Notes under the pieces: generated by a model
What the model was told of the DNA's origin: nothing
Seen by the model: the letters and a program-made list of their open reading frames with translations, nothing else
The model's database searches: none
Part shown: one piece after another, positions 1-64,000 of the stretch
Position numbering within the stretch: position 1 is the first letter of the stretch
Layout: every line of letters begins with the position of its first letter
Translations under genes and position numbers: made by a program
NCBI GenBank assembly: GCA_041694255.1
Contig: JASMTN010000021.1
Coordinates: 231-64,230 of the forward strand
From: Candidatus Altimarinota bacterium
Lineage (GTDB): Bacteria > Patescibacteriota > Gracilibacteria > Absconditabacterales > Absconditicoccaceae
DNA: 64,000 nucleotides
Direction: 5' to 3'

Positions 1-1038
1 TACTGCTTTATATATAGTATTTACAAGGTTTTTATACTCTATATTTTCATTTAAAAGATACATATTATAGAATGCTCTTCTTATAAGTCTTCTTAGTACA
101 TAACCTCTTCATTCATTTGAAGGTATCACACCATCAGAAACTAAAAACAACCCTGCTCTTATATGATCAGTAATTATTCTAAATCTTCTAGTTACTTCTT
201 GTTCTTTTTCAGTAAGTTTTATTTCTTCTTTTTCATAAGGAGGATAAGAAAATCCAGTATATTTTTCTATAGCTTTTATAATTCATTCAAAAAGATCTGT
301 TTCAAATATAGTACTTTTATCTTGTAAGATCATAGCAAGTCTTTCAAGACCCATACCTGTATCTATATTTTGTTGAGAAAGAGGTTTGAAACTACCATCT
401 TGATTTTTATAATATTCCATGAAAACATTGTTCCAAATCTCAGTATATCTATCATTATCATCCATCAACCAATCATTTGGTCAAAAATCATCACCTCTAT
501 CATAATAAAACTCACAATCAGGACCACAAGGACCAACTTCACCTGCAGGGCCCCACCAATTTTCTTGCATAGCTCTTATCCTAGTATCAGGAATTCAAAG
601 TTCATTTAGTATTTGCCTACTTTCTTTATCTTCTTCCAATCATAAAGCTTCATCTCAAGCATATATAGTAGCTCATAATTTTTCTATAGGTATATTACAT
701 ACTTTTGTAAGATATTCTACAGACCAAGTTATAGACTCTTTTTTAAAATAATCTCATAAAGACCAATTTCACATCATCTCAAACATAGTAAGATGTCTTT
801 CATCCCCTATCTCATCTATATCTGGAGTTCTTATACATTTTTGTATATTAAAAAGTCTAGTTCCTTGTTCATGAGTTTTTCAGCTAAGGTAAGGCACAAG
901 TTGTTGCATTCAAGCTACTGTAAATAAACTTGTTGTATCTCATGTAGGTATCAAAGGAGCTGGATTAAGTTCTTTATGATTTTTTTCATTTTCTAACCAA
1001 AAGTTATTCCATCATTTTCTTATATCTTCAGACAGCAT
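1..1038 (-). CDS. alaS: alanyl-tRNA synthetase, N-terminal catalytic part (gene continues beyond window start)
   Basis: Code-25 translation from ATG (1038-1036) gives [14 protein letters not shown]... It contains AlaRS motifs [36 protein letters not shown] and [14 protein letters not shown]. Several in-frame TGA are read as Gly. Frame agrees with track ORF 283-468. Confidence 0.9.
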
Positions 1039-1128
1039 AAAAATAATTATAAAAAATAAATATAAGTTCTAGAATAACTTTAATTACTTATTTTTCAATA
1101 TTTTTTATATATTAAAGAATATTATAAA

Positions 1129-1542
1129 TCATAAAAAAACAACAATTGATAATATCATGCCTGAAAATATGTCTATATAAAAGTGTTTTTTTAAAACAAT
1201 CCTTGAATATGCTATAGAAAACCAAAATATTAGAAAAAATATAGAATAAACATGGTCTAAATAATAAATACTTAACAAAAACAACAAAAAAGTATTTGCA
1301 GAATGTAATGAAGGAAATGCAGATGCCCTAATTTTTGTTATAAAATTATAATAATTCATCTTTTTAGGTCTTTCTTTAAAAAAAAAGTATTTTAAAAAAA
1401 TACCTATAAAAGCCTGTATTAAAAGAACAGCAACAATATTAAAAATTATATTTTGATGAAATTCAATCATATAAAAAAATAATAATAATGGTATTATAAA
1501 TAAGATTTCTCAAAGTTTTGTATAAAATTTCCAGAAAATCAT
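1129..1542 (-). CDS. small PAP2-like membrane phosphatase (putative)
   Basis: Track ORF 1129-1470 extends through one TGA to ATG at 1542. Hydrophobic. The SAFPSLHSANTF stretch resembles the PAP2 SxPSGH motif. Confidence 0.45.
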
Positions 1543-1559
1543 GAGATAAAATTAATATA

Positions 1560-2021
1560 TTAAATCTTTTTTTTAAGTTCTTTATAAAAATCATAATATC
1601 TTCTAGGAGATATTACAATATCATGTGTTTGAAGCTTTATTAATATTCATCTTGAAGAAAATCAGTTTAAATATAATATTTTTTTATTGGGATTAAAGTT
1701 CATTCAAAACTTATAAGAAAAAGGGATTTTCGATATTTTTCAAATTTCTCTTATTTCATTAAAAGGAATCTCATATATTTTTTTCTTACTTGGTGTTTTG
1801 ATATATAAGCTATCTTCTTTTATCTCATATAAGTACTTAAAATATTTAATAATATAAAATAATAATATTCAAAGAAAAATCATAAAAAAAATTAAATTAT
1901 AATCATAATTATAATCAAAAAATGGAGCAAAAACTATAAAGTTTAAAACTCCCATAAAAGACAATCATACAATAAGTATAAATACTCTAAATCATAAACT
2001 GTTTTCTCATATTGATCTCAT
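1560..2021 (-). CDS. hypothetical membrane protein
   Basis: 153-codon code-25 ORF (MRSIGENSLGFRVFILIVGLSF...). N-terminal TM helices. Length is divisible by 3. Tightly packed next to neighbours. Confidence 0.4.
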
Positions 2022-2022
2022 T

Positions 2023-3309
2023 TTATTTATTTATCAAATTAATAAGTGTTTGCTTGGCAGTATCAAGTTGATTGTCAATATGATCTTTAGTATAAGAATC
2101 AGAATCAAACTCAACTTCCTTATCAGGTTTTATACCATTTCAAGGCTTTATACCATCAGACACATTCTTATCATCTGGAGTAAACCATTTTCAGATTGTA
2201 TATTTTAAACTACTACCATCTCTAAATTCTTCTAAAGTTTGTATAGTTCATTTTCAAAAAGTTTCTGTTCATACAAGTTTAGTATTGTTTTTATTATTTA
2301 CTTGGATTGCAGCAGTTATAATCTCTCATGCAGAAGCTGTATAAGCATCTATCAAAATTACTGTTGGGAAATTATGTAACTTGCCATCATCAGTTGCTTT
2401 AAGCACCCTATTATAAAAATCATCTTTATACTTTGTCTTCACAACAACATCATCTTTTTGAGACCACATAGATCATATCTTATAACCAACTTCAAGATAT
2501 CAGCCACCATTTCATCTAAGATCAAGTATAATTCATTTTGCACCATCAGATAGCAACTCATTAGATTGTTTCACAAATTGTGTATAAGTTTCTTCTCATA
2601 TTGATGATATACTTATATATCAAAGTTTTGCATTATCATATTCTAAAATATTTGATTCTACAGATTTTATTTCAACTTTATCTCTTGTAACTTCTATTTC
2701 CATTATCTTTCAATCTCTATTTATTGTAAGATTAACTTTTGTTCATTTTGGTCATTTAATTTCATTTACACCTTCTCACAAAGGAAGATTTGAAAGATTA
2801 GTACCATTTGCCTTAAGAATAACATCAAGAGGTTTTAAACCAGCCTTAAATGCTGGACCATCTTTTATAATTCTTTCTACCATAATACCCTCAGGCACTT
2901 TGGTAACTACTGCTCATATACCTTCAAAGTCTGAGCTTCATTTAAGCTCTTCATGTAAAGAAGTATTATCTTCAGAAGTTAAATAAACAGTAAAAGGATC
3001 TCAAATAGCTGAAACATAGGCCTGTATAGCCTTATCCCACATTTTATCTCAAGATATATAACTTGTATTTATATATTTTTTATCAAGAACCTCTTTTATA
3101 TTATTTATTTTTTCAAGTTTTGAATTATTATTAAGAGAGTTAGTTGTTGATCATATATTTTTTATAGACTCTCTTAATAAGTTTATCTTATCACTAACAG
3201 TAGATGAAAAATCAACATTAGATATTGTTTGGTTATTTGTTTGATTGTAAGAAAAAAATATTCACAAACTAACAAATATTCACAATAAAAAAGAAATAAT
3301 ATATTTCAT
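2023..3309 (-). CDS. S41 carboxy-terminal processing peptidase with PDZ domain
   Basis: 428-aa code-25 ORF. Signal/TM N-terminus, PDZ-like IIKDGPAFKAGLKPLDVILKANG, then ILDLRGNGGGY and the TASAGEI catalytic Ser region. Confidence 0.8.
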
Positions 3310-3377
3310 AATAATATGGATTAAAAATTAAATATAATAGTTACAAATATAATTTTATAACATATTTTTTGTAACTA

Positions 3378-4136
3378 TTAATTAATATCAACATTAACTT
3401 CATCTATATCTTCTTCATCTACCATAACTTCAGACAATGAAGCAATATATAGAAAATCATTTCACATTTCATAAAACTTATAGTATATTTTTTCAAATAA
3501 TGCTGATACAAATGGGATTACAGTAAATGCTAATATAGGAGGAAAAAATAAAATATTCTTTTCAGCAGATCAAGCTTGTTTGGAATATAAAGAATATATT
3601 ATAAAAAATCAAAGTATAGTTATAATAAAACCAAAACTATTACCTATAACATATACAGGTGAATAATTAGGATTTTTAACAACATCCATACTTATAAAAG
3701 ATATATATATAGCAAAAAATAAATGAAAACCATAAACAACAAAAAGATAGTCCATGCTTGATAAAATAGTTCATACATAAAAGTATAAAAATAAAAATGG
3801 TATAAATAAAAGTAAATTTACCGAAAGTATAGAAGAAGACATTACCTTCATGTCATAATAATCCTCATTCCATATAACATTATAAATTCATGATAAAACT
3901 ATAGATCATACAATAGAAGTTAATGAAGCTATAGCAATAAAAGAAAGCCATACAAGTGGAGAAAAACTTATGTTACTTGTAGAGTTCTTAACAGCCTGAT
4001 CTATACTTGATCAAAGTCATATAAACATAACAAAAACAAGTGCTGAAAAAACTAATCACACTATTATTCATATAACAACTTTTCAAATCAAAGATATTCA
4101 ACTAGGATTTGTAGGAACATTATTTTCAACTTGCAT
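3378..4136 (-). CDS. multi-pass membrane protein, unknown function
   Basis: 252-aa code-25 ORF with about 6 hydrophobic segments and an acidic C-terminus. Confidence 0.45.
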
Positions 4137-4142
4137 TTTTTA

Positions 4143-4679
4143 TTAATTAACTTTTAAATCTTTTATATTATCTAACATATTATTTAAGGCTTCTTTTGAC
4201 TGTGAAGTATAAGCTATTGTATATAATCTTTTTTTACTATCAAACAAATAAGCTTGCACACCATAGTAATCTGCATTTGAATCACTATCTGCAAATAGAT
4301 TATCAAATACCTCATAAGTAAAGTAATATATATTACCTTGTTTTTTTTTAAATTTTGCTTTTTCTAATATATTTGCACCTGGAATTTGTCTTTTAAACTT
4401 ATCAGAAACTATTGTAAAAAATTTTTCCTCATTATTTGGATATGAAGAACTATATTCAAATATAATTAAAGATTCTTTAGAGGAACCTGCATTCTTAACT
4501 TTATTATAAGACTCCAATACTTGATAATCTTTTATAGAAAAAGTTTGATCTACAGTAGTAAAATTATTAGATATATCAAAAGAAAAAGGTCAAAAACTTA
4601 TAAGCCTAGACTCTTCACTATCTCATGAACAGCCAATCAATGTAAACAATAAGGTCATGTATATAAAAAGTTTTTTCAT
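4143..4679 (-). CDS. putative lipoprotein
   Basis: Track ORF 4143-4517 extends through TGA to MKKLFIYMTLLFTLIGCS (a lipobox-like LIGC). Confidence 0.55.
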
Positions 4680-4978
4680 TATGCTCATATAATAAAATAA
4701 TAAACAGCTGAAAATATAACTCATATAACTCAACCTATTATAAATCACTGAATATATGATTTATCTTCATATTCTTCATTAGATTTAACAGATTTTATAT
4801 AACCTATTATATAACCTATTATAAGTCAAAGTAATATAAAGTAAAAAGGCAACATAAATGGACCTATAACATCAACAATACTTTCTGGCATAACTCACTT
4901 TATTCTAAGTTGAAAAAGAACTATAATTATAGTAAGTATAAAGAAAATAAGTTTTATAATATCAAAGTATGCTGCCAT
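4679..4978 (-). CDS. small membrane protein
   Basis: 99-aa hydrophobic code-25 ORF. Its stop overlaps the start of the downstream gene (TAATG). Confidence 0.4.
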
Positions 4979-5021
4979 AAAATACAATAGTTATAATATA
5001 AAAGTAATTAGTAAATATAAG

Positions 5022-5465
5022 TTAATAATTCAATACTTTTTTGATTTGATTTATAGTATATCATTTTCTAGTAAGTTTTTGTAATATATCAAGTTGATTA
5101 ATATCTTTTGCTTTATATTTTTCAATTTCTTTTCTTATTTGATTTCAAATTCATTCATTTATATCATCTATATTTTCTCATATAAGTTCTTTTACATCAT
5201 TCATGTTAACTCACTTTTCTGCTAAACGAGATTTAACATATATAATAGGCTTTCACTTCCTTATAAGATGTGAATCTATATAAGATTTTATAAACTCCCT
5301 ATCATTAAGGTAATTTTTTTCTTTTAGATAGGTTATTGCTCTTTCTATATGATGTTCTGTATAACCCTTTTTTCTAAGTTGTATTAAAAGCTCTTTTTCT
5401 GTTTTGGGATACCTAAATATATAATTTAATGCATAATCTATAATATCCTTTTTTTGATTTCACAT
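5022..5465 (-). CDS. recX: RecX-like regulatory protein
   Basis: 147-aa ORF with repeated helical modules (ELLIQLRKKGYTEHHIERAITYLKEKNYLNDREF..., ILQKLTRKGYTINQIKKVL) typical of RecX. Confidence 0.55.
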
Positions 5466-5482
5466 AAAATATATCTTTAATA

Positions 5483-6049
5483 CTAAAGTTGACTCATAAG
5501 GTTATCCAATTTACTTTTCTTTTCTCTTTCTTCATCTTTTTTGAGTTTTTTAACTTGTATATTATCAAGAACAAGCTGCCATTTATCTAAGTTTGAAGTT
5601 CTTTGAGTAAGGACAATATCTTTTTCTTTTTCATCTTCATGAGCAAGTATCTCAAGATTCATTTGTTCTTCTATATATATCTCATACATTCTAGCTATCT
5701 GAAAGCCCCATAATTCATGAAGTTTTTTAGCTATATGTTTATCACCAGCTGACACATTGATAACAAGCTCAAGCTTTCAACTATCCTCATTATTATCAAG
5801 TGCATAACCACTAGAAAAAGAAGATATTACAAGACGAATCAAAAGATCCCAGTTAAATTCTTCATCTATATACTCTGGATAAAGTAAATCTAAGTCACCA
5901 ACATTAAATTTTGAAAGATAATCTTTATATATTATAGTATCCTCAAAAGCTTCTGGAAGTGGTTCCACAAGTTTTTCATATTTTTCAACTATATCTTTTT
6001 TTTCATCATTATCCCTCAAGTTGTCTATAAATTCTTTAAAATCAAACAT
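5483..6049 (-). CDS. hypothetical acidic protein
   Basis: Track ORFs 5777-6049 and 5483-5755 are one frame joined by an in-frame TGA at 5774-5776 (...NNEDS-G-KLELVINVSAGDKH...). Confidence 0.5.
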
Positions 6050-6069
6050 TATTGAATATAATAAATAAA

Positions 6070-6534
6070 TTATTTCTTCATTTTAGATTTAAGATCAGAT
6101 ATTTTTTCTTTAACAATATCTAATTTTTCCTCAAGTTTATATCTTTCATTTAAACCTACTGCCTCATCTTCAAGTTTTTCTCTAAACTCATTTGCTTTGA
6201 TATACATATCATTCAAAGTTGGTTTAAGCTTTTCCTCACTATAATCATTAATATTTTCTTTTATATTATCTATTTTAAGATTAATATCATTTATTTTATA
6301 CTCTAAGTTTAATTTTAAATCATTATATCTTGCATTATAATCTACAGATGAAGCTTCAGTAAAAAACTTTTTATTCACATCAAGTAAATTATTAAATACA
6401 ACTCTAACCTTATCAAAACCTTTAGAACTATTTAGTTTTACCCTAAAATCATTACTTTTATAGTAAGAGCCTATTGTTTCACCTATAGCTATGGCAGCTA
6501 CTGTTATTTTAACCATATTACACATTTTCTTCAT
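6070..6534 (-). CDS. membrane-anchored coiled-coil protein
   Basis: Uninterrupted 154-aa ORF in the track. N-terminal TM helix, remainder K/E-rich helical. Confidence 0.5.
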   Translation of the reverse strand: MKKMCNMVKITVAAIAIGETIGSYYKSNDFRVKLNSSKGFDKVRVVFNNLLDVNKKFFTEASSVDYNARYNDLKLNLEYKINDINLKIDNIKENINDYSEEKLKPTLNDMYIKANEFREKLEDEAVGLNERYKLEEKLDIVKEKISDLKSKMKK

Positions 6535-6556
6535 GATTATATTTTATTATATAAAT

Positions 6557-7111
6557 TTACATTTTCATTATATGCTGTTCTTTTTGCTTAGCAACATACT
6601 CAAGATCCTTATTTATTGCTTTTATGGCATCATCTATTTCTCATTCATATTGCTTTTTCTCATCCTCTGATATGTTTTTTTCATCAAGGCTATTTTTTAC
6701 ATCTTTTAAAAAAGTATGTCTTATATTTCTAACACTTATTTTTGCTTCTTCAAGTTCTTTTTTTACTTTTTTTACTATATCTTTTCTTCTTTCTTCAGTC
6801 ATAGGGGGTACCTTTACCATAATCCACTCTCATTGATTTAAAGGTGTAAGACCTATCTCAGCATCATATATTCATTTTTCTATATGAGATAATACTGATT
6901 TATCCCAAGATTCTATTTTAATAGTTTGAGGATCAAGCAAAGAAACATTTCAAAGTCACTGAATTTTTTGTGTTTGCCCCCAAGATGGTATATAAACATC
7001 TATATCCTCTATAGATCAAGTTGAAGCTTTTCAAGCTTGTATTTTACTTAAAACTGTTTCAAAATATTCTCTCACTTTTTGTAATTCTTTTTCCAATCTT
7101 TTACTGTCCAT
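6557..7111 (-). CDS. frr: ribosome recycling factor
   Basis: 184-aa code-25 ORF. Contains ...[36 protein letters not shown]...[28 protein letters not shown]..., matching the RRF pattern. Confidence 0.85.
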
Positions 7112-7274
7112 ATATTTTTTACAATAAATAAAATATACTAAACTATAAAAATATTATTCAAGTTTTCAATGGATTTTTTGAGTTTTAAGATAAATTTTAA
7201 AATAAGTTTTTTCTTGTATTATCTGGAATTTTTAATATATATAAAATAAGTTTAAAATGTGAATATATTAAAAA

Positions 7275-7832
7275 ATGAATATAATCAATTTAATAAAAAA
7301 ATATCGAACATTTTTTTCTCTAGTATGATTTGTTTTATTTTGGGTGTTTTTATTTAACCAATATAGTCCTCAAGAAATTGTAAGTTATATATGATTAGAA
7401 AATGCTTACCTAGTAGTTTTTCTTGTATGAGCATTTTGATGAATATCCACATTAACAGTCACACATTTTTATACAACTATTATAACTTTAACAATATGAT
7501 GAGCAAACCCTTTTTTAATTTGAATATTTGCATGAACTTGAGCTAGCATATGAGATAGTATATTCTATTATCTTTGAAAAAAATGAAAAAAATTAACTAC
7601 TAGCTTTCAAAATAAAATAAAACCAATTTCAGATTGGATTCAAAAACAACCTAAAAAATTAATTCAATTTTTTATTTTTCTATATGCTTGATTTATTCCA
7701 TTTCCAAAAGATTTTTTAATGCTTGCATTAGCATTTTCATGATTTTCATATAAAAAGATAATAATCCCTCTTTTGATTTGAAATATTATTAATTTAAGTA
7801 TATTAGCTTATATAAGTTGAAAATTTTTATAG
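7275..7832 (+). CDS. DedA/VTT-like membrane protein (putative)
   Basis: 185-aa hydrophobic code-25 ORF with a GASIGDSIFYYLGKKG segment. Confidence 0.45.
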
Positions 7833-7916
7833 ATAATTTATACTACAATATTAATTGATTTTTAACTATATTTTTTTACTATACAGGCTAGATTTATAAT
7901 TTTATAATTTTTTTAT

Positions 7917-8270
7917 ATGTACTTTAACATTTGGAGTAGTGAAAACTATATTTTAAAATGATTCTTTTTACTGTTACTTCTTGTTTTGATAATTTTTATA
8001 ATTATTAAAATATGCATTAAAGCATATAGAAAATACAAGATAACATATCAAAAAAAACAAGATAAAGTATATATTAAAGATATTATAAGATCAGATGATG
8101 ATGAAAAGGTTAAATTTGATAAAATTAAAAACATACTATGATTAAAAAGCTCTTATGATATACAAAAGCTAATATGAGTAAAAAACAAAGAAATACTTGA
8201 TTTAATACATGAAAAAAAATATAGTACCATAAACAATATGATTTATAATAAAATAATCAACAATGAATAA
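7917..8270 (+). CDS. hypothetical single-TM protein
   Basis: 117-aa code-25 ORF. Overlaps the next gene's start by 8 nt. Confidence 0.35.
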
Positions 8271-9651
8271 AAATAATCAAACTAAATTATTTATAATATT
8301 ATCACTAATTTCTGTTTTTGTAATTGTAAAACTTATGTGATGAACAAATTTTATTGCAACATTTTTAACTTTATCACTACCATTGCTTTTTATACTTTGA
8401 AAGTCAGCCTGAAAACTTAGAGTATTTGCCATAATAAGCTGAATTTTACTTATATGAGTAGATTTTTTTTTAATGTTGCTTCTTATAGTACCTACAAGCT
8501 CTTATGATATTGAAACTAAAAACCATTACCAACAAAAAGAAAATTATATGAAAATATATAAAAAAGATGAAGAAAGTAAACTTAGATGAATGGCTATGAT
8601 GATTAAAAAAGAAAATAAAGATCGAACTAAAATTTCAATAGCAGATTATAAAGAATGAGAAAAAATAGACCTTGAAGAAAATGATAAGATATACTTTGTA
8701 TGAAGAAAATCTTATAAAACTTATGCTGTTATATATCTTTGGGATGATAGTATACTTAGAATAACACCTTGAACAAAACTTAGTCTAACAAAAATTACAA
8801 AAGATCTTAATAAAATGTCAGAAAATCAAACACATATAAAACTTGAACAGTGAAATGTATGGTTCCGTGTTTTGAAGATGGTAAAAGATTCTAGTAATAT
8901 GAATATAGAAACATGAAAGTGACAAACACTTATTATAAGGTGAACTGCATGACTTGTAAGTAAAGGTCAAAATGAAACTCAAGCTATATGATATAAACAT
9001 TTTATAGAAGTTAAAAATAATGATACTTCTAAGATAATAAAAGCTTGAGAATGAGCAATTATAAAACAAGATAGCATAGATATAAAAAAAGACATACAAG
9101 ACATGTTAGGTAATATTTCATTTGACACTTCATTAATAGAAGAATTCAAAATTAAAGACCAAGAATATATTGCAAATATGAAAGAAAATTTAATGAACTA
9201 TATAGAAGAACAAGTTTGAGCTATAAAATGATTTGAAAGTTATAATAAGCTTAAAAAGTGGAAAGTAAAAGTATTTTCTATATGAGATGAAAACTATAAA
9301 GAATATGCCAAAAACCTTATAAATTATGAATATTTAGTTTGAAAAAGTGAAAAATTTACCTCAAAACTTTCTAAAAATGAAAATTTAATTTTTTTAGCAT
9401 CACAACTTGAAAAACAAAAAGTAAAAACTGCCTATTTATATGATAATGTTAAGAGAAACATTCAAGACTCTGATATTTATAAAACTTATGTAATCAACCT
9501 TTGAATAGAATGAAAAATAAAGGATGTTAATAAAAGTTTAAAAGAAGATGTTCAAACTATGATAGAAAGGTATTGAAATGATAATAAAAAATTATTTGAA
9601 GATATAGATTATTGAATAGATAGCTTAATAAATAAATATTTAAATTTTTAG
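8263..9651 (+). CDS. membrane-anchored hypothetical protein
   Basis: 462-aa code-25 ORF with many TGA. N-terminal TM helices then a soluble K/E-rich region. Length is divisible by 3. Confidence 0.45.
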
Positions 9652-9658
9652 AAAAAAT

Positions 9659-10636
9659 ATGAAAGTAGAAAATGCTAATATAGAAAAAAAGAAAGTTGAA
9701 AAAGTTGTTAAAAAAGAAAATTCTATAAGACCAGAAGATTTTGATGATTTTATATGACAGGAAAATATTAAAAATATACTTAAAAGCTGAATTATAAGTT
9801 CTATTAAAAGAAATGATAGTTTAGGTCATGTACTTTTTTCTGGTGATAGCTGATTTTGAAAAACTACTCTATCAAAGATAATAGCAGGCAACCTTGGTAA
9901 AAATATAAAAATCATAACTGCCTATGCTATGGAAAAACCATCAGATATGATAAGTGTTTTAAATCAGCTTGAAGAAGGGGATATACTTTTTATAGATGAG
10001 GTTCATAGACTTAAACCAAAGATAGAGGAGATATTATATATAGCTATGGAAGATTTTCGTGTAGATATAGTTTTACAAGATGAAACTACTTCTATCCCTG
10101 TAAATAAGTTTACTCTAGTTTGAGCAACAAACAAGTTAGAAAGTTTATCAGATGCTTTTAAAAATAGATTTGTATATAAGTTTCACCTTAAGCCATATGA
10201 AGAAAAAGAAAAAGAAAAAATACTAGATAAATATTTGAAAGAATTTAATATAAATTGTAAAAAAGAGATTGTAAAAGAACTTAGCTCAAAAAGTCTACCA
10301 GTTCCAAGAGAGATTAAAAATCTTGCAATTAGAATAAGAGATTACCTTATAGCATCAGGTTTTAAAGAAAATAATATACATATAGACAAAGATATATATA
10401 AAGAATTACTCAAAAATTTAAAATTATGAGAATATTGACTAAGTGATTTACAAAAAGAATATATTAAAATACTTGAAACCAAAGAAATATTATGAGTTTG
10501 AACAATATCAAGTATGTTAAATATAGCTGAAAAAGTCATAGAAAAAGATATAGAACCTGTTTTAATCAACTTATGAATCATAGAAAAGACAAAAAAATGA
10601 AGAAAACTATTAAAACAAATTGACAATTTAAATTAA
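9659..10636 (+). CDS. ruvB: Holliday junction DNA helicase RuvB
   Basis: Contains RPEDFDDFIGQENIK, Walker A SGDSGFGKTTL, Walker B ILFIDEVHRL and FTLVGATN. Frame agrees with track ORFs 9929-10123 and 10235-10429. Confidence 0.9.
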
Positions 10637-10677
10637 AAATATAATATAAAATAAATTTAGGTTATAAATATACAAAA

Positions 10678-10899
10678 ATGGATTTGATTTTAACAATTTC
10701 AATAAATATCATTATAATATGATGAGCATTTATAATTATACTTTGAGTTGTAGCTTTATTTGTGCTTATAAGTATATTATCAAAGATAAACCATATGGTA
10801 AAAGATGCAAATGAAAAGTATGAATTTGTTGTATGAACACTTTTCAAGCCTCTTAATACATTAATGTACTTTATCAATAAAATCAAAAAAAATGGATAA
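10678..10899 (+). CDS. small membrane protein
   Basis: 73-aa code-25 ORF with one TM. Overlaps the next gene's start. Confidence 0.3.
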
Positions 10900-11398
10900 A
10901 ATCCAAGAAATGCTTATAAAAATGTTAAAAAAAAATAAATTCTTTGAAGATTTAGATAACGATCGTTTAGCAGAATTTGCAAATCTTTTTAAATTGGAAA
11001 TGGCTTGAGAAAATCAAGCTATAATCATAGAAGGACATAATGTAGAAAATATTTATATACTTAAAAAATGAATTTTACAAGCAAAAAAGGCAGATGGATT
11101 ACAATCTATTGTTCTTTGAGAATTGCAAGAATGAGATGTTTTTTGAGAGATGAGTTTTTTCAATAAAAAACCTGCAATGGCTTCTGTTGTATGTACAAGT
11201 CCTTCAGCAGATTTTTGGAAGATATCAAGAAAAGATTTTGAAAGATTCTTAGAAAAAAACCCTGAAGTTAAAACAAAGATATGAGAAGTATTAACAAAGA
11301 GAGAAGAATCAAATAAAAAGAAACTTTGATGAAAAGTATTCTATAATTCAAACAAGGAATATGATGATAATCTTGATGATATACAGATAAATTTATAA
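10892..11398 (+). CDS. cyclic-nucleotide-binding domain protein
   Basis: 168-aa ORF with a cNMP-binding signature: GELQEGDVFGEMSFFNKKPAMASVV. Confidence 0.65.
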
Positions 11399-11405
11399 TT
11401 TAATT

Positions 11406-11440
11406 AACTGTCTTGTAAATAAAATAAGACAGTTTTTTTT
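11406..11440 (+). terminator. intrinsic terminator between convergent genes
   Basis: 9-bp stem AACTGTCTT/AAGACAGTT followed by T8. Confidence 0.7.
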
Positions 11441-11444
11441 ATTA

Positions 11445-13487
11445 CTACCCCATCAACTTAGAATAGTTAATTTTTTTATCTACAAGTTTTTTAAGTTTTG
11501 TTTCTTTTTCAAGTATATTATGTTTAAGTATGTGCTTTGCTTCTGCCCTTGTACTTTCAAGTAGATGTATATCTTTTAGTGCTTCTTCTGGTAAGTCCAT
11601 ATCTCAAGATTGTTGAGTACCAAGTATAGTACCTGCTCATCTTAAATTTAAGTCTATTTCTGCAAGTTTAAAACCGTCAGAATATTTTTCCATATACTTT
11701 AATCTTCTGTATGATTCTCAAGATTTACTTTTTGTAGCAAGAAAACAGTAAGATTGCAAACTTCATCTTCCTACTCTTCATCTTAACTGATGCAACGAAG
11801 ATAAACCAAATCTTTCAGAATTTTTAATGATCATAATAGTTGCATTTGGAACATCAACTCAAACTTCTATAACTGTTGTTGATACAAGTATCTTTGTCTT
11901 TCAAGATTGAAAATCTCACATAACTTTTGCTTTCTCATCTGCTTTCAATCTACCATGCATAAGTCCTATCTTATCTTTCAATTCAGGGAACATTTCTACA
12001 ACTTTTTCATATTCTTGAAAAGCAGAATTTACATCTTCCAACTTCTCAGACTCTTCTATAAGTGGAGAAACTACATACACTTGCTGGTCTTGCCTTATCT
12101 TATTTATCAAAAATTGTTTAAGTTTTATATATTCATCTTCTGATATAACTTTTGTATGAATTTCTTGTCTTCAAGGTGGAAGCTCATCTATAATAGTATT
12201 TTCAAACTCTCAAAAATAAGAAAGTGCAAGTGATCTTGGTATAGGTGTAGCAGTCATTTGCAACATATGAGGATGTCATTGACTTGAAAGTTTTACTCTT
12301 TGTTTTACTCAAAATTTATGTTGTTCATCAACAATTACAAGTCATAGATTTTTAAATTCTACATCATCTTGTATAATCGCATGAGTTCAAACTACAAAAT
12401 CCAAATTACCCTCTCTTAAATCTTGTTTGATCTGGTCTTTCTCACTTTTTTTAGTAGATCATGTTAAAAGAGCCATCTTATATCATAAAGGAAGTAAGAA
12501 CTTTGAAATGCCTGCTATATGCTGTTTAGCAAGGACTTCTGTTGGAGCAAGAAAAGCTATCTGTTTATTATTTTGTTTCATAAGATAGAAAGCTACTGTA
12601 GTTGCTACAACTGTTTTTCAACTTCATACATCTCATTGTAAAAGTCTCATCATAGTACTTCAACTATGCATATCATCTATTATAGTTTTGATTGCTTTTT
12701 TCTGTGCTTTTGTCAGTTCAAAAGGTATATAAGTTAAAAATTCTTTTATAATATCCCGTTGTGGTTGTGTTGCTTGTCATTTTTTTTCATCTACAGCATT
12801 GATATTTGTAATAAGTTGCCATATAAGAAGTTGTTCAAAATTGAACCTATATTTTGCTTGTTTCAAAGCTTCCATGTTATCAGGAAAATGTATATTTTTT
12901 AAAGCCTGTTTTATTCACAAAAGATTATATTTTTCTATCAAGTAAGAAGGCAAAAATTCTTTATACAAATTATCTATATCATCTATTTTATCAGATATTT
13001 TTTTTTGAAACCAAGATCATTTTATTCATGAAAGATCAGAATATATAGGAACTATCTTTCAAACCAAATTTACATTTACAAGGTCATCATCAAAATTATC
13101 TGAAAGTATCTCAGGAAACCAAAAAGTATATTTACCATAAGAAAATTTAGGTTTTCATGAAAGTAATATAGTATTTCATTTTTTTAAAGTTCTAAGAAGA
13201 TATGTTGCATTCATAAAACTTGCATAAGCAATATTTTGATCTTTATCTTGAAGTTGAAACTCCATTATCTTTTTTCATCTTGGTGTTTTGATAAAATTTG
13301 TATCTACTATCTTTGCTTTTACTACTGCCTTCACTCATTCTTGAAGCTCTCATATGCTTTTGATACTTGTTCTATCTTCATAGTCTTTTGGAAAATAATA
13401 GAAAAAATCCTTAGGTTTTTCAATCCCCTTTTCTTTAAGAGTATTTATATATTTTGCTGATGTTCTTAATCGAGACCTTAATTCCAT
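11445..13487 (-). CDS. recG: ATP-dependent DNA helicase RecG
   Basis: 680-aa code-25 ORF. Contains LQGDVGSGKT, VIVDEQHKFG, MTATPIPRS, HGRLKADEK and QLRGRVGRG. Frame agrees with track ORF 11916-12110. Confidence 0.9.
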
Positions 13488-13513
13488 AAGAGATTTTATA
13501 GTAGAGTAAATTA

Positions 13514-13549
13514 TACCCTAAACTTACTTATTTAATAACTTTTTTCAAA
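13514..13549 (-). repeat. 36-bp perfect direct repeat, copy A (contains the promoter-like element upstream of recG)
   Basis: Identical to 17090-17125. On the minus strand it reads TTTGAAAAAAGTTATTAAATAAGTAAGTTTAGGGTA (TTGAAA-N16-TAAGTT). A TATAAT lies just downstream at 13510-13515. Confidence 0.85.
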
Positions 13550-13591
13550 GGAAAAATTTTTTATAATTTTTTAAAAACAAATGATTATAAA

Positions 13592-13813
13592 TTATTTTAT
13601 ATAAAAATATTCAGTTTCATTATTTTCTAATTCATAACAATAAACCTTATTAAAAGATGTTTCTAAAATCCAATTATTATCTTCTTTTAAATTATCAAAA
13701 GCTTGTTTTGGATTATTTCATTTACTTATTCATATAACTTGAGTATTTTCTATATCTTTTCAATCTGGCTGTTGTGTAAATCATTCATCAGTTAAAAATA
13801 TATATTTTTTCAT
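13592..13813 (-). CDS. small hypothetical protein, last gene of R-M cassette 1
   Basis: 73-aa code-25 ORF. Its start overlaps the methylase stop (TAATG). Confidence 0.35.
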
Positions 13814-14880
13814 TATTTTACTTTAACATAGTGTAAATATTCAACTACTCCATCTTTTTTATGATTTCTGCTTTCAGTTTTATCTGCTTTAAATCTTCTA
13901 TAATCTTTCTTAAAAACTCAATAATCTCATTTAGATGACATTATTTCTTTTATATCATCCAAATTCATAAGTCATTCATCATTATAACTTAAAAATATAT
14001 ATTTTGCATCAATATTATCAATTAAATCTTTATAAGCTTGTTTAACATAACTTTTACTACAGTATAAAGACCTTTGACTAGAATTATCTCTCATTCAAGT
14101 TTTTCATTTTATAGAAGGATTATCATACTTTGCAATAGTTTCAAGTATATGATAATTTCCTGCATATTGTCTATGATTATATGGTGGGTCTAGATATACT
14201 ACATCATGTTTGGTATTTTGTATAAGTGAATTTATATCTTCATTGAATATATCATGTTCTTTATCATTTACATAAAGTTCTGCAGGTTTTACATTCAAAG
14301 TTTTTTGAGCTGATTTTTTTAATTTTTTCAAAAATGCACCATATACACTTGCTGTGTTTGCAACTTTATCTATAGCTTCAAGTAAACTTGTAAGTAAAAA
14401 ATAATACTCATCTTCTGTTATTTTATTATTTTCTTTCCATTCTTCTATTTTTTCTCTTATCCCATCACATTTTAAAGCATTTTCATCAGAAAAATATTGT
14501 CTTTCAAATTCTTTTCATTTAGTTCATCATAATGAATAATTATTGTATATAAATCACTTTTTTCAAGCTAAATTATTTAAGTATTTACAAACTATTTCTT
14601 TATAAGAATTTACATCTCAAATTAAAAGTTCAGGTATTTCAAAAAGTAATCAAGTAAAGTATAAATCTGTATGATTTCAAATATAATGTCTATTTAACAC
14701 ATAACTATAATATTGTAAATCATTTGCTATAACTTTGTGTCATTTTTGTTTAAAAAATCTACCAACTATTCAGGTTCAAGCAAAAAGATCAGAAAAAGTA
14801 TAATCTTTATTTCAAACAACATGAGTTATACCATTTTCTATAAACTCTAAAAGTGAAAGTTTTGATCAAATATAGTTCAT
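13813..14880 (-). CDS. N6-adenine DNA methyltransferase (D12-class-like)
   Basis: 355-aa ORF. Contains MNYIGSKLSL..., FSDLFAGTGIVG (AdoMet motif) and YLDPPYNHRQY (motif IV). Frame agrees with track ORF 14104-14331. Confidence 0.8.
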
Positions 14881-14929
14881 TTACTATTTATTTATTATTA
14901 AATTGATACTTATAGTATTCATTTTTTAT

Positions 14930-15583
14930 CTATTTTCAAGATAATTTTTTATTTAAACTTTCTTTCCATTTTTCAGGAGAAAACCAACCACATCATTCAC
15001 ATCCAAGATTTTCTTCATAATTTTCTTTTCATTTATAAAAATAATTTATTCATAAAAATGCTTGTCTTTTTCAAGTTCTTTTACATTTTTCACAGTATCT
15101 ACTTTTTAAAAGATTATGTTCTCTTACCAAAAGCATAAATTTTGACATAAGTTGTTCATCAGTCATATTTATATAATCTTCTTCTTTTTTTGTCCATCTA
15201 ACTTGTGGAATTCTATGATCAACTTCTATCTTCCTTCAACTTGGTGTATATCATAAAATAGCATCTTTATTGTCTAATAGTTTAATTATTCTTTCTTTTA
15301 ATTTTGGGTTTAATGTTTTTGTTCTTTCTAATGAAACATTTTCTTTTTTTAGAGAAATAAGTTTTCTATGTGGTGTTTTTCTTCAACAAACATCACAAAA
15401 CATATTTTTTGCATAGTTTGGTCAAACTTTTTCCATTTTATAACCTGCTTGTCTTATCATCTGTAATGCTTTTGCTGGTTGACTTCAAGGAAGTTCATGT
15501 TCTGAACAGTGCCATTTTAAGTCTGATAGTATCTCAAAAATTTTATAAATTTGTGTTCATTCTTTAAATGGATTTTTAATCAT
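14930..15583 (-). CDS. HNH-type nuclease, putative restriction endonuclease
   Basis: 217-aa ORF with IEVDHRIPQVRW ... EHNLLKSRYCEKCK ... CEGCGW (HNH plus Cys-rich motifs). Lies between a C-protein gene and a methylase gene. Confidence 0.6.
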
Positions 15584-15596
15584 TGTTAAAACATTA

Positions 15597-15797
15597 TTAA
15601 AATAAATCTTTAATTTTAATTCAAAGTGCTTTTGATAATTTTTCTATATTTTCAAGAGAAATATTTTTTTCTCATCTTTCTACATTTCAAATATAAGTTC
15701 TATGTAAATCACATTTCATAGCCAGTGATTCTTGAGAATATCAAAGTTTTTTCCTAAATTCTCTAAGTTTTTCTCAAAAACTTTTCTTAATATCCAT
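15597..15797 (-). CDS. XRE-family HTH regulator (R-M controller C-protein candidate)
   Basis: 66-aa ORF. [41 protein letters not shown] is a classic HTH_3 pattern. First gene of the cassette. Confidence 0.7.
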
Positions 15798-15843
15798 ATT
15801 ACTTTTTAAATAATAAAAAACAGCCATCATTATAATAAATGAT

Positions 15844-15866
15844 GACTATAAATCTACAGACTATAA
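15844..15866 (-). promoter_or_regulatory. tandem GACTATAA repeats upstream of the C-protein gene (candidate operator)
   Basis: GACTATAA occurs at 15844-15851 and 15859-15866. A 7-bp inverted repeat CATCATT/AATGATG (15825-15844) plus an A-run lies adjacent and could terminate the upstream gene. Confidence 0.3.
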
Positions 15867-15874
15867 GTAGAGGT

Positions 15875-16279
15875 TTATTTTTTAGATTTAGATGTTGCTA
15901 AATAAAAATTTAGATTATTATCTAATCTTTTTACTTTTATATCTTTTCTAATTTCATTTATTAAAATAGTTAAGTAAGGCACATAGTCAAAATCTTTTCA
16001 TTTTGCTTTTTCTCTAAATTCTTGTAATGCAAATAAAACATCAGAGGTTGCAAATAAATGTAAATTATTACAAGCCTTTGCATATCTTATTTCATTTTCT
16101 AAATTTTTTTCTCAGTCTGTTATTCAGCTTAAAGATTCAATAAATTCAATATAAAACCTTAATTTTTCTTTTTTCCACTCAAATTCTTCTTCTTTTTTCT
16201 TTGTTAAATAATATGTTATTGATGCAATTAGAACTCATCACAAAATTGAAATAATAGTTGTAATTATTTGAGTATCCAT
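15875..16279 (-). CDS. hypothetical N-terminally anchored helical protein
   Basis: 134-aa code-25 ORF. One TM helix, then a helical soluble part. Sits 4 nt downstream of the methylase gene. Confidence 0.4.
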
Positions 16280-16283
16280 AACT

Positions 16284-17066
16284 TTACTTCTTAAAAACTA
16301 AAATATACTCATGCTTGAATAGATAATAATCACTATTTAAAGCTCTATACCTCCAAATTCATCAAGTTCATTGTTTTCATCTATTTCACTCCATATTTTT
16401 AACAATAATACTTTTGAGTTTGAAACCCAATTTTTGAGCTTCATTCATACATTGAAAACCTAAAGGTATCCATTCACTTTTTTGATATTTATCTCAAATA
16501 ACTATAACCATGTATCAATCCTTTTTCAATACATTTTTTGTATTTTCAAGAACTTTTGCAAAATCTTGTAAAAATCAGTCTATTCAATTTGAATTTGATA
16601 AATCTTCTTTTTCTTCAGAAAATTTTATTATATCAGCATAAGGAGGATGTAAGATAGCTAAATCAAGTCATTCAATATTTCTATATTTTAATATTTCTTT
16701 TATATCAGAAAGTGTTTTTTTACTTTTACTATCTCATACTCAAAAATGAGCTTTAATTTTTTTACCATCTATTATTTCTTTAGCTTTATCTACAAGCTCT
16801 TTTTGTATATCAATTCATATTATATTTCTTCATAAATCTTCGCATTCAATAGCAGTTGTAGCACTTCCAAGGAAAGGATCAAAAACCCATCATCATTTTT
16901 TTGTATATCTTTTTATAAAATGTTCTGGAATTTGAGGAACAAAATTTCAATGATAATAGTTTGAATGTTTCCCTCACTTTTTTCTTTCTTCTATAACCCA
17001 TAAACTATCTGTAGATATATCTATATCTTTCCAATTTTCCATATCAAAATCATTAAATTTTGGCAT
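16284..17066 (-). CDS. DNA methyltransferase, N4/N6 (ParB-less) family
   Basis: 260-aa ORF. Contains YYHGNFVPQIPEHFIKRYTKKGGWVFDPFLGSATTAIE and AILHPPYADI. Confidence 0.75.
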
Positions 17067-17089
17067 AGTATAATTTTATTTTATAAACT

Positions 17090-17125
17090 TACCCTAAACT
17101 TACTTATTTAATAACTTTTTTCAAA
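17090..17125 (-). repeat. 36-bp perfect direct repeat, copy B (promoter-like, upstream of methylase 16284-17066)
   Basis: Identical to 13514-13549. Confidence 0.85.
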
Positions 17126-17144
17126 CTTTAGTATTAAATTATAA

Positions 17145-17585
17145 TTAATTTTTTATATTTATTTTTTTTATTTGATACAATAAATATATAGTTGTTAAGT
17201 AAATAATAATTATAGGTATGTTAGCAATAATTTGCTCAATATGCTTAAAATCAAAAGAAATAATTGATACTAATATTTCTAAAAAAATTAATCATACATA
17301 TAAAGACTCAACATTTATTGATGTTAACAATAAATTATATATATTTTTTAGTCTAGACTCTTTTTTTTCTTTATTTCAATTAAAATATAAATATAAGTTT
17401 ATTATATTAAAAAATGAAATAAAAAACATAAATAAAATTAATAATCAAAACAAATAAAGAAAAATTGTAAAAAAACTAACATATTCAAAATTATTATAGT
17501 AATCAATAAAAATATAACCATATCAAAAAAATCTTATTATTATTACAATAAGCAATATAGTTAAAAAAAAGTCTTTTATATTCAT
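17145..17585 (-). CDS. hypothetical multi-TM protein
   Basis: 146-aa code-25 ORF, very hydrophobic and low-complexity. It competes with antisense track ORF 17218-17457. Its orientation matches the surrounding operon. Confidence 0.3.
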
Positions 17586-17618
17586 ATTGTGGTAAATATA
17601 TTAAAAAAATAAATAATT

Positions 17619-17692
17619 TGCTTTAAATTTACTTATTTAGTAACTTTTTTCAAATAAAAAATTTTTTATAATTTTTTAAAAATAAATAAATG
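17619..17692 (-). repeat. imperfect (about 85-90% by eye) copy of the cassette-junction sequence
   Basis: Aligns with 13514-13583. Shares TTACTTATTTA-TAACTTTTTTCAAA and AAAAATTTTTTATAATTTTTTAAAAA. Overlaps the stop codon of the methylase at 17666. Confidence 0.7.
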
Positions 17693-18406
17693 TTCATGCA
17701 TAATAAGTAAAAAATTATAATCTTTTGATTTATTTACCCAAAATCAAGTAGCTTGACAATTATGTTGTTTTTTAATAATATCCTCTTTCAGTACAAATCA
17801 AACTTTTAAAAACCTTTCCATTACTTTAAAAGCAAGTGGTTGATACAATTTTTTTCTTCTTGTATCTCAAATAAGTATAGCACAATAAGATCACTTTTTT
17901 AAAACTCTAAAAGATTCTTTAGCAACTTTTTCTATTTCATTACAAAACTGATCTATATCATGTATATTTGATAAATCTTCTTTTATTTCTCAATCAGAAT
18001 ATTTAATTATATCAGAATAAGGAGGATGAGTTAGCACAAAGTCTATACTTTCATCTTTTATTGAAGTTTTTTTTCTTCTTGCATCTCAAAGTTTTATATC
18101 AATATTAGGTTTATTTTCTGATTTAAAATCAAGTAAACTTTTTGTTAGCTTAACTGAGTTAGGATTTATATCATATCATATTAAATTTCTGTTTAAAAGT
18201 TTAGCTTCAATAGCTGTTGTTCAACCTCAAATCATAGGTTCTAATATAGTATCTCATTCTTGAGAATATCTTAAAATTAGGTTTCTAACAACCTCAGGTG
18301 ACCAGTTTCATCTATATTTACTATTGTGAGTTGCTCGATTTCATCTTCTTGGAAAAGACCACACAGTTGTACATTCAAGTTCAAAATTTTCTGGTTGTTT
18401 TTTCAT
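17666..18406 (-). CDS. DNA methyltransferase, N4/N6 family (DpnA-like second methylase)
   Basis: 246-aa ORF. Contains WSFPRRGNRATHNSKYRGNWSPEVVRNLILRYSQEGDTILEPMIGGGTTAIEA and THPPYSDI. Starts directly after the REase stop. Confidence 0.75.
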
Positions 18407-19285
18407 TTACTCAATTATTTCATCTAAAATACCTTCTTTTAACATTTTCAAGTTATATATATTTCAATTTGTTGCATAATAAGCTTCTTCTAAAGGTTTC
18501 AATGCAGTTTTCCATCATAATCAATCAGTTATCCAAAACATTTGAACTCATTGTTCTTGAAGAAATTTATATAAATAATTAAACTCTCAAGATACAGACT
18601 TTAATTTACTTCATCATCAACCATAATAATTAACTTCTATTAAAGATAATGTTTTAGTTTCTTTATTAAAAATTCAAAAATCAAATCTCCTTGATGATTT
18701 ATCTGATTTAACTTCTATTCACCAATTTTCTTTTATCCATTTAGCTGTTGCTTGTTCTTTATACTCACAATTATTTTTATCACAAAAATCTTTTATAAAG
18801 TCCTCTACTAAATTTTCCATCAAAGTTCAGCTTCTATTTTTCCTTGCATTGCTATCAAGTCAAGTTTCTATACCAAATACATAATCTTCTAAATTTTTTA
18901 TATGTTTATTTTCAAAAATTTTTTGCAATCATGAATTTTTGAAAAACTTTATAAGTTCTTTTTCTCAAGCTATATCAAGTTTAACTTTTTTATCAAACAA
19001 ATATTTAACTTCTAATATTTCTTTAGTTTCTTCATCTAATATTAAATTAAATTTTTCTCTTACAGCTAAAAGTATTGGTAAAACTTCCCTAACTTCTGGG
19101 TATTTTATAACAATTTCTAAAAACCTGTCTTCAATGTTTTGTTCTCAAATAAGAGAATTTAATATATTTAATTGAACTTTTATTTTAAAAGTATTTTGTT
19201 CTATTTTTGGGAAATTACAAAAATAACTCCATGTAAAAATGGTTTTTCTAAAAGTTGAAATTAGGTTTTGGAAGTTTTTTTGCAT
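18407..19285 (-). CDS. type II restriction endonuclease, DpnII/MboI-like family (putative GATC-specific)
   Basis: 292-aa ORF with FGIETGLDSNARKNRSGTLMENLVED and EVNYYGGGGSKLKS. I recognise these as DpnII-family blocks from memory only. Confidence 0.6.
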
Positions 19286-19317
19286 AGTAACTTTAAATTA
19301 ATAATAAAAATTTACTT

Positions 19318-20316
19318 TTATAATTTTTTCTTTGCTTTTGATTTAAAGTCTTCTCAAGTATAATTACATCTTAAATAATCTCTATTTAATATATCTAAAA
19401 TTTTTTCAAAATTTGACTTATTTAAATTAATTTTTTTATTTTTATCAAGTTCTAATAATCATCCAAAATATTTATTGTATTCTGCTTCTGAATAAGATTT
19501 TTTTAAGTTATCTAACATTTTTTCATCAAATTTTTTAATCATACTATCATTATTTGAATCTTTATTTTCTGAAATTAATTTTACCTTTTTAGCAATTGAA
19601 TAATTATTTGCTATCATTTCACTTATAATATCTTCATTATCAATATTAAAGATATTATTTTCATCTGAAATAAAATTATCAGTAAAAAATTTTGTAGCTT
19701 CATCCTTAATATATTCTCTATAATCAAAAATTGACTTATATTTATTGCGATTTAAACAAAATACATATTTTCATCATAAGTAAATTACATCAATAGTTTT
19801 TTTTAAATTTAAATATTCTTTATTATCAATACTTGAAAAAATATTTCAACTTTTATTAAAAAAAAGTGGTATATATTTACTAAGTTTAGTTTTATTTACA
19901 TACATTTGTGGTTTATAAAACGATTGTAATAAATAAATATTTTTTTCATTTTTTTTATAATGAATTATCCAACTTCTTACAGTAAAATTATCTAAATCAT
20001 CAATTTTTTCTATTTCCTTTATTTTATCTTTTTTTATTTTACTATCTATCTCTGGAAATTTTATTACATTAGCTTTTTCTTCATAAAAGTTTTTTTGTGT
20101 ATCATCATCTAAATTATACTCATCAAAATCTTTTACAAAAGTTTCTTCATCAACAACAATATTATTTTTATTTAAACATAAATATGGCTTTAAAAAAGTA
20201 TCCTTAATACTTTTTTCCAATTCATTATCCACTTTTATTTTCTTTAATTGAAAATCTTCGTCTTTAGATTTATTTTTACATAAAATATATAGTCATTCAA
20301 AATTAGTATCTTTCAT
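19318..20316 (-). CDS. hypothetical 332-aa soluble protein (KwaB/DUF4868-like by size and context)
   Basis: Code-25 ORF. Frame agrees with track ORF 19846-20232. I recognise no catalytic motif. Paired with the upstream 4-TM gene. Confidence 0.4.
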
Positions 20317-20322
20317 TGTAAA

Positions 20323-20892
20323 TTAAGAGTTATATAAGTAAATTTCATCTGATATTTTTAAACACCTATCTCTAATAATATTATCATAGTTTATGTTATC
20401 ATATTGTTTTTTTATTATATATATTATATAATTATTTGATTCCATAGCAATTATATCATATCAAAATATTAATAAAAATATATTATATTTAAATAAATCA
20501 CTTTTAATATAAATTATAAAAACTGTTCATAACAAAATAATTGTTATCAAAAGTCTTTTATTATCGTCAATTCATAAAAAAGGAATTAAATATGTAAACA
20601 AGTATGTTAAAACTTCATGATTATTATTTTTAACTAAAAATTCATTATCTTTAATTTTATTAAAAAAAACTTCATTTATTTTATTTCAATATTTTGGTAA
20701 CATTATTTTAAATAAGATAATAACAAAAATAATAGAAAATATTAATAAGAAAATTAATAAATATGTTAAAATATTATGATAAAAGTTTGGTATAAAAGAA
20801 GAAAAATTTTTTAAATCTATTATTATAAAAATAATAAATAAGGGAAAATAACTAGTTATAAATAAAGATATTTTAGATAATAAACTTAACAT
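20323..20892 (-). CDS. 4-TM membrane protein (KwaA-like by size and topology)
   Basis: Track ORF 20686-20892 extends through TGA to 189 aa, with about four hydrophobic helices. Confidence 0.4.
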
Positions 20893-20901
20893 AAAAAAAT
20901 A

Positions 20902-21861
20902 TTAATAACTTAAAACAACAATTTCATCAATTTTTCATCTTCAAGAAGAATTTGAATTTATATTTCTTCTTGCTTTGACAGTTTTAAACTTATATCAAGC
21001 ATAAAGTTCTCTTATATAAGGTGTATCATGATTTGATAACATTACTTTTACTCATTTTTTATCAAGTTTTTTAAAAACTTCTGAAAGTTCTTTTTGCTCT
21101 TTTTTTCAAAATCCTCACTCATTATAGCTTGTAAAATTTGCAGTATCAGTTAATACATCATAAGGAGGATCAAAATATACAAAATCACCTTTTTTAGCTT
21201 TTTCTAAAACTGTATCATAAGATTTAAATTGTATATCTGCTTTTGTTTTATTTAAAAGTTTTGAAGTATTTTGTATATTTTCTTTTTGCACAAAATCAGG
21301 ATTTGTATATTTACCAAAAGGAACATTGAATTGTCAGCTTTTATTTACTCTATAAAGTCAATTAAAACAAGTTCTATTTAGATATAAAAACCTTCAAGCT
21401 CTTTGTATGTTTGAATACTTTTCTTTCCAATTATCTTTCCTATCCCAAGCTCTTATATCTAAAAAAGTTTCTTTATCATAATTTAAGGTTTCAAGAAAGT
21501 TTATAAGTTCTTTTGGATGATTTTTTATAACCTGGTAAGTATTTATAAGTTCTTCATTTACATCATATAAAGAAGATTTTTTTCTTTGTAAATTAAAAAA
21601 CACAGCTCATCATCAAACAAATGGCTCAAAATAATTATTAAACTCTTTTGGAAACAAACTTTCAAGTTGTGAAATTAGTTGTCTTTTTCATCAAACCCAT
21701 TTTACAAAAGGTTTAGCTTTTATGATATCGTTATTTTCTTCAAAAAATTGTTGTCATGATTTTAAATCACTAAATGCTCATGATAATAACCAAGATTGTA
21801 TGATAAGATAATTTATTCAATATTCTTTTGCCAATTTGTTTATTACTTCTTTATCTCACAT
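20902..21861 (-). CDS. Dam-family N6-adenine DNA methyltransferase (DpnM-like)
   Basis: 319-aa ORF. Contains VKWVGGKRQL, EPFVGGGAVFF, NEELINTYQVIK and FDPPYD. Frame agrees with track ORF 21394-21603. Confidence 0.85.
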
Positions 21862-21893
21862 TTTTATAGTTTAGTTATAATATAATTAATTTT

Positions 21894-21921
21894 ACTATAT
21901 TTATTTAACAACTTTTTTCAA
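21894..21921 (-). promoter_or_regulatory. promoter-like element of the dam/DpnII operon
   Basis: The minus strand reads TTGAAA-N16-TATAGT. The -10 lies about 33 nt upstream of the dam ATG. Confidence 0.45.
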
Positions 21922-21923
21922 AT

Positions 21924-22094
21924 AAAAAAAACCGGTTGTATTCAACCAGCCCTATATATTGTGCATAACTTAGAGGGCCTAACCGGTTTATAGTCGTTAG
22001 GACCCCTAAAATAGTAGGTTGCCTACTGTTGTCAGTATATTAGCAACAACAGTTTTTTTTGTTTATGTTTAAGCAACCCTAGAATTCTAGGATC
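21924..22094 (-). ncRNA. candidate structured small RNA of unknown class (about 170 nt)
   Basis: GC-enriched relative to its flanks. Own promoter-like element at 22101-22128. Hairpins: CCTAGAATTCTAGG, CTGTTGT/ACAACAG, GTAGG/CCTAC and GGGCCTAAC/GTTAGG(A)CCC. Terminal hairpin CUGGUUG-AAUA-CAACCGG followed by U8. Confidence 0.45.
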
Positions 22095-22100
22095 CTAAAA

Positions 22101-22128
22101 ACTATAAAAAAAATTAACACAATTTCAA
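22101..22128 (-). promoter_or_regulatory. promoter-like element for the ncRNA candidate
   Basis: The minus strand reads TTGAAA-N16-TATAGT, the same architecture as other promoters in this window. Confidence 0.4.
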
Positions 22129-22205
22129 CAAGTTTTTTAAAAAGTTTAAACTATTTTATAATAAAATTCATTAAATAGTAGTTCTTAATTCTACTTATAT
22201 AGATT

Positions 22206-22730
22206 TTATCAAACTATTGGTTCAAATATATAATTAGCTTTTAATAATTTAGTTTCTTTATTCCAATTAATTTTTTGATAATCTTTAAGTATATTTTCAT
22301 ATTTTATAACATCTAAGTTAAGTTGATTCCTTTCTTCAAAAGTTTGCTCACATATTCAAGTTTTTATCTCTTTTCTAGATGTTATATCATAGTTTTTATC
22401 TTTTTTAAGAAGTATGAACTTATTTTTATTTCAAGAAAAAAGATATATATTTTCATATCAAAGTTTATTAAATAACTCCAATTTATCCATATAATATACT
22501 TTATCTAAGTTTCAAAGATGCAATAAAATATTTACTACTTCAGTTCCTATCCTAGTTGTAGAAAAATTTCAAGGTCAAGTAATTATATACAAAGTTTCTA
22601 TACTATTTTGTTTATATAGGTAGGTTGGAAGCTGAGTTTCAAAATTTTTTCTATCAAAAAAATATAAATCTCAATCATTATATACAAAAGGTACATCACT
22701 GGCAAAATTTAATAGCATATAAGAAAACAT
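22206..22730 (-). CDS. tsaB: TsaB/YeaZ-like protein (t6A biosynthesis partner), short form
   Basis: 174-aa ORF with TGPGNFSTTRIG, matching the TsaB GPGSFTGxRIG motif. Confidence 0.55.
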
Positions 22731-22780
22731 TAAAACATAAATTAAAAAACATTATAATAATTTTTTAAAAAATTCAATAT

Positions 22781-22803
22781 CAAAAAAAGCCCGATATATC
22801 GGG
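22781..22803 (-). terminator. intrinsic terminator after rpsI
   Basis: Palindrome CCCGATATATCGGG followed on the minus strand by a T-run. Confidence 0.7.
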
Positions 22804-22827
22804 AATTTATTTTTTATATATAGAAAA

Positions 22828-23250
22828 TTATCTTTTACTCCATTGTGGAGATTTTCTAGCACCTCTAAGACCTGGTTTCTTTCTTTCTTTTTCTCTAGGA
22901 TCTCTTTTTAATAACCCATAAGGTTTAAGAGTAGGTCTATAGTCAGGATTAAATTCAACCAAAGCTCTTGATAAAGCTAATCTTATAGACTCAGCATGAC
23001 CTCTTAATCCACCCCCATGAACATGTAAAGTAACATCAAACATTTTTCTAGTAGGTGTTCACAATACAGTTAAAGGGAAAAGTGCATCTTTTAAAAGATC
23101 TTTAGAACCTTCTCATGCAAAGTAATCTTCTATTTTTATATACTCTTGATCTTTTTTAACAAGCACATTTCATTTACCTTTTGTAAGATGACATGTAGCA
23201 GTAGAAGTTTTTCTTCTACCTACAGCATAGTAATATTTGTTTGTAGCCAT
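22828..23250 (-). CDS. rpsI: 30S ribosomal protein S9
   Basis: MATNKYYYAVGRRKTSTA... HGGGLRGHAESIRLALSRAL ... KSPQWSKR. Track ORF 22828-23043 extended through TGA. Confidence 0.95.
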
Positions 23251-23254
23251 TTAA

Positions 23255-23713
23255 TTATATTCTTTCAGGAGATAAATGATCATATTTATTTGTAGTACCT
23301 ACAAATAGTTTCAATCTTTTTAATCTTTCTTTTCTTAATTTATTTTTAGGTAACATTCACTTAACAGCTAATTGTATAACTCTTTCAGGATGTGTATCTA
23401 ACATTCTTTGTAAAGGAATTTCTTTAAGATGACCTTTATGTCAAGAGTGTGTACGATATAGTTTATCTGATAATTTATTTCAAGTTACTTTAACTTTATC
23501 AGCATTTTCAACTATAACATAATCACCACAATCCCAGAAATCACATACATATGGTTTATCTTTTCAAGATAGTCTATTTGCTATCTCTACTGCTATCTTA
23601 CCAAGTGTTTTACCTTCAGCATCTACAATAAACCATTTCCTATTATTTTTTAAATAATCAGGCTTTATCCAAACAGTTTTATTTAGATTTTGCTTAGTAA
23701 TATTTTCTAACAT
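23255..23713 (-). CDS. rplM: 50S ribosomal protein L13
   Basis: [29 protein letters not shown]... matches the L13 pattern. Lies upstream of rpsI. Confidence 0.9.
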
Positions 23714-23751
23714 CACAAGTTTTTAAAATATAAACTTTTTTATAACAACTG

Positions 23752-24141
23752 TTAAACTAACTCTAACATAATTTTTTCAACAGCATCACCTTTTCTATAA
23801 CCAACTTTATAATTTTTTACAAATCAAGAAACTTTTCAGCTTTCTAGATATGTTGACAGCTTATCATTCATAATTTCAGTTACAACATTTTTATCATAAA
23901 TAATACTATCAAGTATTCTTTTTACTTCTCTTTTTGAAACATCTTCTTCTTTATATTTTTTAGAAGTTCTAACTAATCTTGCAAAAAGTTTATCAGCTTC
24001 ATGCTTAACTACTTTAGCCTTTTTAGGAGTTGTAGTTATTCTTTTTTCTCTAAGTAAAGAAGTTAGCATATTTCTTAAAACATTATCTTTCTTTTGTATT
24101 CCTGAATTAAATTCAAGAAGTCTATTATATCTATGTCTCAT
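23752..24141 (-). CDS. rplQ: 50S ribosomal protein L17
   Basis: MRHRYNRLLEFNSG...LLREKRITTTPKKAKV. Follows rpoA. Confidence 0.9.
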
Positions 24142-24164
24142 AATTTTACTTAAACAAACTAAAA

Positions 24165-25184
24165 TTACTTTTTAGCTCACAATTGTTTTCACTCTTTTTC
24201 AAGAGATTCTTGTATCTCATCAACTGCTTTTTTACCAACTCACTTTAATGATATAAGTTCTGTTCTTGTTTTCATTTCAAGATCCTCAACAAACTCTATC
24301 TCATTTTTAATAAGTGCATTTCTTGTTCTTTCACTTAATGTAGGTAATGAATCTATAGGAGTTTTTCTAACATCTTTAAATTCATTATTATCAAGCTTAT
24401 TATCATCCTCTATATCATCAATTTCTGTAAACAAATCTTTATCTATATAAGATTCATCAAAAACAAACATTTTTGTATAAGAAGATATAGCTTCTCATGC
24501 AAAAGCAAGAACTTCTTTTGCATCAACCTTGTCAGATATAGTTTCTAGATTTATAACAACATAGTCATTATATTCTCAGTCAAAGTCTGATATAACTTCA
24601 TCAACATCATATGAAACATTTTTAACAACTTTGAAATCATTATCAATAAGCATATTTCATAATTGAACACCTTCTTCAGATTCAGACAATTCTTTTTCTC
24701 TTTTTTGTAGGTCATTTATAGACAAGTATTTGTATCATTTTTCTAATCTATAACTAACTTCTAATTCAAGTTTTGGATCTGTTATCTCAAAAAGATAAGA
24801 TCAACTAGTTAAAACTTCTATACCTGCAGGCAAATCTAAATCTTCTACATAATACTTACCAACTCACTTAAATTTTTTACTAACCCATTCAATTTTATCT
24901 TGAACATTTCATTTAAATTTAAGATCTTTGAAGTTAAGCATAACTTGTAACATTGTTTCTTTTACACCATCAACAGTAGAATACTCATGACTCACTCACT
25001 TTATGTTTAAAGCAGTAACAGCAATTCATGGATTATAAGATATTAGTGTTCTTCTTATCATATTTCAAATACTGTGCCCTAATCAAGCAGGTAAGGGTCA
25101 GAACTTAAAACTAGATACATTTGTATCTTCATTTTTTAACCATTGAATTTCAGGTTTTCAAAGAAATTTTTGGATATCCAACAT
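24165..25184 (-). CDS. rpoA: DNA-directed RNA polymerase alpha subunit
   Basis: 339-aa code-25 ORF. N-terminal domain plus C-terminal LSERTRNALIKNEIEFVEDL (alpha-CTD HhH). Frame agrees with track ORF 24240-24470. Confidence 0.9.
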
Positions 25185-25208
25185 TAAAATATACATATAG
25201 ATATAAAA

Positions 25209-25823
25209 CTATGCTCTAGCATAAAACTCAATTACTTTTAGCACATCAGCAGGAAGCTCTATTTCATCTGCTCTTGGCAAATCAAGAACTTCTATTTTTT
25301 TATCTGCAATATTAGCTTTTATATAAGAAGGAGATTTTACATTTTTATTTTCTCAAGCATAAAGATTAGAAGCTTTTAACTTATCTTTAAGTTCTATCAA
25401 ATCACCCTTTTTTACTAAGTAAGAAGGTATGTTATGCTTTACACCATTTAATAGAAAATGTCAATGTGTTATCATTTGTCTTGCTTGTACTATAGTATTA
25501 GCAACACCAGATCTATATAAAACAGAATCCAATCTTCTTTCTAAAATAATTTTAACAGATTTATCATAATCAATACCTGAATTCTTAGAATATTTAGCAG
25601 CTATTTGTGTAACAAATCTTTTAAATTGTTTTTCACTCATGTGATAAACTCTTTTTAAAACTTGTTTATTTCTCAACAATTTACCATATTCAGATAGCCT
25701 AGCCATACCACCACCGTGTTGACCAGGAAGTTTTCTTCTTTTTCTTACATCATACTTTGCAGGTCAGAATAAATTAATTCACTCTCTTCTACAAAGTTTA
25801 AATTTTGGCCCTGTATATCTCAT
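25209..25823 (-). CDS. rpsD: 30S ribosomal protein S4
   Basis: [15 protein letters not shown]... [11 protein letters not shown] ... [10 protein letters not shown]. Confidence 0.95.
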
Positions 25824-25848
25824 ATTATTATATTAAACCAAGATAAAA

Positions 25849-26244
25849 CTAATTTCTCCTTTGTCTTTTTCATTTACATCAACCAAATTGAATAGGAGTA
25901 GCTTCTTTAATAAAAGTAATATCTACACTACCCAAGTCGTTAACTGCTTTAAAAACACCATCTCTTGAAAGTCAAGTACCTTTAAAAACAATACCCATTT
26001 GTGCTAAGCCATAATTTTTAGCCTCATCCAAAAGCTCTTTAGTAAGCATCTCAGCAGCAAAAGGTGTAGATTTTTTACTTCATTTATATCAAACTGTACC
26101 TGTACCACCTCATAATACTTTATTACCTTTTTCGTCTGTTAATGTAACAATAGTATTATTAGAAGAAGTATTTACATATAACAAACCACTAGACAATTTA
26201 ATATTCTTCTTCTTTTTAGTTGTTGTAGTTTTTTTTATTGCCAT
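25849..26244 (-). CDS. rpsK: 30S ribosomal protein S11
   Basis: ...GLLYVNTSSNNTIVTLTDEKGNKVLGGGTG...STPFAAEM... Confidence 0.95.
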
Positions 26245-26272
26245 AAATATTTAATTTAAAGTCCTAAAATTA

Positions 26273-26647
26273 TTACTTTTTAGCTACTGGTCTAACTCTT
26301 GATCTACCCATTAGCTTTTTAGCTGTTTTAGCATTTGTCTTTGTTTGTTGACCTCTAACAGGCATTCAAAGATTATGTTTCATACCCCTAGCTGTTTTTA
26401 ATTCCTTCATAGCTTTAATATTTCAAAAAACTTCTCTTCTTAAATCATTTTCTAAGTTGTATGTTCTAACCTCATCACTAATTATTTTTTCTTCTTTTTC
26501 ATCCAAGTCTTTAACTTTTTTATCGAAGTCTATTCATATCTTATCACATATATCTTTTGCCCTTGATTGTCATATACCATATATGCTTGTAAGAGCTATA
26601 CCCAAAGATTTTTTTTCTGGTAACATATGACCCAATAATCTAAACAT
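26273..26647 (-). CDS. rpsM: 30S ribosomal protein S13
   Basis: ...LTSIYGIGQSRAKDICDKIG ... GMPVRGQQTKTNAKT. Confidence 0.95.
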
Positions 26648-26738
26648 AATTTAAATTAATTAATAATTATAAATTTTTAACTTAAAGCACAAAAAACGAT
26701 TAAACCAATTTAGTTTTAAAACATTTTTAAGCTATAAA

Positions 26739-26855
26739 TTATCCTTGCCTTTGCTTATGATTAGCATTAGAAGAACAAATCACCCTAACAACTCACTTTC
26801 TTCTAACTACTTTACAATCCTTACAAATTGGCTTAACTGATGATCTAACCTTCAT
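26739..26855 (-). CDS. rpmJ: 50S ribosomal protein L36
   Basis: [38 protein letters not shown]. Confidence 0.95.
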
Positions 26856-26879
26856 TATAAACTTTTAATAACAATTAAA

Positions 26880-27095
26880 TTACAACCTATAAGTTATATA
26901 TCATTTTGTAGGATCAACTTCATTTAATTCTACTTGAACCTTATCACCCATAAGTATTTTAATTCTACTTTTTACTAACCTTCATTTAGGTTTAGCTTGA
27001 ATTTTCATTCAACCATCTAAAACAACTGAATACATTCATCATCAAAGTATCTTATCAACTATTCACTCTAATACGATTCATTCGCTTTTAGCCAT
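26880..27095 (-). CDS. infA: translation initiation factor IF-1
   Basis: MAKSEGIVLEGIVDKILGGGMYSVVLDGGMKIQAKPKGRL... Confidence 0.9.
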
Positions 27096-27104
27096 AAATT
27101 GCCA

Positions 27105-27428
27105 TTATAAAGATAAATCTTCAACAATTAATTTTGTCTTTTCTGGCCTAAATCATTTTCATTTAGAATTCCTATCAGCTCTAATTTTATTTTTAAATTT
27201 TCTAACATACATTTTGTCTCATTTAAAATTAGAGTCTACTTTCAATTTAACTTCTCATTTAACATAAGGAGTTCAAACATTAACATTTTCTTGGTTTTCA
27301 TCAAAAGTAAGTAATAGTTTATCAGTAGAGAAAGTCTCTCAAGCCTCCATACCAACATTATCAACCTCTATTACATCACCCTTTTTTACTATCCATTGAT
27401 GTCATTTTAAATCAATAACAGCATACAT
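27105..27428 (-). CDS. rplU: 50S ribosomal protein L21
   Basis: MYAVIDLKGHQWIVKKGDVIEVDN... matches the L21 N-terminal pattern. Confidence 0.75.
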
Positions 27429-27455
27429 AATCAACCTCTTATTAAAATCTAAATA

Positions 27456-27716
27456 CTATATTTTTGCACCCAACTTAGCCTTTGTATCATACTCACTTCT
27501 TTTTGTTCTATAAGCATTTGAAATAAGTGCTTTAACTCTCCTTTTAAGTCTACCAGATGGGTTTTGAAACTTAGCTCTTCTATAGTACTTTGTACCATAG
27601 TGTTTTTGCAATTTTCTTGTTTCTATAATACCAGAAGACCAAAGCTCTTTTTTATAAAAAGAAACTAATCTTTCATTTGTATTCAAATCTCATGTTCTCC
27701 ATACTACAAATCACAT
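27456..27716 (-). CDS. small basic protein of unknown identity
   Basis: 86-aa K/R-rich code-25 ORF (track ORF 27456-27686 extended through two TGA). I could not match it to any ribosomal protein family by eye. Confidence 0.4.
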
Positions 27717-27807
27717 AAGCAATTTTATATTATATTAAATAAAACACATTAAACCAATTAAATATATGTTCCAGCCAACAACACATATTTAAGCAATTTA
27801 AGTAGAA

Positions 27808-27892
27808 TGCCAGGAGAGGGAATCGAACCCTCACGGTAAATAATACCAACGGATTTTAAGTCCGTCGCGTCTACCAATTCCGCCATCCTGGC
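27808..27892 (-). tRNA. tRNA-Leu (anticodon UAA)
   Basis: 85-nt cloverleaf with a long variable arm. Anticodon loop CUUAAAA. T-arm GGTTCGATTCC. Confidence 0.9.
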
Positions 27893-27971
27893 AAATTAGT
27901 TGCAAGACTTCAGCAAAAATCAAAAGCTTATCATACTACTCTATATTACTTGCAACTCACATTTTTTATAC

Positions 27972-28320
27972 TTATTTCTCTGAAGCTTCAACAACCTCAT
28001 CAAAAACCTTTGGAAACAGCACTGCAACATTAGACAACACTTTTCTATCTAATTTAATTTGCTTGTTATACATATTATTAACAAAAATAGAATATTTTGT
28101 ATTTCTTTGCTTACAAGCAGCAGATATTCTTTCTATCCAAAGCTTTCTAAATTCCCTCTTTTTTTCCTTTCTATTTCTGTATTGATGTTCACCTTGCTTT
28201 ATAAGTGCAAGTCTAACTTGTTTATAAACATTTTTTCTACCTAATCTAAATCACTTAGCAAGTTTTGTAAACTTTTTATGTCTTTTATGTCTTGTATAAC
28301 CATTTGTAACTCTTACCATT
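27972..28320 (-). CDS. rplT: 50S ribosomal protein L20, reading frame interrupted by an apparent +1 shift after codon 20
   Basis: Frame 0 gives MVRVTNGYTRHKRHKKFTKL, then UGC UAA. The +1 frame continues AKGFRLGRKNVYKQ...FRKLWIERISAA... to the stop at 27972. Total length is 349 nt, not a multiple of 3. Confidence 0.8.
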
Positions 28321-28329
28321 AATATTTAA

Positions 28330-28518
28330 TTAAACAAATAAAGCTTTTACTCTCTTATTATCAGCAACATCCAATATTTTACCATTTTTATAATTCCTAT
28401 GTGCTTTCTTCTTATTCATAAGTAAATGGCTTGTAGCACCTTTTTTAAACTTAACCTTACCATTTTTAGTTATGGCAAACCTTTTTTTAGCTCATGAATG
28501 TGTCTTTACTCTAGTCAT
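28330..28518 (-). CDS. rpmI: 50S ribosomal protein L35
   Basis: MTRVKTHSGAKKRFAITKNGKVKFKKGATSHLL... Confidence 0.9.
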
Positions 28519-28519
28519 A

Positions 28520-29056
28520 TTACTTCAATTTAGCAAATAAAATCAATGAAAATCATCTAGCCTCCTCTTTAACTCATCAACTTTTAGAATAATCTTCAAG
28601 TCTCTCAGCCATAACATACATATGACCTCTTGCTTGATCTCTAAATACATTTTCTCTTCATTTAAGCTTCAAAGAAACTTTAACATTATATCATTTAGTT
28701 AATAGTTTTTTAGCCTTATCAACCTTCATTTCAAGATCATTTTCTTCTATACTATACGATATTTTAATTTCTTTAATTCATTTATTTTTTTGAGAATTTT
28801 TTTTGTCTTTCTCTTTCTTTTTAAGATCATACTGATATTTACCATAATCCATAATCTTACATATAGACACTTTATCTTGTGCATTATATCAGAATTGAAC
28901 TAAGTCTAGTCAAGAATCTTTTGCTTTATCTAAAGCTTCTCTCCTTGGAAAAGTTCATATTTGTTCTCAATCTTCAGACAACAACAAAATATTAAAAGCT
29001 TTTATAGATTCATTAACATAAGTTCTCTTTTGATTAGATTTTTTTTTATCTATCAT
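28520..29056 (-). CDS. infC: translation initiation factor IF-3
   Basis: ...LDLVQFGYNAQDKVSICKIMDYGKYQY... and a C-terminal domain KVSLKLKGRENVFRDQARGHM. Canonical infC-rpmI-rplT order. Confidence 0.9.
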
Positions 29057-29078
29057 ATAAGGTATTTTGATATAAATA

Positions 29079-29152
29079 CACTCCTAGCGGGATTCGAACC
29101 CGCGATCTCCGCCGTGAGAGGGCGGCATCCTAAACCACTAGACGATAGGAGC
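29079..29152 (-). tRNA. tRNA-Glu (anticodon CUC)
   Basis: Closely parallels E. coli tRNA-Glu (..UCGUCUAG..CCGCCCUCUCACGGCGG..GGUUCGAAUCC). Confidence 0.85.
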
Positions 29153-29156
29153 AAAA

Positions 29157-29230
29157 TACACCCACCAGGATTCGAACCTGGGACCTTCGGCTTAGAAGGC
29201 CGCTGCTCTATCCAGCTGAGCTATGGGTGC
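29157..29230 (-). tRNA. tRNA-Arg (anticodon UCU)
   Basis: Anticodon loop CUUCUAA. GCUCAGCUGGAUAGAGC D-arm. Confidence 0.85.
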
Positions 29231-29266
29231 ACAGAAGAATAAATAGTAAGTTCTTTATAAAAGAAA

Positions 29267-29340
29267 TGGAGTCGAGGAGATTCGAACTCCTGACCCCCTG
29301 CGTGCAAAGCAGGTGCTCTAGCCAGCTGAGCTACGACCCC
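29267..29340 (-). tRNA. tRNA-Ala (anticodon UGC)
   Basis: GGGGUCG acceptor with G3:U70. Anticodon loop UUUGCAC. Confidence 0.9.
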
Positions 29341-29346
29341 AAAACA

Positions 29347-29429
29347 TGGGCAGGACTGGATTTGAACCAGTGTAGCCTTTCGGCGGCGGATTTACAGTCC
29401 GCTGCATTTGACCGCTCTGCCACCTACCC
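29347..29429 (-). tRNA. tRNA-Tyr (anticodon GUA)
   Basis: 83 nt with a long variable arm. Anticodon loop CUGUAAA. Confidence 0.9.
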
Positions 29430-29656
29430 TCAATTAACTTAAATCTAACACTCAAAATAAGGTTAGAAATCATATAACTATCATTACAAATCACAATAGA
29501 ACATATCATTGTTGAGTTCATCACATATATTGTTCTGCAAAAGACCACATTCAAAACCAGTCTTTAATTTTATTAGAATAATAAATAATTACTCATCAAA
29601 ACAAAACAAACAACAGTCAAACAAACCAACTCATAATTTATTTTAATTATATAATT

Positions 29657-29730
29657 AGCGGATGACGGGACTTGAACCCGTGCAAGCAGAGCTGAATTCT
29701 GCTATGCTACACCAATTACATCACACCCGC
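29657..29730 (-). tRNA. tRNA-Gly (anticodon UCA), UGA-decoding tRNA of genetic code 25
   Basis: GCGGGUG acceptor (G1-C72, C2-G71, G3-C70) and U73 discriminator, as in tRNA-Gly. Anticodon stem GCAGA/UCUGC with loop AUUCAGC, giving anticodon UCA. Confidence 0.85.
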
Positions 29731-29736
29731 AAAGAT

Positions 29737-29808
29737 TGGGTCAGGTGGGAATCGAACCCACGACCACCGGCTTAAAAGGCCGTTGCTCTACCCCTGAGCT
29801 ACTGACCC
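29737..29808 (-). tRNA. tRNA-Lys (anticodon UUU)
   Basis: Anticodon loop CUUUUAA. T-arm GGGTTCGATTCCC. Confidence 0.9.
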
Positions 29809-29901
29809 ATAAAGAAATAAGACTAAAGCTCTTATTTCAATCAAGTGAATACCAGTATAATAATTTATATATTTATTTCAATATTTTTTTTAAGTTTTTT
29901 A

Positions 29902-31167
29902 CTAAAAATCCCAACTTCATTTCATAGATGAACTTTGAGTATAGTTTGTAACTGTACTTTCAAAAAAGTTTCATTTTTCACTATTATGATCTTGCAACCT
30001 TGTAAGGTGCTTATAAGGATTTTCTGTATATTCTGGATATAATGGATCTAATCATATCATTTCAAGTCTTTGGTTTGCCAACCATTTTGTATATTTATCT
30101 ATACTATCTTTATTTATTCATATAATTCATTCTCATATAATATGATTTGACCAAGATATTTCTTGATTAACTGCAGTATCAAACATTTCATATATAAGGT
30201 TTTTATCGAAAACTTCTGGAGACTCTTCCTTTAGATCTTTAATTAAATGTGCAAATAATGTTACATGAGTAAGCTCATCTCTTCTTATATAATTTATCAT
30301 TCTTTGACTTGCAACCATTTTTCACATATCTGCTAAGGTATCAAAATAAGCAAATCCATTATAAAAATATAAGCTTTCAAGTAGAAAATTACCCACAACT
30401 GCCCTGAAAAAATTTTTATCTGTTTTATTATCAACAAAGTCTTGATATATATTTCATATAAAAGTTATTCTATCTAATAGATGCTTATCTTCATTCCAAA
30501 AGTAATATATTCCATCTCTTTTATCTGCAGGAACAACACTTTCAAGTATCGTTGCATAGCTTTGAGAATGTATGGCTTCCTGATAGTCTTGTATAGCAAG
30601 AACTAAGTTTATTTCTGGAGCTGTTATAAAGTCATTTATATTTGGGAGATTTAGTGTTTGTATACTATCTAAAAAAATTAGGAATGACAATATTCAATTA
30701 TAAGCCCTTTTTTCTTCAGTTGTTAAAGAATTCTTATATTGAGTTCAATCTTCTCATAATCACTTAACTTTTTCAGGAACCCAAAAATTTCAGACCATAA
30801 CTTGATATAAATTTTTAGCCCGAGTATATTTTGTGTTATTAAGTTGAAAAATTTTTGTTGTTGATCATTTTATAACTTTTCTTTGAGATACATCATCATT
30901 ACCTTCTGGATTAAAAAGCAATACTTGTCACATAACTTGTTCTCAATCTTTAATAATATCTATAGTTCAATGTTCTTTATATATCAAATCAATTTGTCAT
31001 GTTATATTCTCAACCAATTCATCTATTGTTTTTGATTGATATGAAATTTTAATTTCTGACCCGTTAACACTAAGTGTTTCAAAAACCTCTCCATAATAAT
31101 AATCATCAACCCTATCTATTTTGATAGTTATATGCAAATTATTTAAGGGATTTATATGCAACTCCAT
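29902..31167 (-). CDS. nrdB: ribonucleotide reductase beta subunit (R2) with an N-terminal extension of about 80 aa
   Basis: 421-aa code-25 ORF. The R2 core starts near ...LLFNPEGN...NFWVPEKV, with EAIHSQSY and RDELTHVTLF iron-ligand motifs. Frames agree with track ORFs 30133-30318 and 30454-30690. Confidence 0.85.
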
Positions 31168-31311
31168 AATTAATTAATTTATAGATAAATAAAAATTACA
31201 ATTTGTATAATATTTTTTTTAAAATTAAAATCAATAATATTGTTTTTATAGTGTTGACTTTTACATATTAATTATTATACAATTATTATTTTATAAAAGT
31301 AAATTAAATAA

Positions 31312-33612
31312 ATGAACAACTGCCAACCTAAAGTAAATATAAGTTATCATTGAGGAATAGAAGATAAAAAAGAAGGAATTAGTTTAACATGATCATCAAC
31401 ATTAATGAAAATAAAAGATGAACTTTGATGATATATAAATATAATATTTGATTATTGAATGCATCAATGATGATATAAATCAAATAATCTAAATGAAAAT
31501 ATTGATAATGAAATACTAAAAGCAGACTTTCTTATAATAACACATGCACATATGGATCATGTATGAAGAATACCTATGTTAATAAAAAATGGATTTAAAT
31601 GAAAAATAATAATGACAAATCTTACAAAACAAATAACACAAGCAATGTTAAGTGATTATGTAAGATTAACAGAAAAGCAAATAAGTGAAGTAAAAGAGCA
31701 AAATAAAAAAATATGAGAAACATTTAGTAGGCACATACAAGCAGTAAAAATATATGATGAATTAATAAAATGATGAATTAAAAAAAATGAAAGAGAAAAA
31801 AAAGAAAGAAAATTAGAACAGCTAATATGAGAAAAAGTAAGATATTGAGAAATTAAGAGAAAAAACATTAAAGAAAAAATAAATGAAATAAAGAAATTAT
31901 TAAAAAAATATCATATCAAAAATGAAAGTGATATAAGGCTAATACAAAAAGAAGAACCTGTGTTGTTATATGATTTAGATGATGTATATAAAACAATATC
32001 TAGAGTGGAAACAATTGAAGTATGAAATGAAATAAATTTAGATAATAGAATCTTCATAAATAATAAAGATGATAATAGGATAATATCATTACCTAAAATA
32101 ATTAGAGAATGATACAACAAAAAAATATTTGTATTGCCACATATCAAAGCACATATAGTAAATAAATTAAAAAATTATTTAAACGAAATTGCAAAACATA
32201 ACACAGAAAATAAAAATATTAGAGAAAAATTAAAAAAAATATTAAAAAAGAATAAAAAAACTGATAATGAAAAAAAATTATTAAAAAAATATTGAATAGA
32301 AAAGGTAGATGATATAGAAAACTTAAAAAAAGAAATAATAAAGTTCCCATATACTTATGATGAAATTAAAACAGTTTCAAAAAATTTAGAATTAGTTATT
32401 GATAAAAATAAAAATAAATTTTTAGAAAGTATAAAGCTAAATTTTCATAATGCATGACACATAGAATGAAGCATTCAAGCTACAGTAAGTATAGTTACTG
32501 ACAAAATAATAGATCTTTTATGACAATCACCTCAAAGAAGGTCTTTTGAATGAAAAAAAAGAATTGAAAGAGAATTTAAAAATTTTTGATTTTCTTGAGA
32601 TTTATGAAAAATAACAGAACCAAACATATCATGAAGTCCGGAGATACCATCATATAGATATGACTTTTTTCAATGTGAATCCACATATGCAGATAGAGAA
32701 CATCCTTGCAAAAAAGAAGAGTTCAAAATGTTTATTAATGAAATATATAAAACAAAATGAAAAGTTTTAATACCAGCATTTTCTTTACAAAGAACTCAAG
32801 AAATAATGCTAGAGCTATTACAAAACAAAATATCAAAGCAAGATCTTATAAAAAAATACTGACAATTAAAGCAAGAACTAAGAAAACTTAATATGGAACT
32901 TGCAAAATTAATATGAAATCAATATATAGAAAAAGATTATGAACATAAAGTAAAAAACATTAAAGAAAAAATTGAAATAATTAGTAATGAGATTGATAAA
33001 GTTTGAGAGCAAGTATTTTTATATGAAATAATTGTTGATTCTCCATTATCAAAAGAAATTAGTGATATATTTTTACATAATTTATGAGAAAAATACAAAC
33101 TACTTGATAAAAAAGTACAAGAGGATAAAATATGAAAAAACACAATAACATATCTTGAAGATAATGAATATAAAAAACATTACACAGATAAAAGAATAAA
33201 TAAAAAAGATATAATACTTTCATCTTGATGAATGCTACAGTGATGAGCAATAACAAATCATATAAAATTATTAATTTGAGACCCTAATTCAAAAATTATA
33301 TTTACTGGATATCAAGCAGAATGAACATTATGAAGAGAGTTGATAGATTGAAAAAAACAAATAATAATAGATTGAGAAGTATATGATGTAAATTGTCAAA
33401 TAGTACAAATAAGGTGATATAGCTCACATATATGAAAAAATGACCTTATAAATTATATATGACAATATTTAAATTTTTCAAAAAAATCAATAGTAGCATT
33501 AAATCATGGTTGAGAATCAAGAAACCATCTTGCATATGAGATAAATAAATTAAATCCCTTGCAAAAAATAGAAATTCCAAAACTTTGAGATACAATAGAA
33601 ATTAAACTCTAA
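31312..33612 (+). CDS. metallo-beta-lactamase / beta-CASP family nuclease (RNase J/CPSF-like) with large K/E-rich insertions
   Basis: 766-aa code-25 ORF. Contains ITHAHMDHVGRIP (HxHxDH), HNAGHIEGS, CESTYADREH, GYSSHIGKNDL and ALNHGG. Confidence 0.65.
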
Positions 33613-34090
33613 CATATTCTAAAAATTCAAAGCTTATTCAGTTTTCTTCCTTTTTTCAACTACGAGAAGATAATTTAAAATCTTCTTGTATTTTTTTTAT
33701 AAAATTTTGTTCAAAAAACACATCACAATTAAAATTTGAATAAACTTGAGTTATGTATATTTTATCAGCATACTCTATACCCTCTTTATATATTCTTTTT
33801 CCTCACATTAAAAAAATATCACCTGATGTATCTTCTATAGCTTGTTTTAAACTAGAAAAAACTTTATAATTATCTGCTAGATCCAATGAAGAGGATATTA
33901 TTATATTTTCCCTTCATGGTAAAGGTCTAACTTTTTCTGGTAGTGAATTCCAAGTATTTTTTCACATAATAACAGTTTTTCATTTTGTTTTTTGTGAGAA
34001 AAATTTCAAATCTTCTTTAATAGTCCAACAAAGGTCATTATTTTTTCATATACCATAGTTTTCATCCATTGCAAATATAAGGTTTATCAT
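33602..34090 (-). CDS. folA: dihydrofolate reductase
   Basis: 162-aa ORF. Contains MINLIFAMDENYGIGKNNDLCW, TVIMGKNTWNSLP, PLPGRENIIIS and IFLMGGKRIY. Its 3' end overlaps the convergent gene by 11 nt. Confidence 0.85.
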
Positions 34091-34117
34091 TTCTCTACTT
34101 GAAAAAAGTTAAAAATT
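34090..34117. repeat. 28-bp perfect direct repeat, left copy (island 2 boundary)
   Basis: TTTCTCTACTTGAAAAAAGTTAAAAATT, identical to 40316-40343. Starts at the first base of the folA start codon complement. Contains the last codons and stop of res. Confidence 0.9.
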
Positions 34118-36730
34118 TAATAATTTATCATCAAAAGCTTCTTCAAAATCTATTTCTAAATCTTTATTGTATAATGGTAATCAAATAAGTTTATAATTTC
34201 AAAAGTTAGAATCAATAATCTCTGCCTTTTCATCTATTCAAGATAAGAATTTTTCTTTCCATCATTCTTTTGAATTTCAAAATAATCATTCAGCATCTTT
34301 AAATTGACTTCACTTAGGTTCTATAAATATTTGATAAGTTAAAGGTTTTTTAGTTTCTTTTTCTTTCATAAATAAAACAAAATCTGGTTCAAATCTATCT
34401 CAATCATCAAAAGAATATATTGCAAAGTGTCTTTCATTTCTTATTAAATATATATCATCATATTTATTATTTAAATCTTGTAACTTCTTTTCAAATAGTT
34501 CTATAAGATGTTTTTCTTCACTTGTTGCTGTTATTTTATCAAATACAAACCAATCTTTATCTTTTGTATAGTCTTCATAAGAATTTACTTTTATAGTTTT
34601 ATCTTTAAATATTTCTGATATTGCTTTTGCATCAAATGCAGTAGTTCATTCATATTTTGTTTCTTGTTGTTTAATCTCACTTTCCATAGATTTTAATAGT
34701 GCTGATACTGCTTTTAATAAATCATCACTGTTTAAGTTGTCTAAAACTTCTTTTGAACTATATAAATCAATTCTTTTAGATGAAAGATATTTATAGTCTG
34801 TAATAAATTCATCTATACTTTTAAGTTGTCATATATAATTTTTGAGATTATCAAATTTATAAAAATCATTTTGTTGTATAGCTTTTCTAATTATTTTTTT
34901 ATCTATATCTTTCATTTGAAAGCTTTTAGGTTCTTTCTCTTGTTTTTTTCAAACATCTTTTTCATTATTTTCAAAAACTTGTATATCTCAACTTTTACCA
35001 GTATGTAGTGTAAATTCAAATCTTTCTATTTTCATTCATACTTCTTCTAAGCTTTTAACTTCTTTATTATCTTTTTCTTGTCTTTTATTAGTATAGATAT
35101 ATCAGTTTTTATAAAAATTTGTTTGTTTAAAACTTTCTTTAAGTTTAAGAGTAAATTCCTTTTTTTCTTCTTCATCCATCATTCAAGTATCTTTTAAGGC
35201 TTGTTTAATTTCTGTAATATATAATCAGTCTTTATCATAAAAAGTATGATAGTAAAAAGTTTCTAATATTTTCAATTCTTCATCTTCTTTTTTATCAAAT
35301 TTTCTTTTATATTTACTTTCTCATAATGCTTTTTCGGTAGTAAATGGAAAATATCTTGCTCATCTTCATATAAGCTGTGCTTCAGACATTGTTTGAGGTC
35401 AAACTTTTACTTTTCAAGTTTTTTTATCAACAACATTACTTCTTGATTCATAAAGTCTTACTATATCAAAAAGATTTAAAACATCCCATCATTCATTTAA
35501 CTTTTGAACTGCAAATATAGCTCTTATTCTATTATCTTTTTCTTCTAAAGTATTTAATAAAATTTGATTTTTATTTGCTTGTTTATCATCATTTGCACTT
35601 ATACAATTTTCTTCAGCAAAATCTTGTTTTAATTCATTTGTAATATCTTCCAAAGATAAATCATTGTTACTAAAAAAGTTGAATGCTTTTATAAGTATAT
35701 CTTCATTTGTTATGTTTTTTATTCTTTCAAGGTCTTCAGCTTTTAAGTTTTTTATTAGTTTATTAAATTTATCAAGATTTTCTTCACTTTCAGCTATTGT
35801 TTTTTGTGCCTTAAAAAGAATAACAGGTTTACAATATATGTTATTTTTTTCTGCAACTTTCAATCTATACTGACTTAAAATAAGGGCTTGTAATATCCTA
35901 TCTTTTTGTTCCATATCAGCTTTTAAAATATCTACTTCTTTGCTATATCCATCAAGTCTAAATTGTTTTAGATCATACTTATATATTATCTTATCAATAT
36001 ATTTTTCTGCTATATTTTCATTTTGTAAATCTACTGTTGCTGTAAATTCTAAAAGTAAATTGTCCTTATGAGATTGTAATATATTTTTAACAGTATATTC
36101 CCAAGAAGATTTTTCCAATTCTTCGGTTTTATTTAATTTTCATTTTTTTGTAGTGCTGTTTATATGATGAGCTTCATCAGAAATTATTGCTACCTTATTT
36201 TCTTTAAAATCTTCATAAGAAAGTCAGTTTTCTTTTGGAAAATTTAAATCCATATGTAATCATTGTATAGTAGTGAATTTTATATTTATATCATCTTTTT
36301 TAGATTCTGCAAAATTATCAACTTCTTTTATATTTATTTGTTCACTATCAAAAGTTATTTTTTGATTAAAAAGGTATTTTGAAGAGTTTGAATTTAAAAA
36401 ATTTTCTTTAGTTTTTTCTATAATATTTGTAGAATTTACAAAAAACAGAAAGTTTTTATATCATTTTTCATAAAGTTCTAAAATTAAACTTGCCATTATG
36501 AAAGTTTTACCACTTCAAGTTGCCATATTGAAAAGCAAATGAATAGGTTGTATTTTATTTGGATATTGATTAAAATAATAAGAAAATCTTGCATAAGCTT
36601 CTTTTTGATATTCTCTTATTTCAAAATTTTGATTTAAGTTTTTTGAAATATATAAAGGGATAGTTTTATCTAAAACTCACATTTCTGATAATGTATCAAG
36701 TTTTTGATATAAGAATTGTTGGTTTTGCAT
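34109..36730 (-). CDS. res: type III restriction enzyme Res subunit (SF2 helicase + PD-(D/E)xK nuclease)
   Basis: 873-aa code-25 ORF. Contains MATGSGKT (Walker A), ISDEAHH (DEAH), FTATV, QKLNEGWDVLNLF, and C-terminal FEPDFVLF...FIEPKG. Frame agrees with track ORF 35489-36118. Confidence 0.85.
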
Positions 36731-36743
36731 TTTGTTAGTTTAA

Positions 36744-37238
36744 TTATAATGTAAATATAAGTATAACAAACAATATTATACTAATTCATAATATTAAAGA
36801 AGACTTTTTTATATTTTTCATTTTATAATTAGCAATTGTTGAGTTTATATATATCTGTTCTAATATTTGTTTTTCTTTTTCTGTGTTTGATAATTTTTTA
36901 TATCATTTAATAAAATCTCATATCTCCATACTTGATATACTTCAAAAATAGAAAAAGTTTTTGCAAGATAAATTATTGGTATTAATATTTGGATAAACTG
37001 AAATTAATAAAAAAGTTATTCAAACTATAATAGACAATATAAAAATAAGTAGTATTCATAAAGTAATATAATCACAATTATTTAAATTTAAGAAAACAAA
37101 ATCAGACCTATTCCAAATAAGAAAAGTTATTAATAAAGCATAATATGTTGATAACAAAGTAAACTTTTGTTCTGCAAATTTTATCCATTCATTAACTTTA
37201 CTTAATTCATTCTGAAGTATTTGTATTTTATCTGACAT
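36744..37238 (-). CDS. 2-3 TM effector-like protein (Pycsar PycTM/DUF5706-like)
   Basis: Track ORF 37056-37238 extends through TGA to 164 aa. N-terminal helix with NEWIKFAEQKFTLL (FA-D/E-x-K-like) followed by TM helices, plus a C-terminal TM. Immediately downstream of the cyclase gene. Confidence 0.5.
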
Positions 37239-37265
37239 TTATAATTATATTTATATATAAATTTT

Positions 37266-38075
37266 TTAATTATCTAATTGTATTATATTATTACACCAGT
37301 CTTTTCAGTGTTTTTCACACCAATTACTTTTCAATACATATGCTTTATTAAAATCAAATCTATTATCTTTTAATAAATTTCTTGTATTCCATAACTCTTC
37401 TTTATATCAATGATTTTCACTGTTAGTACATCAACAAGATTTAGTAACTAACTCTGAAGTATTAATATTTTCATAGTACCTATCAGAAACATATAATTCT
37501 CATTTATCTGAAAGTGAAGCTAATTTTGCAGACATATTTATTGGTTTTCAAGCCCATACTTCATTTTTTCTATCATCTCTATCAGAATTATTTTTTAATC
37601 ATAAAGATTTTACCAATACTGTTTTTTGGTCTATTCACATATGGTATCAGATTTCTACTTTTCAATTAAGTTTTTTGGTTACTTTTGGTATAAAAGTATT
37701 ATCAGCAAAAGTTTTAAAAGTTATAGCAGATGCGAAAGCAGTAAAGGGTTTATTTTTAGAAAAAAGAGCGAAAACTCAATCTCACTTAATATCAATGTAT
37801 TCTGCTCACATATTATGAAAAGTTTTTATTGCAGTGCCAGTGAAAAATTCATAAATGTTTGCTGTTGTATTTTGATGAGAAGTAGCACTCAACCCTGTAG
37901 AGTTTTTTATATCAACAAAAACTGAAATCACATCTTTAACTTTATACCAATGATTCATTGGATATTTTCAATTTGATGGAAGATTGTTAATATTTTGTAT
38001 AGATACACTATTATTAAACTTTTCAACTGAGGAAGCTATAATTTTATCTATATTATCCAAATATTGATTGCTCAT
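37266..38075 (-). CDS. class III nucleotidyl cyclase-like protein (Pycsar PycC-like)
   Basis: 269-aa code-25 ORF, checked codon by codon. VISVFVDIKNSTGL (metal-binding Asp motif) and IDIKGDGVFALF (GDG motif). Cys/His-rich C-terminal tail CGC...H...C..H...C. Confidence 0.6.
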
Positions 38076-38080
38076 AATTT

Positions 38081-40018
38081 TTACCCCTTATAAAATAAAT
38101 CATTCAATTTTTTATCTTCATCGTCTATATTATAAGTTTCATCTTCCATTTCACTATAATTTACATATAATAAGTTTTTATCAAGTAATTCTATCAAGAA
38201 TTTTTTCATATTTTCTATAGAAAGATTTTCAAATTCTTGTATATTTTCATCAATAGTTTTTATATCTACATCATAGTTTATAAATCAAGTTTGTTTGATT
38301 TGTGAGTAAATATCAAGTAATGCTTGTTTGTCTTGTGATTTATTTATCTTGTTTATAAAAATTTGATTTGATTCCATAGTTTCCATATATACAAAATCTC
38401 ATCATCATTCCCAATTTACAGATTTACTAATTCATCATTGTTCTCATTCTATTACTTTTTTCATTCTCTCACAAGTTATATCTTGTATATAATCCATTTG
38501 TTCAATTCCTATATATTGTCTTCACATTTTATGAGCTACGGCAGTAGTTGTTCAGCTTCATAGATGATAATCCAAAACTATATCTCAAGGATTTGTTGAA
38601 AGTTCTATTATTCTTTGAATTAGTTTTTCTGGTTTAGGAAAAGAAAAAACTTTATTTCAAAACATAATATTTAATTCTTTATTTGCCTCAGAATTATTAG
38701 TAAAGTCTATAATATTTGAATATGGAGTTTTAGATTCATATCATTCATATCTTTTTGTATATACAGACCATCAATTTTTGGTTTTAATAAATTCTATATT
38801 TCAATTATTTAATTCTTCATAAAATCTTTTTTCAGAAAGTCTCCATTGCCAATCTCTATTTTTTGATAATCATTCTTTTCTTTGTTTAAATTTTTTTTCA
38901 TCATTTCAAGGATAAATATTTTGTCAATTAGGAGATGAAATTATAAAATCATTATTTGGTCTATATTCTAAACCTCATCTATCTAATTTTTCAATATTAT
39001 ATTTTCATTTTTCATCTTGTCTTTTAAAATCTATATTAAGAATTCTTTTATTTAATTCAGTAAGATTATCAGTTTTTCTAAATAAAAGAATATTTTCAGT
39101 TTGCACTGCAATAAATTTTGAATCATTTTTTCAAGAAGATTTTTTATATACTATGCTTGAAACAAAATTTTCTCTTCCAAAAACTTCATCCATCAAAACT
39201 TTTAAATAAGCTTGTTCATTATCATCACATTGTACAAAAATAACTCAATCATCTTTCAATAAATCTTTTGCAACTTCCAACCTATTTTTCATAAAAGTAA
39301 GCCAAGTTGAATGATTGAACCTATCATTATAACCAAAACTATCATTACCAGTATTATAAGGTGGATCTATATAAATAAGTTTTACTTTGTTTGCAAATTG
39401 TTTCTTTAATGAATGCAGTATAAGTAAATTATTTCATTTTATTATCAAATTATCTGTAATAGTATCTTCACTCAATCATCTTTTTTTATTCAATTCTTTA
39501 TCTTTATTGAATCAATCAAGTTTATGTTCTCAATTTTTATCTATTCTTTTATAGTTTGTAAATACTTTATCATCCAAAAGTCTATCAATTTCATCTTGTC
39601 ATAAAATTTCATTATAAAAAGTTTCTTGTCTTTTGCTATCTTCTTTATCTTGTCATCCAGCTAATACACAATCTTTGAAAGGAAAAGAAAGCACAACTTC
39701 ATTTGAAGATGATATATAATCTCAAGATTTATTTGTAAGTCATATTTTATTTTTGAAACTTGTATAACTATCAGGTAAAAATTCTTTATTGTTTACAAAT
39801 TGTACAAATTTTTTGCTATCAAAAACTATTACATCTTTTATAGGTTTAAAAAATACTTTTCTTGTATCATTATTTTCCAAAAGTAAAGAAATAAGATTTT
39901 CATCAAGTTTTTCTGCCTTTTCTCTGATAGTATTTTTAAGTAAATATCAATCTTGAGATACAAACCTTTCATCTTGTTTTAAAACCTCTATAAGTGTATT
40001 TTGTAGTTTGTTTTGCAT
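38081..40018 (-). CDS. mod: type III R-M Mod subunit (N6-adenine methyltransferase)
   Basis: 645-aa ORF. Contains LIYIDPPYNTGNDSFGYNDRFNHSTWLTFM, DDGVIFVQCDDNE and VLDYHLGSGTTTAVAHKMGRQYIGIE. Confidence 0.85.
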
Positions 40019-40058
40019 AGGTTTACATTTTAAAATTAATATAAAAAGATAGATCTAT

Positions 40059-40241
40059 TTAATTTTCCATATTTTCTTTCCAATATTTTAAAGCTTCTTC
40101 TTTAGTATCAAAAAACATTTCATCAATTTTTTCAACTTCATCAAGAGGTATAGGTCAAGATATAACATATTTTTCATCTATAGAAGAATAATCTAATATA
40201 TATCTATATCAATTTTTTATAAACTCTTTAATTCTTTTCAT
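40059..40241 (-). CDS. small hypothetical protein, first ORF of the island 2 operon
   Basis: 60-aa code-25 ORF. Confidence 0.3.
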
Positions 40242-40315
40242 TTTTATTTGTTAAAGATTTAAAATGATAATTAATATAAAATAAAAATATATTTATAATT
40301 AACATAAAATCAACC

Positions 40316-40343
40316 TTTCTCTACTTGAAAAAAGTTAAAAATT
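40316..40343. repeat. 28-bp perfect direct repeat, right copy (island 2 boundary, contains TTGAAA upstream of thyA)
   Basis: Identical to 34090-34117. Confidence 0.9.
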
Positions 40344-40381
40344 CTATATTCTAAAATTATTTATAATTAAAGAAATTAAAA

Positions 40382-41413
40382 ATGCAACATGGAGAATTTC
40401 AATATCTAAATTTGCTAGAAAAAATAATAAATGAATGAATTGATAAAAATGATAGAACATGAGTTGGTGTAAGATGAATATTTGGTTCTCAAATGAAGTT
40501 TGACCTTACAAAATGAGATTTTCCACTTCTTACAACAAAAAAAACTTTCTTAAGGTGAATAGTTGTTGAACTTATATGGCTTATAAGATGAGAAACAAAT
40601 ATAAAATATCTAGTAGATAGAAATGTACATATATGGGATGAATGGCCTTTTCAAAATTGGTTAGATAATTCAAATGAGGTAAATGCTACAAAATATCCAA
40701 GATATTCTAAAGAATGGTTAGAACTTAAACAAGAATGGATAGAAAAAATTAAAAATCTTGAAGAAACAAATGAATGGGTATTAAAATGGTGAGACCTTTG
40801 ACCAGTATATGGACATCAATGGAGAAACTTTTGAGGTTGAGAAAGCTTTTCTTCTTGGGTAGAAGATATATCAAAAAGACAATGGTGAACACCTTGATGA
40901 GTAAGTGCCCTATCAAATACAAGTGGTGCTGACCAACTTAAACAAGCTATAGAAAAAATTAAAAATAAACCTACTGATAGAAGAATTATAGTAAGTGCTT
41001 GGAATCCATTACAATTTGATATGATGTTATTACCTCCTTGTCATATGTTCTATCAATTTAATGTAGATACAACAAATAAAAAATTAAACTTACAAATGTA
41101 TCAAAGATCTGCTGATATGTTCTTATGAGTTCCTTTTAACATAGCTTCTTACTCTGCTTTATTGCTTATAATAGCAAAACTTACTTGACTAGAACCTTGA
41201 GAATTTACTCATACTTTATGAGATGCTCATATATATTCAAATCATTTTGATCAAGTTAATACACAACTTTCAAGAGAGCCTTTCCCTTTTCCAAAACTAG
41301 AAATTAAAAAAGAACTTAATACTATAGAAGATATAGAAAATCTTGAATGGGAAGATTTTGCTCTTATATGATATGAATCACATGAAAAAATAAAAGCTCC
41401 TGTTGCAGTTTAA
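40382..41413 (+). CDS. thyA: thymidylate synthase (ThyA) with internal insertions
   Basis: 343-aa code-25 ORF. Contains [78 protein letters not shown] and GDAHIY. Trp is encoded by TGG throughout. Confidence 0.9.
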
Positions 41414-41432
41414 TAATTTAAAATAATATAAA

Positions 41433-41588
41433 ATGAAAAATAATAAAATAAAAGAAAGTGAATGAAAAATAAAAGAGAACAAAGAAAAAGAAAATGAAAA
41501 TAAATTAAAAGGATGGTCTGTTTTTGATCAACTAGAAGAGCTACTCAAAAATGAGGAAAAAAAATGAAATAAAGATCTTTTTAAATAG
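41433..41588 (+). CDS. small K/E-rich hypothetical protein
   Basis: 51-aa code-25 ORF, low complexity. Confidence 0.2.
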
Positions 41589-41592
41589 GTTT

Positions 41593-41880
41593 TTATATTA
41601 TTAATTTTATAATAAGTACCTTTGTCCTGGGTACTATTTTTGCTATACAAGTTAGCACCTCATTTGAATCTTTATCAACAACTAACGGCTCTTGAAAATA
41701 TTCAATATTTTCTTTTCATTCTTCTACCAGAACTTTACATATTCAACAAGCTCAGGACATACATCAAAAAATAATACCATCAAAATTAACCTTTTCCATA
41801 GCATCTATAAATGCAATTTCTTGACTTATTTCAATTTCTTGAATGTTTTCTCATATTTTATTATGTATTATAAGTTTCAT
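41593..41880 (-). CDS. 2Fe-2S ferredoxin-like protein
   Basis: 95-aa ORF with a GCMSGACGICKV (Cx4Cx2C) cluster motif plus a later Cys. Confidence 0.55.
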
Positions 41881-41926
41881 TATATATTTTTATATTTAAA
41901 TACTGATTATGAATTACTAAACAAAC

Positions 41927-42268
41927 TTAACCATTAAATCATTCTATAAAGTCAATAATCTCATCACCTTGTATTAAAATTAAGTCAAATTTATACTCTA
42001 AAATACTTTCATCATCATACTTATATATCCAATATTGGGCAGTTTTTTCCAAAGCTTTTAGCTTTTTTGGGGTTATATAATCTTGAAAATCAGTTGATTC
42101 ACTAACTCACTTAACTTCTATAAAGCTCACAATATTATTTTTCTTTGCTATTATATCTATTTCTCATCACCTTATAGTAAAATTTATATTAAGTAGATTA
42201 AATCATTTTTTTTTCAAAAAAGTTCTAGCTATTTGTTCATATTTATATCAATTTTTTTTATTTTGCAT
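41927..42268 (-). CDS. yraN: YraN-family (UPF0102) endonuclease-like protein
   Basis: GYKYEQIARTFLKKKGFNLLNINFTIRGGEIDIIAKK...SFIEVK matches the YraN pattern. Confidence 0.75.
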
Positions 42269-42336
42269 TTAAAAGAATAATAATGTAAACTAATATAATG
42301 TTATAAAATAATATAAATATTTTTTATGTTTTAATA

Positions 42337-45300
42337 TTATTTTTCTTTAAGGTACTTTCTAAATATATATCATTCTTTTCATTCATAACCATCTTTTGAT
42401 TCTATAATTTTAACCTTAAAGAATCATTTAGGATGTGGTTTTGTTAATCTTTCAAGTATATCTCATTTATACAAATATGCATTTGTTCTTTCCCAGTAAG
42501 GATCTGCTTTTAACTTTATAGAATATGTTGCAACTTCATATAATTTTCATTCTATACTTTCATTAACTTGTTTTTTAGTTTCTTTATCTAAGTTTTCTTC
42601 CATATTTTTATCAATTTGTTCTGGTTGTTTATTATTATTTTCTTCTATTTTTTTATCTTCTTTTATGTTTTTTTGCTTTGAACTTTTAATTACATTTTCT
42701 TTATACATAGTATCAAGTTCAACAGCTTTTGATATAAGTATTGGTTTCAATCACTTTCTAAGTTTTGGATCTTCCTTATATATTGTAAAGTATATAACAA
42801 AAGAACTTAACTCATCTAAGAATCTTGATTTAAATCAAAGTGTTTTATATTCTTTAGACAAAACAAAATCAGCAAGTTTTTCAAAAGCTTTATTATAAGT
42901 TTTGTACTTTGGATCATCTATATATACAAGTTTATATATTCAAATATATTTAGTTTTTATAAGTGTTGAAAGAACTTTTATAGAAGTATCATCAAAACCT
43001 TGTTTATCAAGCAAATTATGTGCTAGATCATTATACTTATCATCATCTTCTGAAGAATATTCTAATAGATCTCATCTTAATTTTGAAAGCATGTTATCAG
43101 CATTTGCAGTTATATTATCCATAGCCCACTCATAGTATGGATCAAATCAACAAGTTTTATCATAATAACTTTCTGAAAAATCACCATAAGGACAATTATC
43201 TTTAACTAATCTTGTTCATCATCAAGAAGATTTATATTGATTTTTATCTGTATTTTCTATAGTGTTATCTTCTTTTGTATCACCCTCTTCATTATTGTCT
43301 TCTGGAATATTTATAATAGGATTGCCATCTTCATCTAACTCTATAAGTAAAAAGTAAGAAAAATGGTCAGTTTCTATTATAAGGTTATTTCATTCTTCCT
43401 TAGGCTGTCAAAGTAATTCCCAAGTTTCACCATCTTGTGAAGTTATTACAGTGTAGTTTTTATTATCATCTTTTGGTAGTTTTATATTAACTTTTTTATT
43501 AAGTTTCATTCAAACTCAAAGAGTATCAGCTCACACTTTTATAAGTTTTCATTTTTTATAGTATGAAAGTTCTTTTCAATTATACTTAGCAGTTGAAGGT
43601 ATAAAATGATTATGATTTATAAGTTTTGGTAAGATAAATCAACCATTCCAAGTTTTATTATCATTTGAAGTAAGTTTTTGTATATAAGTTCATGAAAAAG
43701 CTTCAAGTTTTATATCATTATCTCAAGAAAAAAGAACAGTTCAAGAGTTTGATAATACTATATCTTCAACATCAAGATCTAATCAAGTTCAAGTTATTTG
43801 TTTATTTTTATGTTTTTTAAATACACTTGGTGTGTCTATATCAATTTCATTTTCATTATTACCCTTTTTTAAATTGGGAGTTATAAAACTTCAAGATAGT
43901 TCTTTTTTATTGAACTGATTATCATATATTGTAAGAGTATAATAATATTTTTTCTTATAGTTTGTATCAAAACTTATATTATATTCATTATCAGAGATTG
44001 TATAATAATTTTTCAATCTCCACCAAGATACTTCCCTTAGGTTATCTTCTTCTTGACCATAAGCAAATCTTATATAAGAAGCTTGAGAATTATGAAAATT
44101 TTTATCATCAACTTTAAAACTTAAATTTGTTTCTCATCTTGAATTATATTTATAAGAAAAAGTTTTATTAAATAAGCTTATCTTTGAGTTTTCATTATCA
44201 ATATAATCATTTATATCAAATTTTCATCAAAGTTCATTGCTTATATCTTTATTATAAAGAGCTTTGAATAATGCACTATACACTGATCTATAATCTATTC
44301 AAACACCAAGCCAATTTTTCTCAGAGTCTTTTATAGACATATTTCAGTAAGCTTTATTTGGAAGTTCTTCATTTAATAGCTTATCATTATTTGATATAAT
44401 AAACATTCAACCTGCATGTCAATGATCCACACCATTAGAACTATTTAGTTTATTTGTTCTTCAAAACTCACTATATAAAACTATAGTCACATTATGTTCA
44501 TCTTTTACATTATCAAAAAACTTTGTTATGGCAGAAGAAAATTTTCTAAAATTACCATTTAGATAATCTTTTTGATTTCTATGTGTATCATAACCACCAT
44601 CTGCCCTCAACCATGAAGCATTTGCTAATCATTCATCATATAGTGAGCTTAAAAATGTAAACTTATCATCCATATTATATCAAACTCAAGATCTTCAACC
44701 ATTTTCTTTAGAAGTTTTAGATACTGAATCTATCTTTGCAGATTGCTGGAAAACAACTCAGTAATCTCAAGTATAAGTTCTATTTTTTTGTATATCTTTT
44801 AGTTTTTCTATCATATAATCTCTAGATTCCTCATCTATCCAAGATTTTCAAGTATCTATATCATATGTAGCTGACCTTCATATTCACATATAATTTCATC
44901 CTCTAAATATATAAGGTTTTCTTCAACCATCAAGTACTATTGTATTTCAAGGATTTTCATTTTGTATAAAATATCAAAATATACCATCATCTTCACCATA
45001 CTTATTATGCAATGAAGTCATCTTTCTTGAAGCACTATCATGCCCTCTTGAATGGTCAGGAGTTCAAACTCTATTTATAAGTCTTAGATTTCAATTATCA
45101 TAAAGTTCTTTAAAGCCAGTTAAATTTGCATTTATATAGTAATTTTCATCAAGATCTTGTATTCAGGTTCATACCATAGCTCAAGATCATCTTAGATCTA
45201 AATATTCATCATATTCTTCTTTTTGTATAATAGCATGTAAGAAGTCTAATCAACCAGGAGCTTTAATAAAAACTACTTTATTATCATTTTTAAACAATTG

Positions 45301-47217
45301 TCAATTATCATTATTAGTTTGCTTTTGTTTATTATATCAACTTTGCAATACATATTCAGGTTGATTTAACATCATATAGATAACACCTCTTAGATTGATT
45401 TCTATAAAATCTTCATCTTCAAAATCAATTTCTATCTTATTTCCATCCTTATCAGTAGTAAGAAAATCTATAAGTTCTAATTTTGTATCTTCTCATAAAG
45501 TTCTTGAAAGGTAAAGTTTTTCTTCAAGTATGTTTATTATATCCTCTGCTTGAATGCTAGAATCATCTATAATAAAACTAGCACTTCAAGAGTTAATACT
45601 ATATTCTGTATTACTCGCAAATAAAACTCAAGAACTTATATAAAATTTATCTTCATCAAAATCTATTATTCAATTATCTATATCAATATAAGTTCAAGAG
45701 TTAATATAAATATGATCTCAATTTAAACTTCAGGAATTATAAGATATATTCCATTCATCATTATCAAACAAACTTATTCCAGAAAAAACTATATTTCAAG
45801 TAATAGAAGAATTATTATTTATTAATATTTTATTATCTTCATATCTTGTATTATCAGTTTTAATACTTTCAAATAAAATATTATCATATACATAATCAAT
45901 ATTATAATCTATCAAAGAACTTGCTAATCTTGATGAAGAACTTGTCCATTTGTTTGCAATGTATGGAGTAAAGAAGACTCTATTATCATCATAGCCATCT
46001 CTTCAAAATATACTTCAAGGATTATAAGGTGTAAAATTTAATCTATCAAGTATAAATCTTAAATCAAGGTTACTAGCAACATTTTCTAACTCTAATTTTT
46101 TTATAGTTCATATAGCAAGTTCTAAAGGATTTTTATATATTATAGAATTTAAAGATTTTTGAGAATACATAAAATTTGATGAAAGCAACCATTTTATACT
46201 TGGATATATTTCAAAATCATTTTCTATGATCTTATCTGCTATTATATCAAGTTCTTCCTTAGTTGGGTCATTAGCTACATAAAATCTATAAAATTTGTCT
46301 GCTAAGAACATAGCTATAGCATATTCTCTCTTTGAAAATATATAATCTACAGTATTATCTGGTAATCAATTATTTCAATCTATAGACTCTTTCATATCTT
46401 GTATATATAAAGTATCTCAAGAAAGAAAAGGAAAATTATCTCAAGTTTTTAAACTTCATTCTAAAAAATCAACTTGCATATTTGTATTTGAATCAGCATC
46501 ATAAGTTACTTCATGAGTTTCCTCATCTGCTTTAAATCAAAAAAGTATCTTTGCTAAAGCCAAAACATCTTGTTCTGTATAATTTCTCTCTGCTCAAGTA
46601 TCTTCAGATTCTGTAGGTATATATTCTAACATCAAAAATAATTGCAATATCTCTCTTGCATAGTTTTCATTTGGATATGAAGGATTTTTTTGATTAAAAA
46701 GATCTAGATACTCTCAAAGTGAATAATCTCAAGCTTTTCAATTATTATAAAGATTTCTTTTAACCATTTCTTTATAATTTCAAAGTGTATGAGAGTATAA
46801 CATATCATGAGTTTCTTCTATATCACCATAATTTATTCTATTTCTTCTTGTATCTACTGAGAAAGTATCTTCAAAAACAGAAAATAGTTTTGACTTTGCT
46901 TCATATGGATCATATAATTTTTTATATAGGTAATATTCTCTCATATTCCAATTACTTGTATCTTCAAGCCAGTCTCAAGATAATAAACCTTCTAATTTTA
47001 TATTATACTCTGTTCTATCAGGTCATTCTTGTGAAGGGAAAAGGATATCCACTGCTCAAGTTGCACTTCAAGCTTCATAAAGTTCTTGTACTTTTTCTTT
47101 ATCTGCTCCATAAAGGGCTTTCTTAGCAAGATGCTCTGCCATTTCCATAGTCCATTCTGCATTTGCTATGTTAAACATAGACAATATAAATACTATAGGT
47201 AATAATATTTTCTTCAT
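42337..47217 (-). CDS. giant secreted protein, fusion of DUF1800-like and DUF1501-like (sulfatase-fold) domains with a long extra C-terminal region
   Basis: 1626-aa code-25 ORF. Signal peptide MKKILLPIVFILSMFNIANA. NENYAREILQLFLM...YTEQDVLALAKILFGF is DUF1800-like. GGYDTHRNQ...LYSEFGRTNKLNSSNGVDHGHAG is DUF1501-like. Frames agree with track ORFs 42547-42750 and 46108-46311. Confidence 0.7.
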
Positions 47218-47369
47218 TTATTTAAATTACATAATAAATACAAATTTATAATATTGTTTTAATAGCCTTTTTCAATTTAAAAAACCACCAGAATTAACTG
47301 ATGGGATTATTATATTTTTTCTATTTTTCTGATAACTTACCACTTGTTACTTGCAACTTGCTACTATTA

Positions 47370-50075
47370 CTACCCTGCACAACTTTCACACTTTTCAACT
47401 TCTAAGCTCATAGATCTCACATAATAAACTGTTTTTAGATCATTATTCCAAGCTTGAAGGTAGTAGTTAAATAAATCTACAGGAGAAACTTCCATAGGAT
47501 TTATAATCCATTCAAAACTAATACTTTGATCTATCCATTTTTGAACAGAAGCTATAACATCTATAACATTTTTCATGTTCATATTTACATACTCTTTATA
47601 TAACCAAAAACTTTCTTTTGATAAGTTTGGTGCTACATTTACAGTAGGTGCTGCTGAATTTGTTTCTACAAAATATTTTTTATATACAGGCAATAATCAA
47701 GCAGTTGTACCCACAACAAGTGCAGTAGATGTATTTGGTGCAGGAGCTTGATGATAACCAAATCTTGTGCCATATTTTTTAATATTTTCTATAAGATCTT
47801 TCCATTCAAGTGCATGGTCAGAATTTTCCTCAAACCAAGAAGTATCTTTACCAAATAAGATACCTTTTGACCAGTCAGATCCTTCAAATTTACTATATTC
47901 TCATCTTTCTTTTGCTAAGTCTAATGAAGCTTTTAAAGTATAATAAGCATATTGTTCAAAAAGTTTATCTACATGTTCAACAGCTTCTTTACTATCATAC
48001 CTTATCTTTGCTCTTGTTGCAAGATATTCTGATAATCACATATAACCAAGTCATACTGCTCTATATTTCATTGCAGTTAATTTAGTTTCTTTCACAGGAT
48101 AAAAGTTCATAGTTATAACATTATCCAAAACTCTCATAGATGTATTATGAACATCCTCTATATCCTCTGAATAAGAATTTACTTTTGCAACATTTATACT
48201 AGCAAGGTTACATACAACAGTATCTCAAGGTTTATACTTTATATTTACTGTACCATCTTCATAAGTTTCTTCTTTAAATTGACTTTCAGAAGTATTTTGT
48301 ATGATCTCTGTACAAAGTTGAGTAGAATATACCATACCTTCATGTTTATTAGGATTATATTTATTTGCAGTATCTCTAAAAAATACATATGGCATTCATG
48401 TTTCAACTACTGTTCTTAAAAATTGTTTAAATAAATCTTTTGCATCAACTTCTTCTTTTAATTTTATATTTGGATTATTTTCTACTTCTTCATATAATCT
48501 TGAAAATTCTTTACCATAATAATCTTCTATCCTAACTCAAAGTACAGTTCTTACTTCTTTTGGATCAAATAAAGTCCATTTTCCACCAGCTTTTACTCTT
48601 TCCATAAAAAGATCAGGTATTGAAAGTGCTGGAAATACATCAAAAGATTTACTTCTTATATCTCAAGTTTCAGTTTGTATCTCAAGAAAATCAAGTATAT
48701 CTAAATGCCAAGCATCAAGTGTAACAGATATTGCTCAAGCTCTAGCTCAAAGTTGATTAACTGCAATAGCAGTATCATTCATTACCTTTACCCAAGGAAG
48801 TATTCAACCACTTGCTCATTCAACTTCTCTTATACTTGCTCACTTTGCTCTTATATGTCAAAGATAAGATCCTATTCAACCACCAAATTTAGATATTTGT
48901 GCCATATTCTCTATAGTATGATATATACCTCTTAGGTCATCTGCTATGTTAAATTTAAAGCAAGATGATAATTGATGAAAGTTAGTTCTTGCATTTAAAA
49001 GTGTTGGTGTTGGCAAAGATATCTTTCAAGTTGAAGTATAATCATATATTTTATAAGCAACTTCAATTCTTCTATTTTTTAACCAAGGATGTTGTAAAGT
49101 TTCTTTAGATATTTCAAGTATATCATCAAGAGTTTTATTCTTATCTGCAATTATAGCTTTATCATTTTCTGGTAATTCATTATATATCTCTTCTGGCAAA
49201 CTATCTAGTCCTTCAGGTATTGCTAAAAATAATGCAACAGACATATACATTTGTTGAGGAATTTCTTTTATTATTTTATTTGGATTTAGAAGATATCTTT
49301 TATTATACATCAAAACAGTAGTATAACCATAATCAAAATCTCTTTCTTTTTTAATATACTCACCTGCTTTTAGTATCTCATTATCCTCATAAAAGTTTTT
49401 AAAATCCTTAAAATAAAGATTATTTTCTATATAATGATTAAATAACTTAACATAGTTTTCCTTATTATATAGATCATCAATTTTAGTTCATAAGTTTCTA
49501 CTAGCTTCTTTATATATAAACAACAGTGAAAGTCTTCAAGCTATCTTTTGCCAAGATGTATTTTCTATACTAATTTTATCTACAGCTGATTTAATAAGAA
49601 GCTTCATAAGTTGAGAAGAACTTATCTTAGGGATAAGGTATTTTTCTACCTCTTTTTTAAATTCTTCATAAGAACATTCTTGTATATCCTTTGAAACAAT
49701 ATTAAATACTTTTTCTATTTTTTTGAAATTAAATTTTTCTTCTTTGCCATTTTTTTTTATTACATATGTATTTTTTGCTTTGTTATCTTCAACTTGTTGT
49801 TCATGAGTTTTAGACCTATAAAGTATATAAGACTTTGCTATATCATATTCATTAAGCTCTATAAGTGTTTTTTCTACCAAGTCTCATATAAATTTTGTAC
49901 TTATTCTATTATTATCCACAAAGTCTTCAATTTTAAGTTTAAGTATATCCATAGCTTCTTCTATATTATGAGGTTCTTGATTAACTGATTCGTAAGATTT
50001 TAATAAAGACTTTCTTACTTTAGCAAAATCAAGATTTTGTTCTCTACCATTTGATTTTATTATAATAATTCACAT
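47370..50075 (-). CDS. nrdA: ribonucleotide reductase alpha subunit (class I) with N-terminal ATP-cone
   Basis: 901-aa code-25 ORF. ATP-cone [18 protein letters not shown]-terminal ...[18 protein letters not shown] redox tail. Frames agree with track ORFs 47370-47693, 49026-49313 and 49536-49880. Confidence 0.85.
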
Positions 50076-50191
50076 ATTTAAAGCTTATGTAGTTAAAATA
50101 CAATTTAATCTTATTAATTATTTTTTCAAATATTAAATTAATATAATATAATAATATATATTTTATTTCAATATATTTTATTACTTTTTTA

Positions 50192-50227
50192 AATAAAAAA
50201 AACACGAACTTAATTAAAGATCGTGTT
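50192..50227 (-). terminator. intrinsic terminator after secY
   Basis: Stem ACACGA/TCGTGT followed on the minus strand by T8. Confidence 0.65.
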
Positions 50228-50235
50228 AATTTATA

Positions 50236-51558
50236 TTATAATATTTTACTATATTTTTCCATAAGCAAATCAGCATTTATTTTATTAATAATTTCTTGTA
50301 CAACTCAAACTACAATAATTACTCAAGATCAAGAAACTACTACTGGAACTGCATCAAGTCATCAACTTCTTACAGTATCTTGTATAAAAGGAATCCAATT
50401 AATAACATAAGTATATATACCTATTAATGCAAGTCATATACCTCACCAAAATGAAAGATGAGCAAGAACATCACTTATATATTTTGCTGTATCTTCTCAA
50501 GGTCTTATTCATGGAATATAACCTCATCTTTTTTGTATTTGTTCAGACATTCTTTCAGGTTTAAACATAACCCAACTATAAAAAAATGTAAACATAACTA
50601 TAAGAACAAAGTACAATCATACAGCTAAAACATGAGGATTATTTGTATATATATTTAAATAATTTTCAACAAAGCTTTTAAAACTTTCAGCTCATGGAGA
50701 TGTAGGATTCAATTTATATATTATATTTCCTAAAAGATATGGAAATGAAACAAATGCCATAGAAAATATAATAGGTATCATTCATACTGGATTTAAAGGA
50801 ATAGGCAATGTTGCTGTTTCTTGTATTTTACCTGCTCTTGCATAAGTTATAGGAATTTCTTTTTTTGTTCTTATTAAAAGCACAGCAAGAACTATAAGAA
50901 CAAGCATTATAACAAGAATAAAAACAAGAATAGACCAAAGATTTGATCATGAACCTGGATTCATAAAGTTCATAAAAGAACCAGTCATTCATGATATAAT
51001 TGAAGCAAAGATTAAAAAAGATATACCATTACTTATACCTCTTTCTGTTATCATTTCACCTAACCATATAAGCAATATAGTTCAAACTGTAAGAATAAAT
51101 GCTGAAGATAAAACTAATGAAAAATTAGAAGTATCTATAACTCATGGTATATAGCTTGATATTAAGTATACCATTCATATAGCTTGCATAAATGCCAATG
51201 GTAAAGTTAGCCGTCTTGTATATTGTTGTATTTTCATTGTTCAAGTTTCTCACTCTTCTTTTAATTCTTCCAACTTAGGAACAACAACAGTAAGTAACTG
51301 TATTATAATAGATGCATTAATAAATGGAATCAATCAAAGTGCAACTAAAGAAAATTGCTCTAAAGATCATCACATTAACATAGCAAAAAACTCAACTCAT
51401 CAAGTATCACCAGACACAGCAGTCTTTAAAGCATCTATATCAACAAATGGAACTGGCATAAACACAAAAAGCCTATACAATACAAGTATAGCTATTGTGA
51501 ATAAAATCTTATTCCTTATATTTTTTGAAGTAACAATATGTTTTATTGTATTTAACAT
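50236..51558 (-). CDS. secY: preprotein translocase SecY
   Basis: 440-aa multi-TM code-25 ORF in the canonical position after rplO. Contains ...[19 protein letters not shown].... Confidence 0.9.
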
Positions 51559-51608
51559 CTGCAAAAATTATTTTAAATAAATTCAAAAATGGACCTTAAA
51601 ATAAAGGT

Positions 51609-52058
51609 CTATTCTTTTATTTCTCATCATTGTTCAGATATTTGTTCTTTAGCAGAGTTTGAAAAAGCATCTATTCAATCAAATTTAAGTTTTTTTTCTA
51701 ACTTACCTTTTCATAATATTTTAACCAATACTGAGTTTGAAGATATTAAATTAGCTTCTGCCAATTTATCTTTTGTTATAATAGTTCAAGCTCTAAAATC
51801 ATTAAGATAAGAAACATTTACAACCTCATAATTTTTAACAAGCTTATAATATCTTTTGAATCATTTTAATTTAGGTGTTCTTTGAATCAATGGTGTTTGA
51901 CCTCATTCAAACCAAATAGGTTTTGCACCACCACTTCTTGCTCTTTGTCACTTCATACCCTTTGTAGAGTAATTACCTGTTCAAGAAGCATTTCATCTAC
52001 CTAATCTTTTTTTAGAGTTTTGATACACTTTACTTTTTTGTAATTCATGTAATAACAT
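51609..52058 (-). CDS. rplO: 50S ribosomal protein L15
   Basis: ...KRLGRGNASGTGNYSTKGMKGQRARSGG... Confidence 0.9.
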
Positions 52059-52070
52059 TATTTTAAAAGT

Positions 52071-52529
52071 TTATTTTTTAAATGTAGAAATTGCTCTTAT
52101 TGCTGCTTTAGCATTATTTAATTTGTTATTTGTTCAAGTTATTTTAGATAACATATTTTTATAACCAGCTAATTCTAAAACTCTTCTTACAGAAGATCAA
52201 GCCTTTAATCATGTACCAGGAGCAGCTGGTATAAGCTTTAGTGTAGCTGACTTATATTTTATAGATCTAGAATAAGGAACTGAACCCTTATCTGTTATAT
52301 TTGCAGTAGCTAAATTTTTATATGCATCATGAGTAGCTTTCTTTAAAGCTCATAATACATCTGATCATTTAGCAGTACCTATACCTATTTTTCATTTTTT
52401 ATTACCAACTAACATTGTAGCTCTAAAAGACATTTGTCTTCAACCAGTAGTTACTCTAGTTACCCTTCTAACTTCAAGCAATACTTCTTCAAATTGTTTT
52501 TCTTGCTTTTTATCTGTTTTTCTAACCAT
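52071..52529 (-). CDS. rpsE: 30S ribosomal protein S5
   Basis: ...[35 protein letters not shown]... Confidence 0.95.
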
Positions 52530-52545
52530 AAGCAAATTTTATTAA

Positions 52546-52908
52546 TTAAAAATCAAGTCCAGCTTCTCTTGCAGAATCAGCTAAGGCTTTAACTCTACCA
52601 GCATAAGCATAACCATTTCTATCAAAAGCAATTTCTTTAATTCATGCTTTTTTAGCATTCTCAGCCAATATTACTCACACTTTTCTAGCTCTATCTGTTT
52701 TATTTCCTTCTGATAATTTAAGATCAGATGCAGAAGCTAAAGTATGAGACTTACTATCATCAATAATTTGAGCATATATATATGTATTACTTCTATATAT
52801 TGCTAATCTAGGTCTTTTAGTATTTGCAGATATTTTAGCTTTTACTCTATTTGACCTTTTTTGATGTTTCAAGTTTTTAACTTTTACTTTATTAGTTAAC
52901 TTTTTCAT
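52546..52908 (-). CDS. rplR: 50S ribosomal protein L18
   Basis: ...[20 protein letters not shown]...[26 protein letters not shown]. Confidence 0.95.
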
Positions 52909-52945
52909 GATTGTTTATATATAAATTAAATTATCTTAATTAAGT

Positions 52946-53491
52946 TTATTTACCTGCTGTTTTTCATTCTTTAATTTTAATATACTCACCAACATATCTA
53001 ATACCTTTACCTTTATATGGTTCTGGTTTTCTAAATCATCTTATTATAGCAGCAACTTCTCATACCTTTTGTTTGTCATAACCTTCAATTTTTATTAAAG
53101 GAGCTCATTTAGGTCATTTGTCAACTGATATTTCTATTCATTTAGGAGCTTCATATTCAACAGGGTGAGATAAACCTAATGACAACACTAATTTATTACC
53201 TTGTATTTTAGCATTATATCAAACTCATATAACAAGTAATTCTTTTTTAAATCCATTAGTAAGTCATTCTATCATATTTGATATAAGTGTTCTAACAAGT
53301 CCCCAATAATTTTTATATTTATCAGATTCTATACTAACAATTATTTTACCTTCTTCCTCCATAACTTTTACTCAGTTAGGATAAGTATAAGACATTTCTC
53401 ACTTTTTTCATTTAACAAGTACTGTATTGTTTTCTATTTTAATATCAACACTATTTGGTATTACAATAGGATCTTTTCAAATTCTAGACAT
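52946..53491 (-). CDS. rplF: 50S ribosomal protein L6
   Basis: MSRIGKDPIVIP...GVGYNA...EPYKGKGIRY. Confidence 0.95.
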
Positions 53492-53672
53492 TATTATTAT
53501 TTTTACATTTTAAACTGATTTTCAGATATTATCTTAGATTGTTCAGTTATTATTAAACAGATTAAACTAAAAGCAATATAAAGTAAAAATATAAACTTTT
53601 AATTATCTATTCAACAAAACAATACTAAATCTAATTAATTTATATCATAATACAAGAGTATCATTACATAAA

Positions 53673-54080
53673 TTAGTATATTTCGAACATCAATTCTCAT
53701 CATACTTTTTCTTTTCTTGCTTGTTGTGTAGTCATAACTCATTTATTTGTAGATATAACACCGATACCTAAACCACCAGCAACATTATGTATATCTTTAT
53801 AAGATGTATATATCTTTCTAGATGGTTTTGAGTGAAACTTAACAACAGGAACATCCTGTATAGGATTTGTAACTTCCTTTATAGTAATTGATAAGAACTG
53901 TTTGTTTCAATCTTTAATAAGCTCATAGTCTTTTATGAAACCATTTTTTTTCAATATCTCAAGGATATTATTTTTAAACTTAGAATATTGAACATTTCAA
54001 ACATTTGTTTTTCTCGCCATATATGCATTTTTGATTTTTATCAACATATCATGCAATGGTGCATTTACAAAATTACTCAT
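53673..54080 (-). CDS. rpsH: 30S ribosomal protein S8
   Basis: ...LHDMLIKIKNAYMARK...GLGIGVISTNKGVMT... Confidence 0.95.
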
Positions 54081-54105
54081 AAATATTGATTTAAAAGTAT
54101 AAAAA

Positions 54106-54375
54106 TTACCAAGAAGACTTTCTAATTCACATTAACTTACCTTCTCTACCATACATTCTTATACAAACTCTACATAAACCTAGTTCTCTATTGTAAGAAT
54201 GTACTCTACCACAAACTTTACATCTATTATAATACCTTGTTTTACCTTTATATTTTTTGTAAAGTTTATATCTTTCTTCCCAACTTAAGTTCTTTTTTCA
54301 TTCCAATGCTTCATTATATTTTTTTCTTAAGTTGTCTAGCTTTTCTTGTTTTACAACCAATGCTTTTCTAGCCAT
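54106..54375 (-). CDS. rpsN: 30S ribosomal protein S14 (Cys-containing form)
   Basis: MARKALVVKQEK...CKVCGRVHSYNRELGLCRVCIRMYGREGKLMGIRKSSW. Confidence 0.9.
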
Positions 54376-54377
54376 AC

Positions 54378-54926
54378 TTAGTTATTAGTGAATAAAAAAC
54401 CTAATGACTCTAACAATACCTTTGTATCTTCTTTTGAGTCAGATGTTGTAGAAATAGTTACTTGGATACCTTGAGACATTTTTATTTCATCTTGAGATAA
54501 TTCAGCAAAAACAGTTTGATCTTTAAAACCAAAACTTATATTACCTTGATTGTCAATTTTTCTTTCAGATATTCCTTTAAAATCTCTAACTCTTTCAAAA
54601 ACATATGCATTCAATCTTTCCAGCATATCATATGCCTTTTCTCTTCTTAAAGTTACCTTTAACATAACAGGCATACCTTCTCTAAGTTTAAAATTAGAAA
54701 CAGACTTTTTAGCATTTATCACAACAGGCTTCTGTCATGTGATTTTTGTTAAATTTGCTTCTAAGTCAGAGAAGTCTTTTACTCATTTTTTTGTTGATAA
54801 ATTACCAACTCACATAGCAACAACAACTTTATCAACTGAAGGAACTTGATGTAAGTTTTTTTTACCAAGTTTGTCCTTTAATTCATGTACAGTTTTATCT
54901 TTAAAGATATTATATAAACTTGCCAT
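54378..54926 (-). CDS. rplE: 50S ribosomal protein L5
   Basis: Track ORF 54378-54722 extends through TGA to MASLYNIFKDK.... Contains ...SNFKLREGMPV.... Confidence 0.95.
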
Positions 54927-54966
54927 TTAAATAACTTAAAGTTTAAAAATTCTTAAAATACAATAA

Positions 54967-55278
54967 CTAAGCTTTTTTAGAAACTTCACTTAAAACATTT
55001 CATGTTTTTTTATTGTATCTAACTTTTTTTCATGTTTTTTCATCTATTTGTATACCAATTTTAACAGCCTTTTCTTCTTTGTTATCATAGTAAGCTATAT
55101 TACTTATATGTATACTAGCTTCTTTTTCAACAAATCATTGTCATTTAACTGCCTTCTTTACTTTATTTACATCATGTAAATAAACTCTATCACCTTCTAC
55201 TTTATTTATAGTAGATTTTGTTCATTTATGAGATCAAGCTACAACTATTATAGGATCTCACTTTTTTAATTTTTTCAT
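54967..55278 (-). CDS. rplX: 50S ribosomal protein L24
   Basis: MKKLKKGDPIIVVAGSHKGTKSTI... (KOW motif). Confidence 0.9.
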
Positions 55279-55365
55279 TATATATAAGCAACTTAGTTAA
55301 ATAAATTAACACTTTCAGTGAAAATTTCACTTTCTAAGGAACCATGTAATTAATACACAGTTATC

Positions 55366-55734
55366 CTATATAACTTCTTCTGCTAATTTTGCAATTTGAG
55401 GATATCATTTTTCTTTAACCTCTTTAGCAATAGGTCAAAATATTCTTTTTCACATAGGTGCAGAATCATCCTTAAGAATAACTACAGCATTGTCTTGAAA
55501 TCTAACAAAAGAACCATCCTTTCTTCTAATTTCTTTTTTAGATCTTACAACAACTCATTTAACAACATCTCAAGATGAAACAGAACCATTTGGTTTAGCT
55601 TGCTTAATTGCCAATACAACCCTATCTCATATAGTTGCACTTTTACCCAAAGACCCTTTAAGCACTCTAATAACCTTTCACTTTAATGCACCAGTATTGT
55701 CTATTATAGTTACTAGACTTTCATTTTGAATCAT
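55366..55734 (-). CDS. rplN: 50S ribosomal protein L14
   Basis: [16 protein letters not shown]...[15 protein letters not shown]...FDNA-like block... Confidence 0.95.
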
Positions 55735-55755
55735 TTAAAAATATTACAAACTAAA

Positions 55756-56025
55756 TTAGCTTTTAACCTTTTTAAGAGTTTCAACATAAGACCATCTTTT
55801 CATTTTACTCATAGGTCTATGTGCTCTTATTTTAACAGTATCTCATTCTGATATAGAAGCATTATCATCTATATGTGCATAATACTTTTTACTTCTAACA
55901 TATCTTTTATTATATAAAGGATGTACTTTAACAGTATCAACCTTAACAGCTAGTGTTTTATCCATTTTAGTACTAACTACCTCACCAACTAGCTCTTTTA
56001 TATTTTTACCAGCAATTATTGTCAT
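55756..56025 (-). CDS. rpsQ: 30S ribosomal protein S17
   Basis: Track ORF 55843-56025 extends through TGA. Contains ...[14 protein letters not shown]...HPLYNKRY... Confidence 0.9.
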
Positions 56026-56234
56026 TTTTGTTCTTTAGTCTTAATTGATAAAGCTGTATTTACTCTAGCTATATTTCTTCTTGTAAGTTTAAGAAGATGA
56101 GTTTGCTTTAAAGATCAAGCTTGATTTTGCATTTTTAGAGTGAAAAGTTTTTTCCTCAATTCTGTTCTTTTACTTACAATATCTTTTATAGAAAGACTTT
56201 CTATATCTTTCATAAGTATTTTTTTATCACTCAT
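56016..56234 (-). CDS. rpmC: 50S ribosomal protein L29
   Basis: ...[34 protein letters not shown].... Reads through the TGA of the ATGA junction and ends at TAA, 10 nt inside rpsQ. Confidence 0.85.
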
Positions 56235-56264
56235 AGATAAAATATTTAATTATAAAACATTAAA

Positions 56265-56675
56265 CTAATTAATTTCGTGTTTTGAAACTGCCTTAGTTTG
56301 TATACCAAACTTATATCCTGCTTGTCTAATAGCTTCATTTGCTACTTTTTCTGACACTCAAGATATTTCCATTAAAACAGTTCATCTTTTAACTCTCTCT
56401 ACATAATGGTCTACTCAACCTTTACCTTTACCCATAGGCATTTCTAATCATAATTTTGTGTAAGGAATATCAGGAAACACTCTAGTCCAAATCTTACCAA
56501 CTTTTCTATTATATCTAACTAAAACCTTTCTTGCAGCCTCTATTTGTCTAGAAGTTACATATCAGTTTGTTAAAGCTTTGATACCATATTCACCAAAAGC
56601 AACATATGTATTACCTTTAGCTTTTCATTGGATTCTTCATCTAAATTGCTTTCTGTGTTTCCACCTCTTTGGCAT
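56265..56675 (-). CDS. rplP: 50S ribosomal protein L16
   Basis: [14 protein letters not shown]...[14 protein letters not shown]... Confidence 0.95.
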
Positions 56676-56757
56676 TAACAACATTATACATAAAAGTTAA
56701 TTTCTAAATATAAATAGAGCAAATACCCTATTTTAAACAAGCTACCATAAAAGATAA

Positions 56758-57456
56758 TTATTTCTTTACTCTAGGTTTTCTTGAAGATTTTTTTGTAGAA
56801 GATTTTTTAATATTTTCTTCTATATCTCATTTATATATCCATACCTTAACACCAAGTATACCATACTTAGTTACAGATGGAACATAATGATAATCTACAT
56901 CTGCTCTTAAAGTTTGAAGAGGTATTCTTCATTCTTTGAAAGTTTCAGATCTAGCCATTTCAGCACCATTTAGTCTACCAGCTATATTTACCTTAATTCA
57001 CTTAGCTCATTTCCCCATAACTTTTTCTATAGTTCATTTTATAACTCTTCTATAGGGCATTCTTTTTTCAAGTTGAGAAGCTACATGATCAGCCATTATT
57101 TTTGCAGACATTTCTGGAAGTCAAACCTCTTTAATAATAACTTCGAAATCTTCTCAAAATTGTTTCTTTAAAGACTTTTTAAATTGTTCTAATCTTGCTC
57201 ATTCTTTTCAAAGAACTATTCCAGGTTTAGCAGTAAATATCAAAACATCATTTTTTGTTTTTTCACCACTAATTCATTTTCTAAAAACAACTTTTGCTAT
57301 CCCAGAATGCTTATAAAAATCTTCAACAAAATTTCTTACTTTCAAATCTTGAACCATATATTCTGCTGAAAGTTTTTTTGTAGGAGCGAAATATTCACTT
57401 ACCCATCATCTAACAATACCAGTTCTAAACCCTCTTGGGTCAACCTTTTGTCACAT
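56758..57456 (-). CDS. rpsC: 30S ribosomal protein S3
   Basis: [14 protein letters not shown]... (second codon is TGA=Gly). KH domain and ...[12 protein letters not shown]... Confidence 0.95.
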
Positions 57457-57461
57457 ACATA

Positions 57462-57881
57462 TTAATTAGAATTTAAAACCACTCTAATGAAAGATCTATA
57501 CTTTTCATATCAGTGTACTCTAGACCTTGACGCAAATCTCATTCTTTTGATTTTCATTCATCTTCACAAATCTATTCTTTCTATATAAAGATTATCCACA
57601 GACAAAGAAGCATTATTTTTTGCATTATATAAAGCAGATTTTACATGTTTATATAATATTTTAGCTGCTTTTTGAGGTAAGTTATCTAATATAGTTAAAG
57701 CCTCTTGTGCATTTTTACCTCTTATAACTTTTGTAACAACAGAAAGTTTTTTAACAGATGTATCAGCATAAGACTTTTTTGAAGTTCTAGAAGTTATACT
57801 AAATGATTTACTTTCTTCAAGTCCTGAGGCCAAAGAATTATTTTTCATTAATTTTTTTCTTTCCACAAACTTTTTAGCCAT
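57462..57881 (-). CDS. rplV: 50S ribosomal protein L22 with N-terminal extension
   Basis: Track ORF 57564-57881 extends through TGA. Contains ...IRGKNAQEALTILDNLPQKAAKILYKHVKSALYNAKNN... Confidence 0.9.
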
Positions 57882-57968
57882 TATTTAACTAATAATAATT
57901 TAAAAACTCCTCACATGAGGCAAAGAAGTCGGATTTATCCGGTTACTCCTTTCTTTTATAAAGATTTA

Positions 57969-58226
57969 TTAAAACGGATGTCACCTAAATACCTTTGTAC
58001 CTGCAAATTCTCAAAGCTTATAACCAATCATATCATCATTTACATAAACTGAAACAAATTCTTTTCAGTTATGTACTGCAAATGTATAACCAACCATTTC
58101 AGGAATTATAGTACAAGATCTATCCCAAACCTTAATAGGCTTCTTATTTCAAGACTCTTCCATTTTTTCAACCTTTTTTAGAATCTTTGGATTTACATAA
58201 AATCATTTCTTCAATGATCTAGCCAT
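57969..58226 (-). CDS. rpsS: 30S ribosomal protein S19
   Basis: MARSLKKGFYVNPKILKK...FAVHNGKEFVSVYV...GEFAGTKVFRGH. Confidence 0.95.
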
Positions 58227-58249
58227 TTATATTCATTTAAGTTTTAAAA

Positions 58250-59116
58250 CTATTTATTATTTTGAGGATATAATTTTCTCTTTCTACCTTGAACAATAAA
58301 CTTATCTGACCACTTATTTTTCTTTCTTGTTTTTTTACCGTAAGGAACAGGCTTACCAACAAAGTTTTTTGGTGTTTTCATACCTATAGAAGTATGAGCT
58401 TCTCAACCACCATGAGGATGATCTACTGGATTCATATTTATACCAAGAACATGTGGTTTTCTACCTTTCCATCTTTGTCTACCAGCTTTACCTATAACAA
58501 TATTTTTTCTTTCCTCATTACTAACTTGTCAGATAGTTGCCCAACAAGTATCATGATACTTTCTAATTTCACCAGAAGGCATTTTAACAAAAACAAGCTT
58601 TTTAGCCTCATCTTTACCTGTTATAGTCCCAAAAACTCATGCAGATCTAAGTAATTTAGCCTTTGTATTTGGAGTTACTTCAAGTGCATATATAGTAAAA
58701 CCTTGAGGAATATCTTTTAATTGTTTAGTACAACCATTCTCTAATGGAGCTTTTTCTCAAGTTTCTATCATATCACCAACTCTAACTCACTTCCAAGCTA
58801 TTACATACCTTTTTTCTCAATCTTTGTAATTAATAAGGCTAATCCTAGCAGTTCTGTATGGATCATACTCTACACTAGCAACCTTTCAAGGAACTCATAT
58901 TTTATCATACCTTCTAAAATCAACAATTCTATACAATCTTTTATGACCACCTCATCTTGATCTAGAAGTAATCCTACCATGATGATTTCTACCACCTGTA
59001 GAACCTATAAATTTAGTTAATGATTTTTCAGGTTCTGTTTTTGTTATCTCATCAAATGTATATCATGTTAAAAACCTTCTTGAAGGAGTATAAGGTTTAT
59101 ACAATTTTATTCACAT
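58250..59116 (-). CDS. rplB: 50S ribosomal protein L2
   Basis: ...[22 protein letters not shown]...[12 protein letters not shown]... Confidence 0.95.
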
Positions 59117-59140
59117 CTATCATAGCTCATAAAAATAAAA

Positions 59141-59629
59141 TTAAGCAACTTTATCTAATGAAGGCATTTTTTGACCTTCCTTTAAAGTAACAACAGCCTT
59201 TACATAAGCTCTTCTTACTAATCATCTTCTTTGTCTATTCTTATAAGGAGTTTTAATGATATTTATTTTCTCAACATCTATTTTATATAATGTTTTTAAA
59301 GCCTCCTTAACATCGTTTTTATTTGCTCATTTCATTACTTTGAAAGTTATCTTTGAAGTTTCTTTTACGTCTTCTTTCACCTTCACTCTTTTTTTATCCA
59401 AAGTATTACCTGATTTAAAAGTTACAGTATAATTTTCCTTTTCTTTATTACCATTTTTATCCAATACAGGAGTTTTAACTTTAGATACTATCTTAACTTG
59501 ATTATCAGTTTTTTCAGTTTTTATAAAACCTAATATAATATCAGTAGGAGCAAATTGTCATATTTTTTTTGTTTCCAAAACTTTTTGCCCTCTTCTTTTC
59601 AACTTTTGTTTATACAATGATGTTTGCAT
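59141..59629 (-). CDS. rplW: 50S ribosomal protein L23 with about 60 extra residues
   Basis: 162-aa ORF. The L23 core is ...KITFKVMKGANKNDVKEALKTLYKIDVEKINII...RAYVKAVVTLKEG. Confidence 0.85.
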
Positions 59630-59639
59630 ATTTTCTTTG

Positions 59640-60281
59640 TTATTTACTTAAAAAAGTGTCTTCTATTTTTTGTAAACTATCTTTCATAAAAACAACCTTT
59701 TTGTAAGATAGTAAATCGAAAGGATTTACATAAGCAGCACTTACAACTTTAACACCAGGAATATTTCTAAAAGATCTAGTAACCATATCATTTTTTCATG
59801 GTATAACTAATAATACTTTTTCTCCTGTTAGCTTAAGGTTAGATAGAACATTGTTAGCATTTTTAGTTTTGATATCTGTAAAATCATAACTATTCAATAC
59901 TAAAGAATCTTCATCTTTAACTCTAACAGATAAAGCAGAAAATAAAGCTTTTCTTCTTTGTTTTTTTGGCATATTTTTTATATAGTTTTCATTTCAAGTT
60001 GGTCAAAATATAACTCAACCTCACCTTCTTATTCATGAAGCAGCATCACCAACTCTGGCATTACCTGTACCTTTTTGTCTATATAACTTTCTACCTGATG
60101 AAGTAATTTCTCATCTAGCTTTAGTTTTTGCTATATTTTTTCTAGAATTAGAAAGTTGCATAACAACAAATTCATGCATCAATGAAGTATTTATATTTTC
60201 ATCAGAAAATATATTTTGATTCAATTGAACTTCTTCTAACTCTTTTCATTTAACATCATATACTTTTACAGAATAAGTCAT
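59640..60281 (-). CDS. rplD: 50S ribosomal protein L4
   Basis: ...[33 protein letters not shown]... Confidence 0.95.
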
Positions 60282-60308
60282 TGAAAGTTATTTTAATTAT
60301 AAATTTAT

Positions 60309-60890
60309 TTACTTATATATTCTTAATAAAGAATTTCTTGATCATGGAATAGATCATTTTACAACCAACACATTATCACCATCAGGCAGTGAATGAGTTG
60401 CAACTACATTTATATTTTTTACAGTTACATTTCTGTGTCACATATGTCAAGGTAGTGGATGATTTTTATTTACTCTATTTGGTTTCATATTACCTATACT
60501 TCAAGGACCTCTATGGAATTTACTACCATGAGTTGCTCTTCATCAACCAAATCAAAATCTTTTCATAACTCATTGAAAACCTTTTCATTTTGTTGTAGAC
60601 TTAACAGTAATATTATCTATATCATCATTCATAGAAACCTTATCTCATACTTTATATTCATCTACATTTTCAACTTTAAACTCCCTAACATACTTATAAG
60701 TTGTTTTTCATTTTTTTTCTTTTTTAACTGCTCATACAACAACAGCATTATAACCATCATTTTCTTGAGTTTTTATTCTAACAACTTCTTGATCATCTAA
60801 GAATTTTAATAATGTAACTGCCTCCATCTTGTCATCTAAAAGCATTTGTGTCATTTCTTGCTTTAAACATAAGAAACCTCAATTCATCAT
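60309..60890 (-). CDS. rplC: 50S ribosomal protein L3
   Basis: ...[32 protein letters not shown]... Confidence 0.95.
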
Positions 60891-60915
60891 ATTTTTTATA
60901 TTATCTATCTAAACT

Positions 60916-61239
60916 CTATTTTGGAAGATCTATCATAACTCCAACAGGTATTTGAATATTATTCAAATATTCAACAGTCTTTTCTCATAACTCCTCTATA
61001 TCAACAAGTCTAGAATAAGTTATCCTTTCAAATTGTTCTCTAGCATCTTTATAAACAAAAGGAGCTTTCAAAACTGTATAACCTTTCTTTTTTTTAGGCA
61101 ATGGTATAGGTCATTTAATTTTTGCTCATGACTTTATCAAAACTGCCATTACCTTTGAAACAGTAGCATCCAACATTCTTAGTTCATATGACCTGAACTT
61201 TATTCTCATAGCAGGCTTATTATTATCTTTATTAGCCAT
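60916..61239 (-). CDS. rpsJ: 30S ribosomal protein S10
   Basis: ...[20 protein letters not shown]...GPIPLP...[15 protein letters not shown]... Confidence 0.95.
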
Positions 61240-61318
61240 TAAATTTTTCCTTATTAAATTAAATATTTATTAAAGACAATAAGCCCCTTACAATGGTAAG
61301 AGACTTATAGCTTTAATA

Positions 61319-62500
61319 TTATTCATTAACTTTTGTAACTACACCAGCACCAACTGTTCTACCTCATTCTCTAATAGCAAATCTTAAACCTTCTTCCATA
61401 GCTACTGGATATAGCAATTCAACATTTATTTTTGCATTATCACCAGGCATAATCATTTCTGTACCTTCTGGTAATGTTACTGTACCAGTCACATCAGTAG
61501 TTCTGAAGAAGAATTGTGGCTTATATCATGTCATGAATGGTGTATGTCTACCTCATTCCTCTTTCTTAAGAACATAAACCTCAGCTTCAAATTTATTATG
61601 AGGAGAAGCTGTACCAGGCTTAGCTATAACTTGACCTCTTTCTATTTCATCTCTATCAATACCTCTTAACAATAAACCAACATTCATACCAGCTTCAGCA
61701 CTTTCATGTTGTTTATGAAACATTTCAACTCATGTTATAGCAGTCTTTTTAGCATCTTTACCAAGACCAACTATTTCCATCTCATCACCAACTTTAACAA
61801 CACCTCTTTCTATTCTACCTGTAGCAACAGTACCTCTACCTTTAATTGAGAATACATCTTCTATAGGCATAATAAAGTCCTTATCCATATCTCTATCTGG
61901 AGAAGGTATCTTTTCATCAACTGCAGCCATAAGATCCCATATACATTTAGCATCTCAAGACTCATCAGTAGGATTTTCCATAGCTTTAAGAGCAGAACCT
62001 TGTATTACAGGAACATCATCACCAGGATATCCATATTTAGATAAAAGATCTCTAACCTCTTCCTCAACAAGCTCTATTTCTTCCTCATCATCAACCATAT
62101 CACATTTGTTTAAGAAAACAACTATATATGGCACATTAACTTGTTTAGCTAACAATATATGTTCTCTTGTTTGAGCCATAGGTCCATCTGGAGCAGCCAA
62201 AACTAAGATAGCACCATCCATTTGAGCAGCACCAACAATCATGTTTTTAATATAATCAGCATGTCAAGGACAGTCAATATGAGCATAATGTCTATTTTCT
62301 GTTTCATACTCAACATGAGCTGTATTAATTGTAATACCTCTCTCTTTCTCTTCTGGAGCTTTATCAATATCTCAAAACTCCATACCTTTTGCAAGTCATT
62401 TTGTAGCTAATACTTGTACAATAGCAGATGTAGTAGTAGTTTTACCATGATCCACATGCCCTAATGTACCAATATTAACGTGCGGTTTCATTTCAGCCAT
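61319..62500 (-). CDS. tuf: elongation factor Tu
   Basis: 393-aa code-25 ORF. Contains [17 protein letters not shown] (G=TGA 62264-62266), NKCD and REG-G-RTVGAG (TGA 61364-61366). Frames agree with track ORFs 61730-61930 and 61955-62242. Confidence 0.97.
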
Positions 62501-62526
62501 AATAATCTTTTAATTAATAAATAAAT

Positions 62527-62557
62527 GTTACGTAAATATATATAGTTACGTAAATAT
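62527..62557. promoter_or_regulatory. tandem GTTACGTAAATAT repeats with palindromic TTACGTAA cores upstream of tuf
   Basis: Exact 13-nt copies at 62527-62539 and 62545-62557, which is 27-57 nt upstream of the tuf ATG. Confidence 0.35.
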
Positions 62558-62594
62558 TTTATAAAATATTTACACACAACTTTAAGCCATCTAA

Positions 62595-62671
62595 TGGTGG
62601 GCATGGATGGACTCGAACCATCGATCTCACGATTATCAGTCGTGTGCTTTAACCAGCTAAGCCACATGCCC
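62595..62671 (-). tRNA. tRNA-Ile (anticodon GAU), CCA encoded
   Basis: Anticodon loop CUGAUAA. Ends ...GCCCACCA. Confidence 0.9.
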
Positions 62672-62684
62672 TAAACCAAACATA

Positions 62685-62758
62685 TCGGGGTGGCGGGACT
62701 CGAACTCGCGACCTTCTGGTCCCAAACCAGACACTCTAGCCATCTGAGCTACACCCCG
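62685..62758 (-). tRNA. tRNA-Pro (anticodon UGG)
   Basis: CGGGGUG acceptor. Anticodon loop UUUGGGA. Confidence 0.9.
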
Positions 62759-62769
62759 TAAATATAAAA

Positions 62770-62844
62770 TGGTGCCGAAGGGCAGGATCGAACTGCCGGC
62801 ACAAGGCTTTTCAGGCCTCTGCTCTACCACTGAGCTACTTCGGC
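62770..62844 (-). tRNA. tRNA-Phe (anticodon GAA), CCA encoded
   Basis: Anticodon loop CUGAAAA. GCCGAAG acceptor. Confidence 0.9.
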
Positions 62845-62945
62845 ATAATACAATATTACTATACTTTTTACTTTTACAAAAGTGATCTATAATATAATAA
62901 TATGAAAATAAATTTCAAGTACTTTTTATAGTTTTTATATATTTA

Positions 62946-63686
62946 TTATTTTAACAATATACTCCATCTTTTTTCTTTTAAAAATAAGTTAGTATTTCAA
63001 TGTCAAACAAACTCTATAGTATATTTATTATCCTTACCTCATAATAATTCATCTAAAAAATCCCAATTTAAAACTTTTTGAAATCTTATATTTTTTATTT
63101 TTTGGTTTATTATATTTTCAAAATGATAAGCATCATAGCTTGTAGGTATTATAGTATCGATATTGAAACTTAATAATCTATTAAGGTCTGTTTTTATAAG
63201 TTTTCTTATCATCCAATCTCTTTTACTTAAAGCTATTATATTATATTTCCAAACTCATATATTTTTTTTATATATTGAAAATCATTTAAAATGTTTAATA
63301 TTTTTTTGTCTTTTAGTTGGTGTATAATCTAATTGTTCTATATAGTTTTGAACATATTCCATATCAAGATCATTACCTAAAAGTCATATCTTTCAAACTA
63401 AAGAATATTTTAAGCTTTGTTTTATTATATTTTGATATATAGGAAGTATAAAATTTTCATTTTTATATTTTAATTCCCACATAGGAGGCAATATTATCTT
63501 ATCTACTTTTTTTTCAAGTAAAATGTCTATAGCCTGTTTGATATATTTTTCTTGAAAATCTATACTTTTATCGTCCAAAGGCCAGGCATCTTGATTCATA
63601 TAAACTATGATATTATGGTTGTATTGTTTTAAAGTATTTAAAAAAGAAAGGTTTTCTAATCAAGATGTAAATATTCAAATTTTCAT
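62946..63686 (-). CDS. glutamate racemase-like protein, divergent (catalytic Cys positions apparently substituted)
   Basis: 246-aa code-25 ORF. MKIGIFTSGLENLSFL... parallels MurI MKIGxFDSGxGGLxV. The region expected to read IACNTA reads ILPPMWE. Frame agrees with track ORF 63393-63599. Confidence 0.35.
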
Positions 63687-63704
63687 ATACTTATTATTAT
63701 TAAA

Positions 63705-64000
63705 TTAAATATCTTCTAATTTTTTCAAAAACTCTTTCCTTCAAAGCTGTTTATTTTCCTGAAAAAAAGATTCAAAATCATCTCATATCAAAGCAATATA
63801 CTTATTATATAATTTTTTAAATATTTGTTTTTGTGAGAAACTAAATCCAAAATAATCTATATAATTATCTAAATTATCTTTTTGAGGGATTGTTTTAAGA
63901 TATGATTTTATTGATTCTAATATATTTTTAAAGTCTATTTTATCTAAATTATCTAAAAAAATATTTTTATCAAACTTTTCTCATATATTATCAACAGGTG
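63705..64000 (-). CDS. hypothetical protein, C-terminal part (gene starts beyond window end)
   Basis: Open code-25 frame from the window edge to TAA at 63707-63705. Confidence 0.3.

What the first reader, a model, noticed from the sequence alone, without database searches (positions are those of the whole stretch)
36744..38075. Pycsar-like cyclase + TM effector pair inserted between type III mod and res
Seen: the ORF at 37266-38075 carries class III nucleotidyl-cyclase hallmarks, VFVDIKNSTGL and KGDGVFALF. The next ORF (36744-37238) is a 164-aa protein with an N-terminal amphipathic helix (NEWIKFAEQKF) and TM helices. Established knowledge: Pycsar systems pair a cCMP/cUMP-forming cyclase (PycC) with a TM or TIR effector. 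Unusual features: its position inside an R-M operon; a Cys/His-rich C-terminal tail of about 70 aa on the cyclase (SCGCTNSENHG...WCEKHGKDWC) that could be a Zn-binding sensor module; and a host with an extremely reduced genome.
Basis: partly seen in the sequence, partly recalled or inferred. Interest (0 to 1): 0.75.

Follow-up and report, generated by a model that had tools for sequence, protein, structure and literature searches.

The report
Pycsar cassette nested in type III R-M
A known two-gene anti-phage alarm system (Pycsar: a cUMP-type cyclase plus a membrane effector) sits between the two genes of a type III restriction-modification operon in a UGA=Gly candidate-phylum bacterium; the system is ordinary, but that mod-res gap proves to be a recurrent slot where defence cassettes are swapped.

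Summary
Read with genetic code 25 (UGA=Gly), 37266-38075(-) encodes a 269-aa clade D PycC. It matches a PADLOC PycC profile at 1e-107 and the crystallised Anabaena uridylate cyclase AnPycC (PDB 8JSZ) at 3e-81, both over the full length. 36744-37238(-) encodes a 164-aa PycTM (Pfam PF18967). Both lie between an intact type III mod and res, with gaps of 5, 27 and 13 nt. The "unusual" Cys/His tail is the published clade D zinc ribbon, and all four ligands are conserved. The arrangement is not unique. Pycsar sits between type III mod and res in two other loci, downstream of a type III mod in a third, and inside a type I operon in a fourth. The closest R-M frame (Ca. Vampirococcus lugosii, Res 86% identical) carries a different cassette (PDC-M59) at the same junction. 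About 29% of 72 related type III loci hold diverse cargo there. The same window also has Kiwa nested in a DpnII-type operon. Verdict: a new member of a known system, embedded in a way known for type I R-M, BREX and DISARM but apparently not yet surveyed for type III. Moderate-low interest.

The parts
38081..40018 (-). Type III R-M methyltransferase (mod), 645 aa; upstream half of the 'frame'
   Evidence: Pfam PF01555 N6_N4_Mtase 2.5e-52 and PF12564 TypeIII_RM_meth 1.7e-22. The DPPY motif (IYIDPPYNTG) and DYHLGSGTT are read directly from the translation. 31 in-frame UGA=Gly codons.
38076..38080 (-). Left cassette junction: 5 nt between the mod stop codon and the pycC ATG
   Evidence: Sequence ...TATAAGGGGTAA AAATT ATG. 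Homology with V. lugosii mod runs almost to the stop codon and then ends.
37266..38075 (-). pycC: clade D pyrimidine (predicted uridylate) cyclase, 269 aa
   Evidence: PADLOC PDLC00763 PycC 1.3e-107, full length. PDB 8jsz AnPycC 3.3e-81 over residues 3-269. Catalytic D55/D99 and pocket residues F53/K97/F102 correspond to AnPycC D62/D106 and F60/K104/F109. 13 of 15 Gly codons are UGA, including all eight invariant Gly columns.
37464..37946 (-). Cyclase catalytic core of PycC (residues ~44-204)
   Evidence: Aligned to the AnPycC core and to BcPycC 7r65 (2.5e-09); coordinates.
37269..37463 (-). C-terminal zinc-binding ribbon of PycC (residues ~205-269; ligands C214, C216, C253, H256)
   Evidence: Aligned to AnPycC C221/C223/C260/H263. 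C214/C216/C253 are conserved in 120/120 homologues and H256 in 119/120.
37239..37265 (-). 27-nt spacer between pycC and pycTM
   Evidence: Coordinates. No terminator-like site on the minus strand.
36744..37238 (-). pycTM: Pycsar transmembrane effector, 164 aa (N-terminal helix 1-25; TM 27-43, 58-82, 146-164; basic loop 83-145)
   Evidence: Pfam PF18967 PycTM 1.9e-12, above the gathering score. PADLOC PycTM PDLC02364 1.7e-29, full length. Hydropathy.
36731..36743 (-). Right cassette junction: 13 nt between the pycTM stop and the res ATG, belonging to the frame
   Evidence: TTAAACTAACAAA-ATG in the window against TTAAAATAACAAA-ATG in V. lugosii, although the genes upstream of it differ.
34109..36730 (-). 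Type III R-M restriction subunit (res), 873 aa; downstream half of the 'frame'
   Evidence: Pfam PF04851 ResIII 1.1e-31; HI_1054-type domains are recorded for the same protein (P0121). Walker A ATGSGKT, DEAH, QLIGRGAR and the nuclease motif EPD...IEPK are intact and invariant in 29 relatives. 86% identical to the Ca. Vampirococcus lugosii Res.
33602..34090 (-). folA (dihydrofolate reductase), 18 nt downstream of res on the same strand; a neighbour that may share the transcript, not part of the defence system
   Evidence: Pfam PF00186 3.3e-43; no minus-strand terminator between res and folA.

Best explanation
This is a complete clade D Pycsar anti-phage system (PycC + PycTM) carried as a cassette in the mod-res junction of an intact type III restriction-modification operon. 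The host is an Absconditabacteria-like bacterium that reads UGA as glycine. The proposed working is as follows. The four genes (and perhaps folA) are transcribed together from upstream of mod [inferred from spacing and orientation]. The R-M pair restricts unmodified incoming DNA as a first line [by family]. If a phage gets through, the PycC homodimer switches from an inactive to an active conformation and cyclises a pyrimidine NTP, most likely UTP to 3',5'-cUMP. That product is predicted because the clade D pocket residues (F53, K97, F102), the catalytic aspartates (D55, D99) and the Cys3His zinc ribbon (C214, C216, C253, H256) are all conserved [shown at sequence level; the product is inferred by homology to AnPycC]. 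The nucleotide then activates PycTM, a small three-helix membrane protein that compromises the membrane and stops growth before phage progeny are released, which is abortive infection [by family; the trigger and the way this small PycTM binds the nucleotide are unknown]. The nesting itself is best explained by cassette exchange. The conserved 3' end of mod and 5' end of res act as homology arms, so different abortive-infection or toxin modules are swapped in and out of one R-M frame, travel with it, and are co-expressed with it. No specific biochemical coupling to the R-M enzymes is required.
For: Identity of the pair: (PADLOC PycC 1e-107; 8jsz 3e-81; Pfam and PADLOC PycTM). Functional residues: with conservation in 120 homologues. 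Native status: 13/15 (PycC) and 6/6 (PycTM) Gly codons are UGA against 66% for the window, GC3 is like the neighbours, and the nearest relatives P0002 and P0010 are also UGA-recoded and form a clade with it. Intact frame. Tight same-strand packing with no internal minus-strand terminator. Cassette exchange: V. lugosii (Res 86% identical; 80-88% DNA identity at the mod 3' and res 5' ends) carries PDC-M59A/B in the slot, with sharp junctions; L006 also has PDC-M59; L007 has an unknown 261-aa gene. 21 of 72 related type III loci have at least 350 nt of cargo in the slot, falling into ~41 clusters from 47 ORFs. These include Old, a PD-T7-5-like protein, MNT/HEPN, RhuM-Fic, Schlafen-ATPase, DUF3800 and one IS200. 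Recurrence of Pycsar as cargo: L097 (type III mod-DUF4145/PD-T7-4-PycC-PycTM-res); L005 (a Mod C-terminus immediately upstream of pycC); L099 (a distantly related type III frame in a standard-code genome); L093-95 (a type I operon). A second nested system (Kiwa in a DpnII-type operon) lies in the same window.
Against: Nothing was measured: there is no transcript, nucleotide product or phage phenotype. The cUMP assignment rests on one characterised relative at ~58% identity. F53 is Y in 15 and K97 is R in 29 of the 120 homologues, so the pocket is not invariant. Promoter-like sites are no more frequent than chance and SD motifs are not used in this genome, so operon structure is inferred only from spacing. 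No recombination scars or repeats mark the junctions, so the exchange mechanism is inferred from comparative structure alone. The context sample for clade D PycC is small (9 distinct close contexts) and was not drawn at random. Distant actinobacterial plasmid homologues (30-34% identity) are not nested in R-M.
Confidence: 0.85

Rival explanations
1. Guarded-trigger model: Pycsar is functionally wired to the type III enzyme, not just parked in it. By analogy with PrrC, which the EcoprrI type I R-M complex keeps latent and a phage anti-restriction peptide unleashes, PycC would be held inactive by Mod/Res (or sense its DNA-bound or inhibited state) and would fire when a phage blocks restriction.
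For: Five of nine distinct close clade D PycC contexts are nested in R-M operons. Four of these are type III, and they include two unrelated type III frame families. The cargo is always co-oriented and tightly spaced. The trigger of Pycsar is unknown, and PycC is thought to switch between inactive and active conformations (PMC11224242).
Against: Closely related frames carry unrelated cargo in the same slot. Related PycC-PycTM pairs stand alone in L001-4, L096 and L092. The Anabaena clade D system protects E. coli without any cognate R-M (PMC11224242). No extra domain in PycC or PycTM could dock to Mod or Res, since the profile coverage is full length.
Confidence: 0.1
2. The cyclase makes cCMP (or another nucleotide) rather than cUMP.
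For: Specificity is inferred only by homology. The pocket positions vary within the family (F/Y at 53, K/R at 97). Clade E enzymes make cCMP with a similar core.
Against: It falls in clade D (PADLOC full-length model, 8jsz 3e-81), not with the clade E cytidylate cyclase 8jsf (E=0.13). It has exactly the F/K/F triad that AnPycC needs to make cUMP, and the paper states that clades A-D convert UTP to cUMP.
Confidence: 0.08
3. The pair is a decaying or silent remnant: an insertion that merely interrupts the R-M operon, with no present defence function.
For: There are no expression data, and reduced genomes do carry relics.
Against: Both ORFs are full length against their profiles, and all catalytic, pocket and zinc residues are intact. 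Codon usage and UGA-Gly usage are fully native. mod and res are also intact. A streamlined genome at 93% coding density would be expected to lose dead genes.
Confidence: 0.04
4. A housekeeping class III adenylate/guanylate cyclase with a membrane partner used for ordinary signalling.
For: Some databases label homologues 'class 3 adenylate cyclase'.
Against: Pfam PF00211 does not reach threshold. The best matches are Pycsar-specific profiles and a crystallised uridylate cyclase. The partner is PycTM. The genomic context is defence.
Confidence: 0.02

Closest known systems
Anabaena sp. clade D Pycsar (AnPycC, PDB 8JSZ, + AnPycTM; Nat Commun 2024, PMC11224242)
   Same: Same two-gene architecture (cyclase then PycTM). 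Full-length alignment at E=3e-81 (about 58% identity). Same catalytic aspartates, the same F/K/F UTP pocket and the same Cys3His zinc ribbon.
   Different: The host lineage and genetic code differ: 13 UGA=Gly codons in pycC. It is nested between type III mod and res instead of standing alone. It is untested biochemically.
Defence systems embedded within other defence systems ('guilt-by-embedding', bioRxiv 10.1101/2024.01.29.577857); classical example PrrC inside the EcoprrI type I R-M operon
   Same: Cargo lies between genes of a DNA-modification-based system, in the same orientation and tightly packed. Cargo families are diverse and largely defence-related. V. lugosii and L006 carry PDC-M59, a candidate defined in that work.
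   Different: That survey covered Hma, BREX, DISARM and type I R-M, not type III, and does not mention Pycsar. Here the host frame is type III (mod-res junction), with ~29% occupancy in 72 loci.
Ca. Vampirococcus lugosii type III R-M locus (NZ_JAEDAM010000007.1; L008)
   Same: It has the closest frame: Res 86% identical, conserved mod ends, the same 14 nt before the res ATG, and the same genetic code.
   Different: Its slot holds PDC-M59A + a Fic/DOC PDC-M59B instead of Pycsar. The central region of Mod has diverged (53% overall), suggesting a different target sequence.
Other nested clade D Pycsar loci found here: L097 and L099 (type III), L093-95 (type I)
   Same: PycC-PycTM lies between the modification and restriction genes of one R-M operon.
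   Different: They carry additional co-embedded genes (DUF4145/PD-T7-4 in L097; a 256-aa gene in L099; GmrSD and a 240-aa gene in L093-95). The L099 frame is a different type III family in a standard-code genome.

Membership tests
Pycsar cyclase PycC, clade D | Class III nucleotidyl-cyclase core with the two metal-binding aspartates | tested here: met
   D55 and D99 align to AnPycC D62/D106 and are conserved in 120/120 homologues.
Pycsar cyclase PycC, clade D | Full-length similarity to PycC-specific profiles or characterised PycC, rather than to generic cyclases | tested here: met
   PADLOC PDLC00763 at 1.3e-107, residues 2-268 against profile positions 4-265 of 268. 8jsz at 3.3e-81. The generic PF00211 is not detected.
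Pycsar cyclase PycC, clade D | Clade D pyrimidine pocket residues (AnPycC F60, K104, F109) | tested here: met
   F53, K97 and F102 are present. Within the family the counts are F 105/Y 15, K 90/R 29 and F 118.
Pycsar cyclase PycC, clade D | C-terminal Cys3His zinc-binding ribbon (AnPycC C221, C223, C260, H263) | tested here: met
   C214, C216, C253 and H256 are present and invariant in 119-120 of 120 homologues. Metal binding itself was not measured.
Pycsar cyclase PycC, clade D | Synthesises cUMP from UTP | not testable with these tools
   Needs the purified enzyme (recoded UGA to GGN) and LC-MS/MS.
Pycsar system | Cyclase gene adjacent to an effector gene (PycTM or PycTIR) on the same strand | tested here: met
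   pycTM starts 27 nt after pycC on the same strand. The same pairing occurs in L001-5, L090-99.
Pycsar system | Confers phage resistance by abortive infection | not testable with these tools
   Requires expression and phage challenge. The host is uncultured and uses code 25.
PycTM effector (Pfam PF18967) | Match to the PycTM profile above the curated threshold, plus transmembrane helices | tested here: met
   47.9 bits against a gathering score of 27.2. PADLOC PycTM at 1.7e-29, full length. Three hydrophobic segments.
Type III restriction-modification system | Mod subunit: N6/N4 methyltransferase with a type III-specific N-terminal domain and catalytic DPPY | tested here: met
   PF01555 and PF12564; IYIDPPYNTG and DYHLGSGTT are in the translation.
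Type III restriction-modification system | Res subunit: SF2 helicase motifs plus a C-terminal PD-(D/E)xK nuclease | tested here: met
   PF04851. ATGSGKT, DEAH and QLIGRGAR are present, and E781-P782-D783...E804-x-K806 are invariant in 29 relatives.
Type III restriction-modification system | mod immediately followed by res in one operon | tested here: not met
   They are on the same strand and in the same order but separated by the 1,350-nt Pycsar cassette. In 50 of 72 related loci the gap is at most 46 nt. This is an interruption of the canonical layout, not evidence against the identity of the enzymes.
Embedded defence system (guilt-by-embedding definition) | Genes located between genes of one known defence system, in the same orientation | tested here: met
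   pycC and pycTM are flanked by mod and res, all on the minus strand.

The most novel reading that the evidence does not exclude
The type III R-M frame is not just a parking place but the guard for Pycsar. On this reading, clade D PycC is kept inactive while Mod/Res works normally and is switched on when a phage inhibits or overwhelms restriction, as PrrC is by EcoprrI. That would explain why clade D Pycsar turns up again and again between mod and res, and it would give the unknown Pycsar trigger a concrete, testable identity. A weaker and more probable version is that the mod-res junction of type III systems is a dedicated cassette-exchange site whose unassigned cargo contains new defence genes. 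Examples are the 261-aa gene in L007, the four genes in L025, the 243-aa gene in L017 and the 239-aa partner of a trypsin-like protease in L036.
Probability: 0.1. Interest if true: 0.7.

Novelty: new member of a known kind. Interest (0 to 1): 0.35.

Why it matters
The system adds a clade D Pycsar to a lineage (Absconditabacteria/Gracilibacteria-type, UGA=Gly) for which I found no published report of Pycsar. At least 10 of the 120 nearest PycC homologues come from such recoded genomes, so cyclic-pyrimidine signalling is part of the defence kit of these small-genome episymbionts or predators. More useful is the context. The mod-res junction of type III R-M systems behaves like the embedding sites described for type I R-M, BREX, DISARM and Hma, with about 29% occupancy and very diverse cargo. 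That extends 'guilt-by-embedding' discovery to another abundant host frame and supplies a list of unassigned candidate genes. The recurrent Pycsar-in-R-M nesting, together with Kiwa nested in a DpnII-type operon in the same 64 kb, suggests that in compact genomes layered defence (restriction first, abortive infection second) is packaged into single transcription units.

Tried and rejected
(1) Table 11 ORF calling gives only fragments and was replaced by my own code 25 translation. (2) Pfam PF00211 and NCBIfam do not recognise the cyclase, so 'not a cyclase' was considered and rejected after the PADLOC and PDB matches. (3) A Shine-Dalgarno-like AAGGGG formed by the last mod codons ahead of pycC was rejected: only 3 of 67 genes in the window have any SD-like 4-mer, against a ~7% background. 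(4) I searched for repeats or att-like sites flanking the cassette and found only AT-rich chance matches. (5) The promoter/terminator scan was uninformative: 59 promoter-like sites against 62.7 expected, and the only two terminator-like sites are on the + strand. (6) Higher slot occupancy in recoded than in standard-code genomes is not significant in the unbiased survey (3/5 against 18/67, p=0.14). (7) PycC on viral contigs: none confirmed, but the patterns use GGN glycine codons and would miss recoded phages. (8) Exact-sequence context look-ups failed for P0001 and P0122, and the cluster look-up gave no accession or organism for the source contig. (9) The single-sequence AlphaFold model of the KwaB-like protein was unusable (pLDDT 42), and its profile has no PDB sequence match. 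(10) The L056 'gap' is a second, split mod copy, not cargo, and was excluded. (11) Tal et al. 2021 (Cell) is not held in the library, so statements about Pycsar in general come from PMC11224242. (12) Actinobacterial plasmid homologues (30-34% identity) are not nested in R-M, so the association does not extend to distant relatives.
Full report
GENETIC CODE AND OBSERVATION. Under table 11 the region is a litter of short ORFs. Reading UGA as sense raises the coding density of the window from 3% to 93%. With that code, 37266-38075(-) is a 269-aa ORF containing VFVDIKNSTGL (residues 52-62) and KGDGVFALF (97-105), and 36744-37238(-) is a 164-aa ORF. Both are exactly as described.

WHAT THE TWO GENES ARE. 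The cyclase matches a PADLOC PycC profile end to end (E=1.3e-107; residues 2-268 against profile positions 4-265 of 268), and the small protein matches PycTM profiles (PADLOC 1.7e-29; Pfam PF18967 at 47.9 bits against a cutoff of 27.2). The generic class III cyclase Pfam model and NCBIfam miss the cyclase. Against the PDB, the cyclase aligns over its full length with 8jsz, 'uridylate cyclase' (E=3.3e-81), more weakly with BcPycC 7r65 (2.5e-09), and only marginally with the clade E cytidylate cyclase 8jsf (E=0.13). 8JSZ is AnPycC, the clade D enzyme from Anabaena (PMC11224242). That paper shows that it makes cUMP, is paired with AnPycTM, needs F60/K104/F109 and the catalytic D62/D106, and carries a Cys3His 'zinc-binding ribbon' (C221, C223, C260, H263). 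The ribbon is conserved in clade D, absent from the other clades, and required for activity and for phage defence. All of these residues are present in the window protein (F53, K97, F102; D55, D99; C214, C216, C253, H256). Among 120 homologues the zinc ligands are conserved in 119-120. PycTM has an N-terminal helix, three hydrophobic segments (27-43, 58-82, 146-164) and a basic 63-residue loop. It is too small for a canonical cyclic-nucleotide-binding domain, and how it senses the nucleotide is not known.

NATIVE OR IMPORTED. Thirteen of 15 glycine codons in pycC and 6 of 6 in pycTM are UGA, against 66% for the window, and GC and GC3 match the neighbours. All eight invariant glycine columns of the family (G98, G100, G143, G147, G159, G176, G215, G257) are UGA in this gene. 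The database entry P0001 is this same gene mistranslated with table 4. The two nearest relatives (P0002 at 65%, P0010 at 63%) are also UGA-recoded and form a clade with it. At least 10 of the 120 best homologues show the same 'KWDW' mistranslation signature. Pycsar has therefore circulated within UGA=Gly lineages for a long time. I found no paper linking Pycsar to CPR/Patescibacteria.

THE FRAME. The gene upstream (38081-40018) is a type III Mod (PF01555 + PF12564) and the gene downstream (34109-36730) is a type III Res (PF04851). The methyltransferase, helicase and PD-ExK nuclease motifs are all intact. The gaps are 5 nt (mod-pycC), 27 nt (pycC-pycTM), 13 nt (pycTM-res) and 18 nt (res-folA). 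No terminator-like site lies on the minus strand, and promoter-like matches are at chance level. Co-transcription is thus inferred, not shown. The Res is 86% identical to that of Candidatus Vampirococcus lugosii (Absconditibacteriota), a predatory CPR bacterium with 1151 genes, UGA=Gly and a single type III system (PMC8080830).

THE SLOT. In V. lugosii the same junction holds a different pair: a 343-aa protein and a Fic/DOC protein that match PADLOC's candidate system PDC-M59A/B (7.8e-104 and 6.9e-24). Homology between the two loci runs through mod almost to its stop codon (80% DNA identity over the last 300 nt). It resumes 14 nt before the res ATG (TTAAA[C/A]TAACAAA-ATG), with 88% identity over the first 300 nt of res. 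Two further UGA=Gly loci with Res ~70% identical carry PDC-M59 again (L006) or an unassigned 261-aa gene (L007). A survey of 80 metagenome loci with Res relatives (43-56% identity) found mod upstream on the same strand in 73. One of these (L056) was excluded because its gap holds a second, split mod copy. Of the remaining 72, 50 have mod and res at most 46 nt apart and 21 (29%) have 350-3,000 nt between them. The 47 ORFs in the slots, counting the three close relatives L006-L008 as well as the survey loci, fall into ~41 clusters. Those that can be named are typical abortive-infection or toxin modules: an OLD-family nuclease (PADLOC Old 5e-32), a PD-T7-5-like protein, MNT/HEPN-type pairs, a RhuM-Fic fusion, a Schlafen/AlbA_2 ATPase, a trypsin-like protease, DUF3800 and DUF365. 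There is one IS200 transposase. No repeats or recombinase genes mark the window's junctions. The simplest mechanism is homologous recombination through the conserved mod 3' and res 5' ends. The frames themselves move horizontally: L006 has RuvB 41% identical to the window's but Res 71% identical.

IS PYCSAR-IN-R-M A ONE-OFF? No. L097 (UGA=Gly; PycC 63%, Res 56% identical) reads type III mod - DUF4145 (PD-T7-4-like, 4e-11) - PycC - PycTM - res. L005 has the closest PycC, and the 68 nt before pycC encode '...SDEEKKLNREFYK*', the characteristic C-terminus of these Mod proteins. L099, a standard-code genome with a distantly related type III frame (Mod 31% identical; Res with an RE_endonuc domain), reads mod - PycC - PycTM - 256 aa - res. 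L093-95 read hsdM - GmrSD - hsdS - PycC - 240 aa - PycTM - hsdR, which is a type I frame. Stand-alone or merely island-located pairs also exist (L001-4, L096, L090/91, L092), and distant actinobacterial plasmid homologues are not nested. So 5 of 9 close contexts are nested in R-M operons, but the sample is small and not random.

COMPARISON WITH WHAT IS KNOWN. Nesting of defence genes inside DNA-modification-based systems has been described and exploited ('guilt-by-embedding', bioRxiv 10.1101/2024.01.29.577857). That study covered Hma, BREX, DISARM and type I R-M, found 96.7% co-orientation, and proposed co-regulation and complementary defence. It did not survey type III R-M and does not mention Pycsar. 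The present locus is therefore a new member of clade D Pycsar, in a new lineage, embedded in a host frame that has apparently not been surveyed. It is not a new kind of system.

MECHANISM AND RIVALS. The best-supported reading (0.85) has three parts. Type III restriction is the first line. Clade D PycC produces a cyclic pyrimidine, most likely cUMP, on infection. PycTM then damages the membrane and aborts the infection. The nesting reflects cassette exchange and co-expression. Residue conservation, gene integrity and the comparative structure of the slot are shown; the product, trigger, transcript structure and phenotype are inferred. The most interesting rival (about 0.1) is a PrrC-like guard relationship, in which inhibition of restriction triggers PycC. 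The recurrence of the nesting favours it. Cargo turnover, stand-alone relatives and the R-M-independent activity of AnPycsar in E. coli argue against it. Other rivals are cCMP as the product (0.08), a silent remnant (0.04) and a housekeeping cyclase (0.02).

SIDE FINDING THAT BEARS ON THE READING. At 17.7-21.9 kb on the minus strand, a DpnII-type type II operon runs as follows: a D12 Dam-like methylase (20902-21861), R.DpnII (18407-19285, PF04556 7e-90) and a second methylase (17666-18406). Between the first methylase and the endonuclease it has a KwaA homologue (20323-20892, PADLOC 1.3e-16) and a 332-aa gene (19318-20316), with gaps of 9, 6 and 32 nt. The 332-aa protein has no direct family match. 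Exhaustive HMMER found nine remote homologues; in the nine-sequence alignment of the protein with eight of them, four members match Pfam KwaB (best 3e-24). Kiwa is thus nested in a second R-M operon in the same 64 kb, which suggests that nesting abortive or membrane modules inside R-M operons is a habit of this genome.

VERDICT. The tail is not novel. The nesting is real and recurrent, and it is a variant of a known phenomenon. Interest 0.35.

Noticed in passing
window 17666-21861 (-): Kiwa (KwaA 20323-20892; divergent KwaB 19318-20316) is nested between the Dam-like methylase (20902-21861) and R.DpnII (18407-19285) of a DpnII-type type II R-M operon, followed by a second methylase (17666-18406). 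This is a second 'abortive module inside an R-M operon' in the same window.
   Followed up: yes
window 13813-17066 (-): Another R-M cluster: a D12 methylase (13813-14880), an ICEA/NlaIII-like type II endonuclease (14930-15583; PADLOC REase_II 8e-29), an unassigned 134-aa protein with an N-terminal TM helix (15875-16279) and a further N6_N4 methylase (16284-17066). Together with the DpnII/Kiwa and type III/Pycsar loci, about 14 kb of the 64-kb window is defence.
   Followed up: partly
whole window: Genetic code 25 (UGA=Gly). 66% of all glycine codons in called genes are UGA, GC is 20-32%, and Shine-Dalgarno-like motifs are essentially absent upstream of genes (3/67). Public protein collections hold these genes mistranslated with table 4 (W for G), which depresses apparent identities by about 5%.
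   Followed up: yes
window 33602-34090 (-), 40382-41413 (+); also 29902-31167 (-), 47370-50075 (-): The type III/Pycsar locus is bracketed by nucleotide-metabolism genes: folA 18 nt downstream of res and thyA divergent from mod (Pfam). Two ORFs that read like ribonucleotide reductase subunits lie nearby; that is my reading of the translations and was not tested. In L092 a clade D PycC also directly follows a ribonucleotide reductase gene. This may be coincidence.
   Followed up: no
L008 1-1473 vs window 38081-40018: V. lugosii Mod is only 53% identical overall but 81% in a conserved 190-aa segment, while Res is 86% identical. The central (target-recognition) part of Mod has been exchanged or has diverged, implying a different methylation specificity on an otherwise near-identical frame.
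   Followed up: partly
L007 1-5284: This type III frame lies next to RecT, an M78 peptidase, an HTH protein and a serine recombinase. It probably rides on a prophage-like or integrative element in a UGA=Gly genome.
   Followed up: no
L007 7210-7995; L017 659-1390; L025 3934-6960; L032 4209-5638; L036 2420-3139; L075 531-1124: Slot cargo with no Pfam or PADLOC match: a 261-aa gene, a 243-aa gene, a four-gene set including a multi-TM protein, a 319-aa + 154-aa pair, a 239-aa partner of a trypsin-like protease, and a 197-aa gene. By the guilt-by-embedding logic these are candidate new defence genes.
   Followed up: partly
L093 6825-7547; L099 7307-8077: Extra unassigned genes travel with nested Pycsar: a 240-aa gene between PycC and PycTM in the type I-nested loci, and a 256-aa gene with predicted TM segments between PycTM and res in L099. 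They could be accessory Pycsar components or separate cargo.
   Followed up: no
L100-L102 (Arthrobacter, Mycobacterium marinum pRAW, Curtobacterium plasmids): Distant (30-34% identity) full-length homologues on actinobacterial plasmids sit beside one or two additional cyclase genes and, in pRAW, an annotated Pycsar effector next to ESX/type VII secretion genes. These multi-cyclase arrangements are unlike the simple pair seen here.
   Followed up: no
L001-L004, first 100-220 nt: Four independent assemblies of the P0010 Pycsar locus all break 100-220 nt upstream of pycC, which suggests a repeat or strain-variable region just upstream. The visible upstream sequence is AT-rich and non-coding, and a hairpin plus T-run follows pycTM.
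   Followed up: no
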